Below, piece by piece: positions 1 through 64,000 of a stretch of DNA of 64,000 bases. The position numbers and the translations under genes are program-made. The DNA is from Macrostomum lignano. Lineage: Eukaryota. The stretch spans positions 1-64,000 of the forward strand of contig NIVC01003168.1 of assembly GCA_002269645.1 (NCBI GenBank), written 5' to 3'. Positions within the stretch are counted from its first letter, which is position 1, and each line of letters opens with the position of its first letter. Below the pieces are notes generated by a model that saw only the letters and a program-made list of their open reading frames with translations, was not told the origin of the DNA and searched no databases.

Positions 1-538
1 GCTTTTTTAAAATAGTAACTTTAACAGCCTATGCCTAGGGTAGGCAGGCCTTAGGCACTGCACACACCACATGTTTAAACTAGTTTCTGCGTAAGCCTAT
101 AAATAACAAATTAGATTTACATTAATTAGGCCTGCATTATTTAATACATATATAAATAATGTATATAGGGGTCGATATATGTGGGCATAAGGACCTGGCT
201 ATATTTTAAGAGTATTTATCTAGGCCTATAATTAATAAAGGGATTTATGTAGAAGCAAATATCTATAGCCTATAGGACGGAAGGGAAAGGGAAAGGGAAA
301 CAAGGTGCGCTTTACGTTGGATTTTTTGGAATCCTTGGAAGTCAGTTCAACAAAAATGTGCGGAATTTTCCTACCTTCTAAAAATAAGAACAAAAAAGAG
401 AGTTTTCAGTACACCCTAATTAATATCAATATCTTCCTTAACTACTTTAGCTAGGCCAAAAACCATTTTAGAAAGAATACAGAATCGTTTTGTTTTAAGT
501 GACAAAAGTAAAATTTAACTTTGCACTTAACCATTGTC

Positions 539-3500
539 AGCCGGGTCGTTCTCAAATTCTGGGAGGAGCGAAAATTTTAACAATTTTCCGAACATTTACT
601 ATTGTTACTGCCGTATTGAAAATAATAGGACACTTTCATCCGTGAATAAAGATAATTTTTGGGTTGAAATTTATGTTGCAAAAGTGTTTTAAGTTGTCTT
701 GCGGTATTAGGCGATATTAGGTGATGAAAAAATTCAAATTCAATCACTTCACCGATGTCGTAATTTTTGACACTATGATGTCTATAGCTAAAAAAAGTTG
801 TTGTTGTGTTGAAAACTTGCTGTATTACATTTAAAATGAAAGCTTATATAAATTTAATTTAAGATTTTTTTAAAGCTTAATAAACTGCACTATAAATGAT
901 TTTATAGACGCTTAACTGTATGCCTAGCATTTCCGGTGGGATAGCCTCTTTGCGTCTCACAAAATGTATTTTTCAGCTGACGTCTAGAATGTGCGCTTAA
1001 AATGATATATTTTGATGCAGATAATTAGAAAAACATGTCTTATTATCTTTTTGTAAAAAATTGTTATGAAATAGAGCACTATTGTTGATAAAAATAATTA
1101 AAAGCAACCATGCATCGCAATAAACTCCTACTTTGAAGCACAAAATAAATATCCTGTAACCACACTAGCATTCTCCATGGAGCACCTTTTGAGCTGAAAT
1201 TTTACACAGATATCCAGTAAAGTAAACTGAGCAAATGATTTTTTTTGTTTTTGAAAATACTTCAATTTGGCTATGTATCAGTTAGTTCATTGGACATATT
1301 TATTATATTTTTATTAGAATCCTTGTAACCAAGCTACAGAGAAACATGTGCAAAACTGGACCTTGAAATTTGACCTGAATGATCAGCAAATGTGTATCTC
1401 GAAATGATTTTTTTTGTTTTCATCAAGTCATTCTATGCTAATTTTTTCTGAAGGGAAAGATACCATATATTTAGAGTCAATAGGGGAAGCATTTAGACTT
1501 ATTCAATAGTCATTAAAATTGCAACTATATTATTATAATATAGTAATAATATTATACATGTATTATATAGTAATATTAACTTCTAAGATGCCCTTATAAA
1601 TTTAAGTAAAGACAACAGGCCTTAATTAATTAATCAGCATTTTGAAGAAACTGACCTTATACAGATGGGCCCCAAGCTAAGAAATGAATGTAGAGCTTAT
1701 TTCGTGTAAGGTATAAAAATCAATTTATTATAATATTAAATACTCCTAATAAATTGGTTAAATTAGTTATTTACCTTGAATTAATTTAATTTAATAATAA
1801 ATATATAAATTTGTTTCACTTCTTACTGCATTTAAATAGAGTACCTCTCTACTATACTATAATAGTATAGTAAAAGTATATATTAAAAAAGTATAGTAAA
1901 AAATTTTCTTTGGTTTAATCCCACCTTGCCTCAGTTTTTTAGTCTTAATACGAGCTAGATAGTAAGTGTTGATTAATTTGCTCCATCACCTTTTGCCACG
2001 GAAACAGCACATGTCGGACATGCAACACTCTTCCTGATCCCTGGATTCAAGATGACTGCTTCTGCTTCTTCAATGCTTGAAAACTGAGCTCATGGAGCTT
2101 TAGGTTATGCTGTCAGAGTGCTGCTGCCGGTGCTGTGTGTGTATGTGTGTGTCTTCTGCGGGTAGGTTCCCTGTCCCTCAGTTTAGCCACTGTTGTGGGC
2201 TAACTGGAGGAATTGCCGTTGTCGGTGCTGCAGATGGCACTGCATGGTAGTATTGACGCTGTCAGTGACGCTGGCAAAGGCTTGGACAAAGCTAGGTGCC
2301 GTCATTGTCAGGAGGACATGCGTGTGCTGCTTAGACCAGTGCGCACATTCGACTGGACTCGTATCTGGTGCAGTCTGGTGTATTCACTGAGATTGTGTGG
2401 ATCTGCCTCCTCGCATCACCTCAACCAGGCTCAATTTCTTTTGTAGAATTTTCGTGCGCTGCTTAACTGCATCTTGTGCCTGCTGAGTGATGCCAAGAAT
2501 TGTGCCACACAATAATTTGGCCCATAAACTACTCGTATATTATACATATGTATGCACAGCACACACACGCAGTTCATTCATATTAAATGTACTAGTTAAT
2601 GGAATTCTCATCTCATGAGCTCTAGTCTATGGACAAACCTGAAATTACTAGAATATCTAGATAGATCTAAACTTATTTGAGCAGCGCGCTGCGCTGCGAG
2701 CAAATACATGTAGATTCCTTAGTGCAACTAATTAATAGTGTCGTACAGTCTACAGCCTGAAGTAGCCTGTGTAAGATGCGGAGGGATGATTTTTGCATAG
2801 GAAGCCACTACGGTAAGGTTGATGGAACTATGGGGAGGTGAGAGATTCAAAGCGAGGGACGGAAGCCATGCATAGTTCGATCATAAGTTTGATTATTGCA
2901 TGAGTCTGGGGATGCATTAACGAGAGGCGGACGAGAGCATAGAAATAAAGCGGGCTAAATATATGAATACACAAAATTACATGTACTAGCTAGTAATTTC
3001 AGAATGGTCAGCGACTCCTCCGATTTGTATCCGCGACCGCGTGCCCACAAATCCCCCGGCAGACTCTGTCGCAGTTGGTGGTTGTGCACAGAATACAATG
3101 TTAATTTTCGAGCTTCTCTGCAAAAAATGCGTGATGCACTCAAGATGCGTGCTATAGTCTACTTCTTTGATTGATGGCTGGGTTTTGCCTTTTCGCTTGT
3201 GATCATCAAAAGCTTGGGCGTCATTGCTACTGGTGTTTCAGTGTGCGCATTATGTCTGGTTATCATATTATGTGCATGTGCAGTGTCTTTTACCTACATT
3301 TTTGTTTGTCTCTGTTTCCTGCATGCTCTTTCGCATTTTTACACCTCGCACATCCTCATTTTTCTCAATTAACAAGTGAAATCTTTTCTTAAAGACTAAT
3401 TGCTATTTTAGTTAAGCTAGTAGGTTTTTGGTAATTAAATAATTCAATTTTGTCTATTTTCCAAAAAGTTTCAAAAAATGAATTAATTAAAATAAATTTG

Positions 3501-4342
3501 AATTATTTTAAGTTAATTGGAGTAAAATGTCTAATAAGTAACTATAATTTTTTATTTTAAGTACATGTAGCTTTGGTATAAGTATTAATGTAATGAGTAC
3601 TTAAAGTAAAATCAAGCAAGTTATAGTTTTCAGAAATTATGCTACAAATAATCAAATATATACTAGTATCCGAATTCCTTTATTAAGGAACATGCAGTCG
3701 ATATTAAATCCACAATGTGCTCTTTGGTGTTCAAGGATAGTTCCCTGACTTTTTCTATTATTAGTTAGATTTTATTATATTTAATGTAAAAATGAACAAT
3801 TCTATTCAAGGTAAAAATGAACATTCTTTATTTGTCGAATCATCTTGCCTTTGAAAAGATACATAGTGAAAACTTGATTTTTAATTCAAACTTTCAAGAC
3901 TTATTTAGACTTCTTAATTCAGTGATTAGTTAAACTGATCGAAGTTCTTTCGAGTGCATGCTATAATAATTTCGCACTTTTTCGCACACGATAATTTTAA
4001 ATGTCTGGGATTTAGAGCAGAGTAACAAAATGCTGTGCTCAAAAACATTTCCTTTGTCAATTTCTTGTTCTTTTATTTTTGCAAAAGAAATTTAACTGCA
4101 TATTTAAAATAAAAATGGAAGAAAATTTTATTTTCTCTTTTAATATTTTTGTCGTTTATTTTCCGCAACAAAGAATAACAAATAGCCTTGATTTCTTCTC
4201 AATTTCAAGTTTTCTTGTGGTTTTAGTAGCAGCTTCTTACAGAAATTGTTGAAAGAATTTTTTTTGTACGATTATTAGTCGATGTATAAACTTTTTTTGC
4301 AATAACAAAAAGTTGTGACCTAGCTTTGAGAACGACCCAGCC
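539..4342. mobile_element. Possible non-autonomous DNA transposon relic bounded by an 18-bp inverted repeat
   Basis: AGCCGGGTCGTTCTCAAA at 539-556 and TTTGAGAACGACCCAGCC at 4325-4342 (reverse complement GGCTGGGTCGTTCTCAAA, 16/18 match). AT-rich interior with no recognisable transposase; no clear TSD. Confidence 0.3.
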
Positions 4343-5847
4343 ATGGGCCTGTATGGCCAAATTCAGCAGGCTTTGTCTGAGCCAAACACGTACCAGTACC
4401 ACATAACTAGGACTACAACCAGATGTGTCTAGCGATTCCCCCTCGGATATGGACTATAGAGTCCGGAAAGTGAACGGTCAGTGTCACAGCCCTCTACTAA
4501 CTGAACGACAACGAGTTGGCCAAGCCTGAGGAAAGGAGCATCTAATTCGCAGAAAAGCAAAAATTCGTGAGACGCTGGTGCTTCGTCAATGAGTTTCTGC
4601 AGTTTTCGCCTCTCGTAGCCATTATGCAGGACTGGAACGCTATAGTTGTTAAAAAACTAGGCCGCAGATCTCATTTGACTTTACATGTAGTTTCGGTCTC
4701 GAAGCAAAAATCTCTTCTTTCACTGCTTTTCTTATTTTATCACTCATAAATTGCGTTTTATCTTAGAAAGGCGCCGCCGGGGTTCAGTTGCGGGACGAGG
4801 CATGTACTAAACTGTGTGGCTGCATGGTTAGTAGCAATTGCATCGAGCGACGGCTTCTGCTACCTCACACCGTCTCCGACAGTCGGTTGTATGCACACCT
4901 CCGAGTCCCCTGATTTTGTTCTTAGCTCCAGTTTGGATACGGAGAGCAGATCGTTGTGTCAATCTTTTTTATCAGTAGCGTGATCAGTGCAGGCCTAGGT
5001 TGCAGAGCGTATCTGTAAGATGAAAAAGTGAATCATGGATGCAGGAAAGCTTTTTAAAAATGATGCGGGCAGAATAAGTCTGTATATCTCTGATACCTTG
5101 CAGGAACGCAAAATGGCTTCACCCAACGTTTCTCAAAAAATCTAACCAAAGCTTCACCACCTTTGATATGGACAATGACAACAGCATAGACTCTAGAGCC
5201 CGGTGTTATGAAAATTCAATGAAAGCAGAGTTCGAAACCCTGATTACGCGGATTTGATTGAATGGGTGACTCACAACTCAATACCCTATCGACAATAAGC
5301 AATGCGAGGATAACAAACAATGCTATATTTTTTCCGCGGGAAGATTGCAATAAACTCATCTAGTCTGATGACAGTTATTTAAAGTACAGAACGATTTTCA
5401 GTCATTTTAATTTTTGTTGACTTGATTAGCTAGCGTTAGCTTGAATGAGTCTCAGCGAGAAATTGAACCCAGCGAGGACGTTACGTGTCGGCACAGGCTG
5501 AGGTCGCCGTTTTGCCTTGATCGTTCCGCGCTTTCCGAAAGCCAACTGTTTCTGAATTAGCTGGAGGCCCACGACAAGTGGTGATTGCTTTCCCTCTGAT
5601 AAAAAAATCATGAGAAAGAAGGTCCATGAACTAGCTCATGCCATTAACGAACAGGGTTGATCGAGGTTACGGCACTCATGATAGTTCATCGGGCCTTGTG
5701 TTGACTCACTCAAATATGTCAAGCTACATGCAAATACGTTCTAATGCAATACTAGACCTGCATAAAAGATCCCACCCGTAGGAATCCAAGCATGCAAGAC
5801 CCTCGTGCAGCTATGGACGATTACGGCAAGATATGGGAATTTTCATA

Positions 5848-8066
5848 TGATGTAACCACGCTCTGGTCGCGGGATAGGGCATGGGAACTTTTTCGTAAGT
5901 GCCTCCTATCCCGTGTACCCCCCTGCACAGAGCCGTCGAGACTCGGCCAGGTTTCCGACCAGTCCTGGAGACTCCCGCTCTGCTGCACCCCCCTGCTGCC
6001 TTGGTTCCGTCTCCCCTGCCGCCACACCTGCCTTTCCGGAGCTCCCTGTCCCTCTCTGTACCCTCCCCTCTACCTTATCTCCCCTGCACTCCACCCTATT
6101 CTTCTGGTACTTCCCCTATCCCCCCTCTTTTGTCTCTCTCTGCACTCTTTTCTTGCGCTGTCCCCTCTTTCTCTACGTCTACTTACAGTATGTTGTGTGC
6201 TCACCGTCCTCCCATCCTTTCCCAAACTCCCAAACGGTGACGCAAGTCGTGTGACCCCTTCTCCCCCCCGATGACTCATCGATGACTCACCCCCCTCTCT
6301 TGCGCAACCTTTTCTCATGCCATTGTTCTCCTCCCCAAATTTCTCATGCGACACCCACCCCACCTCCGCTTCTATTGTTCTCATTTTTGATTCTTTTGTT
6401 CTCTCGACCCCCACCAATTATCACATTTTCTCCGATTTTCTCTTTCTTTTGTTCTCGTTTTCGCACCTAATTATCACCTTTTCTCCAATGTTTACTTTTC
6501 CATTGTTCTCAGTTTTCCCCAATTATCCCCGATTTCCAATTCCTTTGTTCTCGACCCCAGCCCTATTGTTCTCAATGTTTGCTTGCGCAACACTTTCGCG
6601 ACCACCCGCTGCGCCAATTATCCCCCCACCCCACCTCCGGATTGCGCAATTTCCCGATTTCTCATGTTGCTATGCCGGTCTCATGCTTCTCATCATGACT
6701 CATTCTGACGTCATTCTGCCGGCAGCCAATCAGAGAGAGGGAGCCATGGTAACGACCTTGAGGAGGCGGCTGTGAGGTCTATAAAAGGAAGCGATTTCGG
6801 CATGAGAATCCTCAGCCTGCTCGACTCTTCCTCTCCTCGTCCTTCTTTGGACTTGCTGTCAGATTGAGTTCTGACCCATTCGTCTATAAGACGAATCCCT
6901 GCCAGTCCGCGGTCTGCTACCGCCAAGTTATCCTTAGCTCCCCAAGTGAGCTCGCCTATCGGCCAGCGGTCTGATACCGCCCAGCATCATCAGCATCGCC
7001 TGATCTACATCAGCGCCTCGTCGCTCCAGCGCATCGCCGCTTCACTGTCTGCCTGACTGCAGCCTACAGCCACCCTCGGTCACTCCGCCTCTCTCTCTCT
7101 CTGTGCAGCTGCCGGTAAGTTCCTGCTACTAATTTGAGCTCTAATTGCCTCTGCTTATCCGGGGTTTGCCTATTTTCCATTGTCTGATTAGAGATCTGAG
7201 CCAATTGTGATACCGTATCTTTTGCTGTATTTTACTCAATAGTGAAGCCGCCTAATTGCCTGATTATTCGCCTAAGGGCCTAATTATTAACTATTAACTA
7301 ACTTCATCATTATTCAATCTTTCACCATCATTTAACTCATGGCTTGCTAAGCCTTTCTCCCGGGGTGGCAAAGCATAAGGGAGTTTGGGTAAGCTAATGG
7401 CCTCTCCCCGTGCAAAGCCCGCCTGTGTGAGTGCGTGCGGCGGGTTCGTGAGTGCGTGCAGTGGAGGGTGATTAGCGAGTCTTGGCACAGAATGGCAGTA
7501 GGAAGGTTGCAACCCCATGCTAACGCGTCCCTTCGCCCTGAGCAATCTAAACTATAGACAGTACATGTTCGCCTCATACTACTCTTAGTAATCAAAGTCG
7601 CAAGTCAGCCTCGCTCACAGCCACAAAGGATCCCCTGCTGAGAAATCCTCCAGGATTGAGCCCAGAGTTCCCGATCATGCCTTAAGCAGAGTCCCTGTAC
7701 TCGGCTGCATGCGTCTCCCCTGTTAGCCTAAATCCCCTGGTAACCAATCCAGGCGGGGCTCTAGCCTCGAGAGGTCTGGTAGAAAGATCCAGGTGCGCCA
7801 GGTCACATAGAGTGGTGGCAGCCACTCGGTCATACCATGACCGAGTGACCAACTATTGCACCTTGGCTACAGGTGGGGTCCATGTGGGTCCTTGGCCCTC
7901 TGGTCACGAAGCGCTACCAAAGCTACTAATCATGTGGGCGGGACAGTCTGGTGCTGGAGGTCCGTCAGGTCATTGCCCGGTCATAGGCAGCCTACGGTCA
8001 TCGCCCCCTCTAGCCAAGCGTTCGTCTCTCTATAGGAGCGGACAGGCGACAAGGGCGGTTACATCA
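5848..8066 (+). mobile_element. Solo LTR (about 2.2 kb), probably Gypsy-like
   Basis: Begins TGATGTAACC and ends GGTTACATCA (perfect 10-bp terminal inverted repeat, TG...CA). Flanked by a 4-bp direct repeat CATA (5844-5847 and 8067-8070). Internal Pol II promoter cluster; no coding capacity. Confidence 0.75.
6696..6787 (+). promoter_or_regulatory. Compact Pol II promoter inside the LTR
   Basis: Within about 90 bp: TGACTCA (AP-1, 6696), TGACGTCA (CRE, 6706), AGCCAATCAG (NF-Y, CCAAT at 6726), GCCATGGTAAC (X-box-like, 6743) and TATAAAAG (6780). Strong donor CCG/GTAAGT at about 7115. Confidence 0.6.
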
Positions 8067-8419
8067 CATATTCTTATTAGATCGATCGAGGAATCAATAA
8101 TATGAAAAAGTACTCATAAATCCTCACATGCACTGGTTCAGTGGTTTCTATGGTTTTGTGATACGTTTCGATTATTTGCGCTTAAACTGACGAAAGATGC
8201 TTGGTAGGTGTAAAACTAAAACGTAAACGGCTGAAAAGTGGGGGATACAGAGTATTCCCGATTTACCCTTAGTATCTATGGCATAATGCATAAATAAATG
8301 CACAGAATGCATTCGTGTCTTACTAATTGACCCCGGCTTTGCTTTATAAAGCATGTCGCGCTAATATATTTGTACATGTTGTTTATCAAAGCTGTAGGCT
8401 ACATGTGCATGCATCAACA

Positions 8420-10904
8420 ATGACTTGCTCCGGTACGCATCCTGATTCCCTTCAAATCGCCCAGACAGCAGTGCCGTCGGGTAGCACCGGAGACGAAGCC
8501 AGCAGCTCCAAACGGGCAAACTGCAAAAGCGCGGTTATTCTAGCCCACCCGTTTCCTCTAGCTGACGTGGCGGATGCCTTTCGAGATAAGTACAGAGCGT
8601 ACATTGGCTATACAATTGAAACTGCAGGACAGCGGGAGCTCACTACTCATATGAGCAAGAATGCAATTGAGTAAGCTTTATTTCACTCGTCTATTTCTAT
8701 ACATTTATTATTATCCTGCATTGAACAATACTGATAGCTTTCACAAATGAATACTGTTTGGATTAGGGACAGGAGTGTGCTCAACCAGTAGTCTGCGCCT
8801 GATACCTGAACTGTTGTCATTGTTGCAGCAGATATAACTAGCCAACCATAATACTTCAAGTGATCTCGTGCACATACTCCACAAACGAACCAGAAAGAAT
8901 ACGACCGCAATGTCTTCATCATATCACTGCAGTATGAAAAAGTCAATCGAGTGCCTCGGATTCAGGCGTCTGGACGAAGACATGGCCGAGTGTTTGCTAG
9001 CTGATGCCGATAAACTGTCTCTGACCGTTTTGACTTCTGGCGACGAGAATCCAGCCATCTGTAAGATATCCGTATGGGGTTTTTGATCAGTACAACACGG
9101 TTGATCTATTCGTAAAGTAAAAATCTTAATTTAGCACTAATAGCTTTTAAAACAAAAATATATTGGATAGCAGAGTAGCATTAGTCATTCAAAATTATAT
9201 TTTTCTTGAAGGCGGTAATTGATTTTGTAATCGTTTACTTTGTTCTATTAGTTCTTCTACCCGACTTGGAAAGTAGAAATTAAACCATGTATTGAAAGCT
9301 TTTTGTAAAGCTGAGTGGAATAAACTAAAAAGCGAAATAAGCAGAACGCGATTGGTACAAATCGAATTACTTCTATAGCTGGTCCAAGCTTCCTGACAGC
9401 AAAGCTGAAGGCCGAGCCGCTCAGCGAAATTCTGGCCTGCGACTGGCAGCTTCACCAACACCTGCGACAGTTGGAGGAGAAATTGAGCCAAGCCAACATA
9501 AGCTTCCTTACTGATTCCGGAAGAGTTTATAATATTGAATACTTCCTTCCGTTGGCTGTCTGCATGGCAGATGCCAAACATCTTGAGGAAACCCTCGGTG
9601 AGAATTTACGCAAATGAATTCATTGAATTAATGCGATTTTTGACAAATCTTGTCCGATAAATCATTGCAGCATCTCGACCTGGCAAATATCTGATAAAAT
9701 CATCCAGGTAAAGTTATATGCGGCAACTAGCAACAAAACTGAGAGTTAAATATGAGCATTGACACATGGCAGAGCTGCAGGGCCTTGGCGTGTAGGTTGC
9801 GCTGTTAGTACCATGCGAAACGCAGAGTCTGCATCCGTCTTCTTGCCAGTGCCTGCAGTGTCATTAGCGACTTCTCCTGCACCGCTTGTGGGCTGTTAAC
9901 TCTGACTCTGAGTTTTGTTGTGGACCTGTGCGGAAGCAGTTGCTTGAATAGTGTTCGCTCGTGTTCAATTTCATGACTGGCCTTTTAATTATCTCGTACA
10001 CTTCAGTGCATTATTTCATTCATCATTTTCTAAATCTTTTTAAGCCGACAGTTTACTTTACAGCCAACTTAAAAATAACCTTCCCTCGATTGCCAGCAGA
10101 AGTTCGAAACCTCGCCAGCGACAGCTGATTAACGTCCAAAGCAGCAACTCCGCAAAGGCTATCCGCGACTGCCTTCTCAGCGGGACACCTTTGCAACAAG
10201 CGTCGCTACAGGCCTATATTGAGCAGCCACTGCTGGTTGACAAGCGCAAGTTCGACATCCGCACCTTCTTAATGCTTGTCTGTCCAAAGCGGGGCGGAGC
10301 TGGTGGCCGAACAAACGATTCCGGCTACTTCGCCTTCCACCATCCGGGCTTCCTGCATCTTCGTCTCGAGCCATTCAACCCGCAATATCCGGAGCCTTCG
10401 CAAGACGGACCGAAATATCAGACGAGTCAGCAGCTCATGGAGGCTTGCACATGGTATCCGGACGAGCTCAACGCTTACTTGAACAGAAAAAAAGGCTTCA
10501 GAATGCCCCCAGACTGGGTCAAAGTTAGGCTGTATCCACAAGCGAGAGCTGTTCTGGGCTACCTAGCTGGCTTGCTTCGATGGAACCTACATGATCGCGT
10601 CTCCGCAACCAGCAGCTTCCGCATCATCAGCGCCCACATGCTTCTGGACGAGAGCCTCAGACTGCACCTGCTGAAGTTGGACGATGATGCGCCAAATTGG
10701 AGCCGCCCAACCAGCGTGGTGGACTCCGTGCTGTCGAGCATTTGGCAGGAGGCTGTCTGTCTCGCATGCGAGATTGCCATCAGATTCAGAAGCGGCAGAA
10801 CCATCAGCGATGATCACTTGGTAACCAGGCGGAACTTTCGCATGGTCTACAGCTCAGAGGATCTGTGTCTCGCCAGACAGAGCGTCACTTTGATGTACGA
10901 CTGA
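8420..10904 (+). CDS. Tubulin-tyrosine-ligase (TTL/TTLL) family protein, TTLL10-like, probably catalytically impaired
   Basis: Exons 8420-8670, 8933-9060, 9379-9597, 9671-9707 and 10097-10904 join in phase with GT-AG sites. Contains the ATP-grasp TTL motif QAYIEQPLLVDKRKFDIR, followed by FHHPGFLHLRLEPFNP. Confidence 0.85.
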
Positions 10905-11612
10905 TAGAGTTGCATTTCAAGTGTACTTGATAGTGAAATTTTCTCTTCCTTTTTAGTTTATCGGCCTTGTCTTAAAAATTGTACCATACTACTCGTTTTG
11001 CTAAGAGCAGGCATAGGAATAAATGCATGCATTTATTGTATCATTCTGTCTTTTTCAATCTAAATAAAGCACTTAGCTGTTCGACTCTTTTCATAAGAGA
11101 TCTGAATTATGATGATATTTAAATTCTTACGTCTGAAGACGTATGAAGCTCGCAAATTCGGGAAGTACTTTTAATGACTACGAGGGCCGGGCACGTAGGA
11201 AGGGGTTGGGAGAGCGATAACTGTCCAAGATTCTTTAAGCGATACTCTTGAGGATAGTAGCGTGTTCACGCTTGAAAAAGTCAAATGACTACTATGCGCA
11301 GGTGAACTATAGTGGGTAATCATAGGGCTAGAAGCAGTTGGGTGATTTTCCCACAAAGCCCAGCTTCTCATCTTTTTTGAAGGCTGATTACTTCAATTTG
11401 AAGGTGAACAATATTGAGGTTATTAGAGTTAGAGGTTATTACGAGTAACTCAAATTTAGTAAGACAAGGAGCCTCCTCTCTGCGTCTATTACTTTATTGT
11501 AGTTTATTTAAAGACACATAATTGCTTCCACAATTGTTCCAGTAACGAGTTAATCAAGTCCTATTTCAGCTTTATCATATCAGCCTAGCATAAGCTCTGC
11601 AGCTCGTATGCC

Positions 11613-12304
11613 TCATTCAGCCATCCAGATGTCGTCACTTACATGTATTTCGCCGCTCAAGGCGGTGGCAAAGCTGTTGAGGTGTCAGAGGCCGCTGCTG
11701 CCGTTGAAGCAATACGGGGACTTGACCAGACTCTTCGCCATGCGAGCTCAGCCCAGAGAGAGGTTGCAAATTCCGCAGCTGGGATGAGCGGATGGGCGGC
11801 GGAGGCGGTGACCTTGTGAAATCGACGGCCCTGGGAGCCTGCATGCAATGTGGGAAACGTATGGACAGAATACACTACATTTCACAGACGGAAAGTGAGT
11901 GAGAGTGAACATTCTCACAGATGGAATTTCTCTTGACTAAACCGTAAAAGCCGCATTTCCAGTGCAATAATCGTCTTTGCACTCCAGACCCTGTTGCTGA
12001 ACCGCAGGAGCCGTAGCAGGAGCCACACTAATAGTAAAGGCCTGTCTGCACGCCTTCGTATCGAAAACCGCCGTACAGATCAAACATCGTGTCTCCTCTG
12101 GACAAGATCACCTGTCTATCGTAGTTAAATATAAACGGGCCGATCTGGTCGATGCCGGCAAGACCCCGCAAGTCTCTGTTAGATTGGTCAATGAGGCAGC
12201 TGGCAAAGACTCTAATGGCCTTCGCTGCCCCAGCAACTCGCGGAGACTAGCAGAACGGCCACTGCAACAGCTGCCCAAGCAGCGAGGACTCTGATGTGGC
12301 TCAT
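11613..12304 (-). pseudogene. Highly degenerate WSC+PAN family pseudogene (copy 1)
   Basis: Signal-peptide-like start MSHIRVLAAWAAVAVAVLL, WSC remnants (NRDLRGLAGIDQ, YGGFRY, CTGNA) and PAN exon remnant (GRRFHKVTASA, FNGSSGL). Several stops and frameshifts. Confidence 0.7.
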
Positions 12305-12974
12305 ATCTTTCAGTGTTAAACTTATTTGTTGACTGAATTGAACCATGTTATTTATTACATGCCTTTCCGCACAGGATGGATGTTAAGCAAAGGCAAAAAA
12401 TACACTGGAAGGAAGCTGCGCAATGCACGGTCAAACATTCTAATTTGGCAACCATATAATACAGAGACAGAAACCTTTAAAACATTGATTATAAATGCAG
12501 TATGCAAATCCCTAACCCCTATCATCCCGTCTTTCAGAACTATTAGACCAAATATTGTCAATTCAATGGGTTAAGCAAGGCTGTTACTGTTTAGAGTCAG
12601 TTATATTAAATTCGAAAAAGCTATAAAAAATCCATCAGATCGATTCTACAAGTATTGCAACTAGACCGACCATATTTGGCTAGTCTAGGATTATTCTGGG
12701 ATTTATTCTCACTTCTGTTAGAAAACAAAACCAACAAAAATACATTCTTTTTTTATTTTCACAGATTTAAAGGTCTGAATTGTGTTTGCAATTGTATTTG
12801 TCGTAAATAGCTGCAAAAGTCTCTCTCTTATTAGTATTTATTATTGCACTCGAATCTAATAGTTAGTATTTCATTTGTGCCTTCGTCACCGAGTTCATGC
12901 ACTGATTCAAAAAGTTAGCCAGCATAGTCTTCAGTCAAATCAGGAACAAAAAACTTATCCTGGACTTCAGGGCT

Positions 12975-13713
12975 TCAGCCGACGATCCAGACATCGCCAG
13001 TCTCCTTGTCGAATGCGGTGGCGAAGTTTCTGAGGCGGCAGAGGCCGCTGCTGCTGTTGAAGCAATAGGAGGAGGAGCTGGCAGACCGGGCGCAGGAGGC
13101 GGCGCAATCGATCCGACTCTGCGCCTTGACGTCCCAGCCCAGGGAGCCGGCGAATTCGGCAGTGGCGACCAGCTTTGGAGCGACAGAGGTGGCGAACTTG
13201 CGAAAGCGAGTATTTTGCAAAGCTGAAATAGAATTTTTTAAGGGCATAGAGCTCACTTTTCTCTATTGTAGCTTATTAGTAAAAATCTAACACTTCTCGA
13301 CATACTCACTCGATGAGTACACATTTTCATAGATGGACTTTTGCAAACGACCTCCGCAAATCTGGCTAGCATTCCCGTAGCAATTCGTGTTTCACTCGGA
13401 CTCTGGCGCTGGACCCCAGGAGCCGTAGCTGAAGTCGCACGAGCAGAAGCCGTAATCCTGCACCGCAGTGAATCGGAAACCACCGTAGGTGCAGATTTCA
13501 CTGCACAGCTCCACCTTCATAGCAAGTCCAACCATCCGGTTTCTCTGGAATACTTGACTCTGAATGAGGCAAATTCTGCGATGCTAGCAAGGCCCCCAAT
13601 GTCTCTGTTTAGTGCGTCTTTGTCAACAAAGCAGCCAACATAGAAGGGAGTGGCTTTGCGCTGGCACAGTGACTCGGAAGCCGAACAAGCGTAACAACTT
13701 GCAGCATAGTCAT
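12975..13713 (-). pseudogene. WSC+PAN family pseudogene (copy 2)
   Basis: Exon 1 (13310-13713) has two frameshifts and an in-frame TGA at a conserved Cys (PESE*N). Exon 2 (12975-13222, 248 nt) is open and ends DVWIVG*. Confidence 0.85.
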
Positions 13714-14683
13714 TTGCGGCGACTGAGATGTGCTTAGCAGCTTGGCAGGACAAGTAATGTTGCTCACAAGTTCTTATAGATGCCAAATTGCATTGATAAT
13801 AGGATCGCGTCTAAAACATCAATATTCATTGCTTTCATGGGCAATTCATGGGCCCCGACCTGGAGACACAAAAAGCGAATTGACGAAGTGTATAATGTTG
13901 ATCAAGTTTGCATGCCTTCTCCAAATAAAATTGACCCAGGAAGAATGAGATACTGGCTAATGGACTCGAGAAAAATTCGAAAAAAGAGATAAAAAGTCAG
14001 GATATTGGCTTGGTTGTGCAAGTTCTAGTTGTCCTCGATGGCATACCGAGATGAGAGGTTGCGAAATGGAACGATGAACGAACAAAGTCGGGGGGTAGTA
14101 GCCTCATCAAAACAAGCTGATAAGCACGGTAAATTGATCAGATTGACTCAGCACTGCCCAGAATGAGTAAACATAAGCTAAGCTAAGCTAAATTGATTTA
14201 GGGTAATCTGATGCGCGCTACCTTCAAGGTCAGCAACGTCATAAGTTGCTTTAGAGAGGGAAAGAGTAGAAGTATTGCTTTAACACACTTCGTAATTAAG
14301 TTTCCAAAGACTCTCCGAGTCTGGAGTCTGGGTTGCTGCAACTGCAGATAGAGAGTGTTGAATGCCTCCAGTGCCAGCTCATGAATCAGAATCCATCAGT
14401 CAGCTTCCATGTAACTAGGTGAGAAGCTGATCAAACTGGATTCTCAAGTTACTCCGCATCTTCTTTCATTTTTGCTTTACTTTGAAAATGCAACGATAGC
14501 CGTTTACCGTAGAATGAAAAAAGAAGGAAAATAAAAAAATCTATGATAAGAACCAATTAAAACTTTACTTGCAAATGTTTTTGCTTTCTAACCAAAATTT
14601 ATTATCAATTTCAAGTAGTTGGTCTGACAGGATTCCAAAAAACACAATGGGAAATCGAGTCATCGAAATCGGGCTCCGAGGCT

Positions 14684-15539
14684 TCAGCCGATTATCCAGA
14701 CATCGCCAGTCTCCTTGTCGAATGCGGTGGCAAAGTTGCTGAGGCGGCAGAGGCCGCTGCTGCTGTTGAAGCGATAGGAGGAGCAGCTGGCAGTCCGGGA
14801 GCAGGTGGCGGCGCAATCGATCCGGCTCTGTGTCTTGACGTCCCAGCCCAAGGAGCCGGCGAATTCGGCAGTGGTGACCAGCTTCGGGGCGGCAGAGGCG
14901 GCGAACTTTCGGAAACGATGTACCTTAGATCCTGAAAGTTGTTTTTTGCATTCGAGCTTTTTGGCAAATGTTTCATTCTCAGCTTTCTCGTGCTTTACGA
15001 GCTTAAGTTGTACATTTAACCTGGTCGAGTGGAATTTTGTACTTTTTTGATCCCGGATGCATGAACCAACTATTAGCTTTTAGTAAACCAGATCGGAATC
15101 CGAAAAAATTGTGCTCACCCGAGAAGGTACTCTTGTAGATCGAAGCCCGCAGCGAACCACCGCACACCTGACCATAATTACCAGAGCAAGGATTACTGCA
15201 CTCGGCTTCCGGAGCGGAACCCCAGGAGCCGTAGCTGGAGTCGCACATGCATTCATTACTATTCTGCACTGCGGCGTATTGAAAGCCACCGTAAATGCAG
15301 ATTTCGCTGCACAGATCCCCTGTCATGTCAAGTCTGGACACGATGCCTTGGCTTGTGTGTGAGACACTGTATATGCCAAGCTGGGCAACACCAACAAGTC
15401 CCAGCATGTCTCTGTCGGGTGGAAGTTTGTCAACGAAGCAGCCGACGTAGACCGGAGTGGCCTTGCGCTGGCACAGCGACTCGCCGGCCAGCAGAGCGAC
15501 AGCCAGAACATTCGCTAGCACGGAGAGTCTGCTCAACAT
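14684..15539 (-). CDS. Secreted WSC-domain + PAN/apple-like protein (copy 3, intact, about 222 aa)
   Basis: Exon 1 15119-15539: signal peptide, YVGCFVD...CSEIC...ECMC...CSGNYGQVCGG. Phase-1 intron. Exon 2 14684-14931: DCAATCSRTASCSSYRFNSSSGLCRL (PAN-like Cys pattern). Confidence 0.9.
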
Positions 15540-16166
15540 GGTTTGTAGAATAGGTGGGGGTGGTCGATTTTGCTGTCTGTGACTCTTTCTTGTATTGCCT
15601 AATGTAGACTTGATGGCGCCTGTCAAACTGTTTCATGACTTTATAGATCAGATCAGGCTAAGGCTTTCTGAAAGATTTCTTTCTCTATGCAGGAAGTTTG
15701 CCAGGCCGCATTGTCTGTGCGGTGGTCGCTGATGATTGATGCCGATGAGCTGAAACTGCGGAAGCAAACCGGATGGATTGAATGAGAGACAGAAGCTCAC
15801 GGTTAAATTTGTCCTCTCAGTAAGAAGAAGGAAAAGCAAGTCGATAAAGCTGTCTTACAATCATCGATTGAATAGCAGTAAAAAAGAATAGGACTAATTT
15901 AGGAAAAGATTTGAACCAATCGCCTGGGAAATCAAGCTCCTCGGACTCGCTATTAACAACAATTACAATTTTTGGGCGAAGCAACAATATTCACGAGGCA
16001 GTGTATTTTAAGACATCACATGATCAGCACATAACCACACGCTTTACCTCGTTCGAGATTCGGGAAGTCGCCAACACAACAGTATCAATAGCACAGACAA
16101 TTGTCAATGCCATATGAATGAATTATAGATCCGAACTCACTTTATATTACTCTATAGGATTTTAAG

Positions 16167-16567
16167 GGTGGCTAGAATAGAGCACAGCGGACTAGAATTC
16201 AGTACAGGTGGCTAGAGTAGAGCACAGATGGCTAGAGTAGAGTACCGGTGGCTAGAGTAGAGCACAGATGGCTAGAGTAGAGTACCGGTGGCTAGAGTAG
16301 AGCACAGATGGCTAGAGTAGAGCACAGGTGGCTAGAGTAGAGAACAGGGGGCTAGAGTAGAGTACAGGTGGCTAGAGTAGAGTACAGGTGGCTAGAGTAG
16401 AGCACAGGTGGCTAGAGTAGAGCACAGGTGGCTAGAGTAGAGAACAGGGGGCTAGAGTAGAGTACAGGTGGCTAGAGTAGAGCACAGGTGGCTAGAGTAG
16501 AGCACAGGTGGCTAGAGTAGAGCACAGGTGGCTAGAGTAGAGAACAGGGGGCTAGAGTAGAGCACAG
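16167..16567. repeat. 20-bp tandem repeat (GGTGGCTAGAGTAGAGCACA), about 20 copies
   Basis: Directly visible tandem array. Confidence 0.95.
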
Positions 16568-16668
16568 AAAGAAAACTCGTAGACAAGTTTTTACTCATTA
16601 ACTATGTCTGCAGTACTTGAACTGGTTTCAGATTCGTTTCTCGCCAAGCTAAAGCCAGTTGCCAAAGT

Positions 16669-17488
16669 TCAAGTTGCAATCCAGACGTCGCCGGTCTCAT
16701 TCGCCAAAGCGACGGCGAAGTTGCTGAGGCGGCAGAGGCCGCTGCTGCTGTTGAAGCGATAGGAAGAGCAGCTGGCAGTCCGGGCGCAGGAGGCTGCGCA
16801 CTGCATCCGGCTCTGCGTCTTGACGTCCCAGCCCAGGGAGCCGGCGAATTTGGCAGTGGTGACCAGCGGAGGGGAGGCAGAGGCGGCGAGCTTGCTAAAT
16901 TCACGGCCATGGAAGTCTGCAACAAATACATAACCAGTTTTTCAAATTAATTACAAGAGTTGTACTTTTACTTCTGCATCGGAAAAATTGCTTTAGTCGC
17001 TGCCACTTAATCTTTTTGGGAATTTTTTGGGAAAAAGGATAAAAAATACTGGAATTTCCTCTCACTTGATGGGTACACATTCTCGTAGATTGAGTTCCTG
17101 TACGCTCCACCGCACATCTGCTTAACGTTCCCGAGGCAGTGCTGGTTACACTCAGTCTCTGGCGCGGGACCCAGGAGCCGTAGCTGGAGTCGCACGAGCA
17201 GGTGGCATAATTCTGTAGGGCGGCGAACCGGAAGCCGCCGTGGGTACAAATTTTGCTGCACAGCTCAGCTGTCATGTCGGACCTGGACAGAATTCCCTGC
17301 GTGATGTAGGTGACGCTGAATGGGCCGAGCTGGGCGATGCCAACGAGGCCCTACATGTCTCTGTTTGGCGGAGCTTTGTCTCTGAAGCAGCCCGCGTAGA
17401 CCGGAGTGACTTTGCGCTGGCACAGCGACTTGGAGACCAGCAGAGCCACCACTAAAGCAGCCGTTGCTGCAGAGAGTCTGGGACGCAT
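16669..17488 (-). pseudogene. WSC+PAN family pseudogene (copy 4)
   Basis: Exon 1 (17066-17488) has an in-frame TAG at 17351-17353 (RDM*GLVG) and a 1-nt deletion in the G-run of SWG. Exon 2 (16669-16916, 248 nt) is intact. Confidence 0.85.
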
Positions 17489-18547
17489 GGAATGCGGTTG
17501 TTGTCACTTGCGCGACCGTAAAATTTCAGGTCACTATCGCAGTAAAGAGGGTTTAGACTGTCTGAGTCTCTTGTTTTTCTGATTGAGTGGGATAAAGGCA
17601 GCACTTCATAGTTCGTTTTATACTTTTTTCCTGGCTTCTTTCGATGTTAAGAATAATAGACGGCAGCGGTGTGTTGTAGCCAGCAGTCAATAGAATCCCG
17701 TGTTTTAAACTAGTGGGTTCACGAGTAACTTTATTGATTGATAGAATCGAATTCAATGCTGCTGATAGACATGCTAGAAACATGCCATGAGAATTATCTG
17801 CAGTCCTGGTATCATTTGGTATCTTTCCCAAGGGTATTCAGTGACAGAACAGGCAAAAAATTCCACCCTAGAGGTTCAAATTTCTCCATTTTCCAGTAGA
17901 TTTCGTGAAACAATACGTTGAAAAGTGCCAGCATTTCAGCAAAGTTCGTCTATCCTTCGAAAAAAATTGTCCACCTCCATCCTTCAGTCTGCCGCGACCG
18001 ATTCTGATTGCATTCTGATTGGCATTGCATGCTCTGCGAGAGTATTTCATGCACAGTTTGGTTAATTTCAAAGTGATTCCCTGAATAGTATCTGGTTAAA
18101 AATCTTGTCGATAAAATTTAGTCATACGAGTAACAAGCAATTTAATTTTTTGATAAAAAATCTCATTTAGGGAAGCAACCGTTGAATTCCATGGAGATTG
18201 GGTGTCTTACCACACACTAAACAGTAGAAAAATAGCTAAGCCAAAATAGCTAACTTCATATTGAAGTTAGACATACCTGTCTGTCGCTGAAAATAAGGTG
18301 AGAGTCTCAAAGTCAGACTCGAAACATTACTGAGAAGGCGCCACTCACACTACTGGAAAAACAATATTTTAAAAGTCGCTCGTAGTCATCGTTTAGAACA
18401 GCAGTTCGCAGCACAAAAGTCAAGAAACGTAACGAACAGGAACGGCACCAGCGTATCTAAGGATGTCTAGAAGGAGCCACAGAGGTATAGGAGGATCCGT
18501 CCGGTTTTTGTGCCGAGGTACATCGTCATGTTAGCGTAAATCAGCTA

Positions 18548-18720
18548 ATGGGAGTACCTGACGGGAGTACGGCCTTTTCAAGGTGGGTGGACATCCAGTC
18601 TATGTCGCCGATGAAGGCACCCACTGTTATTAATGCCCTTCGCAGAACCTTCGAATACATTGGATTACCGAGAAATCTACGAGTAGTTTTAGACAAAGAT
18701 GGCACTTTTTTTCTGAAGAG
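18548..18720 (+). mobile_element. Degenerate LTR-retrotransposon integrase (rve) fragment
   Basis: Translation AFSRWVDIQSMSPMKAPTVINALRRTFEYIGLPRNLRVVLDKDGTFF matches the Gypsy integrase core pattern D-x-(F/Y)-S-(R/K)-W...L...F...G-L-P...(V/I)-x-D-(N)-G-x-x-F. Confidence 0.65.
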
Positions 18721-19350
18721 TTCAAACATTGATTATACGCTTACCTCTTCAGGAAACCATCAGTTCAATGGTTCATCAGTTCAACCCAAGTTCTACTTAT
18801 AAACAGCATCAAAACTATCCTTTGATTCTGCTACAAAATACCCTTTTAAGTTATTTATAAGCTCAAAACTTGTGCCGTCAATGGTAGGTTCAGTGTTCTT
18901 CTGTTCTATTCGTACATATTGCTTACATTTATATCTAGCTCAGACGGCTAGCAACAAAGACAAAGACAAAAGAAGTAGAGAGTACTGTACACTACAAGTA
19001 CTGTAAGTACTCTCAGTTACATTTACCAATTTAAGTTTCAGCTTTCTTAACAGACTATTGTCCAGCATCTAAGTAGTGCAAAACGAAAAATTCCTACTCG
19101 TATGCTTTTCTCAACAGAAAACTGTAAAGTACATTTTGTGTCCCCAACAAAAGAAAAAACGGACTGGGATTCTAACAGAACAAACTTATCATTTTTCAAG
19201 GGTGCCGAGGTGAGACTGGGCCAGCTTCTTTCGAACACCCCGACCGGATGCTTTTCATTACATCCCATAGTCTCTGTAAGTTTTCATATCAAATACTGAA
19301 TTTTAATGCCATGCACCGGCTGCCTGAAATGTGGGAAGACAGAAGTAGAC

Positions 19351-20373
<1,023 letters not shown>

Positions 20374-22489
20374 AGGGAGAGGCAAATTTAGAGAGAACAG
20401 AGAAAACATAATTGATATTGATGGAAGCTGCCATTCAGGCACTCGAGTGCAGTCATTCGAGCAAATTTTAATGGATTTTGCGATTTTAATTTAATCAAAA
20501 AATCGCACTGCTGTCGAATCTTGACTTTTCATTTATTAAAGATAAATTCTTCTTCTCTGTTGAAGAATTCTTCTTCTTTTATTGCTTCTCATGCAGCAAT
20601 AAAACAGGTGATGATAAAAATTGAATTAAAAATCTGTCTTCTCAGTCCCATTGTGAACCCGGCCTGGATTTCAGTTCCCAATCTCAGCCAGGCATTCAGG
20701 CGCTGCCAAGTGAAGTGCATTGAGCGAGATGAGGATGCCAGATATTGGGTGTCGCTGACTGTGCTCAAGGTTCTGCACCGCCTGCTGATTTACGACGCGA
20801 CTACGACGACGAGCCTACAATATCGACGCTCTGTCGATATCAACTTTAATATCCACTTTTCTAGCTCTCCGAAGATCTGCATTAAAAAACTGGCGCTACC
20901 GGAGAGATTGGGAATGGATCGAGGGACTCGACGTCATCACGCCGATCAAGGTGGCCAACTGGGAGATCTGGAGTCAGCATTAACTGTGCTGGGTAACTGC
21001 GTCTTCGGCGGCTGCGTGTGATGATGTGATAGCGGGCGTGGTCGCGCACTGACGGTGGTAGAGAAGAACTGAGAGTTATGCTATGGCTCTTTATAAATAT
21101 ATTTTCCCGAAGGATAACTTTCTTTTCAAGAGTTTTTTATTTTGACGCAAAAATCACAATACAGAAAGAATTTGCATGTATTCGACATGCAGAAGCATCT
21201 GAAAAGCATGTGAATTAAAACAAAGTGACTTTGAAACCCTAAATTTGGAAGTTACTGTTGATTTTGAGAACAGGATAGGAAATGCTCTGAAATGATAGAC
21301 TGAAGCTGTTCTGCTTTTGCTTTTAGGATGGCCTGCATGGGATATCTCGGCTACATGACCATTCCGGTGCTACATGTGACTGTGACCCTTTTTAAAGAGG
21401 ATCCACTTACGTTCACTTGAGTTCACTGAGTAATGGAGAAATGGAGATGGAGTAACGAGGCATAGCGACAAGGTTAACAATAAACTGAAGGATTAGCACT
21501 ATTACCTGATGACCCATGGGTTAAACCCTGTCTGGCCTCTTATAGATATATTTTAGCAGGGCTACAATACTTTGTAGCTTTAGCAAATTAGGCAAATTGT
21601 AGTATTGTAGCTTAGCTACAAGCTAAAGCTACAATACTTTGAGTGAATGGGGTGACTCAGTCTCTTTTGGGAGGCTGGGAAATGTATGAGTTTTCCCTTA
21701 GTCTTTGACGGAATTAAATTTTCCATAACATAAGCAGAGCTTACCATTAGCCGTCAGAAAAGCAATAAGTTTTGCATGTGGCCATAGATTAAAAAACAGG
21801 GAAAAGTGTTGTGCATAGGACAAGATATCAGGTACTTGTAGCTATTCATTGTCTCGTATTAATTAATATAAAAGAAAGGCTTTTGGGACTAGCCGCAATG
21901 CCTCATCAATTGTGTCGCGATGAATAGCCCGGGTACAAAGCTGTCGAAAAAAAAGATGGAAAAGACACGCATGGTGGGAAGGACCATTAGTAGTGTTAAA
22001 GTCTTAGTAGTCCTTTTCATGGTGAAGTCATCTGACTTTTTTTTACCATTCTGATTGATTGTTCAAAGCAATTTCCGCAGCTGCATCACGAATACAGATA
22101 GAATTGCTGTATTTTTTCCTCTGGACTACGAACTCAAGTAAAAATATGAGAATACGATGCATAATTTTGTATGCAAAACTAGCTTTGTAGTTTGTAACCA
22201 AGCTTTGGGAATGCAAGTTTGCAATGAGTAGAATTACTAAGAGGATTAGGATCATTAAAAAATCTTTCACTCATTGAAGACAACTCGCCAAAATGTGTCT
22301 ATTGCGAGTTGTTTCTGTTGAAGAGGAATTGCACAGGAGTACTTGTTGCTTGCCTACATGTATTTCCATGCTTTGTTGTTGATTCGTCAGTAAACAGCAT
22401 TTGTTGAATTAAAAACTTCTGCAAGAGCATTTGGAAAAAAGAGAAATTTGTTTCAAAAAAATATTTTCTTTCTAGATTAAAAAGCCCAC

Positions 22490-25307
22490 GAAGCTTTCTG
22501 TCGGCAGTTTCGGGAACTATGCATCACACTCACACATCTGGTAGAGCAGCTAGCAAATTCTGAAGCTTTCTGTCGGCAGTTTCGGGAACTATGCATCACA
22601 CTCACACATCTGGTAGAGCAGCTAGCAAATTCTGAAGCTTTCTGTCGGCAGTTTCGGGAACTATGCATCACACTCACACATCTGGTAGAGCAGCTAGCAA
22701 ATTCTGAAGCTTTCTGTCGGCAGTTTCGGAAACTATGCATCACACTCACACATCTGGTAGAGCAGCTAGCAAATTCCGAAGCTTTCTGTCGGCAGTTTCG
22801 GGAACTATGCATCACACTCACACATCTGGTAGAGCAGCTAGCAAATTCTGAAGCTTTCTGTCGGCAGTTTCGGGAACTATGCATCACACTCACACATCTG
22901 GTAGAGCAGCTAGCAAATTCTGAAGCTTTCTGTCGGCAGTTTCGGAAACTATGCATCACACTCACACATCTGGTAGAGCAGCTAGCAAATTCTGAAGCTT
23001 TCTGTCGGCAGTTTCGGGAACTATGCATCACACTCACACATCTGGTAGAGCAGCTAGCAAATTCTGAAGCTTTCTGTCGGCAGTTTCGGGAACTATGCAT
23101 CACACTCACACATCTGGTAGAGCAGCTAGCAAATTCTGAAGCTTTCTGTCGGCAGTTTCGGGAACTATGCATCACACTCACACATCTGGTAGAGCAGCTA
23201 GCAAATTCTGAAGCTTTCTGTCGGCAGTTTCGGGAACTATGCATCACACTCACACATCTGGTAAAGCAGCTAGCAAATTCTGAAGCTTTCTGTCGGCAGT
23301 TTCGGGAACTATGCATCACACTCACACATCTGGTAGAGCAGCTAGCAAATTCTGAAGCTTTCTGTCGGCAGTTTCGGGAACTATGCATCACACTCACACA
23401 TCTGGTAGAGCAGCTAGCAAATTCTGAAGCTTTCTGTCGGCAGTTTCGGGAACTATGCATCACACTCACACATCTGGTAGAGCAGCTAGCAAATTCTGAA
23501 GCTTTCTGTCGGCAGTTTCGGGAACTATGCATCACACTCACACATCTGGTAGAGCAGCTAGCAAATTCTGAAGCTTTCTGTCGGCAGTTTCGGGAACTAT
23601 GCATCACACTCACACATCTGGTAGAGCAGCTAGCAAATTCCGAAGCTTTCTGTCGGCAGTTTCGGGAACTATGCATCACACTCACACATCTGGTAGAGCA
23701 GCTAGCAAATTCTGAAGCTTTCTGTCGGCAGTTTCGGGAACTATGCATCACACTCACACATCTGGTAGAGCAGCTAGCAAATTCTGAAGCTTTCTGTCGG
23801 CAGTTTCGGGAACCATGCATCACACTCACACATCTGGTAGAGCAGCTAGCAAATTCTGAAGCTTTCTGTCGGCAGTTTCGGGAACTATGCATCACACTCA
23901 CACATCTGGTAGAGCAGCTAGCAAATTCTGAAGCTTTCTGTCGGCAGTTTCGGGAACTATGCATCACACTCACACATCTGGTAAAGCAGCTAGCAAATTC
24001 TGAAGCTTTCTGTCGGCAGTTTCGGGAACTATGCATCACACTCACACATCTGGTAGAGCAGCTAGCAAATTCTGAAGCTTTCTGTCGGCAGTTTCGGGAA
24101 CTATGCATCACACTCACACATCTGGTAGAGCAGCTAGCAAATTCTGAAGCTTTCTGTCGGCAGTTTCGGGAACTATGCATCACACTCACACATCTGGTAA
24201 AGCAGCTAGCAAATTCTGAAGCTTTCTGTCGGCAGTTTCGGGAACTATGCATCACACTCACACATCTGGTAGAGCAGCTAGCAAATTCTGAAGCTTTCTG
24301 TCGGCAGTTTCGGGAACTATGCATCACACTCACACATCTGGTAGAGCAGCTAGCAAATTCTGAAGCTTTCTGTCGGCAGTTTCGGGAACTATGCATCACA
24401 CTCACACATCTGGTAGAGCAGCTAGCAAATTCTGAAGCTTTCTGTCGGCAGTTTCGGAAACTATGCATCACACTCACACATCTGGTAGAGCAGCTAGCAA
24501 ATTCTGAAGCTTTCTGTCGGCAGTTTCGGGAACTATGCATCACACTCACACATCTGGTAGAGCAGCTAGCAAATTCTGAAGCTTTCTGTCGGCAGTTTCG
24601 GGAACTATGCATCACACTCACACATCTGGTAGAGCAGCTAGCAAATTCTGAAGCTTTCTGTCGGCAGTTTCGGGAACTATGCATCACACTCACACATCTG
24701 GTAGAGCAGCTAGCAAATTCTGAAGCTTTCTGTCGGCAGTTTCGGGAACTATGCATCACACTCACACATCTGGTAGAGCAGCTAGCAAATTCTGAAGCTT
24801 TCTGTCGGCAGTTTCGGGAACTATGCATCACACTCACACATCTGGTAGAGCAGCTAGCAAATTCCGAAGCTTTCTGTCGGCAGTTTCGGGAACTATGCAT
24901 CACACTCACACATCTGGTAGAGCAGCTAGCAAATTCTGAAGCTTTCTGTCGGCAGTTTCGGGAACTATGCATCACACTCACACATCTGGTAGAGCAGCTA
25001 GCAAATTCTGAAGCTTTCTGTCGGCAGTTTCGGGAACTATGCATCACACTCACACATCTGGTAAAGCAGCTAGCAAATTCTGAAGCTTTCTGTCGGCAGT
25101 TTCGGGAACTATGCATCACACTCACACATCTGGTAAAGCAGCTAGCAAATTCTGAAGCTTTCTGTCGGCAGTTTCGGGAACTATGCATCACACTCACACA
25201 TCTGGTAAAGCAGCTAGCAAATTCTGAAGCTTTTTTGTCGACAGTTTCGGGAACTATGCATCACACTCACACATCTGGTAGAGCAGCTAGCAAATTCTGA
25301 AGCTTTC
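22490..25307. repeat. 72-bp tandem array, about 39 near-identical copies
   Basis: Unit GAAGCTTTCTGTCGGCAGTTTCGGGAACTATGCATCACACTCACACATCTGGTAGAGCAGCTAGCAAATTCT. This array produces the spurious 906-aa ORF. Confidence 0.98.
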
Positions 25308-25918
25308 GATCCTAAGCAGACATTGTCAGTGGTTCTTTTTTATTTTAAATGAAAGAGTGAATAAAAGCATACTCATATATTCGAGTTGAAAAATATACGC
25401 ATTGAAACACTAAAAATTAATTCAATCATGGTATTTGCAGTTTTTCGATGTGGTCAGCCCTAGGTGCTCTCATATATCTCCGAAATTTCATATTTCCGAA
25501 ATTTCATATCTCCGAAATTTCATATGTCCGACAGCATCTTTTTCATATTTCCCACACTTCATATCTCTGTTATAAGTGAATTTAAAGAAGCTTAACGTCA
25601 CATTCTATTTTGATTTGCTCATTATTAGCGAGTTCGTTATTCAGAAACTTGCTGATGTGAAACGAGTATTGCATGTAGTAATTGGGATAAACATTGGCTC
25701 AAAAAATCCTTAGAAGCTTAGGACGACAATCTTTGTCAAACATCAAACTTGCATCAAACTGCGACTGCCATGTCCGACAGCGCTGACGATTTTAGCTCTT
25801 AGGGCAAGGTATCAGATGTAATAATCCGTAATTATGGTTCACTTTCACCGTCTGTCAAATATCGTGAAGCGCCGTTTATTTAGGTGTTGTTTAGACAAAG
25901 CAGCTCTCGAGACTGGCC

Positions 25919-26955
25919 TTAGTTGGCGATCCAGACGTTGCTGAAGTTTCCACTCGCCGGGATGGCGGTGAACCGGCTGATCCGGCACAGCCTTCCGCTG
26001 CTGTTGAACCGGTAGGCCAGGCAGTCCCACTGAGCAGCCAGACGGCAGATGGTCGCGCACTGGATCAGATCAATAGCCGGCAGGCTCAGTTCGGCTACTC
26101 CTTTGAAGTTGGCATCGAGAACTAGCAGCGGGACGGTGGCGGCGGCGACTCGGCGAAACCGACGGCAGTCGCTGAGCTGCAAGCCATCTATAGGGTTTTG
26201 GATGGCAAATTTCACTGTTGATTTGCTGAACCTGATGAGTCCTCATCAGTCCCTGATGAACGATTAAAGTCAAGTTCGGTTTCCTTGACTTTACATTCAA
26301 ATGAATGCTGGGTGCAAACCAGATGACTTAATTAACATTTCTTTCCTAAACCGGAACGGAATCTGATGGTTGCGGACTCAGTCTAACATAAAATTCGAGC
26401 TCTAATTTACAACTATTTGCCTATTTTGACTGTGTTGTAGAATAGGAAATTAAGATTTATCATAGAGCATTTGTGCAGAAACTTCAACTGAACAAGAACT
26501 ATGGTTCCCTGATTCGCACCTGCCCATTGGACTGTACCTGAGTACACGTTCTCATAAACGGAGTTGCGGAATTGGCCACCACAGGTTTGAGACACATTGC
26601 CCATGCAGGCCATGTTGCACTCCAGCTCGCTTACTTTGCCAAGCGAACCGAACTGCCAGTCGCAGCTGCACTCCTTGCTGTATTGCAGGGCAAAGTACCG
26701 GAAACCGCCGATGGCGCAGACCCGGCTGCACAGCTCCACCGTCAGAGACGGGCTGGACAGAATTCCCTTCTCCGTGTGATTGATGCCGAATTGACCAAGT
26801 CTGGCAATTCCAACCAGACCTACGATGTCTCTATTTGGCATGGCCGCATCCGCGTAGCAACCAACATAGCTGAGTGCGGCTACAGTTCGCTGGGCCAGCG
26901 ACGGAGCGACTAGCAGAGCTGCAGCAACCGCGACAAGCTGCAGGCGAATCGCCAT
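25919..26955 (-). CDS. Secreted WSC-domain + PAN/apple-like protein (copy 5, intact, divergent paralogue)
   Basis: Exon 1 26538-26955: MAIRLQLVAVAAALL, YVGCYAD...CSRVC...ECSC...CMGNVSQTCGG. Phase-1 intron. Exon 2 25919-26187: QCATICRL...CLAYRFNSSGRLCRI...NVWIAN*. Confidence 0.9.
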
Positions 26956-27906
26956 CTTGGACTGTTTTGGAAAATCCTGCAGCAGTTGCGTCTGAGCAAA
27001 GACATGATAGAAAAATTGAAAGCTGCTTAACAAGCCGGCAGGATTAACTCACCAGAAGGCAATTGGTCCACCGTCTCTCTTGCTTTGGATTGGAGGAAGG
27101 AAAATACTTGTAAAAACTGACTGCCGTTGTTCCAGCTTTCAAAAACTGACTGCAATGATTTCTGTTTGAGAGCACATGGAGAGTGCAAAAAATAAATAGC
27201 AGATCATGATTGAAACCTACTTCTACATTTAGCTTACTTTGCAAGAAGAAAAAATACTGAAATATCTAAAATATCGAACTACTGAAATATCGACAACTAT
27301 ATTCAGCAAAGAAAAAGTTCAACCAGAGAAAACCCGAGACGCGGGGGCGCCCGCATGCCTGTTTTTGTCTTCCCAGTGTAGAAAGCTTTGTATTTTCTAC
27401 TTTGCAGGATTCAAATGGCATGTCTAGTCGATAAAAACCCCGTTTGAGATTAAGTAAAGCAAAGTCTTTAGGGGGGTTCTATTCGTGCAGTCCATGAGGT
27501 ACTCAATTGATGGCTGCCTAAACTCCGACGCCATGAGGCTTTGGACGGGTGCCAAAACTAATTAGCCACTATAACTAACTCCGCAAGCATCGCGTACTTA
27601 TCATCTGCAATAAGTTCCGTTTGAGAGCGATAACGTTTAAGTCTAATTTATGTCAGCTTCACGCCAAAAGGGATGGAACAAGGGAAACATATATGTTAAA
27701 TATCGAGATTCAAAAAAACTAATTCCCGGTTCAGATTAGCATTCCCGGTTGCCTGCACAGAGACTCTGAGTAATTTAGGCTTTTACGCTACAAGGATTTC
27801 AAACTATGCAGTGCCCTTTGTTGCCTGTAAACTCTGTCTTCTATCTAACTAGTGCTCGATCGCCTGAACCGAAAAATCTTTTTTAAACTTCAGAGCCTTT
27901 GATTGG

Positions 27907-28870
27907 GAGGTAGCAGAGCAGCTCAGCGGGAAGCGCGTCGGACTCTTGCGTCACGACACCCTGGTTCGCCTTGCGTCACGACACCTGGTTCGTTTTGCGT
28001 CACGACACCTGGTTCGTCTTGCGTCACGACCCCCTGGTTCGCCTTGCGTCACGACCCCTGGTTTGTCTTGCGTCACGACCCCTGGTTTGTCTTGCGTCAC
28101 GACCCCTGGTTCGTCTTGCGTCACGACCCCCTGGTTCGCCTTGCGTCACGACCCCTGGTTCGTCTTGCGTCACGACCCCCTGGTTCGCCTTGCGTCACGA
28201 CCCCTGGTTCGCCTTGCGTCACGACCCCTGGTTCGTCTTGCGTCACGACCCCTGGTTCGTCTTGCGTCACGACACCTGGTTCGTCTTGCGTCACGACCCC
28301 TGGTTCGTCTTGCGTCACGACACCTGGTTCGTCTTGCGTCACGACCCCTGGTTCGTCTTGCGTCACGACACCTGGTTCGTCTTGCGTCACGACCCCTGGT
28401 TCGTCTTGCGTCACGACCCCCTGGTTCGCCTTGCGTCACGACCCCTGGTTCGTCTTGCGTCACGACCCCTGGTTCGTCTTGCGTCACGACACCTGGTTCG
28501 TCTTGCGTCACGACCCCTGGTTCGTCTTGCGTCACGACCCCTGGTTCGTCTTGCGTCACGACCCCTGGTTCGTCTTGCGTCACGACCCCTGGTTCGTCTT
28601 GCGTCACGACCCCTGGTTCGAATCCGTGCGCAAACACATTCATTTGGGGCTTGTGTAAATGCACATAAATTGGCACACCCATGGGACAACCCCTCAAAGC
28701 AGAGAGTGTACATTTCTGACGATTAGACAGTCAGGACCGCAGTACACCCTGTGTGAGCGTGTGTACGAGTGCGTGCCTGCATACAGTATTGGTGCGCTTG
28801 TATGTCCCCAGGAGTCAGCGAAATGGGCAGAATTGCAAATATGCATAAGCATTGAATGCACTATATAATA
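27907..28870 (+). mobile_element. tRNA-derived SINE whose head is interrupted by a 24-bp minisatellite
   Basis: A-box-like AGCTCAGCGG near 27920. B-box GGTTCGAATCC at about 28615-28625. Body (AGAGTGTACAT...GTACACCCTGTGTGAG...AATGGGCAG) is shared with the SINE at 43698. Confidence 0.75.
27945..28619. repeat. 24-bp tandem repeat (CGTCACGACCCCTGGTTCGTCTTG), about 28 copies
   Basis: Directly visible array; it produces the overlapping [16 protein letters not shown] ORFs. Confidence 0.95.
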
Positions 28871-29427
28871 CACACAGCGCCTTTCATTGGCAGAATATTT
28901 TATGCTGCTAATGTCAATAATATCGATACCAGCTCAGAAATCCTACAACCCCAAGTTTGAGATCTTCGTCCTAATGGCGCCACCCAGCTAATAAAAGCCG
29001 TGGAGTATTGGGCTCGAAATAATTAAATTGTCATAAAGCTGAACAAAATTATAGTTTATTGGATTCAAAATGATCAGATCACCGCAAATAGAAGTGTTTT
29101 TATGTCAAAATATCAAAACACACGAATTCTATTGTATTTTTCTCATTAATAATGACTGTAATTTTTGTACAAGCAAGCGTGGGTTTGCGATAAAGAAAAT
29201 CGAGTAAAATAGCAACTCTAACCGGACTCGAAGAAATTTGGAAAAATGTTATGAAATATACAGCTAGCTAAATATCATTTATGAGAAATGCGAAAATTAA
29301 AGAAAAAATGAAGCATCGTTACATCACAATTGTATATTGTCAGCCCTACTTTGCAAGCAGGAATGGGAGTTTCCGAGGGAGCTCGAGGCTTCCCAGTTCT
29401 GCCCAACAAGGAGTCATATACCATTAG

Positions 29428-29888
29428 TATTCCATTTTGCGGCCCAGTTGGCACTGCAAGCCTTCAATTCAACCATAGATACGGAAATCAGACTGGCGAG
29501 ACTGAAAATCCTCTGTCTATGGTCGACACTCGCTGGCATAGCGGAGTTCAATCCAATCCTTGGGGCAACAATTTGATCATTCTATGATTTCAATGCACAT
29601 TTTTACTGTCATGGTAACTTGTTTTTAGCTTGATGGTCATTGGCTACGAGAGTGGCGAATCCTTGTCCTACAGAGCTGGTTGCAGAAGAAGCGAATTTTG
29701 TTTCAACACAGGATATCTAACGTTATATGATTAGAATGATCAAATTGATGCCCCAATGATTAAATTGAACTCCGCTATGCCAGCGAGTGTCGACCATAGA
29801 CAGAAAATCCTCAGTCTCGCCAGTCCGATTTCCGTATCTATGATTAAATTGAAAGCTTGCAGTACCAACTAGGCCGCAAAAAGGAATA
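29428..29888 (-). repeat. Long inverted repeat (157-bp arms, 147-bp spacer); candidate hairpin RNA or fold-back element
   Basis: Arms 29428-29584 and 29732-29888 align without gaps with 15 mismatches. No TSD found. Confidence 0.9.
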
Positions 29889-31118
29889 TCAGTTACTATT
29901 TTTTCAATTCGCAAAATAAGGAGTTTTGGCCATTGACATTTTTTAGATTTTATTCTTTCTTTCTTTGTCTAGAGTGCTGGTGTGCTTATGTAGGGGCTCC
30001 GCCCATACACCCCCGCAAGGGGGCTCAGCGCCACCTTGACCCCGCTTTCTTCTGACTTTGCCATATACATTTTCAGCGGGCCGTGAAACCGACTGAATGC
30101 ATTGGAGTAAATGGGATTTTACCATAGACAGTCTCAACGGGCCGTGAAACGCGGTTTCACGCCCGCTAACTATAACACTAGTATGGATGGGCCGCATCGG
30201 GCAGAAACGGGCTAACACTACTCGGCGCTACGCGCCTCGGCGTTATAGCTCATTTCTGCCCTCTGCAGCCCATCAATATGCATTATTAAGCAGCACTAAG
30301 CTTTACTTTTAAAATATACAAGTTGTAGAAACATTGTATGCATACGATTTTTTTTACTTATTGAAGTCGGCCATAGATTATTGCAGCGGGCGGGATCCCG
30401 TGCGTTTCACCGCGTTTCAGCACGCCTAGGCTAACTATAATTGTATTATTAGTAGGCTTTTTACCATAGATATTTGCCGCTGCTAGATGGGGTGCGGGGC
30501 AAGAACGTCCGTTAGGGGGTTGGGGGGGGGGAAGCCCCACATTCTAACCATAGACAATCGGGCACGCCTAAAGACTCACTGGCTTAAACTTTTAAATACT
30601 TAAAGCTTAAACGAATAGAAACAAAAATGGAGAAAAAACATGAGCTAGTATTTACACGCTTTACAGGATGAAGGTTAACTACTTAAAGTAGCCGAAAGAG
30701 AACATGAGTATAAAAATAATTATATATATGCATATTTTTCGAACCGTAGAGTCTAATAATATTTAGATCCGTAGTTCTAGAGTTGTATCACAAAATATAG
30801 CAGCGATGCGCATTCAGACTACTGCTGAAAAAACGTATCCGTCGGTTTTATTGTATAAGAATTATCAATGGCTGCAAGGTGTGGCAAATATTTTTTGGCT
30901 AATTGTGCCTGTCAGTTTCACAGTTATTGTTTTTGTACTGCGGGTATTAACACCAGCCGAAATAAGCAGTTATATCTATCATACTTGAGGCTGAAATTGC
31001 AGAATTGCAGACAATTAGAAATCCAAAAAGTAACTGTTAAGCTCTTAAATACATATATCAGACTGACACCTTTAAAGCCTTTAAATGCACACCACTCACC
31101 AAATTTAAGGCGTCAGTC

Positions 31119-32306
31119 TCAAGCTTTCCTATCATCCGAGTCCCAGCCATTATCTTTAATCAGGTGCGCCAGCTCGATAATGTATTTTCCCTCTTTGTAG
31201 CGCTGCGAGCTCTCAAAGGCGCGCTCGTATTTCCAGCCTAGTACGGTTCGACAGCCGTGACAGTAAATGTCCGCCACGCTGTGCAAGCCAGTGAGCAGCA
31301 GCCGCTCCTCCGCTGGACCAACAATCACGTTCACTACGCGATCGAATAGGTAGGCCCTGCCCTGGCTGCCCTGTGGGTCGGAGAGATTGGCTGCTCTGAC
31401 TAAACAGTGTCTGAATTTAATAGGCTAGCTCCTATACAAGGACTGCTGGAATGCTTAGTCGGGGAAGGAAGTGAGGTGGCTGGCTGGACTGGAGATGCGG
31501 GAAGGGAAGGGAGTTGGATGGCTGGCTGGATTGGAGATACGGGGGAGTGGGGTGGCTGGCTGGACTGGAGATGCGGGGAAGGGAAGGGAGTGGGGTGGCT
31601 GGCTGGACTGGAGATGCGGGGAAGGGAAGGGAGTGGGGTGGCTGGCTGGACTGGAGATGCGGGAAGGGAAGGGAGTGGGGTGGCTGGCTGGACTGGAGAT
31701 GCGGGTAAGAGAAGGGAGTGGGGTGGCTGGCTGGACTGGGATGCGGGTAAGGGAAGGGAGTGGGGTGGCTGGCTGGACTGGGATGCGGGGAAGGGGAGTG
31801 GGGTGGCTGGCTGGACTGGAGATGCGGGGAAGGGAAGGGAGTGGGGTGGCTGGCTGGACTGGACTGGAGATGCGGGGAAGGGAAGGGAGTGGGGTGGCTG
31901 GCTGGACTGGAGATGCGGGGAAGGGAAGGGAGTGGGGTGGCTGGCTGGACTGGAGATGCGGGGAAGGGAAGGGAGTGGGGTGGCTGGCTGGACTGGAGAT
32001 GCGGGGAAGGGAAGGAAGTGGGGTGGCTAGTTTGGATGGAAAGATTTAATGTGCCAGTGTTCACAAGTAAGCAAGCCCAGCCAGCCACTATGAAAGAGTT
32101 GCTAATAATTCAGCAAGCCTTACATGAAAACTCTTGCTAATTAGGTCAGCATGAGCAGCCAGGTGAGCTCGGCAGTGCATGCAGGCATAGGTGCGCTCGC
32201 AATCGCCATTGGGCGACAACTGGTCAACACCACTGACACTGCTGCAGACTTGACCATTGCCACTGTTATTGCCTATGTCAAGATAAACTTGAAATGTCCT
32301 GCCCAT
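31119..32306 (-). CDS. YPEL: Yippee-like zinc-binding protein (YPEL1-4 type), 144 aa plus stop
   Basis: Exon 32124-32306 ([12 protein letters not shown]...LISKSFH) and exon 31119-31370 (GSQGRAYLF...[53 protein letters not shown]), joined by a phase-0 GT-AG intron. Confidence 0.96.
31455..32030. repeat. About 43-bp purine/G-rich intronic tandem repeat in the YPEL intron
   Basis: Unit GGGGAAGGGAAGGGAGTGGGGTGGCTGGCTGGACTGGAGATGC, about 13-14 copies. Confidence 0.93.
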
Positions 32307-34716
32307 TGACAGAGTGTAATACAATATGCAGTCCAGAACAAGATGAGACTCAACTGATGAAACACTGGACTAAGTGCACACCTGGTCTTCCAGGTAGATA
32401 TACACATGCATTATAAAAAAACCAATGAAATTTTCTTTAATAGATGAACAATAGGCAACATTCAGTTAGTACATGCATAATGTGAATAAAATTCTTATTA
32501 AAACCTGCTTCAATAGGTTTTTGGTTATTAAAAAATTGAAGATATTTTTGACTATAGAGAAATTTAAACCCAACTATAATTATATTAATAATTGACTATT
32601 TTTGCTGTACTAGAATTGAGCAATCTAGGCACACAAAATTCAAGAACACAGGCAAACTTTTTGCTGCATACCTTCTTAAACAAGCATCAAATTGTCAACA
32701 CTCGACCATTAAGACACTAAACCATTCTATTAGAAGGTCTTATTGTTTTTTTATAAATGCAAAAAAATATAAATAAATTATCAAAGGGATTGTCCATTTT
32801 GTTATTTTTGTTTTTAAATAGCTGATTAAATATTTGTTAGAGGCTAAGATTAAACTAAACTAATTATTATATTGAATATTTGGCTTATTATACTACTAGC
32901 ATCAAAATTATTTTCTATAATTTATCTATAATTTCTATTTTCTATATATTAATATTTACCAATTGACTATCATATTTAGCAATTATTATAATTAGATGTA
33001 TCAACTTCTATACTTAAAATTTCTAAATATTAACTCTTTTATAACAAAATCATAAATATATAACTATCATCCCTTTTACTCATAGTTATATTACTGTCTT
33101 TCTAGATCAAGGTAGATCCAAGGGGCCATGGACCCTACTTAGCTAGGGCCAAAACATTTAAACCATATATTTACATTATTATTTTTTTTACCTAATATAT
33201 GTATCACTATTAAAATGACTTAGTAATTTTAATATAGATATAGATTGGTCCCTTTCCTTAATTTTGTCTCTAAATTTCCAAAACTAATTAAAAGTCTAAT
33301 TTTGTCTTGAAACAAGTGCTCTTACAAGCCCATGAATAGGCCCAAAGTTTAGGTGCACAAGACGAACATATGATATTACTCAGACTACTTATACGATGCT
33401 ACAAAATCCGAACAACTTGGGCCGGAATAAAAATTTGAGTGATCGCGGCTTTCAAATTAGTGCTATTTTGGTTGCTGCTCCAACTTGATTAAAACACATG
33501 CTTTGAAGGTAAAAATCCAAATGAGTTTGAGTAGGCCTAATTGGTCCAGGAGTGAAAATTGAAATGCAAAGCACCACGCTGTCGTTGGCAAGACGTATGT
33601 ATCCTATTCAATAAAGAAGTAATATATATATAGAGTCCGTTGTTTTAGATCGATTGGAGATCTTGCGTAGCTGGCGAATACCACTTACATTATTGTATCT
33701 CTGGAATTGCATTAGCTATTGATCCTTTTGATATGCACAAAATTATTAAGCGAATGCGTTTTAGCTATAGCCAATGCGGGTTAGTCGACGCGGCCGGAAT
33801 TTTGTAACAGGAATTAAAAAATAAGATACATGCATGTATTTGCCAACAACCAAAGGAGGAATGGGCCGGTGCCCTGCTGGGGATCTTACGCGATCAAGAG
33901 TAAAAACTGGAACGAGGGGCGATTTCGGACATACGAGCGTAGACATAAAACGATGCCCCGGCCCTTCTAACTTGAATACCAATTTATGCACAACACGTCG
34001 AATTAATGTAAGTATCTTTCGTAGCTACATGCCTCTCCGAGTTGCAGCTTGTCTGCAATCACCGCCACACGTGGCTTGTGTATGGCCAATAGCAAAACCT
34101 TTAGAAAGTCGCATCATATACGATGTAGACAATGTCGATATATCGATGATAACCTTGATCAAGGCGTTCGATCTTCTGAGCGGCCAGAGCATGTACAATT
34201 TCCTCTTTGTGTAGCACTATACACCATTCTCACACGCTGTGGTCAAACGATGGAATGCACAACAGCGTGGTCCGTTGCGAATGTTTATGGTTAGTATAAG
34301 ACTCGCCATTGATTCATGTTTGAAATTTTCATTTGTGCTCTATAGACCAATGACCGATGACAATGACGCTCTCTCAATCCTTTAAAGCTACTTCTTAATA
34401 TGATCTTTGAAATGCGCATTTAAAAGCGCTGATAGAGTTTATACATGTACGCTCGTATACATGTATCACTACCTCACTATATATATAACATCTGTGCTTA
34501 CACCAGAAAGAATTTACTTGGATTTTGGTCTCTTGTCTACATTTAGTTAACTCGCACTGGTCTGTGAAACTTGGGCTACTATATGCACGTACTGTAATAA
34601 GTCTTTACTTCATGTAGACATACGGTATACGTGTGCATTATGAGGGTCATGGTTGATCGATTAATGATCAAGTTTTTCGATGCAATCAGTGCCAGCATTA
34701 CAACTATCTGTGACGC

Positions 34717-34955
34717 CAGTGGCGGATCTAGAGTTTCATTTGGGGGGGGGGCGGTCCAAGTTTGGGGCGCCAACACGAGTGTAAGGGGCGCCAATTTTTA
34801 AGCTAGGGGGCGCAAAAATGCGTGTAGAGGGCGAAAAATCAAGTTTAGGGGGCGCAAAGTTAGGTTTTTGGGGGGCGCAATATGTTCGGTCAAGCTATTT
34901 TTGAGGGGCGATAGCCCCCCGACCCCCCCCCCCCTCCCTCCTAAATCCGCCCCTG
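34717..34955. mobile_element. hAT-type MITE (239 bp)
   Basis: TIRs CAGTGGCGGATCTAG and CTAAATCCGCCCCTG. 8-bp TSD TGTGACGC / TGTGATGC (7/8 match). The 8-bp TSD and CAG start are typical of hAT elements. Confidence 0.85.
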
Positions 34956-35475
34956 TGTGATGCTCAATGTCGTAGTTATGCCAAATTTACCACAAATGAA
35001 ACAAATTACAGGCAAAATTCAAGATCGATAATGTAATCTAACAGAGCATGTGTGCGTTAATTGGTGCGCAATGCAGTATAGTATACAACAGACAGTTAAT
35101 ACGTGCGGATTGTAGATGCTGATAAAAATGAGTACGAGCTAAAGCCTACTCGCGTGCAATCTAATTATCATAGGTAGATAAGTTCACTGAGGTGTTACGT
35201 GAATTAGATTATTGTAGAACAACATCTTGTGTTCTACTATACATGTACAAGCCATTGATAGTTTCACTCGAAAGTTCTTTATACAGCAGTAGTATATAGA
35301 GCGAAAGAAGTCATTGAAAATCATAAAAAATCGCGAAAAAATAAAAACCGAAACTTAACATTCAATTCGAAACGTACAGTTGGTTACAGTTTCATTGCTT
35401 CACTTATTCGATTCCGGGCATGCCTATACTCCTGCTCTAATCCAATGCAGCTAAGCAGTAATGGCAACAGTTTTA

Positions 35476-37317
35476 TCAGGCAATCTCGATAGCAGCCGCC
35501 TTCTCTAGGCCCAGCTCCTTGATCACGTCCTCCCTGAGCTTGAACTTCTGCACCTTGCCGGTGACGGTCATGGGGTACTCGTCTCTAAACAGAACGTAGC
35601 GCGGGATCTTGAAGTGGGCGATTTCATCCTTGCAGTAGGCTTTGAGCTCCGCCTCTGTCAACGACATTCCAGGCCGTAGACGGACGACAACGCAGAGCTC
35701 CTCGCCCATTCGTTCGTCTGGTACTCCGACGATTTGGGCGTCAGCGATGGCTGGATGGCCGTGCAGAAAGTTCTCAATTTCTACCGGGTAGATGTTCTCC
35801 CCGCCGCGGATGACCATGTCCCGGATTCGGCCTCGAATGTGACCGTAACCGTCAGCATCCAGAAAGCCGATGTCACCGGTGCGGTACCAGCGGTCCTCGC
35901 CGATCACCTCCGAGGTCTTCTCGGTGTCGTTGAAGTAGCCGCGCATCACCGCATAGCCACGGATGCAGATTTCGCCGCGCTGTCCAATTGGCAGCGCGCG
36001 GCCCTCCGGGTCTGCGATTTTCACCTCCATGTGCGCCGACGGACGACCAACTGAGGCCGTCCGCTTCTCCAGACTGTCGTCCGGCATGCCCTGAAACGTG
36101 ACAGGGCTGTTCTCCGTGGTCCCGTACGCAATGGTCACGCGGTCCATGTGCAGCTCGGACACGATTCGGCGCATCACCTCCACCGGACAGGGCGATCCGG
36201 CAATAATGCCAGTTTGCAGCGACCGGAGATTCCGCTTGCTAACGTCAGGCTGGGACAGGATGTCGATGAACATTGTTGGCGTGCCATAGAGCGCCGTGCA
36301 CTTTTCCGCCTCCACAGTGCTCAAAGTAACCGCCGGTTCGAAGCTGGGCGACGGATAGATGCAGGTTGCTCCGTGCAGTACAATCTGCAGGTTGCCAAGG
36401 CCCATGCCGAAGCAGTGATAGAACGGCACCTGAACGCAGATGCGCGCCACGTGTTTGTGGAATTCGCACCGCATGCCGACGAAGTACGCATTGTTTAGAA
36501 TATTGTGATGCGTTAGCGCCGCTCCTTTCGGACTGCCTGTAGTGCCCGAGGTGAACTGGATGTTGATTACGTCGTCCATTTGCAGGCGCTCGGCGAGTTT
36601 GTGAAGCTGCTTCTCGGTGTTGGGATCGGCGCCTCCGGCTCGACACACTTCATCGTACAGGAAGGCACCCGGCCGCTCCTCCTGACCCATCATCACCACG
36701 TGAGACAGCGAGGGCATGACCGAGCTTGACAGGCCGCCCACTCGCGACTTTGGCAGCTCCGGGCAGAGTTCACACAGCATTGCGTAGTAATCGGACGTCT
36801 TGAAGTTGGGCGCCGAGACCAGGGCTCGAATGCCGACTCGGTTGACGCAGTACTCGAGCTCGTGCGGCCGGTAGGCCGGGTTGATGTTCACCAGCACCAG
36901 CCCAGCCTTGGCAGCGGCAAACTGAGTGGTGACCCACTCTCGACTGTTTGGTCCCCAAATACCCAGCCTATCGCCCGGGTTCAGGCCCAGCGACAGAAAG
37001 CCTCTGGCTAGTTGGTCAACTTCGGCACGGAACTCCGCCATAGTGCGGCGCTGCGGCTCGCTGCCGTCCCGACCGCCGCCGAAACGAAACACGAAGGCCT
37101 CCCGGTCGGGATTTTTAGCGACCGCCACGTCCAGCAGCTGGCCAATCGTGCCGCCCATCAGCGGGATGTCGGTCGGGCCGCAGGCGTAGCTTAAGCGCTC
37201 CGGCGGCGGCGAAGGCAACTGCTGGCAGTGCAGGCGGCTGCCCAGCGACAGACGACGCAGTGTCCTGGCAGCGACTGTCACCGATGCCAGCAACCTCGTG
37301 CTGATCGTTGATGCCAT
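35476..37317 (-). CDS. ACSF2: Medium-chain acyl-CoA synthetase, ACSF2-like (mitochondrial), single coding exon, 613 aa
   Basis: AMP-binding motif INIQFTSGTTGSPKGA, plus YGTTE, WYRTGDIG, RDMVIRGGENIYP and TVTGKVQKF. Arg/Ser/Leu-rich N-terminus resembles a mitochondrial presequence; the first ATG after the upstream acceptor is at 37317. Confidence 0.93.
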   Translation of the reverse strand: MASTISTRLLASVTVAARTLRRLSLGSRLHCQQLPSPPPERLSYACGPTDIPLMGGTIGQLLDVAVAKNPDREAFVFRFGGGRDGSEPQRRTMAEFRAEVDQLARGFLSLGLNPGDRLGIWGPNSREWVTTQFAAAKAGLVLVNINPAYRPHELEYCVNRVGIRALVSAPNFKTSDYYAMLCELCPELPKSRVGGLSSSVMPSLSHVVMMGQEERPGAFLYDEVCRAGGADPNTEKQLHKLAERLQMDDVINIQFTSGTTGSPKGAALTHHNILNNAYFVGMRCEFHKHVARICVQVPFYHCFGMGLGNLQIVLHGATCIYPSPSFEPAVTLSTVEAEKCTALYGTPTMFIDILSQPDVSKRNLRSLQTGIIAGSPCPVEVMRRIVSELHMDRVTIAYGTTENSPVTFQGMPDDSLEKRTASVGRPSAHMEVKIADPEGRALPIGQRGEICIRGYAVMRGYFNDTEKTSEVIGEDRWYRTGDIGFLDADGYGHIRGRIRDMVIRGGENIYPVEIENFLHGHPAIADAQIVGVPDERMGEELCVVVRLRPGMSLTEAELKAYCKDEIAHFKIPRYVLFRDEYPMTVTGKVQKFKLREDVIKELGLEKAAAIEIA

Positions 37318-38134
37318 GTTTTTCACCGCTGCTGCTGGCTTCTGGGAGAAGCAGATAAACAGTGAGTAACTCACCTTGTATTCGTTTCCGCTCTTCTCTA
37401 GTCCTGGTCCTTCTGTATTTTAACCTGGCATTTATTCTAGCAAAATGCACGTTTGCAATGAAAAGCTCTTTTGTTGGAGGTTTAGGGTGGCTGGCTTTGT
37501 CACTGAGTGTACATTGGGCAGATACAGTACTGACCGCGGAGGCTTCAGGTAAAGAGGGGACGGGGTAGAGGCTATCACGTGATGCCCGTGTGCGGTCTCT
37601 CTCTCTATTTCTCTAATTAGTACTTTTCAGTGTGCAAAATGTAAAATGTAAATCCAAAATGTGCAAAAAAGGGTCTATTTTTTAAGCCGGGGGTGAGAGT
37701 GTGAGAAAAGTGTGAGTGAGCATTGCTGAAAAAGCAAATTCGCACAACGAATGCTCTTCAAAGCGGGCAGAAGAAAAGGCCAGTCAGAAGTGCAGAAATA
37801 CAGTAAAAGTGCAGTCAGATGCTGTAGTTTTTTTTTAATACCCAAGAAGCTTAGGGGCAGTTTTGTTTTTTTTTACTTTTAGATGTTGCGCTGAAAGCTG
37901 GTTGCGTATTGAATTACGAGTTGAAGGTTAATTGACAGGCTGGGACCGTCAATTAGAGTTAAAATTGTCAGTTTGCTTGAGTGGCAGAAGTTTTAAGCTG
38001 GATAAAGTAAAGTCATCTAGGCTCGTGTGCGGAGAGCATCATTCTTTAAAGATATGATTGAAGATATAGTTGTACTAGTTGGTAGAGGTCATTCCTAAAC
38101 AGAAGATCAACAAGCCGCTTGTTGGTGGCAGATC

Positions 38135-38527
38135 TGAAGGGTATCATCCAGATCTGAAGGGCATTATCTAGAACTGAAGGGTATTATTTAGAACTGAAGG
38201 GTATTATCCAGTTCTGAAGGGTATTATCCAGAACTGAAGGGTATTATCCAGATCTGAATGGTATTATCCAGATCTGAAGGGTATTATCCAGAACTGAATG
38301 GTATTATCCAGATCTGAAGGGTATTATCCAGAACTGAAGGGTATTATCCAGAACTGAATGGTATTATCCAGATCTGAATGGTATTGTCCAGATCTGAAGG
38401 GTATTATCCAGATCTGAAGGGTATTATTCAGATCTGAAGGGTATTATTCAGATCTGAAGGGTATTATCCAGATCTGAAGGGTATTATTCAGATCTGAAGG
38501 GTATTATCCAGATCTGAAGGGTATTTT
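38135..38527. repeat. 20-bp tandem repeat (GAAGGGTATTATCCAGATCT), about 19 copies
   Basis: Directly visible array. Confidence 0.95.
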
Positions 38528-39540
38528 CGAATAATCAGAGGGGAGCTATTTCGATATTTCAAAGTCTGAAGGGTTTTTCCTCGTTTTGATGCTCAACAAC
38601 TTGTTTCTGTTTGTTGTCAAGCAGTCAAATTTAACCGAGACGCAAGAATATTCTGACAGTGAGAAATATTAGACATCACCCGCTGTTCTCAAGTCCGGGT
38701 TGCGAATGAGTAGCATATATCGTGTATAAAGCTTATTTTTCAGACGGAGCGTTGCGTATTTCTCGGCGTGTTTATTAGAGGAGAGTTATTATTGAAAAAA
38801 ATAATTCACATATTAAAAAGTTAGCGCGATAAATAACAATAGCGAGGTGGGCGCTGAGGTGCCAGCGAGCCAGAGAGCTAAAAATAATGTGCCGATTTAT
38901 TGGAAAAAACATCCGGAAATTTCCTCAGGGTTTCAAGATTTTATTCTGATTGTTAATTATAAAATAACATCTCTTAGTGCTCTTGGATAGCGAAAATTAG
39001 TGGGGACAGACAGTTGCAATAATTAAAGACAGACTGCTCAGAAATCAGGCGAAAAATGGTTTAAAAATTATAGGCAAAAAGTCAACAACAAGCCAATAAA
39101 AGTTTTGAAGTCAGGATAGGCAATCTATAGAGAAACTATATGCACAGCCAATGGAGGGTTGGTCCTCAGATTTTGAGTAGATATTTTTGCGAGCTAAGGG
39201 AGATATCCGATAGTATGACTGCTATTAAGCATTGATACAGTAGTTAATAGTTATTCATAATATCGGTATAGTATAGGGTTTCAAGAGTACTTAAAAGTGC
39301 ACATGCACTTCAGCTAGACAAAGCAACAACATCGGAGACTAGCAGCTAAGGGTGCTTTGTTTTCGATTGTTACAAATTTGTAGCTCTGAAGCACTGCAGT
39401 TCTGTAGGAAATTTTGCTTCGATTGTCGGCGTTGGCGCCTCCTCCGAGACCTGCGGCGCTTCTGGACGTCTGCAACAGGGATGACTGCGCTTTCAGGTCC
39501 CATCTGCAGCCACTGATTCTCAGTTCTTAAGCAGCTCCTG

Positions 39541-41385
39541 CCTACCAGTGCACACACAGCTACCTACCAGAGCACACAACAGCTACCTACCAGAGCACAC
39601 AACAGCTACCTACCAGAGCACCCAACAGCTGCCTACCAGAGCAGCCAATAGCTACCTACCAGAGCACCCAACAGCTAACTACCAGAGCACTCAACAGCTG
39701 CCTACCAGAGCACTCAACAGCTGCCTACCAGAGCAGCCAACAGCTGCCTACCAGAACACCCAATAGCTGCCTACCAGAGCAGCCAACAGCTGCCTACCAG
39801 AGCAGCCAACAGCTGCCTACCAGAGCACTCAACAGCTGCCTACCAGAGCAGCCAACAGCTGCCTACCAGAACACCCAATAGCTGCCTACCAGAGCAGCCA
39901 ACAGCTGCCTACCAGAGCAGCCAACAGCTACCTACCAGAGCACTCAACAGCTACCTACCAGAGCACACAACAGCTGCCTACCAGAACACACAACAGCTAC
40001 CTACCAGAGCACCCAACCCAACAGCTACCTACCAGAACACACAACAGCTACCTACCAGAACACTCAACAGCTACCTACCAGAGCACCCAACAGCTGCCTA
40101 CCAGAACACACAACAGCTACCTACCAGAGCACCCAACAGCTGCCTACCAGAACACACAACAGCTGCCTACCAGAACACCCAATAGCTGCCTACCAGAGCA
40201 GCCAACAGCTGCCTACCAGAGCAGCCAACAGCTACCTACCAGAGCACTCAACAGCTACCTACCAGAGCACCCAACAGCTGCCTACCAGAACACACAACAG
40301 CTACCTACCAGAACACACAACAGCTACCTACCAGAGCAGCCAACAGCTGCCTACCAGAACACACAACAGCTGCCTACCAGAACACACAACAGCTACCTAC
40401 CAGAACACACAACAGCTACCTACCAGAACACACAACAGCTACCTACCAGAGCAGCCAACAGCTACCTACCAGAACACACAACAGCTGCCTACCAGAACAC
40501 ACAACAGCTACCTACCAGAACACACAACAGCTACCTACCAGAGCACACAACAGCTACCTACCAGAGCACACAACAGCTACCTACCAGAACACACAACAGC
40601 TACCTACCAGAGCACACAACAGCTACCTACCAGAGCACACAACAGCTACCTACCAGAGCACACAACAGCTGCCTACCAGAGCAGCCAACAGCTGCCTACC
40701 AGAACACACAACAGCTGCCTACCAGAGCAGCCAACAGCTGGCTACCAGAGCAGCCAACAGCTGCCTACCAGAGCACACAACAGCTACCTACCAGAACACA
40801 CAACAGCTACCTACCAGAGCACACAACAGCTACCTACCAGAGCACACAACAGCTACCTACCAGAGCACACAACAGCTACCTACCAGAGCACACAACAGCT
40901 GCCTACCAGAGCACACAACAGCTACCTACCAGAGCAGCCAACAGCTGCCTACCAGAGCACACAACAGCTACCTACCAGAGCACACAACAGCTACCTACCA
41001 GAGCAGCCAACAGCTGCCTACCAGAACACACAACAGCTGCCTACCAGAGCAGCCAACAGCTGCCTACCAGAGCAGCCAACAGCTGCCTACCAGAGCACAC
41101 AACAGCTACCTACCAGAACACACAACAGCTACCTACCAGAGCAGCCAACAGCTACCTACCAGAGCAGCCAACAGCTACCTACCAGAGCAGCCAACAGCTG
41201 CCTACCAGAACACACAACAGCTGCCTACCAGAGCAGCCAACAGCTGCCTACCAGAGCAGCCAACAGCTGCCTACCAGAGCACACAACAGCTACCTACCAG
41301 AACACACAACAGCTACCTACCAGAGCAGCCAACAGCTACCTACCAGAGCAGCCAACAGCTACCTACCAGAGCAGCCAACAGCTGG
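39541..41385. repeat. 23-bp tandem repeat (ACAGCTACCTACCAGAGCACACA), about 80 copies
   Basis: Directly visible array; lies in the putative 3' UTR intron of the RP1-like gene. Confidence 0.97.
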
Positions 41386-41430
41386 TACCTATCTAGAATA
41401 AAGCACACAAAACGAGTCCAGCAGCTTACC

Positions 41431-44400
41431 TCAGTTTTCAGCCTGAGGCGGCCCGTTGCCTGAAACAAGTTGTGGTCAGGGAGGAAAATTCGAATATTAT
41501 TTAAGCTTATGAACTGGTCAAATTGCTGTTAGTAGAAATGGTGAGACTACATTAAAAACTAATTCAAGATGAGTCTAATTCGAGCTATTTTACTCAGTCT
41601 TCAGGTAAGACAACAATAAGCATAATTTAAAAGATTACGGAAAGGTTTAACATAAATGTCCCTCGTGCAGTTTGTGCAAAATTTGTGTCAAAACTTGTAC
41701 TAAAATGGAGAGCACAGTTTAGGTTAGGGTTTAGGATTAGGGTTTAGGTTAGGTTTAGGTTTGTCAGTCAGACTGTGATAGACCCGCTAATATTAGTGCG
41801 TTGTCAAAATGATAATCATCTTACTGCTTCTACTGTTAGTAACCACATGCAGATTTTATTGTAGTTTTTTTCAACGTTTAGATTTTTCAGTAGTTTATGC
41901 ACAATGTACTTTAATTTGAATTCTAATTGTTAAAACAACACGCTGGAACTTTGTGACGATGAGGCATTAGTAACGCTTAGGAGGCTGGCCAATTCTACCT
42001 TCGGCATCGTGCAACTCCTGGACTCGTCTGGCCGCCTGCTCGGCGATGTCATCGATCAGTGCTTTGGCTGCAATCCGTAGGTTGATAGCGCTCTGCTTTA
42101 TCGCGAGGATAATCTGCTAATCCAGCTGCTAAGCTACTGGAATCGTGAGATTATGTGACAGGTGAAGCAAGAGGAAGAGGCCTGCGTTCCAAATCAGTCC
42201 AAATCATAAAGAATTTCGGCATGCAGCTAAGCACAGCTTCTAACACTGTCTAAAGAATTGGATAGCGAGCTGCATCATTCAAAAACCAAACTTTTTAGGT
42301 TGACCCGCAAAATCTTACTTTGAATTTGAAGAGACTCAAATCCAGCGTCCATCGTAAATCACATTCCTGCACCCTACCCAGTCTAGTAATAATCTATAGC
42401 ACCCCACATCACTCCTGCTCGCACAATAATCTATAGCACACACCTCACTCCTGCCCGCACAATAATCTATAGCACCCACGTCACTCCTGCCCGCACAATA
42501 ATCTATAGCACCCACCTCACTCCTGCCCGCTCAATAATCTATAGCACCCACCTCACTCCTGCCCGCACAATAAACTAAAAGCACCCACCTCACTCCTGCC
42601 CGCACAATAATCTATAGCACCCACCTCACTCCTGCCCACACAATAATCTAAAAGCACCCACCTCACTCCTGCCCGCACAATAATCTATAGCACCCACCTC
42701 ACTCCTGCCCACACAATAATCTAAAAGCACCCACCTCACTCCTGACTGCACAATAATCTATAGCATCCACCTCAGTTCTCTCTAATATCCATCTAATTCC
42801 TACCCCATCTAGTGACCAACTTTCTCCCATGTCTAAGAAGCAGTTCAACTGTTTAAAAAATATCCAGGACTTTTCACTCATAGGGAGGGGTAGCTACCGC
42901 CGAAGTTTAATAACTATTCAATGAATGGGCGATGTTCAAGCGTATTTAAGTATTTTTAAGAACACGACAATTCCAAAATAGAAAGGAAACGTGAGACTGA
43001 GTGCATTTCAAATTGAATTTCAGCAAGCTACTTTAAGACACCACGTGAGCTAATAGATGTGTGCAGAAGTGACAGGACAAACCTTTGGCCTCTGCAATGA
43101 ATAATTTTGATGGGTTGCATGATTTAGCACGATAACATGTATTATTTATAGATTGATCTGACATTTTAGCACTACAACTATACCTTGTACAGAACCGCAA
43201 ATATGAGTCTGAACTACCTGGTTAAATAGCTGCATAGCGTGTTAGAATCACTAACTAATTTTAATTTTTTTACATATCCACTTCACTCCACACTTTCGTC
43301 ACTCCACAACCACGTCACTCCACACCCATCCACACCACGTCACTCCACACCCGCGTCACTCCACACTCAGGTCACTCCACACCCAATTCACTCCACACCC
43401 GCGTCACTCCACACCCGTGTCACTCTACAAGCAGGTAAATCCACACCCACGTCACTCCACACCCGTGTCACTCCACAAGCAGGTAAATCCACACCCACGT
43501 CACTCCACACCTGCGTCACTCCACAAGCAGGTAAATCCACACCCACGTCACTCCACACCTGCGTCACTCCACAAGCAGGTAAATCCCCACCCACGTCACT
43601 ACACACCCACGTCACTCCACACCCACGTCACTCCACAAGCAGGTAAGTCCACACCCACGTGACTCCTCGAACACTTTACTTTAGACCCATATTATTCAAG
43701 GGGGGGCCGTAGCCCAGCGGTAGCGCAGCTGCTCTGGTGTGCCGCGACCCAGGCTCGATTCCAAGTGCAGCCACATTAATTTGGGGCTGGATTGGAATCT
43801 TGGCTTGGCTCGCTTGTGCAATTAACGGCCTTGAGAGCCAACCCCCCCCCCAAGGCGCAGTGAAGTGTACATGCCTAACAATAAATAAAGTTAGGGCCGC
43901 TGTACACTCCTGTGTGAGTGTGTGCCTGCGTAACGTATCCGCGCGCTTGTATGCCTGCTCAGGGGAATCGGCGGAATGGGCAGTAATGCCTCTCGCCGGT
44001 TGTGTGCCTATGTCGCTTAAATTGCGCCAGGGTGCACACAACCCCCCTGCCTCTAAAAAAAAAGACCCATATTATTCCATAAATCTGTACATAACGAATC
44101 TTTAAAATGCAAGCATTAGAGGCAGGTAAATTATATGTTATTTTCATGTATGCAGCTAGCTCTATGCGCATACGGTATTCGGGCAGTAGTAGCAGCAGAT
44201 TATTAGCTTTTAATTCTAAGAGTGACTGTTAATGTTGCTATTGCATTGTTCCATCACCCCGGTTACCATAGGCATCGAGCAAGTCTCGGAAAGTTCGTGT
44301 CGATGATTGGTTAATCAGCAGCTGCTGATCTGAAGTTCATCAAATTTTTGTAACTATGCAATTAAATTTTCTGTCGATTTCAGAGACTCTTGTCACTTTC

Positions 44401-47400
44401 AAGGCCATCAAATTGTTCTGAAGCTTTTCACTCTATGCATTTCTATGCTGTTAACAGAAAATAACCTCAACGTACCGTCTTCCTCGTATTGCTTGTTGTC
44501 TTCATCCTCCGTCAGGTTTTCTGCAACATGGTTTCGGGGAAAAGTACACATCAGTTTGTGTCAACTGACGACGCCGGCTACAGGACAGAACGAGACAAGC
44601 AAAATGAAACGGCAAGCGCAGAAGCTTCTGACAAACAAATATAAACAAAGTTTAAATGGATCTACATCTTTTCATTAATTACATTCGTTCATTCTTGATG
44701 AAGAATAATTAGTTTTTTGCAAAACTGTACTTCTGATTTGAATGTTTGCGTATTTTCCTGCGTAATATTCAACTATTTTTACTGAAAGTAGAGTAGCAAG
44801 AAAATTCCAGTCGGTCTGTCAGATTTTCGAGACAGCAATTTTTGACAGCTATTTTATGAACTGAGGCTGACTGAGAGATAAGAGAGAAACTAGAGAAAAG
44901 TTGAGACAGTAATAGAAAGTACGAGTAAGACAAAGGAGAATTTGTTGTTTTTTATGAACCAAAGCATAAGTAATGGCATTTTAACACCTAAGAATTCAAC
45001 TACTCAGTCGAATTGTACATGCATATTTTACGTAAGTTCTTTGTTACGCACAGAATTTATATGTACATCACACATAATCAACAGGTAAAACACAGGAGTG
45101 TACATTTCATGCCAATGTCTAATGTGCATGGCTAAAGCTTAGTATGCGTTCATCACTGAGCTTATTAGGAAGCTTGACTAGCTCTGGCTAGGAGGCGTTT
45201 CTATTTTTAGCTCAAATGTACATGGGCTGCATGGGGCACGAACAGCTCTCTAGGGGGAGCTGGTGTACATTTACAGATCAGAGTTGCGCAACCTGACACT
45301 GAGTGCGCAGCTGTCGTGCTGGGAATGCTATAAATAATCTAATGAGCCTCAGCTCCGTTAGGAAGCTAGCGGGGCCAGGCAAGGACAAGCGGCCGAGCTC
45401 TTCTCCCGCAGGTGTTCACCTGGCAGTTCATTCTGCAATTCCAGCACGGCTGCTGACACCGCCTCAACCACCAGTCTTGAGGTGGCCTGAGAGACGTCTG
45501 CGAAGAGGAAAAAAGTGAACAGGGAATTCGTGGCTTGAGGCTTCATCAAGGGAGCCTAATCCCCATGATTCCAAGGCTGCACTCAAGAGTGAGAACATTT
45601 TAATTAAACCGATATCCGAAAGCATGCATCCGCTAGTGAAGGATGCAACTATCGAAAGCTTGAGTTGGCTGAGCTTCCGTGCTAAGTTGATTGAGGTAGT
45701 AAAAAGATTAAGCATGTCACATAATTAATAGGTTAATTGACTTTTTACTTCTCGTACTCTTTAAATGGATGGCGGCTGTTGCTGTAAATCATCGCAATGA
45801 GATGCAGGTGGAACACATTCTTTAGAAACGTCTTTGGAAACATATTCTTTGCGACAAAAGAACTGCGATCAAAGACAGGGGCTTGGCCAATCAACTACAG
45901 GGCTAGAGGGTTGGCAGCCCCAAGCACAGCTCCCAAATACAGGGCTAGAGGGCTGGCAGCCCCAAACACAGCTCCCAAATACAGGGCTAGAAGGCTGGCA
46001 GCCCGAAGCACAGCTCCCAAATACAGGGCTAGAGGGTTGGCAGCCCCAAACACAGCTCCCAAATACAGGGCTAGAGGGTTGGCAGCCCCAAGCACAGCTC
46101 CCAAATACAGGGCTAGAGGGCTGGCAGCCCCAAACACAGCTCCCAAATACAGGGCTAGAAGGCTGGCAGCCCCAAGCACAGCTCCCAAATACAGGGCTAG
46201 AGGGTTGGCAGCCCCAAACACAGCTCCCAAATACAGGGCTAGAGGGTTGGCAGCCCCAAGCACAGCTCCCAAATACAGGGCTATAGGGTTGGCAGCCCCA
46301 AGCACAGCTCCCAAATACAGGGCTAGAGGGCTGGCAACCCCAAGCACAGCTCCCAAATACAGGGCTAGAGGGTTGGCAGCCCCAAGCACAGCTCCCAAAT
46401 ACAGGGCTAGAGGGTTGGCAGCCCCAAGCACAGCTCCCAAATACAGGGCTAGAGGGCTGGCAGCCCCAAGCACAGCTCCCAAATACAGGGCTAGAGGGCT
46501 GGCAGCCCCAAGCACAGCTCCCAAATACAGGGCTAGAGGGCTGGCAACCCCAAGCACAGCTCCCAAATACAGGGCTAGAGGGTTGGCAGCCCCAAGCACA
46601 GCTCCCAAATACAGGGCTAGAGGGCTGGCAACCCCAAGCACAGCTCCCAAATACAGGGCTAGAGGGCTGGCAGCCCCAAGCACAGCTCCCAAATACAGGG
46701 CTAGAGGGTTGGCAGCCCCAAGCACAGCTCCCAAATACAGGGCTAGAGGGCTGGCAGCCCCAGACGCTTTACTCTACGAATTTCACTAACATGAATGACG
46801 GGAACTGCTTGAAATATTTCTAGAGATATGCTTTGCTATCTTTGACAGTTAAGTTACTACCAGCAAAGAGAATGAATAACCAGTCACTCATGTAGTTTAA
46901 GCAGATATATTAAGATTTTAAAGCATTTTTCTACTGTCACTACTGGTACCAAGTAGTATGGAAAGCAAACAACACGCATCGTATATAAATATTAGTTCTA
47001 AATGAACAAGCCCAGGTCCCCTCTGAGTCCCCGAGTTCGCCCTATTCTAGCAAAATTACCCAGCTCTTTCTCTTCTGTATCAGCAAACTCTGCAACAGAA
47101 AGCAGACAGTGAGAGTGAAAATCTGCAAGACCTTTTAGCTATAAATAGCTTTTGCAGAAGTGACGTCAGTTCCTGCACTCACCGTCCAATCGAAGCAGGC
47201 GCTCGGTTTTGCCGTCGCCATGGCCGGGATCCAGCCAGCTGCCGCAGGCGAAAACCGCCTGCTGGCCGTTCGGCTGCGTCACCATCAGGCCGTCGCAGTG
47301 CCAGCCGGCGCCAGCGGTGGCCGCCTCGGCCGCTACGAGGCACTGCTTCAGCTGGCCCAGGTCCACCGCCGAGATGCTGAACTCGCCGATCTTCAATTGA

Positions 47401-50400
47401 AAGGAGGGAAAACATGTAATATAAATTTTCCCACGAGGGCGACATCATGCCGCATGCCAATGGTGAGGCAATTCTGCGCATTCCGCTAACTCCTCGGCAC
47501 ATACAAGCGCGCTCACACAGGGTGTACAGCGGGCCTTAACTTTCTAATGGTCAGGCATGTACACTCTCTGTGCCTTGGGGGTTGAGAGTGTGGCTAACCA
47601 GGGGTCGTGGCACGGAAGCTACTTTGCCATCCCGATTTCAAATGCTTATTGTATTCTGTGCTAAAAATAGCGATTAGTCTTTTAATAGATTCACCAATGA
47701 TACAGTTTCCAAAACAGAATATTAACGAATCAGTCTTCACTAGTGATTGGTTGCGTTCTAAAGTTAAATGTCAGAATTTTGAATGGATTCTCCTTTAGCC
47801 GTCGCTAAAAGTAGAAACACATGGGGGTAGGTGTACAAGTGATACGTACAAATGACCCAGGATTGGTCACGTGACTGTCCATTCTAAAAATAGAAACAGA
47901 AACAAATAGGGCGGTGTACAAATGATACGTGACCTGGGATTAGTCAAGTGACTGCCCAATTCTAAAAATAGAAAAATAACAAATGTACAATCAAAATGCT
48001 AAGCAAAAAAAGCGATTCATTTCTCCGTTATTTGCTCTCTCCCATGTCACCATCTCGGGCATCCAGTCACGATCACTCACATCTCCCGCCGCCATCGGGC
48101 CCAGCTCGTAGCAGGGCCGCCTGCCGGAGTCGCCCCGCTCGCCGATCAGGCAGACGGACACGGGGCCCTGGAACGGCTGGGCCTGCTCGGACCCGGTGGC
48201 CACCTGCACAGTGTAGCGGAGCACCTCCAGTCCTGAGTCTGGAGTCGGGAACTCAGCCGCGGTCTCCAGACCTTCGCCGAGACCCAGTCGGCACCGGCCG
48301 ATCTGGAAGTCGATGTCGGTCTCCGGTCGGCTCAGCACCAGCTGGCTGATGGACCAGGTCGGCGGTTCGGCCATCTCCGGCCACGGCTTCAGCTCCAGAC
48401 GCAGCTTGTACAGCGGCCCGGCGTCCTTCAGCTCGATCTTGAACTCGTCCTGCGTGGCAGCGCTGAAGGCACCGCCGCCGGCCGAGCCGAGCATGATTGG
48501 CCCGACAGACTTCTGTTCGCCGTAGGCTGTCAAGCTGACGTCGGCGCCGACGCACGGCTCCTCGGTGTCGATGCGCAACAGCCAATCGTGCGGCTCCTTC
48601 AGGCTGGCCCGGCTCGTGTCTGGCGGCTCCTCCTTCGGCTGCGGCGGCTCCTCTGGCTGCTTATTTGCTTGCTGCTTTTGCTTCTGCACTGGCTGTGGCT
48701 TCGACAGCACCGGCTGCGGTGGCGGAGGCTTCTTCTGCTGCTGCGGCTGCGGCTGCGGCGGCTGCGGCAGGCGGGACTTCGGCTTGCCAACTGAATGAAC
48801 AGCGGGTGGTGGAGTTGCGGGAAGTGCAAGTCACGTGATTAGCGGGTGAAGTTGGTCAATGGAAGGAAGGGGTAGGGAAGAGAGAAACACATAGGCAGGG
48901 TCAGGGGCCGTTATGTAGAAAACAATAGACTGCTCTGCGATATCCTTGTTGTTGCGCATGCTTGAGTGAGGCCAGCATATCTGAATTCTTCTGGTTGTGA
49001 GACACAATAGAATGCGAAATGAAAGCCGGAGAGTAGAGCTTAAATCATTCTCCGTCTTCCATACGCTGTCTGATCGTTTTATCTCAACCTCCCAGTCATT
49101 GGGTCCACTTCCTATACTGTAGCCGGGAAGTACAACCCAGCACTTCTCAGTTCCTGTCCTGGCCTATTGTGCCGGTCAATGGTAAAAATTCAGGTAAGAA
49201 ACAAGAGCGAAATGCATTTTCGGTGAATAGGGTCGCAGATTTGAGGGTACTAGAATTATCTGTCTCACCTGATTATTTGGAATTTGTAACTGAAATTTGT
49301 ATCTTTGCCCCTATTCTAATCCCCCCCCATTCACCAGTGAATCATCCACTTTCCCATTCACTGGTGAATCATCCGCTCCCTATTCACCAGTGAATCATCC
49401 GCTCCCTATTCACCAGTGAATCATCCGCTCCCTATTCACCAGTGAATCATCCGCTCCCTATTCACCAGTGAATCATCCGCTCCCTATTCACCAGTGAATC
49501 ATCCGCTCCCTATTCACTGGTGAATCATCCGCTCCCCCATTCACTCCCCATTCCTGCCAGACTTACACGTCACCACCTCAACAAAGAACCTGGCGGGAGT
49601 CGCCGTCCCGCTGTCCTCATTGTCGGCCACGGCCGCTCTGCCGTCCGGGGTCAGGCCCACAAAGCTGCCCGGCTGCCTGACGCTCTCCAGGGTAGCTGTG
49701 CCCTCCGCCTTCTGCCGGGCAACCCGGAAGTAGCAGGCCACGTCGCCAGTTCCCTGAATGACGGTCGGGAAATAAAATGAATCAAAGCGGAGTAACCTTA
49801 GCTGGCAATCGAGGCGGACTGAAGAGGGCCAGCTCACCCTGCAGTCGATGACGCCGTCCTTTAGACGCAGAAACTGATCGGGGAACACGACGGACTCGAA
49901 CAGCCGCACGCTTCCACCGCCGCCGCCGCTGCCATCGTCGTCTTCGTCGCCAGCCGTGTCGTCGGGGTCGTCTTCGCCAGTCGGGCGCCACACGCGGAAC
50001 TGCGCCATGGGGCCGCGGCCGCCGGCGCCGTGCACGCTGTTGTCGTGGTCCAGCGACAGCGCCTGGGTGGCGGAGCAGCCCAGCATCACGACGCCACCGT
50101 CGCGCAGGGCGCCTCGGCAGTGCGGCGCCAGCAGCCGCGCCGGCCCGTCTGACGGGGCGCCCTTCCACTGGCGCGGATCAACGGGGTGACCGTCGGCGGC
50201 GAAGCCGACGAACAGCAGCGGGGCGCGCGCCGCCTCCAGGGACACCGCGGCCAGGGACGGCGGGTGGGCGCGGACTCGAAATTCGGTCTGGGGACTCGGC
50301 TTGGCCTGCGGAGCGCAGGGGAAGGAGCTGATCGGGATTCCGCTGGCTACCCTGGCATCCCCAACTGTCTACCCTGGCATCCCCAACTGTCTACCCTGGC

Positions 50401-53400
50401 ATCCCCAACTGTCTACCCTGGCATCCCCAACTGTCTACTCTGACATCCCCAACTGTCTACCCTGGCATCCCCAACTGTCTACCCTGGCATCCCCAACTGT
50501 CTATAATTTCAGGGTTCTGAGATAAAGCCTATATACCAATTTCCTATCTAAGGGCTTCCCAAATATGGAAGCATGGAACTTGAGTGCAACGTTAAATGCC
50601 AAGCGGAAGGCTTTGCTTAATCCCATGGGAGATTAGCGACAAGCTCAGAAGCTAATCCCTCACGCTGCCGGGAACGGATGCAGAAACTTTTCGAACTGCA
50701 GAACTGGCATCGCTAATCTGCACCGAATGCTCGGATGGTCAGGAAAGTATTGAGGCTGTTCAGGTACATTTCTGTCTGAGCAGTGGGCAAATCTCAGTGT
50801 TCTCATCCTTAGTTTTTCTCCCCCTGCACGACCGGCAGCTTACAGGAATTCGAGCTCCAGCCACGGCTCGGATATTGATGAGGTGAAAGGGACTGAAAGA
50901 TGGAAGGGGATAATGACGCTGCGGCAGGATTGCTCCCCTTGTCAGCTCTCTCCTCTTCTCCCTGCCTCTTCTCAACTCAGTCGGACACAGCAGATCGCTC
51001 AGTCTGGGGAGGGCGCCACAGAATTGAGAACTGCTCTCTGCCGAGTACATTCGAGTAGAGCTCAGTGTAAGCAGTCCTGATTGGCAGTTAGTAATTGCTT
51101 TGAGCAGGTGCTTCTGTGCTCAATCGTTTGTGACGTAAATTGAGCAAGACAGGAGCATCGCGCCTGGTCGGCTCGTGAGGAATTCTCACTGCGCGTTTGA
51201 AAACTTGCCTGACACCGCGTCTATTTGTGGTGTACTTTTCAATCATTAAGGCTTTAATTAGTCAATAAAACATATTGAGTTTCCAATTAGAGCTCTCTAG
51301 GCGACTTAATTACAGCTCTGGGCTTCGGGATGTTAAGATTTTGCCGGGAGTTTCTTTGTTTTCGCGCACGGATGCTGCATTGAGTGGCTCCTTCATCGCG
51401 AAAACAGCTTTAGACAGTTGCAAGTTGTCAATTTTGCAGCCTCAAAGCTACGATGGTCAGGCGCTGAGAAAGTGTACACAGCCAATGTCTCACCTGGCCA
51501 ACAATTTGTCCACCGTCGATGGCGAGGTAGCTGCGCTGGCCAGAGCCAGTGTCCGCTCGGAGGGTCCGCAGCGAGTCTTTCTTGCCGCCGACTGTGAAGA
51601 ATGCTGCGGTGGTGGGTAGGCCAATTGATAATGTGTCTCAGCCAATTGATAATGTGTCTCAGCCAATTGATAATGTGTCTCTGCCAATTGATAATGTGTC
51701 TCAGCCCAATAATAATGTGTCTCAGCCAATTGATAATGTGTCTCAGCCAATTGATAATGTGTCTCTGCCAATTGATAATGTGTCTCAGCCAATTGATAAT
51801 GTGTCTCTGCCAATTGATAATGTGTCTCAGCCTAATAATAATGTGTCTCAGCCAATTGATAATGTGTCTATGCCAATTGATAATGTGTCTCTGCCAATTG
51901 ATAATGTGTCTCTGCCAATTGATAATGTGTCTCTGCCAATTGATAATGTGTCTCTGCCAATTGATAATGTGTCTCTGCCAATTGATAATGTGTCTCAGCC
52001 TATTAATAATGTGTCTCTGCCAATTGATAATGTGTCTCTGCCAATTGATAATGTGTCTATGCCAATTGATAATGTGTCTCAGCCTATTAATAATGTGTCT
52101 CTGCCAATTGATCATGTGTCTCAGCCAATTGATAATGTACGCAGTCATGCGTACAGGCACACACTCACACAGGAGTGTACAGCGGCCCTAACTTTATTTA
52201 TCGTTAGGCATGTACACTTCACTGCGCCTTGGGGGTTGGCCCTCAATGGCGTTAATTGCACAAGCAGAGCCAAGCCACGATTTCAATTTAGCCCCAAATT
52301 AATGTGACTGCACTTGGAATCGAGCCTGGGCCGCTGGGACATCAGAGCGCCGGGCTAAACTACTGATTGTTCACTGATTGTTCACAGCTAATCGGTCACT
52401 GATTGTTCACAGCTAATCGGTCACTGATTGTTCACAGCTAATCGGTCACTGATTGTTCACAGCTAATCGGTCACTGATTGTTCACAGCTAATCGGTCACT
52501 GATTGTTCACAGCTAATCGGTCACTGATTGTTCACAGCTAATCGGTCACTGATTGGTCACAGCTAATCGGTCACTGATTGTTCACGGCTAATCGGTCACT
52601 GATTGTTCACAGCTAATCGGTCACTGATTGTTCACAGCTAATCGATCACTGATTGGGTCACAGCTAATCGATCACTGATTGTTCACAGCTAATCGGTCAC
52701 TGATTGGTCACAGCTAATCGGTCACTGATTGGTCACAGCTAATTGTTCGCAATGTGTCGAAAATGAATAATCGCTCACAGCTCGGGTCCGAGTCCTCGGC
52801 CGACGCGTCCACGCTGTTGTCCGAATTGATGCGGACCGGCCGGCCAGTCACCCGGCTGTACAGCTGGATGACGGTGTCCGGTTGGAACAGCCAGGCCAGG
52901 GACTGCCAGGCCAGCTTCTCCAGTGGATCCAGCGGAAGTTCCGGTTGCTGTTTTTGCTGCTGTTGCTGCTGCTCCTGCGGCCGCAGCTCCCGGGTGGTCT
53001 TGCCGTCCTCTTCGGCCTCGTCCAGCCACCTTTGCAGGTGACATTGGGAAAAGGGGTTGCCCGAATGTGCGCACTGAGTGTGCATTCTACGAGTAAATGT
53101 ACACCGAAATGTACATTATAGAAGTAAATGTACATTCTAAGTGTAAATGTACATTCTAAGCGCAAATGTACATTCTAAAAGTAAATTTATATTCTAAGAG
53201 CAGATGTACATTCTAAGAGCAGATTTGCATTATACTCATAAGAGCAAATGTACATTCTAAGAGCAAATGTACATTCTAAGAGCAAATGTACATTCTAAGA
53301 GCAAATGTACATTCTAAGAGCAAATGTACATTCTAAGAGCAGATTTGCATTATACTCATAAGAGCAAATGTACATTCTAAGAGCAAATGTACATTCTAAG

Positions 53401-56400
53401 AGCAAATGTACATTCTAAGAGCAAATGTACATTCTAAGAGCAAATGTACATTCTAAGAGCAAATGTACATTCTAAGAGCAAATGTACATTCTAAGAGCAA
53501 ATGTACATTCTAAGAGCAAATGTACATTCTAAGAGCAAATGTACATTCTAAGAGCAGATTTGCATTATACTCATAAGAGCAAATGTACATTCTAAGAGCA
53601 GATTTGCATTATACTCATAAGAGCAAATGTACATTCTAAGAGCAGATGTACATTCTAAGAGTAAACGTGCATTTCATAATGAGTACAATGGTAGCAAAGT
53701 GCAGAGCATAGAAGTTATCATAGCCCTCACCTGTGACACAAGAAAGTCACTGGCGCGTCCGGCTTCGATGCCGCAGTCACCTGCACGCTGTCCAGGAACC
53801 AGCCGTAGCCGGCGCCTTTGCCGTCGTGCCCGATGACCAGCTTCTTGATGCGGCCGAGGTACACGGCCTCCAGCTCGAACACGTCAGTCTGGGGAGTACC
53901 GGGAGTGTGGCTGGATTTTCAAATGCGCCACTCTACGGGCAGCATCTTAAAAAAGAAAGTTTCAAAAGAAAACAACTTGAAGAATGCTGCTCGCGAAATA
54001 TTCCTGTTGCTGACGGCAGCGTGAAAATTCAATCCGGTTTTAGCGGCCTAATCCCTATTAGCGCGGATTAGCAGGGAATTAGGGTCAGCCGCTGCGACAG
54101 CTGTGAAAAATTCGCGATATTTATCCTTAAAGCTGGCGCATTTGTGTCAGGAGTGAGAAAAAATATATTTTATAAATTTTATTCCTCCTGTTTTTGCTTG
54201 CTCAGCTCAAAAAATTTTCTGAGTAAAACAACGCCAGAAAAATCTCTTGATGTTTCGCCGTCGGCTGTCACTTCTGCTGCAGCCGATGCTGCCGCTCTTG
54301 CTGCAGCTGCTACTGCCTGACATTCAGCCCGCGACCGCCTGCTCCGCGACCTCAGTTCGCGAAATTCAAAGCAAAATTGTGAACGGCAAGCTGGCTGCAA
54401 TCCGCTGCTCCGACATCAAGGGAATTCTGCGCGGCGGCTCGCTGATGGACCCGGCAACCTACATCGAGTGCCTGCCGAACAGCACGGAGCACGCCTGCAC
54501 CGGCGGCGCCCGGTGTCTCGGCTACCGCTGCGGCTGCCCGGACGGCCTGGTGTACATCGGTGCCCTCGGCTGCACTGACGTGGACGAGTGCTCGCTGAAG
54601 CTGGGCGGCCCGGCCTGCACGGGACCGCAGGATCGGGTCAGCTGCGTGAACCTTCAGGGCGGATTCGCGTGCAACTGCACCCAGCCGGGCCAGCAGTACC
54701 ACCCGGAGTGGGGCTGCACCGACTCGCCCGAGTGCGTCTTCCCCTTCGTCTACAGGGGCAAGCGGTACACCCACTGCACCTCGGCTGACCGCGGCTACCT
54801 GTGGTGCGGCCTGAGCGATGATGTGGACCGCGACAACCGGTGGGTGGCGTGCCCGCTGAGCTACGGCACCGCGCACTGCGTGTTTCCCACGCGCTACCAG
54901 GGCGAGCTTCGGTCCGGCTGCTTCGTTGACAAGCCGACCGGCAAGCGGCTATGCTCGCTGACCAGCAACTTTGATGCCGATCGGGAGGCTGAGCTATGCA
55001 TGGAGGTTGCTTAGGCCTACCGGACGTGTCACCATCAGCAGCTGTCTGTCATCCTGCGTTTTTTTGGTTTCTGGGACAAATCTGTGACTTCTTAATTCCT
55101 TCATTTTCAGCGCAGTGTTTTCGTCGAACGCAGAATTGATAGACTATATGTTTTCATAAATCATTCACTGAGAATTCAAAATTGGCAAGTTGGATTTTAA
55201 GTTATAAATGTTTCACAACAAAGCACCATGATACTCAAGCGCCAACTAAACTCTTTCGTTGTACTGAACTGATCACGCATGAATATAATTAGTGCAACTC
55301 AGCTCAGCATTCATCAAAGTACGCACTGAATGTTTTTCTGCCATTTACGAGCGTATTTCAAGCTCGTGTCCTCACCTGGCCCATTTGAAATGGTTGCTGA
55401 GCTCCCGACACCGGCCTTGACAGCTTTCGCGGCCCGGTGTCTCCGTAGTCGCCGAACAGCACGACGCTGACTGCGGCTTCGGTGCTGGCGTTGAAGCAGC
55501 TACCGGTGCGAACCTCGACGGTGTACTTTTCCACTGCAAGGTTTGGGAGAGTTGGGTTCTTGTGGAACTGCATCTCTGTGGCTTGTACACTTGGTGTGGG
55601 TTCTTGTGGAACTGCATCTCTGTGGCTTGTACACTTGGTGTGGGTTCTTGTGGAACTGCATCTCTGTGGCTTGTACACTTGGTGTGGGTTCTTGTGGAAC
55701 TGCATCTCTGTGGCTTGTACACTTGGTGTGGGTTCTTGTGGAACTGCATCTCTGTGGCTTGTACACTTGGTGTGGGTTCTTGTGGTACTGCATCTCTGTG
55801 GCTTGTACAGTTGGTGTGGGTTCTTGTGGAACTGCATCTCTGTGGCTTGTAAAGTTGGTGTGGGTTCTTGTGGAACTGCATCTCTGTGGCTTGTACAGTT
55901 GGTGTGGGTTCTTGTGGAACTGCATCTCTGTGGCTTGTACTGTTGGTGTGGGTTCTTGTGGAACTGCATCTCTGTGGCTTGTACAGTTGGTGTGGGTTCT
56001 TGTGGAACTGCATCTCTGTGGCTTGTACAGTTGGTGTGGGTTCTTGTGGAACTGCATCTCTGTGGCTTGTACACTTGGTGTGGGTTCTTGTGGAACTGCA
56101 TCTCTGTGGCTTGTACAGTTGGTGTGGATTCTTGTGGAACTGCATCTCTGTAGCTTGTACAGTTGGTGTGGATTCTTGTGGATCTGCATCTCTGTAGCTT
56201 GTACAGTTGGTGTGGTTTCGTGTGGAACTGCATCTCTGTGGCTTGTACACTTGGTGTGCATTCTTGTGGAACTGCATCTCTGTAGCTTGTACAGTTAGTG
56301 TGGATTCTTGTGGAACTGCATCTCTGTGGCTTGTACAGTTGGTGTGGATTCTTGTGGAACTGCATCTCTGTGGCTTGTACAGTTGGTGTGGGTTCTTGTG

Positions 56401-59400
56401 GAACTGCATCTCTGTGGCTTGTACTGTTGGTGTGGGTTCTTGTGGAACTGCATCTCTGTGGCTTGTACAGTTGGTGTGGATTCTTGTGGATCTGCATCTC
56501 TGTAGCTTGTACAGTTGGTGTGGGTTCTTGTGGAACTGCATCTCTGTAGCTTGTACAGTTGGTGTGGGTTCTTGTGGAACTGCATCTCTGTGGCTTGTAC
56601 AGTTGGTGTGGGTTCTTGTGGAACTGCATCTCTGTGGCTTGTACTGTTGGTGTGGGTTCTTGTGGAACTGCATCTCTGTGGCTTGTACACTTGGTGTGGG
56701 TTCTTGTGGAACTGCATCTCTGTGGCTTGTACACTTGGTGTGGGTTCTTGTGGAACTGCATCTCTGTGGCTTGTACACTTGGTGTGGGTTCTTGTGGAAC
56801 TGCATCTCTGTGGCTTTTACAGTTGGTGTGGATTCTTGTGGAACTGCATCTCTGTGGCTTGTACACTTGGTGTGGATTCTTGTGGAACTGCATCTCTGTA
56901 GCTTGTACAGTTGGTGTGGATTCTTGTGGAACTGCATCTCTGTAGCTTGTACAGTTGGTGTGGATTCTTGTGGAACTGCATCTCTGTAGCTTGTACAGTT
57001 GGTGTGGATTCTTGTGGATCTGCATCTCTGTAGCTTGTACAGTTGGTGTGGTTTCTTGTGGAACTGCATCTCTGTGGCTTGTACACTTGGTGTGGATTCT
57101 TGTGGAACTGCATCTCTGTAGCTTGTACAGTTGGTGTGGATTCTTGTGGAACTGCATCTCTGTGGCTTGTACAGTTGGTGTGGGTTCTTGTGGAACTGCA
57201 TCTCTGTGGCTTGTACAGTTGGTGTGGGTTCTTGTGGAACTGCAATTCTGTGGCTTGTACAGTTGGTGTGGGTTCTTGTGGAACTGCATCTCTGTAGCTT
57301 GTACACTTGGTGTGGGTTCTTGTGGAACTGCATCTCTGTGGCTTGTACACTTGGTGTGGGTTCTTGTGGAACTGCATCTCTGTGGCTTGTACACTTGGTG
57401 TGGGTTCTTGTGGAACTGCATCTCTGTGGCTTGTACAGTTGGTGTGGGTTCTTGTGGATCTGCATCTCTGTAGCTTGTACAGTTGGTGTGGGTTCTTGTG
57501 GATCTGCATCTCTGTAGCTTGTACAGTTGGTGTGGGTTCTTGTGGAACTGCATCTCTGTAGCTTGTACAGTTGGTGTGGGTTCTTGTGGAACTGCATCTC
57601 TGTGGCTTGTACAGTTGGTGTGGGTTCTTGTGGAACTGCATCTCTGTGGCTTGTACAGTTGGTGTGGGTTCTTGTGGAACTGCATCTCTGTGGCTTGTAC
57701 AGTTGGTGTGGGTTCTTGTGGAACTGCATCTCTGTGGCTTGTACACTTGGTGTGGGTTCTTGTGGAACTGCATCTCTGTGGCTTGTACACTTGGTGTGGG
57801 TTCTTGTGGAACTGCATCTCTGTGGCTTTTACAGTTGGTGTGGATTCTTGTGGAACTGCATCTCTGTGGCTTGTACACTTGGTGTGGATTCTTGTGGAAC
57901 TGCATCTCTGTAGCTTGTACAGTTGGTGTGGATTCTTGTGGAACTGCATCTCTGTAGCTTGTACAGTTAGTGTGGATTCTTGTGGAACTGCATCTCTGTA
58001 GCTTGTACAGTTGGTGTGGATTCTTGTGGATCTGCATCTCTGTAGCTTGTACAGTTGGTGTGGTTTCTTGTGGAACTGCATCTCTGTGGCTTGTACACTT
58101 GGTGTGCATTCTTGTGGAACTGCATCTCTGTAGCTTGTACAGTTGGTGTGGATTCTTGTGAAACTGCATCTCTGTGGCTTGTACACTTGGTGTGGGTTCT
58201 TGTGGAACTGCATCTCTGTGGCTTGTACAGTTGGTGTGGGTTCTTGTGGAACTGCAATTCTGTGGCTTGTACAGTTGGTGTGGGTTCTTGTGGAACTGCA
58301 TCTCTGTAGCTTGTACAGTTAGTGTGGTTTCTTGTGGAACTGCATCTCTGTGGCTTGTACACTTGGTGTGCATTCTTGTGGAACTGCATCTCTGTAGCTT
58401 GTACAGTTGGTGTGGGTTCTTGTGGAACTGCATCTCTGTGGCTTGTACAGTTGGTGTGGGTTCTTGTGGAACTGCAATTCTGTGGCTTGTACAGTTGGTG
58501 TGGGTTCTTGTGGAACTGCATCTCTGTAGCTTGTACAGTTAGTGTGGGTTCTTGTGGAACTGCATCTCTGTATAAACTTGAATAGTTATGGATTATTAAG
58601 GAACCGGATGCATAAATGTAGAGTTTACAATGGACTTTGAGTTATTTTCATCGATTTTTGCGCAGAACCAGAGCTGCAAAATGCACTCTCATTGCTCAGC
58701 TGTCGCCAGCAAGCCATTTTTCCATCTCAAACAAAGCCGAGGCAAAAGTCTCCGAGCTCAAAGCAGTCAAAAGAGGGCAGCAAAAAAGAAAGCAAAACGG
58801 ATGAATTAAAAAGCGGCTCTCCAGGACGTGCCCGCCCAGCCCGTCATTCTAAAAGCCCCGGCAACCTGTGGGTCGCTACATTTTCTCCCTAATTACCCCG
58901 CTGCTTAGCCTCTCATTTGCCTGTGTTCTCAACTTCAGGCGGGGCAGCAGATTGCGGCGGAGGCAGAGCTTTGCCGGAGGAGGAGGAGGATCGCTCTTTG
59001 TCCAAAAATGGCGCAGGGAGGCTGGGGTGATGAGGCATCGCGGAAGAAATCTAATATCCCATAGAAAGACGCTAGTTGCTGGGGGACGGAGTAGCCGTTC
59101 ACGAGATAAGCATTGATGTCGGATTCCATTTCATTAATTCCCCCCCCCAGCCTCCATCGGATTCTCCACGGACCTGTCGCCCGAACCGATGGGGGGGGGT
59201 TCATTTTCCTTATTCGGACAGATTTTCACCTCTGTTGGGTTAATGAGGGCGGGTCAGAGGGGCATGGATGGGGAGCTGAGGAAGCAAATTCTGTCGAACG
59301 GGGGGAGGCAGTGCATTCTAATTAAACATACTGAACTGGCTCGAAGCTATGTAAGAACATAAAATTGAGCATGAGAGCCGTGGCGCCCATACAGATACCT

Positions 59401-62400
59401 ATAGATTTGCATAATGGTAAAGCAAAGTCCGGGGCAGCGCTTAAGCACACTATGCCCGAAGCCAATCAGCCCGGCATCCCGGCAGCTGAAGACTTTTCCA
59501 ACAATTCTATAATGCCGAGTCCCCGATCCGGCTAGCAGATTAGGGAGTTAATTAAATGCCTGGACTGAGCCGCGCCAGTTGCCAGGGGGGGGATTGACGC
59601 ATTCGGGGCCTATTAATTACCGCCTCGCGTGCCCCGTGCAGGTGGAGCGGACCCCTGCCGCACATGACAGGCTGCCTGTCACTTGAAGGGGAGGCAGGAG
59701 AGGCGGCGAGCAAGAGGGCGAGAGCAAACAATACAAATCACCGAGCGAGCTGCAGTCCTGACCTCAGCTCGGCAACCTCGCTCTCGGAATTCACTGAAGC
59801 CCTCTCGTCTCAACTCCCACACGGCCGTATCCAAGTGGTTGCCCAGGCAACCTCCGCCGACCAATTTCGGGATTCAGGAGACGGATAGCTAGTGTTTTCC
59901 CCAGCCAGGAAATGAAGAGCTCTCGATGTCAGTAAAAAACAGGATTTGCAAGTGGACTGGCTGTAACTATATATAGTCAGATAGATGGCTGGCTGGGCTA
60001 TTTACAAAAGTCTGATATATTGTGAGCAAAGAGCGGCTCATTGTGGATATTCATCCTGCAAAAAACTTGTCATAAAACATGTCCCAGATTTATATACTAT
60101 TTATAGTCACTCTGCACTGCAGCAGTGGTCAGCAGTCCCAGTCACTCATCTCTGCACTCTGCACTGCAGCAGTGGTCAGCAGTCCCAGTCACTCATCTCT
60201 GCACTCTGCACTGCAGCAGAGGTCAGCAGTCCCAGTAACTCATCTCTGCACTCTGCACTGCAGCAGTGGTCAGCAGTCCCAGTCACTCATCTCTGCACTC
60301 TGCACTGCAGCAGAGGTCAGCAGTCCCAGTCACTCATCTCTGCACTCTGCACTGCAGCAGTGGTCAGCAGTCCCAGTCACTCATCTCTGTACTCTGCACT
60401 GCAGCAGAGGTCAGCAGTCCCAGTCACTCATCTCTGTACTCTGCACTGCAGCAGAGGTCAGCAGTCCCAGTCACTCATCTCTGCACTCTGCACTGCAGCA
60501 GAGGTCAGCAGTCCCAGTCACTCACTAGGCAGAGGCCTGGCGCCCTCCCGCACTGCTGGCAGCTCCTTGCTGGGCTCGCAGTCGGGCCGACTGTCCGCAA
60601 GCCAGCAGTTGAAGTCGAAGGTGAGCTGCTCAGCCGTGTGCGCGTCCGTCATGACCAGCTGGCCGACGCACCAGTCCGGAGCGGGGCCTGAGCAGTCGTG
60701 GCTCAGTCGGACTTTCATCACCTCACCGATTGGGCCCGTGTTAATCTAAAAATGTAAAATTTGTTCCTATGTGAACTCAAAATCACGACTGAATAACATT
60801 TTTTCTGAACATTCTGCGAGGAAAATAATAATTGATTACACCTGCCCCAATGGCCAGATGTGCAACCGACAGCTCAGCCGCAGCTATTGCGCGGCGCATC
60901 TGAAGGCTGCGTACGGCTGTTCAGTCCAAGGACTGGGGGGGGGGGTCGCCACACGCACCCTCAATTACCCCAGCTAATGCTGGCACCCATTTTACAGCTG
61001 GGTGAACTGAAGCAATGCAGAGTTAAGTGTCTTGCTTAATGACACAAATTGTTCCGAGTGGGTCGAGAATCGAACCCCCGACCTTTCAGTCGATACTTCA
61101 AAATATTGACTTTAATTAATAAAACCCAACCGTAGTTAAAAAATGAAAAATGGAGAAGCAGATACGGGGCGACAACAGCTCGCACTAAAGCACACAATAG
61201 CCCAGCAAAGTCGCAGATTGACTTTTGCATGCGCAATGTTTGAGCAAGATTGTACCTGCTGTTGACTCTGTGCCGGAGTTCGATAACTACTGCTCTGTGG
61301 GCAAATATAAGCAAATATGCGTCTTGCCAGCTACCTCGAACTCGTCTTCTTGGCCGGCTTGGAAAGGGTCAACAATGCAGTCGGTTTGGATTGGCATGCT
61401 GAGCGCTATGGGCTCCGAGCTGCCCTGGCGGCCGTACACTGTGATGAAGACTCGGCTGCTGGTGCCGTGCTCCTCTGGCCCGGACTGGGTGCTCACCCGA
61501 ACTTGCCACTGACCCTCTGCGGAGTGACATTCCGAGTTTCACTGAGCAGATTTATTTGAGCAATAAAATAACTTGTAAAAGACTTAACTATCTGATCCCA
61601 GACTCTTCCATGAGCACTCCTCAGATCCCTGAGTGAGCTACCGCTTTCACTCCTCAGATCCCTGAGTGAGCTATCGCTTCCACTCTTCAGATCCCTGAGT
61701 GAGCTACCGCTTCCACTCCTCAGATCCCTGAGTGAGCTACCGCCGTCACTCCTCAGATCCCTGAGTGAGCTACCGCTTCCACTCCTCAGATCCCTGAGTG
61801 AGCTACTCCTTCAAAGAGATTCTCAAACTCCAAGTTATCTCCCGCACCGAATTCAAAAGTTTCATAACCCCGCAGTCATCTCACTCGACTTCGAGGCATT
61901 CGCCCGGCTGTCTCGATTGTTGTTGACCCGCCTGCTGCCCGCCGGTTGCAGCGACTTGGCGCCAGCGCCGCCTTTGCTACCGTCAGCAGCCGGCCCGCCG
62001 TTCCAGGCGTTCATCGGCTTGAACTTTTCGGTGCCGGCCACCACCAGGTGATCGGAGCCGTTGTAGATTGCGGATAGGGACTCGATCTGCACGGCCGATC
62101 AGAATAGGGCTAAGTAGACCAGCTACAGACTAGGGTACACAGCAACGATTCAACAATTTAACTCAGCTCACCGGCTCGCCGTCCACGGTGTAGAGGCGGC
62201 GCACCTGCATCTGGAACATGGCGGACAGGTCGTCCAGCACCTGCTCGTAGTCGCGCACGTTCCGCTTGTTGAGCAGCACGATGTGCTTCTTGAACGGTTC
62301 GCCGTTCTTTCTAGCGTAAATCCGTTTGCAGTCGGCCTGACGAAACGTCGGCGCGTAGGGCGCCGGCCCAGCCGCGTCCGGTTCTGAGCCCGGGTAGCTG

Positions 62401-62822
62401 CGGCTGTCCGGCTGGCTGCGCCTCGGCGCTGGCCGGATCGGGTCCGGCGCGGTACCGTTGCGCGCTTTTCCGCCGGCGCCACGCCAGGCAGGCGGCGGCG
62501 GCAGCGGCTGCTGTTGGCCTGGCAGCGCTCCCGCCCGGCGCTGGTTTGTGGAGCAAACGTAGTGGCCCTGGTTGGCGAAGTCTTCGACTGAGGCGACACG
62601 GTCGCGACCTTTCGGCGTGAAGACGGCGCGGACTCCGTAGCTGAGCTCCGGCATGCGGCCGGTGAGCTCGGTGAGCAGCGTGTCGAGGCCGCGGTAGCGG
62701 TTGGGGTGGATGGCCAGCCGCACGGGGTCCTTGTGCTGCACTCCGTCTCGATGGAAGAAGACAGTTTTAGCCGGACGTGGCCGGTTCTGCTCGTTGCTTG
62801 GGCCCAGCTGGGGCAGCGAATC

Positions 62823-62853
<31 letters not shown>

Positions 62854-63041
62854 TGCTCCTCCTGTGGTTGATCGCTGTGGCCGTTTTCCATTTTGCCTTC
62901 CTCCAAGTCGAAGATTTGCTCTTGCGTTTCGTCGGTACCTTCTGCGGCTGCTGGAGCTGCCGCCGGAACTGCCTCCTCGTCTGCGAGCGGCCTATCGGAG
63001 GGCGGCGCCGGCTCTGGATCCGGCGCGGCTGCTGAGGACAT
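41431..63041 (-). CDS. RP1-like protein: 2 doublecortin (DCX) domains, 2 PLAT, beta-trefoil-like region, 2 PLAT, acidic tail (about 1314 aa, 16 coding exons)
   Basis: Phase-consistent GT-AG exons: 62172-63041, 61885-62086, 61335-61516, 60526-60745, 55376-55533, 53731-53888, 52779-53029, 51494-51603, 49838-50305, 49567-49753, 48081-48790, 47183-47390, 45420-45497, 44476-44520, 41999-42067, 41431-41459. DCX motifs KTVFFHRDG...GVRAVFTPKG and KRIYARKNG...VRRLYTVDG. PLAT motifs YTVEVRTG...VSVVLFGDYGDTG and TDVFELEAVYLGRIKKLVIGHDG...GWFLDSV. The last four small exons are less certain. Confidence 0.85.
42385..42775. repeat. 36-bp tandem repeat (CACCCACCTCACTCCTGCCCGCACAATAATCTATAG), about 10 copies
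   Basis: Directly visible array. Confidence 0.92.
43300..43665. repeat. CACTCCACAC-based repeat evolving into a 48-bp unit
   Basis: Short units followed by about 5 copies of GTCACTCCACAAGCAGGTAAATCCACACCCACGTCACTCCACACCTGC. Confidence 0.9.
43698..44062 (+). mobile_element. Full-length tRNA-derived SINE with A-tail and 15-bp TSD
   Basis: A-box TAGCCCAGCGG, B-box GGCTCGATTCC, and an A-rich tail. TSD AGACCCATATTATTC at 43683-43697 and 44063-44077. Confidence 0.92.
45897..46761. repeat. 42-bp tandem repeat (AGGGCTAGAGGGTTGGCAGCCCCAAGCACAGCTCCCAAATAC), about 20 copies
   Basis: Directly visible intronic array; it produces the spurious 330-aa and 279-aa ORFs. Confidence 0.96.
47420..47620 (-). 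mobile_element. Divergent, partial copy of the same SINE family
   Basis: Reverse complement reads CCCCCAAGGCACAGAGAGTGTACATGCCTGACCATTAGAAAGTTAAGGCCCGCTGTACACCCTGTGTGAG...GGAGTTAGCGGAATGCGCAG. Confidence 0.75.
49330..49540. repeat. 26-bp tandem repeat (CAGTGAATCATCCGCTCCCTATTCAC), about 8 copies
   Basis: Directly visible array. Confidence 0.92.
50347..50503. repeat. 22-bp tandem repeat (CTACCCTGGCATCCCCAACTGT), about 7 copies
   Basis: Directly visible array. Confidence 0.92.
51620..52137. repeat. 21-bp tandem repeat (GCCAATTGATAATGTGTCTCA), about 25 copies
   Basis: Directly visible array; it produces the PIDNVSQ/HIINWQR ORFs. Confidence 0.96.
52141..52345 (-). mobile_element. 3'-truncated copy of the 43698 SINE
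   Basis: Reverse complement is closely similar to 43730-43935 (CCCAGGCTCGATTCCAAGTGCAG...TTAGGGCCGCTGTACACTCCTGTGTGAGTGTGTGCCTG). Confidence 0.88.
52361..52742. repeat. 25-bp tandem repeat (ACTGATTGTTCACAGCTAATCGGTC), about 15 copies
   Basis: Directly visible array. Confidence 0.95.
53095..53660. repeat. 19-bp tandem repeat (AAATGTACATTCTAAGAGC), about 25-28 copies with interspersed variant units
   Basis: Directly visible array. Confidence 0.93.
54250..55014 (+). CDS. Nested intronless gene: secreted protein with EGF-like, calcium-binding EGF and two fibronectin type II (FN2) domains (254 aa)
   Basis: Leu-rich signal peptide. TDVDEC...CVNLQGGFACNC (EGF_CA consensus). CVFPFVYRGKRYTHCT...LWC...DRDNRWVAC and CVFPTRYQG...GC...LCSLTSNFDAD (FN2 consensus). 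GC-rich codon usage. Confidence 0.88.
   Translation: MFRRRLSLLLQPMLPLLLQLLLPDIQPATACSATSVREIQSKIVNGKLAAIRCSDIKGILRGGSLMDPATYIECLPNSTEHACTGGARCLGYRCGCPDGLVYIGALGCTDVDECSLKLGGPACTGPQDRVSCVNLQGGFACNCTQPGQQYHPEWGCTDSPECVFPFVYRGKRYTHCTSADRGYLWCGLSDDVDRDNRWVACPLSYGTAHCVFPTRYQGELRSGCFVDKPTGKRLCSLTSNFDADREAELCMEVA
55553..58570. repeat. 44-bp tandem array, about 68 copies
   Basis: Unit GTTCTTGTGGAACTGCATCTCTGTGGCTTGTACACTTGGTGTGG. It accounts for all the overlapping ORFs in 55.4-58.6 kb. Confidence 0.98.
60108..60524. repeat. 47-bp tandem repeat (CACTCTGCACTGCAGCAGTGGTCAGCAGTCCCAGTCACTCATCTCTG), about 9 copies
   Basis: Directly visible array; abuts the splice donor at 60525. Confidence 0.94.
60830..61100 (-). 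mobile_element. CORE-like (MIR-type) tRNA-derived SINE remnant
   Basis: Reverse complement: GGTTCGATTC (B box)...TTGTGTCATTAAGCAAGACACTTAACTCTGCATTGCTTCAGTTCACCCAGCTGTAAAATGGG, resembling the CORE consensus TGTGACCTTGGGCAAGTCACTTAACC...CTCAGTTTCC..ATCTGTAAAATGGG. Confidence 0.7.
61615..61808. repeat. 33-bp tandem repeat (CTCCTCAGATCCCTGAGTGAGCTACCGCTTCCA), about 6 copies
   Basis: Directly visible array; each unit contains the mini-hairpin CTCAG-ATCC-CTGAG. Confidence 0.92.
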
Positions 63042-63300
63042 CGAGGCGGCTGCTCAACTGCCAGCGGCAATGGGGGAACCAACGCAGTAGGGTGAGGGTC
63101 AGTTGCAACTAGTTTGCTTGTCCACCAGAATGTTGGTAGCAAGAGGCTACTCCACGAGGCAAGCGGGCTGGAGGGAGAGAAACAATGGAAGAGCTGAGGC
63201 GAACGGGGAGAGTGCGGAGAGAGGAGAGTCGCGTCGAGCTGAGCGCGCAGTTGCTTAAATAAATGATTAGAGACACTTCACAAGGCTTGCTGCGCCATCG

Positions 63301-63990
63301 GTTGCCAATGACAACCACCTGGCACGCCAGTGCAGATGCGTATTGGGGTTGGCTGGTGGAGCTACTGGGGGTAGGGAAGACCAAGTTTAGGACCAAAGAG
63401 CACAAATCTGATCCCCGAAGCGCTGCGCAGACAATGGCCCTTCCTCTCTATCAATTCTCTCTCTGTGTTTCTACTTCTCTCGCCACCCTTTCTCGCGGGC
63501 GCCTTCCAAATGCCATGGCAACCAGGGGGGGTCTATTGAGTGGCAGCTGACCCAATAAAAGTAATATGGTACCACTGATTCCGTCGTTGCCGGTCCGCCT
63601 GACTTTCATAGCCAATTCTCAATATGCAAAGCGCACTGCCCCCGGCTCCGCCCGTGCGAATTGGGCAAACGGAAAGGCAGGGAGAGACGCAGAATCAAAG
63701 ACCGGAGTCGCCATGGAGCCTGAGCAGCCCAGGGCGGCCGATTGGAGTGGCGCAGGTGGGGGTCTGGCTTTGATTACCGAGTGGGGAATTAGTCCCAGCT
63801 ACAAACTGACTTCTCTGGTTCAATCCGGAGCGCCAGCGGGCCGCAACCAGCGCCCTCCTGTCCGGCTTTTATTCTTTGAAGTGGCGACGGGACAATTTTT
63901 AGAGGCGCCACACAGCAGTGCTGGATAATCAATTGCGGCCGAGGCGCAGGCACCCCCGTTGCCATGGGGTTGCCATGGGGTTGCCATGGT
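63301..63990 (-). promoter_or_regulatory. Cluster of RFX X-box-like motifs upstream of the RP1-like gene
   Basis: GTTGCCAATGACAAC (63301), AATGCCATGGCAAC (63509) and three tandem GTTGCCATGG (63958-63990). Reference consensus is GTTGCCATGGCAAC. Confidence 0.65.
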
Positions 63991-64000
63991 CGCTTTGCGT

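What the first reader, a model, noticed from the sequence alone, without database searches (positions are those of the whole stretch)
29428..29888. Long hairpin whose mismatches are all G:U-compatible on one strand: candidate hairpin-RNA (endo-siRNA) locus or fixed editing footprint
Seen: 157-bp ungapped arms differ at 15 positions, of which 3 are transversions and 12 are transitions. All 12 transitions have the same polarity (left arm C vs right-arm reverse complement T nine times; A vs G three times). A minus-strand transcript therefore pairs at 154 of 157 positions through G:U wobbles, while the plus strand has 15 true mismatches. If polarity were random and independent, the two-sided chance is about 1 in 2000. 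There is a central perfect stem of about 40 bp, no TSD and no coding signal. Established: G:U-biased divergence is the signature of selection on RNA structure, as in Drosophila hpRNAs. Inference: (a) a functional minus-strand long hairpin RNA between YPEL and the WSC-PAN cluster, all of which are minus-strand; (b) ADAR A-to-I edits fixed by reverse transcription; or (c) strand-specific C deamination of a single-stranded intermediate.
Basis: partly seen in the sequence, partly recalled or inferred. Interest (0 to 1): 0.8.

Follow-up and report, generated by a model that had tools for sequence, protein, structure and literature searches.

The report
Flatworm long hairpin with one-sided wobbles
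A 461-base inverted repeat downstream of a yippee-like gene in the flatworm Macrostomum lignano really does differ between its arms almost only by changes that keep a minus-strand RNA hairpin paired; sister copies of the locus lack the hairpin, and they suggest the changes are mostly A-to-G on that strand, which points to an RNA-level imprint (editing or selection) that is still unproven.

Summary
Two ungapped 157-nt arms (29428-29584 and 29732-29888) flank a 147-nt spacer. They differ at 15 positions: 3 transversions and 12 transitions. All 12 transitions are G:U-compatible on the minus strand only.

The window is Macrostomum lignano contig NIVC01003168.1. The hairpin lies 1.2 kb downstream of a minus-strand YPEL gene. 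Three homeologous contigs have 95-97% identical flanks but no hairpin. They keep one 114-nt arm and lack a 431-bp segment bounded by TAG repeats.

Flanking substitutions are strand-symmetric and only about 1.5-2.5% diverged, so regional mutation bias does not explain the polarity. The homeolog arm has no private change. Using it as outgroup, the left arm carries 8 private changes, about 7% against about 2% expected. All 8 polarisable point transitions are then A-to-G on the minus strand. This rooting is not secure.

I found no other copies, no coding signal and no Rfam membership. Expression could not be tested.

My estimates are:
- About 0.45 for an RNA-level imprint on a minus-strand hairpin transcript, either an ADAR-type A-to-G footprint or selection for pairing.
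- About 0.25 for DNA-level strand-coordinated mutagenesis.
- About 0.13 for chance.

This is an interesting single-locus anomaly, not a demonstrated hpRNA.

The parts
29732..29888 (-). Right arm, which is the 5' arm of the minus-strand hairpin. It differs from the homeolog arm at 3 of 114 positions (index 6, a transversion; index 62 and 78, both A>G on the minus strand).
29585..29731 (-). 147-nt spacer (loop). It is absent from the homeologous loci and has no matches elsewhere.
29428..29584 (-). Left arm, which is the 3' arm of the minus-strand hairpin. By position it is the orthologue of the single arm kept in the homeologs (shared TTAG junction). It carries 8 private differences in 114 nt, of which 7 are T>C on the plus strand (A>G on the minus strand).
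29512..29552 (.). 41-bp mismatch-free core of the stem. It pairs with 29764-29804.
   Evidence: chance of no mismatch there is 0.011
29499..29518 (.). Local 20-nt quasi-palindrome, also present at 29798-29817 in the same plus-strand orientation. Its loop is AGATTT in the homeologs and AAATCC in the left arm. Index 79 and 82 together look like one loop inversion (template switch), and index 83 is a further T>C.
29542..29972 (.). 431-bp segment absent from all three homeologous contigs, bounded by TAG at 29539-29541 and 29970-29972. It holds the inner 43 nt of the left arm, the spacer, the whole right arm and 81 nt of flank. Of it, 314 bp occur nowhere in the homeolog loci, so a deletion in the homeolog lineage is the simpler history.
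29889..29969 (-). 81-nt flank between the right arm and segment S. It carries an AATAAA on the minus strand at 29949-29954, 60 nt upstream of the hairpin. Other minus-strand AATAAA signals lie at 30847-30852 and 29055-29060.
29424..30190 (.). Unit made of TTAG, the arm(s), segment S and a tail. It lies in the opposite orientation relative to its flanks (at or above 30277 and at or below 29431) in the window compared with the three homeologs.
31119..32306 (-). YPEL (yippee-like) gene BOX15_Mlig025971g1. CDS exons are 32306-32124 and 31370-31119. The stop codon lies 1,230 nt upstream (in the minus sense) of the hairpin.
26413..27033 (-). WSC-domain ORF downstream of the hairpin. No gene is called there in the NCBI record.

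Best explanation
What it is: a homeolog-specific, non-coding long inverted repeat in Macrostomum lignano. It existed before the subgenomes diverged and survives only in this copy.

My favoured reading is that the one-sided G:U pattern is an RNA-level imprint. The proposed steps are:
1. The locus is, or was, transcribed in the minus sense, the same sense as YPEL 1.2 kb upstream. This could be read-through, a long 3' UTR, or its own transcription unit.
2. The transcript folds into a 157-bp duplex.
3. That duplex is a substrate for dsRNA enzymes.

There are two RNA-level routes to the observed pattern.

(i) An adenosine-deamination (ADAR-type) footprint. A-to-I changes in the duplex became genomic A>G, either through cDNA-mediated conversion or through fixation of G alleles that mimic the edited state. 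I lean slightly to this route, at about 0.22 absolute. With the homeolog arm as outgroup, every polarisable point transition is A>G on the minus strand, and the left arm has changed about 3-4 times more than its flanks.

(ii) Purifying selection for pairing in a functional hairpin or endo-siRNA precursor, at about 0.23 absolute. This fits if the homeolog arm descends from the right-arm type.

What is shown: the repeat, the polarity, its confinement to the arms, the absence of the hairpin in the homeologs, and strand-symmetric flanks.

What is inferred: transcription, the sense of transcription, dsRNA processing, the direction of 6-8 of the changes, and any RNA-to-DNA step.
For: - Polarity is 12:0, or 10-11 independent events, with p = 0.001-0.002.
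- The joint pattern of 12 G:U-type transitions, 0 A:C-type transitions and 3 transversions has probability about 7e-6 under the flank spectrum.
- The flank spectrum is strand-symmetric (A>G 20, C>T 16, G>A 17, T>C 18). Flank divergence is 1.5-2.5%, matching the published subgenome SNP divergence of 1.9-2.4% (PMC10733133).
- The excess is confined to the arms. Flank B has 8 differences in 525 nt of mixed types, and segment S has about 2%.
- The homeolog arm has no private change. The left arm has 8 of 114 private changes (Poisson p = 0.0008-0.01), and the right arm has 3 of 114.
- With that rooting, 8 of 8 point transitions are A>G on the minus strand. That has p = 0.009 even if only G:U-type changes were allowed.
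- The 5' neighbour is U or A at 9 of 11 changed sites against 40 of 81 unchanged A's (p = 0.056). A 5' G occurs at 1 of 11, and a 3' G at 4 of 11 against 15 of 81.
- The favoured strand is the sense strand of the neighbouring genes.
- The three pair-breaking transversions lie near the stem ends (p = 0.036), and the 41-bp core has no mismatch (p = 0.011).
- Flatworms have ADARs (planarian study, PMC8797187). M. lignano has RNAi genes including amplification factors (PMC5594548).
- The minus-strand RNA fold is 28 kcal/mol more stable than the plus-strand fold.
Against: - There is no expression or small-RNA evidence of any kind.
- The hairpin is missing from three homeologous contigs, so it is dispensable there.
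- No target gene, no other copy and no coding homology was found.
- A minus-strand AATAAA lies 60 nt upstream of the hairpin and could end YPEL transcripts before they reach it.
- The rooting is uncertain. A clock-like tree ((right arm, homeolog arm), left arm) fits the rates without any acceleration. It needs only an arm-to-arm template switch or gene conversion in a locus that is visibly rearranged. In that case 6-8 changes cannot be polarised.
- The ADAR route needs an RNA-to-DNA step that is undocumented for a cellular hairpin locus.
- The selection route needs selection to detect single mismatches in a 157-bp stem.
- The neighbour preferences are only marginal (p = 0.056).
- This is one locus, picked out because it looked odd.
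Confidence: 0.45

Rival explanations
1. DNA-level strand-coordinated mutagenesis on a neutral inverted repeat. The hairpin-forming template stalls replication or repair synthesis. An error-prone polymerase of the Pol-eta type (WA>WG) then copies both arms in one tract or in a few tracts. This leaves A>G changes on the nascent minus strand only. No RNA is involved.
For: The changes are strand-coordinated, confined to the arms, and absent from flanks B and S. Nine of 11 putative A>G sites are in WA context. The locus shows other replication-type scars: a loop inversion in a quasi-palindrome, several hairpin-forming indels bounded by 3-nt repeats (TAG/TAG, GCT/GCT), and an inverted unit. No RNA-to-DNA step is needed.
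Against: Eleven of 92 A's changed (12%) is dense for polymerase errors in one pass, from my recollection of Pol-eta in-vitro error rates. There are almost no other error types in the arms. The five differences in the 130 nt of flank next to the left arm are of mixed type, not A>G. The agreement with the gene-sense strand would be a coincidence. The direction again depends on the uncertain rooting.
Confidence: 0.25
2. A neutral relic of a foldback element, MITE or inverted duplication, whose mismatch polarity is a chance outcome singled out by the first-stage scan.
For: Long terminal inverted repeats, no coding capacity and TA at both ends. The hairpin was lost by deletion in the homeologs, as expected for neutral and unstable palindromes. 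Published work reports very large indel differences between M. lignano subgenomes (PMC10733133). The finding was selected for looking unusual, so the nominal p of 0.001-0.002 must be discounted by the unknown number of repeats scanned.
Against: The joint pattern (12, 0, 3) has probability about 7e-6 under the local spectrum. Features not used to select the finding also deviate: the left-arm rate excess (p = 0.0008-0.01), the single-type A>G pattern (p = 0.009) and the arm-only location. No second copy was found in about 64 kb of window, about 60 kb of other M. lignano loci, or the JGI metagenomes. That search cannot exclude a low-copy family.
Confidence: 0.13
3. Strand-specific cytosine deamination (RIP-like, APOBEC-like, or damage to single-stranded DNA at the birth of the repeat). 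This would produce C>T on the minus strand, mostly in the right arm.
For: The pattern is formally compatible with a root on the left-arm branch, giving 7-9 C>T in the right-arm/homeolog lineage. The putative sites are mostly preceded by a pyrimidine. Resected DNA during fold-back formation of an inverted repeat would be single-stranded.
Against: Index 62 and 78 are A>G under every rooting. A pure C>T history would make the homeolog arm a mosaic with at least four switches. Only 4 of 12 sites are CpA and 1 is CpG. The organism is a flatworm, not a fungus, so RIP does not apply. The metazoan AID/APOBEC survey found only a likely host-derived hit in a flatworm (PMC5889660). Converting about a quarter of the C's in one arm seems too much for spontaneous deamination; that is my own estimate.
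Confidence: 0.05
4. An assembly artefact, such as a PacBio missed-adapter palindrome or a chimeric consensus of homeologs.
For: Mlig_3_7 is a long-read assembly of a neopolyploid, and 36% of its length is reported to be in chimeric scaffolds (PMC10733133). The hairpin arrangement rests on one contig.
Against: The arms end sharply at 157 nt with unrelated flanks and a 147-nt spacer. They differ by substitutions only, with no indels. The left-arm private states are absent from all homeologs, so they cannot come from mixing copies.
Confidence: 0.03

Closest known systems
Drosophila hairpin RNA (hpRNA) loci that yield endo-siRNAs (e.g. hp-CG4068, Nmy/Tmy; PMC10317233)
   Same: A long intergenic or 3'-UTR inverted repeat that would fold into an extended duplex of more than 100 bp. 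Such loci are young and lineage-specific, and arise by inverted duplication. Here the arms are 93-97% identical to single-arm relics downstream of the homeologous YPEL genes, which could serve as targets.
   Different: No evidence of a primary transcript or of Dicer-dependent 21-nt siRNAs. No protein-coding target was found. hpRNAs have not been described in flatworms, as far as the papers I searched show. In the paper I read, hpRNAs are not defined by G:U-biased divergence.
ADAR hyper-editing of long inverted-repeat dsRNA (Alu-type repeats in 3' UTRs; biased A>G hypermutation of viral genomes; 'hard-wiring' of edited sites, PMC7186786, PMC8586724)
   Same: A>G only, on one strand, clustered within a long perfect duplex, with about 12% of A's changed, few 5' G neighbours and some 3' G enrichment. 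The organism's phylum has ADARs.
   Different: Here the changes are in genomic DNA of a cellular locus, not in RNA or in an RNA-virus genome. A write-back or fixation step is required and is not shown. The direction of most changes rests on an uncertain rooting.
Foldback elements and MITEs with long terminal inverted repeats
   Same: A 461-bp non-coding unit made almost entirely of two long inverted arms, with TA at both ends, and differing in presence among related loci.
   Different: No second copy was found. There is no clean empty site: the homeologs keep 114 nt of one arm and also lack 81 nt of flank. The TSD is ambiguous. MITE arms are not expected to diverge with one-sided polarity.
Engineered long-hairpin RNA cassettes with deliberate G:U wobbles (PMC2434202)
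   Same: Transitions placed on one strand give G:U pairs in the RNA while breaking the DNA palindrome. This stabilises the DNA and keeps RNAi activity. The outcome is the same geometry as seen here.
   Different: Those cassettes are designed. Here any such dual pressure (DNA palindrome instability plus RNA pairing) is speculation.
Strand-coordinated mutation clusters near rearrangement breakpoints, and short template-switch mutations
   Same: A cluster of same-type, same-strand substitutions in a locus with an inversion, microhomology-bounded indels and a quasi-palindrome loop inversion.
   Different: The best-known such clusters are, from memory, C>T or C>G at TpC from APOBEC enzymes. An A>G-only cluster restricted to two paired arms is not a standard signature.

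Membership tests
hpRNA / endo-siRNA precursor | A long inverted repeat folding into an extended RNA duplex | tested here: met
   157-bp stem, 154 of 157 positions paired on the minus strand, -298.3 kcal/mol, z = -29.8
hpRNA / endo-siRNA precursor | A primary hairpin transcript and Dicer-dependent siRNAs of about 21 nt from the arms | not testable with these tools
   No RNA-seq or small-RNA data are reachable. The defining criteria are taken from PMC10317233.
hpRNA / endo-siRNA precursor | Arms homologous or antisense to a target gene | tested here: inconclusive
   No protein homologue for the arm ORFs. The only matches are the single-arm relics downstream of the three homeologous YPEL copies, at 93-97% identity. 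The whole genome could not be searched.
Structured RNA under selection | Conservation of the structure in related sequences, with compensatory changes | tested here: not met
   The hairpin is absent from three homeologous contigs. There is no site where both arms changed together relative to the homeolog arm.
ADAR hyper-editing footprint | Exclusively A>G, on one strand, clustered | tested here: inconclusive
   Eight of 8 polarisable point transitions are A>G on the minus strand if the homeolog arm is ancestral. Only 2 (index 62 and 78) are robust to the rooting.
ADAR hyper-editing footprint | Changes restricted to the double-stranded region | tested here: met
   The arms are about 7% (left arm) and 2.6% (right arm) diverged from the homeolog arm, against 1.5% for flank B and about 2% for segment S, where the changes are of mixed types. 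The spacer cannot be assessed because it has no outgroup.
ADAR hyper-editing footprint | Neighbour preference (5' U/A preferred over G; 3' G enriched) | tested here: inconclusive
   5' U or A at 9 of 11 changed sites against 40 of 81 (p = 0.056). 5' G at 1 of 11. 3' G at 4 of 11 against 15 of 81 (p = 0.23).
ADAR hyper-editing footprint | An ADAR enzyme in the organism and A-to-I editing seen in RNA | not tested
   ADARs have been characterised in planarians (PMC8797187). I did not verify an M. lignano ADAR, and no RNA data are available.
MITE / foldback transposon | Terminal inverted repeats and no coding capacity | tested here: met
MITE / foldback transposon | Target-site duplication | tested here: inconclusive
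   A TA at each end lies inside the repeat. The 4-nt flanks TTAG and TCAG match at 3 of 4 positions, which has a chance probability of about 0.05.
MITE / foldback transposon | Multiple dispersed copies | tested here: inconclusive
   None found in the 64-kb window, in loci L002-L005, or in two JGI metagenome scans. The M. lignano genome itself could not be searched.
MITE / foldback transposon | A clean empty site at orthologous or homeologous loci | tested here: not met
   The homeologs retain 114 nt of one arm and lack 81 nt of flank. The boundary is a TAG/TAG deletion junction.
RIP-like or APOBEC-like C>T deamination | Only C>T / G>A changes, in a preferred dinucleotide context | tested here: not met
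   Index 62 and 78 are A>G under any rooting. Only 4 of 12 sites are CpA and 1 is CpG. The organism is a flatworm.
Known RNA families (Rfam MIR2630, MIR8007, bicoid_3) | A score at or above the family's gathering threshold | tested here: not met
   Scores of 56, 51.8 and 32.8 bits against thresholds of 144, 195 and 91. The hits fall on both strands and are generic long-hairpin matches.

The most novel reading that the evidence does not exclude
A long hairpin transcript in a flatworm has had its ADAR-type A-to-I edits written into the germline genome. This could have happened through cDNA-mediated conversion or through rapid fixation of G alleles that mimic editing. The result turned a perfect and unstable DNA palindrome into a stable locus that still encodes a fully paired (G:U) dsRNA. 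Small RNAs from that dsRNA would match the single-arm relics left downstream of the three homeologous YPEL copies, making it a natural counterpart of engineered G:U-wobble hairpin cassettes and a possible homeolog-directed hpRNA in a neopolyploid.
Probability: 0.15. Interest if true: 0.85.

Novelty: new variant of a known kind. Interest (0 to 1): 0.5.

Why it matters
If the one-sided changes are an RNA-level imprint, this locus would be a rare case where the activity of dsRNA enzymes, or selection on a long dsRNA, can be read directly from genomic DNA. It would also be the first candidate hairpin-RNA locus in a free-living flatworm, in a neopolyploid whose homeologs supply built-in outgroups.

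The finding suggests a cheap genome-wide test. Take all inverted repeats in M. lignano, polarise their arm differences with homeologs, and ask whether transitions are one-sided and whether they follow transcription direction. That result would separate RNA editing or selection from replication-linked mutagenesis.

If the pattern is a DNA-level or chance effect, the locus is an ordinary decaying palindrome. The lesson would then be that G:U-compatible polarity in a single hairpin is not evidence of function.

Tried and rejected
1. Regional strand-biased mutation is rejected. The flank spectrum is symmetric, and unpolarised flank differences lean the other way: 50 pyrimidine against 26 purine transitions on the minus strand.

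2. One inversion explaining all four clustered mismatches at index 78, 79, 82 and 83 is only partly upheld. The homeolog arm has an intermediate state (GAAGATTTTC). Index 78 is a right-arm change. Index 79 and 82 fit one loop inversion in the left arm. Index 83 is a separate change.

3. A search for other copies found nothing. I used blastn of the element and its flanks against the window and loci L002-L005, and two exact-pattern scans of JGI metagenomes.

4. A coding or target origin of the arms was not found. The 85-aa arm ORF has no homologue. The 79-aa ORF in the other frame gave only weak hits to repetitive proteins, and those hits cross the arm boundary. There are no Pfam hits.

5. Rfam gave only sub-threshold long-hairpin hits on both strands. 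No tRNA- or SINE-like feature was found.

6. Comparator inverted repeats were not available. There is no other long repeat in the window or the fetched loci. The nearby 97-bp palindrome (30182-30278) has 9 transversions and a 2:1 polarity, so it is uninformative.

7. I tried to sample more M. lignano DNA through a presumed multi-copy ORF (55358-58213). It has no homologues, so my last protein search was wasted. A look-up of the AMP-binding protein returned only the window's own contig.

I reached the homeologs instead through cluster member P0121.

9. RIP, APOBEC-type deamination and a PacBio palindrome artefact were considered and rejected. The reasons are given under the rival explanations.

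Full report
**1. The observation**

The inverted repeat is exactly as described. The arms are 29428-29584 and 29732-29888, 157 nt each and ungapped, with a 147-nt spacer. A base-by-base comparison finds 15 mismatches. Three are transversions, at arm index 6, 131 and 140. Twelve are transitions.

All twelve transitions are C:A on the plus strand and G:U on the minus strand. A 41-bp core (index 84-124) has no mismatch.

Folded as RNA, the minus strand gives -298.3 kcal/mol (z = -29.8) and the plus strand -270.0. With DNA parameters the values are -168.2 and -160.7. A hairpin rebuilt from the homeolog-rooted ancestor would give -318.

**2. Where the window comes from**

The neighbouring ORFs are animal genes: DCX, TTL, AMP-binding, WSC and yippee. 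I spliced the yippee-like gene by hand, with CDS at 32306-32124 and 31370-31119 on the minus strand. Its protein is 100% identical to BOX15_Mlig025971g1 of Macrostomum lignano.

The encoding contig is NIVC01003168.1 of assembly GCA_002269645.1. Window coordinates equal record coordinates. The hairpin starts 1,230 nt downstream of the YPEL stop codon, on the same strand. Minus-strand AATAAA signals lie at 30847, 29949 and 29055. The one at 29949 is 60 nt before the hairpin.

**3. Homeologous copies**

A member of the same 90% protein cluster (P0121) lies on three further contigs of the same assembly. Their flanks are 95-97% identical to the window. Published work shows that this assembly holds three subgenomes. 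Their SNP divergence is 1.9-2.4% and their indel differences are very large (PMC10733133).

None of the three contigs has the hairpin. Each has one arm copy of 114 nt, preceded by the same TTAG as the window's left arm. That arm joins directly to a segment S, which in the window lies at 29973 onward.

Relative to the homeologs, the window has an extra 431 bp (29542-29972) bounded by TAG repeats. Of this, 314 bp occur nowhere in the homeolog loci, so a deletion in the homeolog lineage is the simpler history. The hairpin therefore predates the split. The whole unit 29424-30190 is also inverted relative to its flanks.

Three more window-only segments are also hairpin-forming:
- 29987-30025
- 30137-30164
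- 30182-30278

The locus is clearly prone to complex, palindrome-associated rearrangement.

**4. Is the polarity more than chance or regional bias?**

Four-way alignment of about 6.7 kb of flank gives a strand-symmetric polarised spectrum on the minus strand. The counts are A>G 20, C>T 16, G>A 17 and T>C 18, with transitions to transversions 71:63. Fixed differences between the window and the homeologs near the hairpin are as follows:

| Region | Fixed differences |
|---|---|
| YPEL stop codon to flank A | 17 of 828 |
| Flank B | 8 of 525 |
| Segment S | about 2% |

All three are of mixed types.

Index 79 and 82 count as one event, a loop inversion of a local quasi-palindrome. Index 125 and 126 may also be one event. 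That leaves 10-11 independent events, all of one polarity, with p = 0.001-0.002. The joint pattern (12 G:U-type, 0 A:C-type, 3 transversions) has probability about 7e-6 under the flank spectrum. The anomaly is real and specific to the arms. The finding was selected for looking odd, however, so some discount for multiple testing is needed.

**5. Direction of the changes**

The consensus homeolog arm has no private change. It equals the left arm at index 6, 62 and 78. It equals the right arm at index 17, 24, 34, 42, 45, 79, 82 and 83.

By position it is the orthologue of the left arm, because it shares the TTAG junction and is collinear with S. If so, several things follow:
- The left arm changed at 8 of 114 sites, against about 2 expected (p = 0.0008-0.01).
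- The right arm changed at 3 sites.
- All 8 polarisable point transitions are A>G on the minus strand (p = 0.009 even if only G:U-type changes were tolerated).
- The remaining changes are three transversions and one template switch, which is what the flank divergence predicts.
- The putative sites favour a 5' U or A (9 of 11 against 40 of 81, p = 0.056) and avoid a 5' G.

There is an important caveat. A clock-like tree ((right arm, homeolog arm), left arm) fits the rates with no acceleration at all. It would arise if the homeolog arm was copied from the right-arm type by an arm-to-arm template switch or gene conversion, before or during the deletion. In that case only index 62 and 78 are firmly polarised, and both are A>G.

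**6. Explanations**

Purifying selection on a minus-strand RNA duplex explains three things: the polarity, the excess of transitions, and the placement of the three disruptive mismatches near the stem ends (p = 0.036). It requires the second rooting and an old hairpin. It is not supported by conservation.

An ADAR-type footprint explains the A>G-only pattern, the confinement to the arms, the density (11 of 92 A's) and the sense strand. It needs a route from RNA to DNA. Flatworm ADARs exist (PMC8797187), and M. lignano has RNAi machinery (PMC5594548).

These two readings share one premise, a minus-strand hairpin transcript. Together I rate them at about 0.45.

A DNA-only alternative is error-prone synthesis across the hairpin, with a WA>WG signature. 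I rate it at about 0.25.

Chance acting on a neutral foldback relic is about 0.13. C>T deamination is about 0.05. It is disfavoured because two changes are robustly A>G, the sequence context does not fit, and the survey I read reports no credible flatworm AID/APOBEC (PMC5889660). An assembly artefact is about 0.03.

**7. Comparison with known systems**

The structure resembles Drosophila hpRNA loci. Those are defined by Dicer-2-dependent siRNAs, primary-transcript behaviour and target homology (PMC10317233). None of these can be tested here.

It also resembles a foldback element or MITE. However, it lacks a clean empty site, has no demonstrable extra copies, and has no clear target-site duplication.

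Rfam gives only sub-threshold generic hairpin hits on both strands.

The geometry matches engineered long-hairpin cassettes. In those, G:U wobbles are introduced on one strand to stabilise the DNA while keeping RNAi activity (PMC2434202).

**8. Verdict**

The new evidence from the homeologs does three things. It shifts weight from 'a conserved structured RNA' towards 'a copy-specific hairpin with a strand-coordinated, probably A>G, burst in its arms'. It disfavours C deamination. It leaves the choice between an RNA-level and a DNA-level cause to experiments that are simple to run on existing M. lignano data.

Noticed in passing
window 29987-30025, 30137-30164, 30182-30278 (and 29542-29972): Every segment that is present in the window but absent from the three homeologous contigs can fold into a hairpin. 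There is a 39-bp segment flanked by GCT/GCT, a 28-bp inverted copy of the nearby GGGCCGTGAAAC motif, and a 97-bp palindrome. This suggests either palindrome-prone deletion in the homeologs or template-switch insertions in this copy.
   Followed up: partly
window 29424-30190 versus L003 12027-12295, L004 12025-12293, L005 5801-6069: The unit made of the arm plus segment S lies in opposite orientation relative to identical flanks in the window and in the homeologs. The breakpoints carry short repeats (TAGTAT, CCATT/AATGG). I did not resolve the mechanism.
   Followed up: partly
window 21119-42306 versus L003: Identity between homeologous contigs is mosaic. It is 99.3% over window 28428-23282, 97.8% over 38528-32810, and 94.2% over 32799-30280. 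This suggests recombination or gene conversion among subgenomes, or chimeric assembly.
   Followed up: no
window 22490-25307: A 72-bp tandem repeat with 39 copies at 99% identity fills a 906-aa ORF (22477-25197, minus strand). The ORF has weak Stig1 and beta-helix Pfam hits. No gene is called there in the NCBI record.
   Followed up: no
window 27944-28620, 31462-32028, 38129-38525, 39541-41383: Four more minisatellites: 24 bp x 28 copies, 43 bp x 13.5 copies (inside the YPEL intron), 20 bp x 20 copies (with a palindromic CAGATCTG unit), and 23 bp x 80 copies. Several of them create long spurious ORFs in multiple frames.
   Followed up: no
window 26413-27033 and 15003-15626 (minus strand): Two ORFs carry WSC domains (E = 1e-14). 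For the first, no gene is called in the NCBI record; the second lies outside the range I checked. They may be unannotated genes or pseudogenes.
   Followed up: no
window 55358-58213 (minus strand): A 951-aa ATG ORF overlaps other long ORFs in a region of extreme AT skew (-0.5). It has no homologue among 5.8 billion proteins and only a weak zf-C17orf113 hit. It is probably a compositional artefact rather than a gene.
   Followed up: partly
L003 12071 (arm index 44): The only private change in any homeolog arm copy is in L003 alone, and it is also an A>G in the same orientation as the window's minus strand.
   Followed up: no
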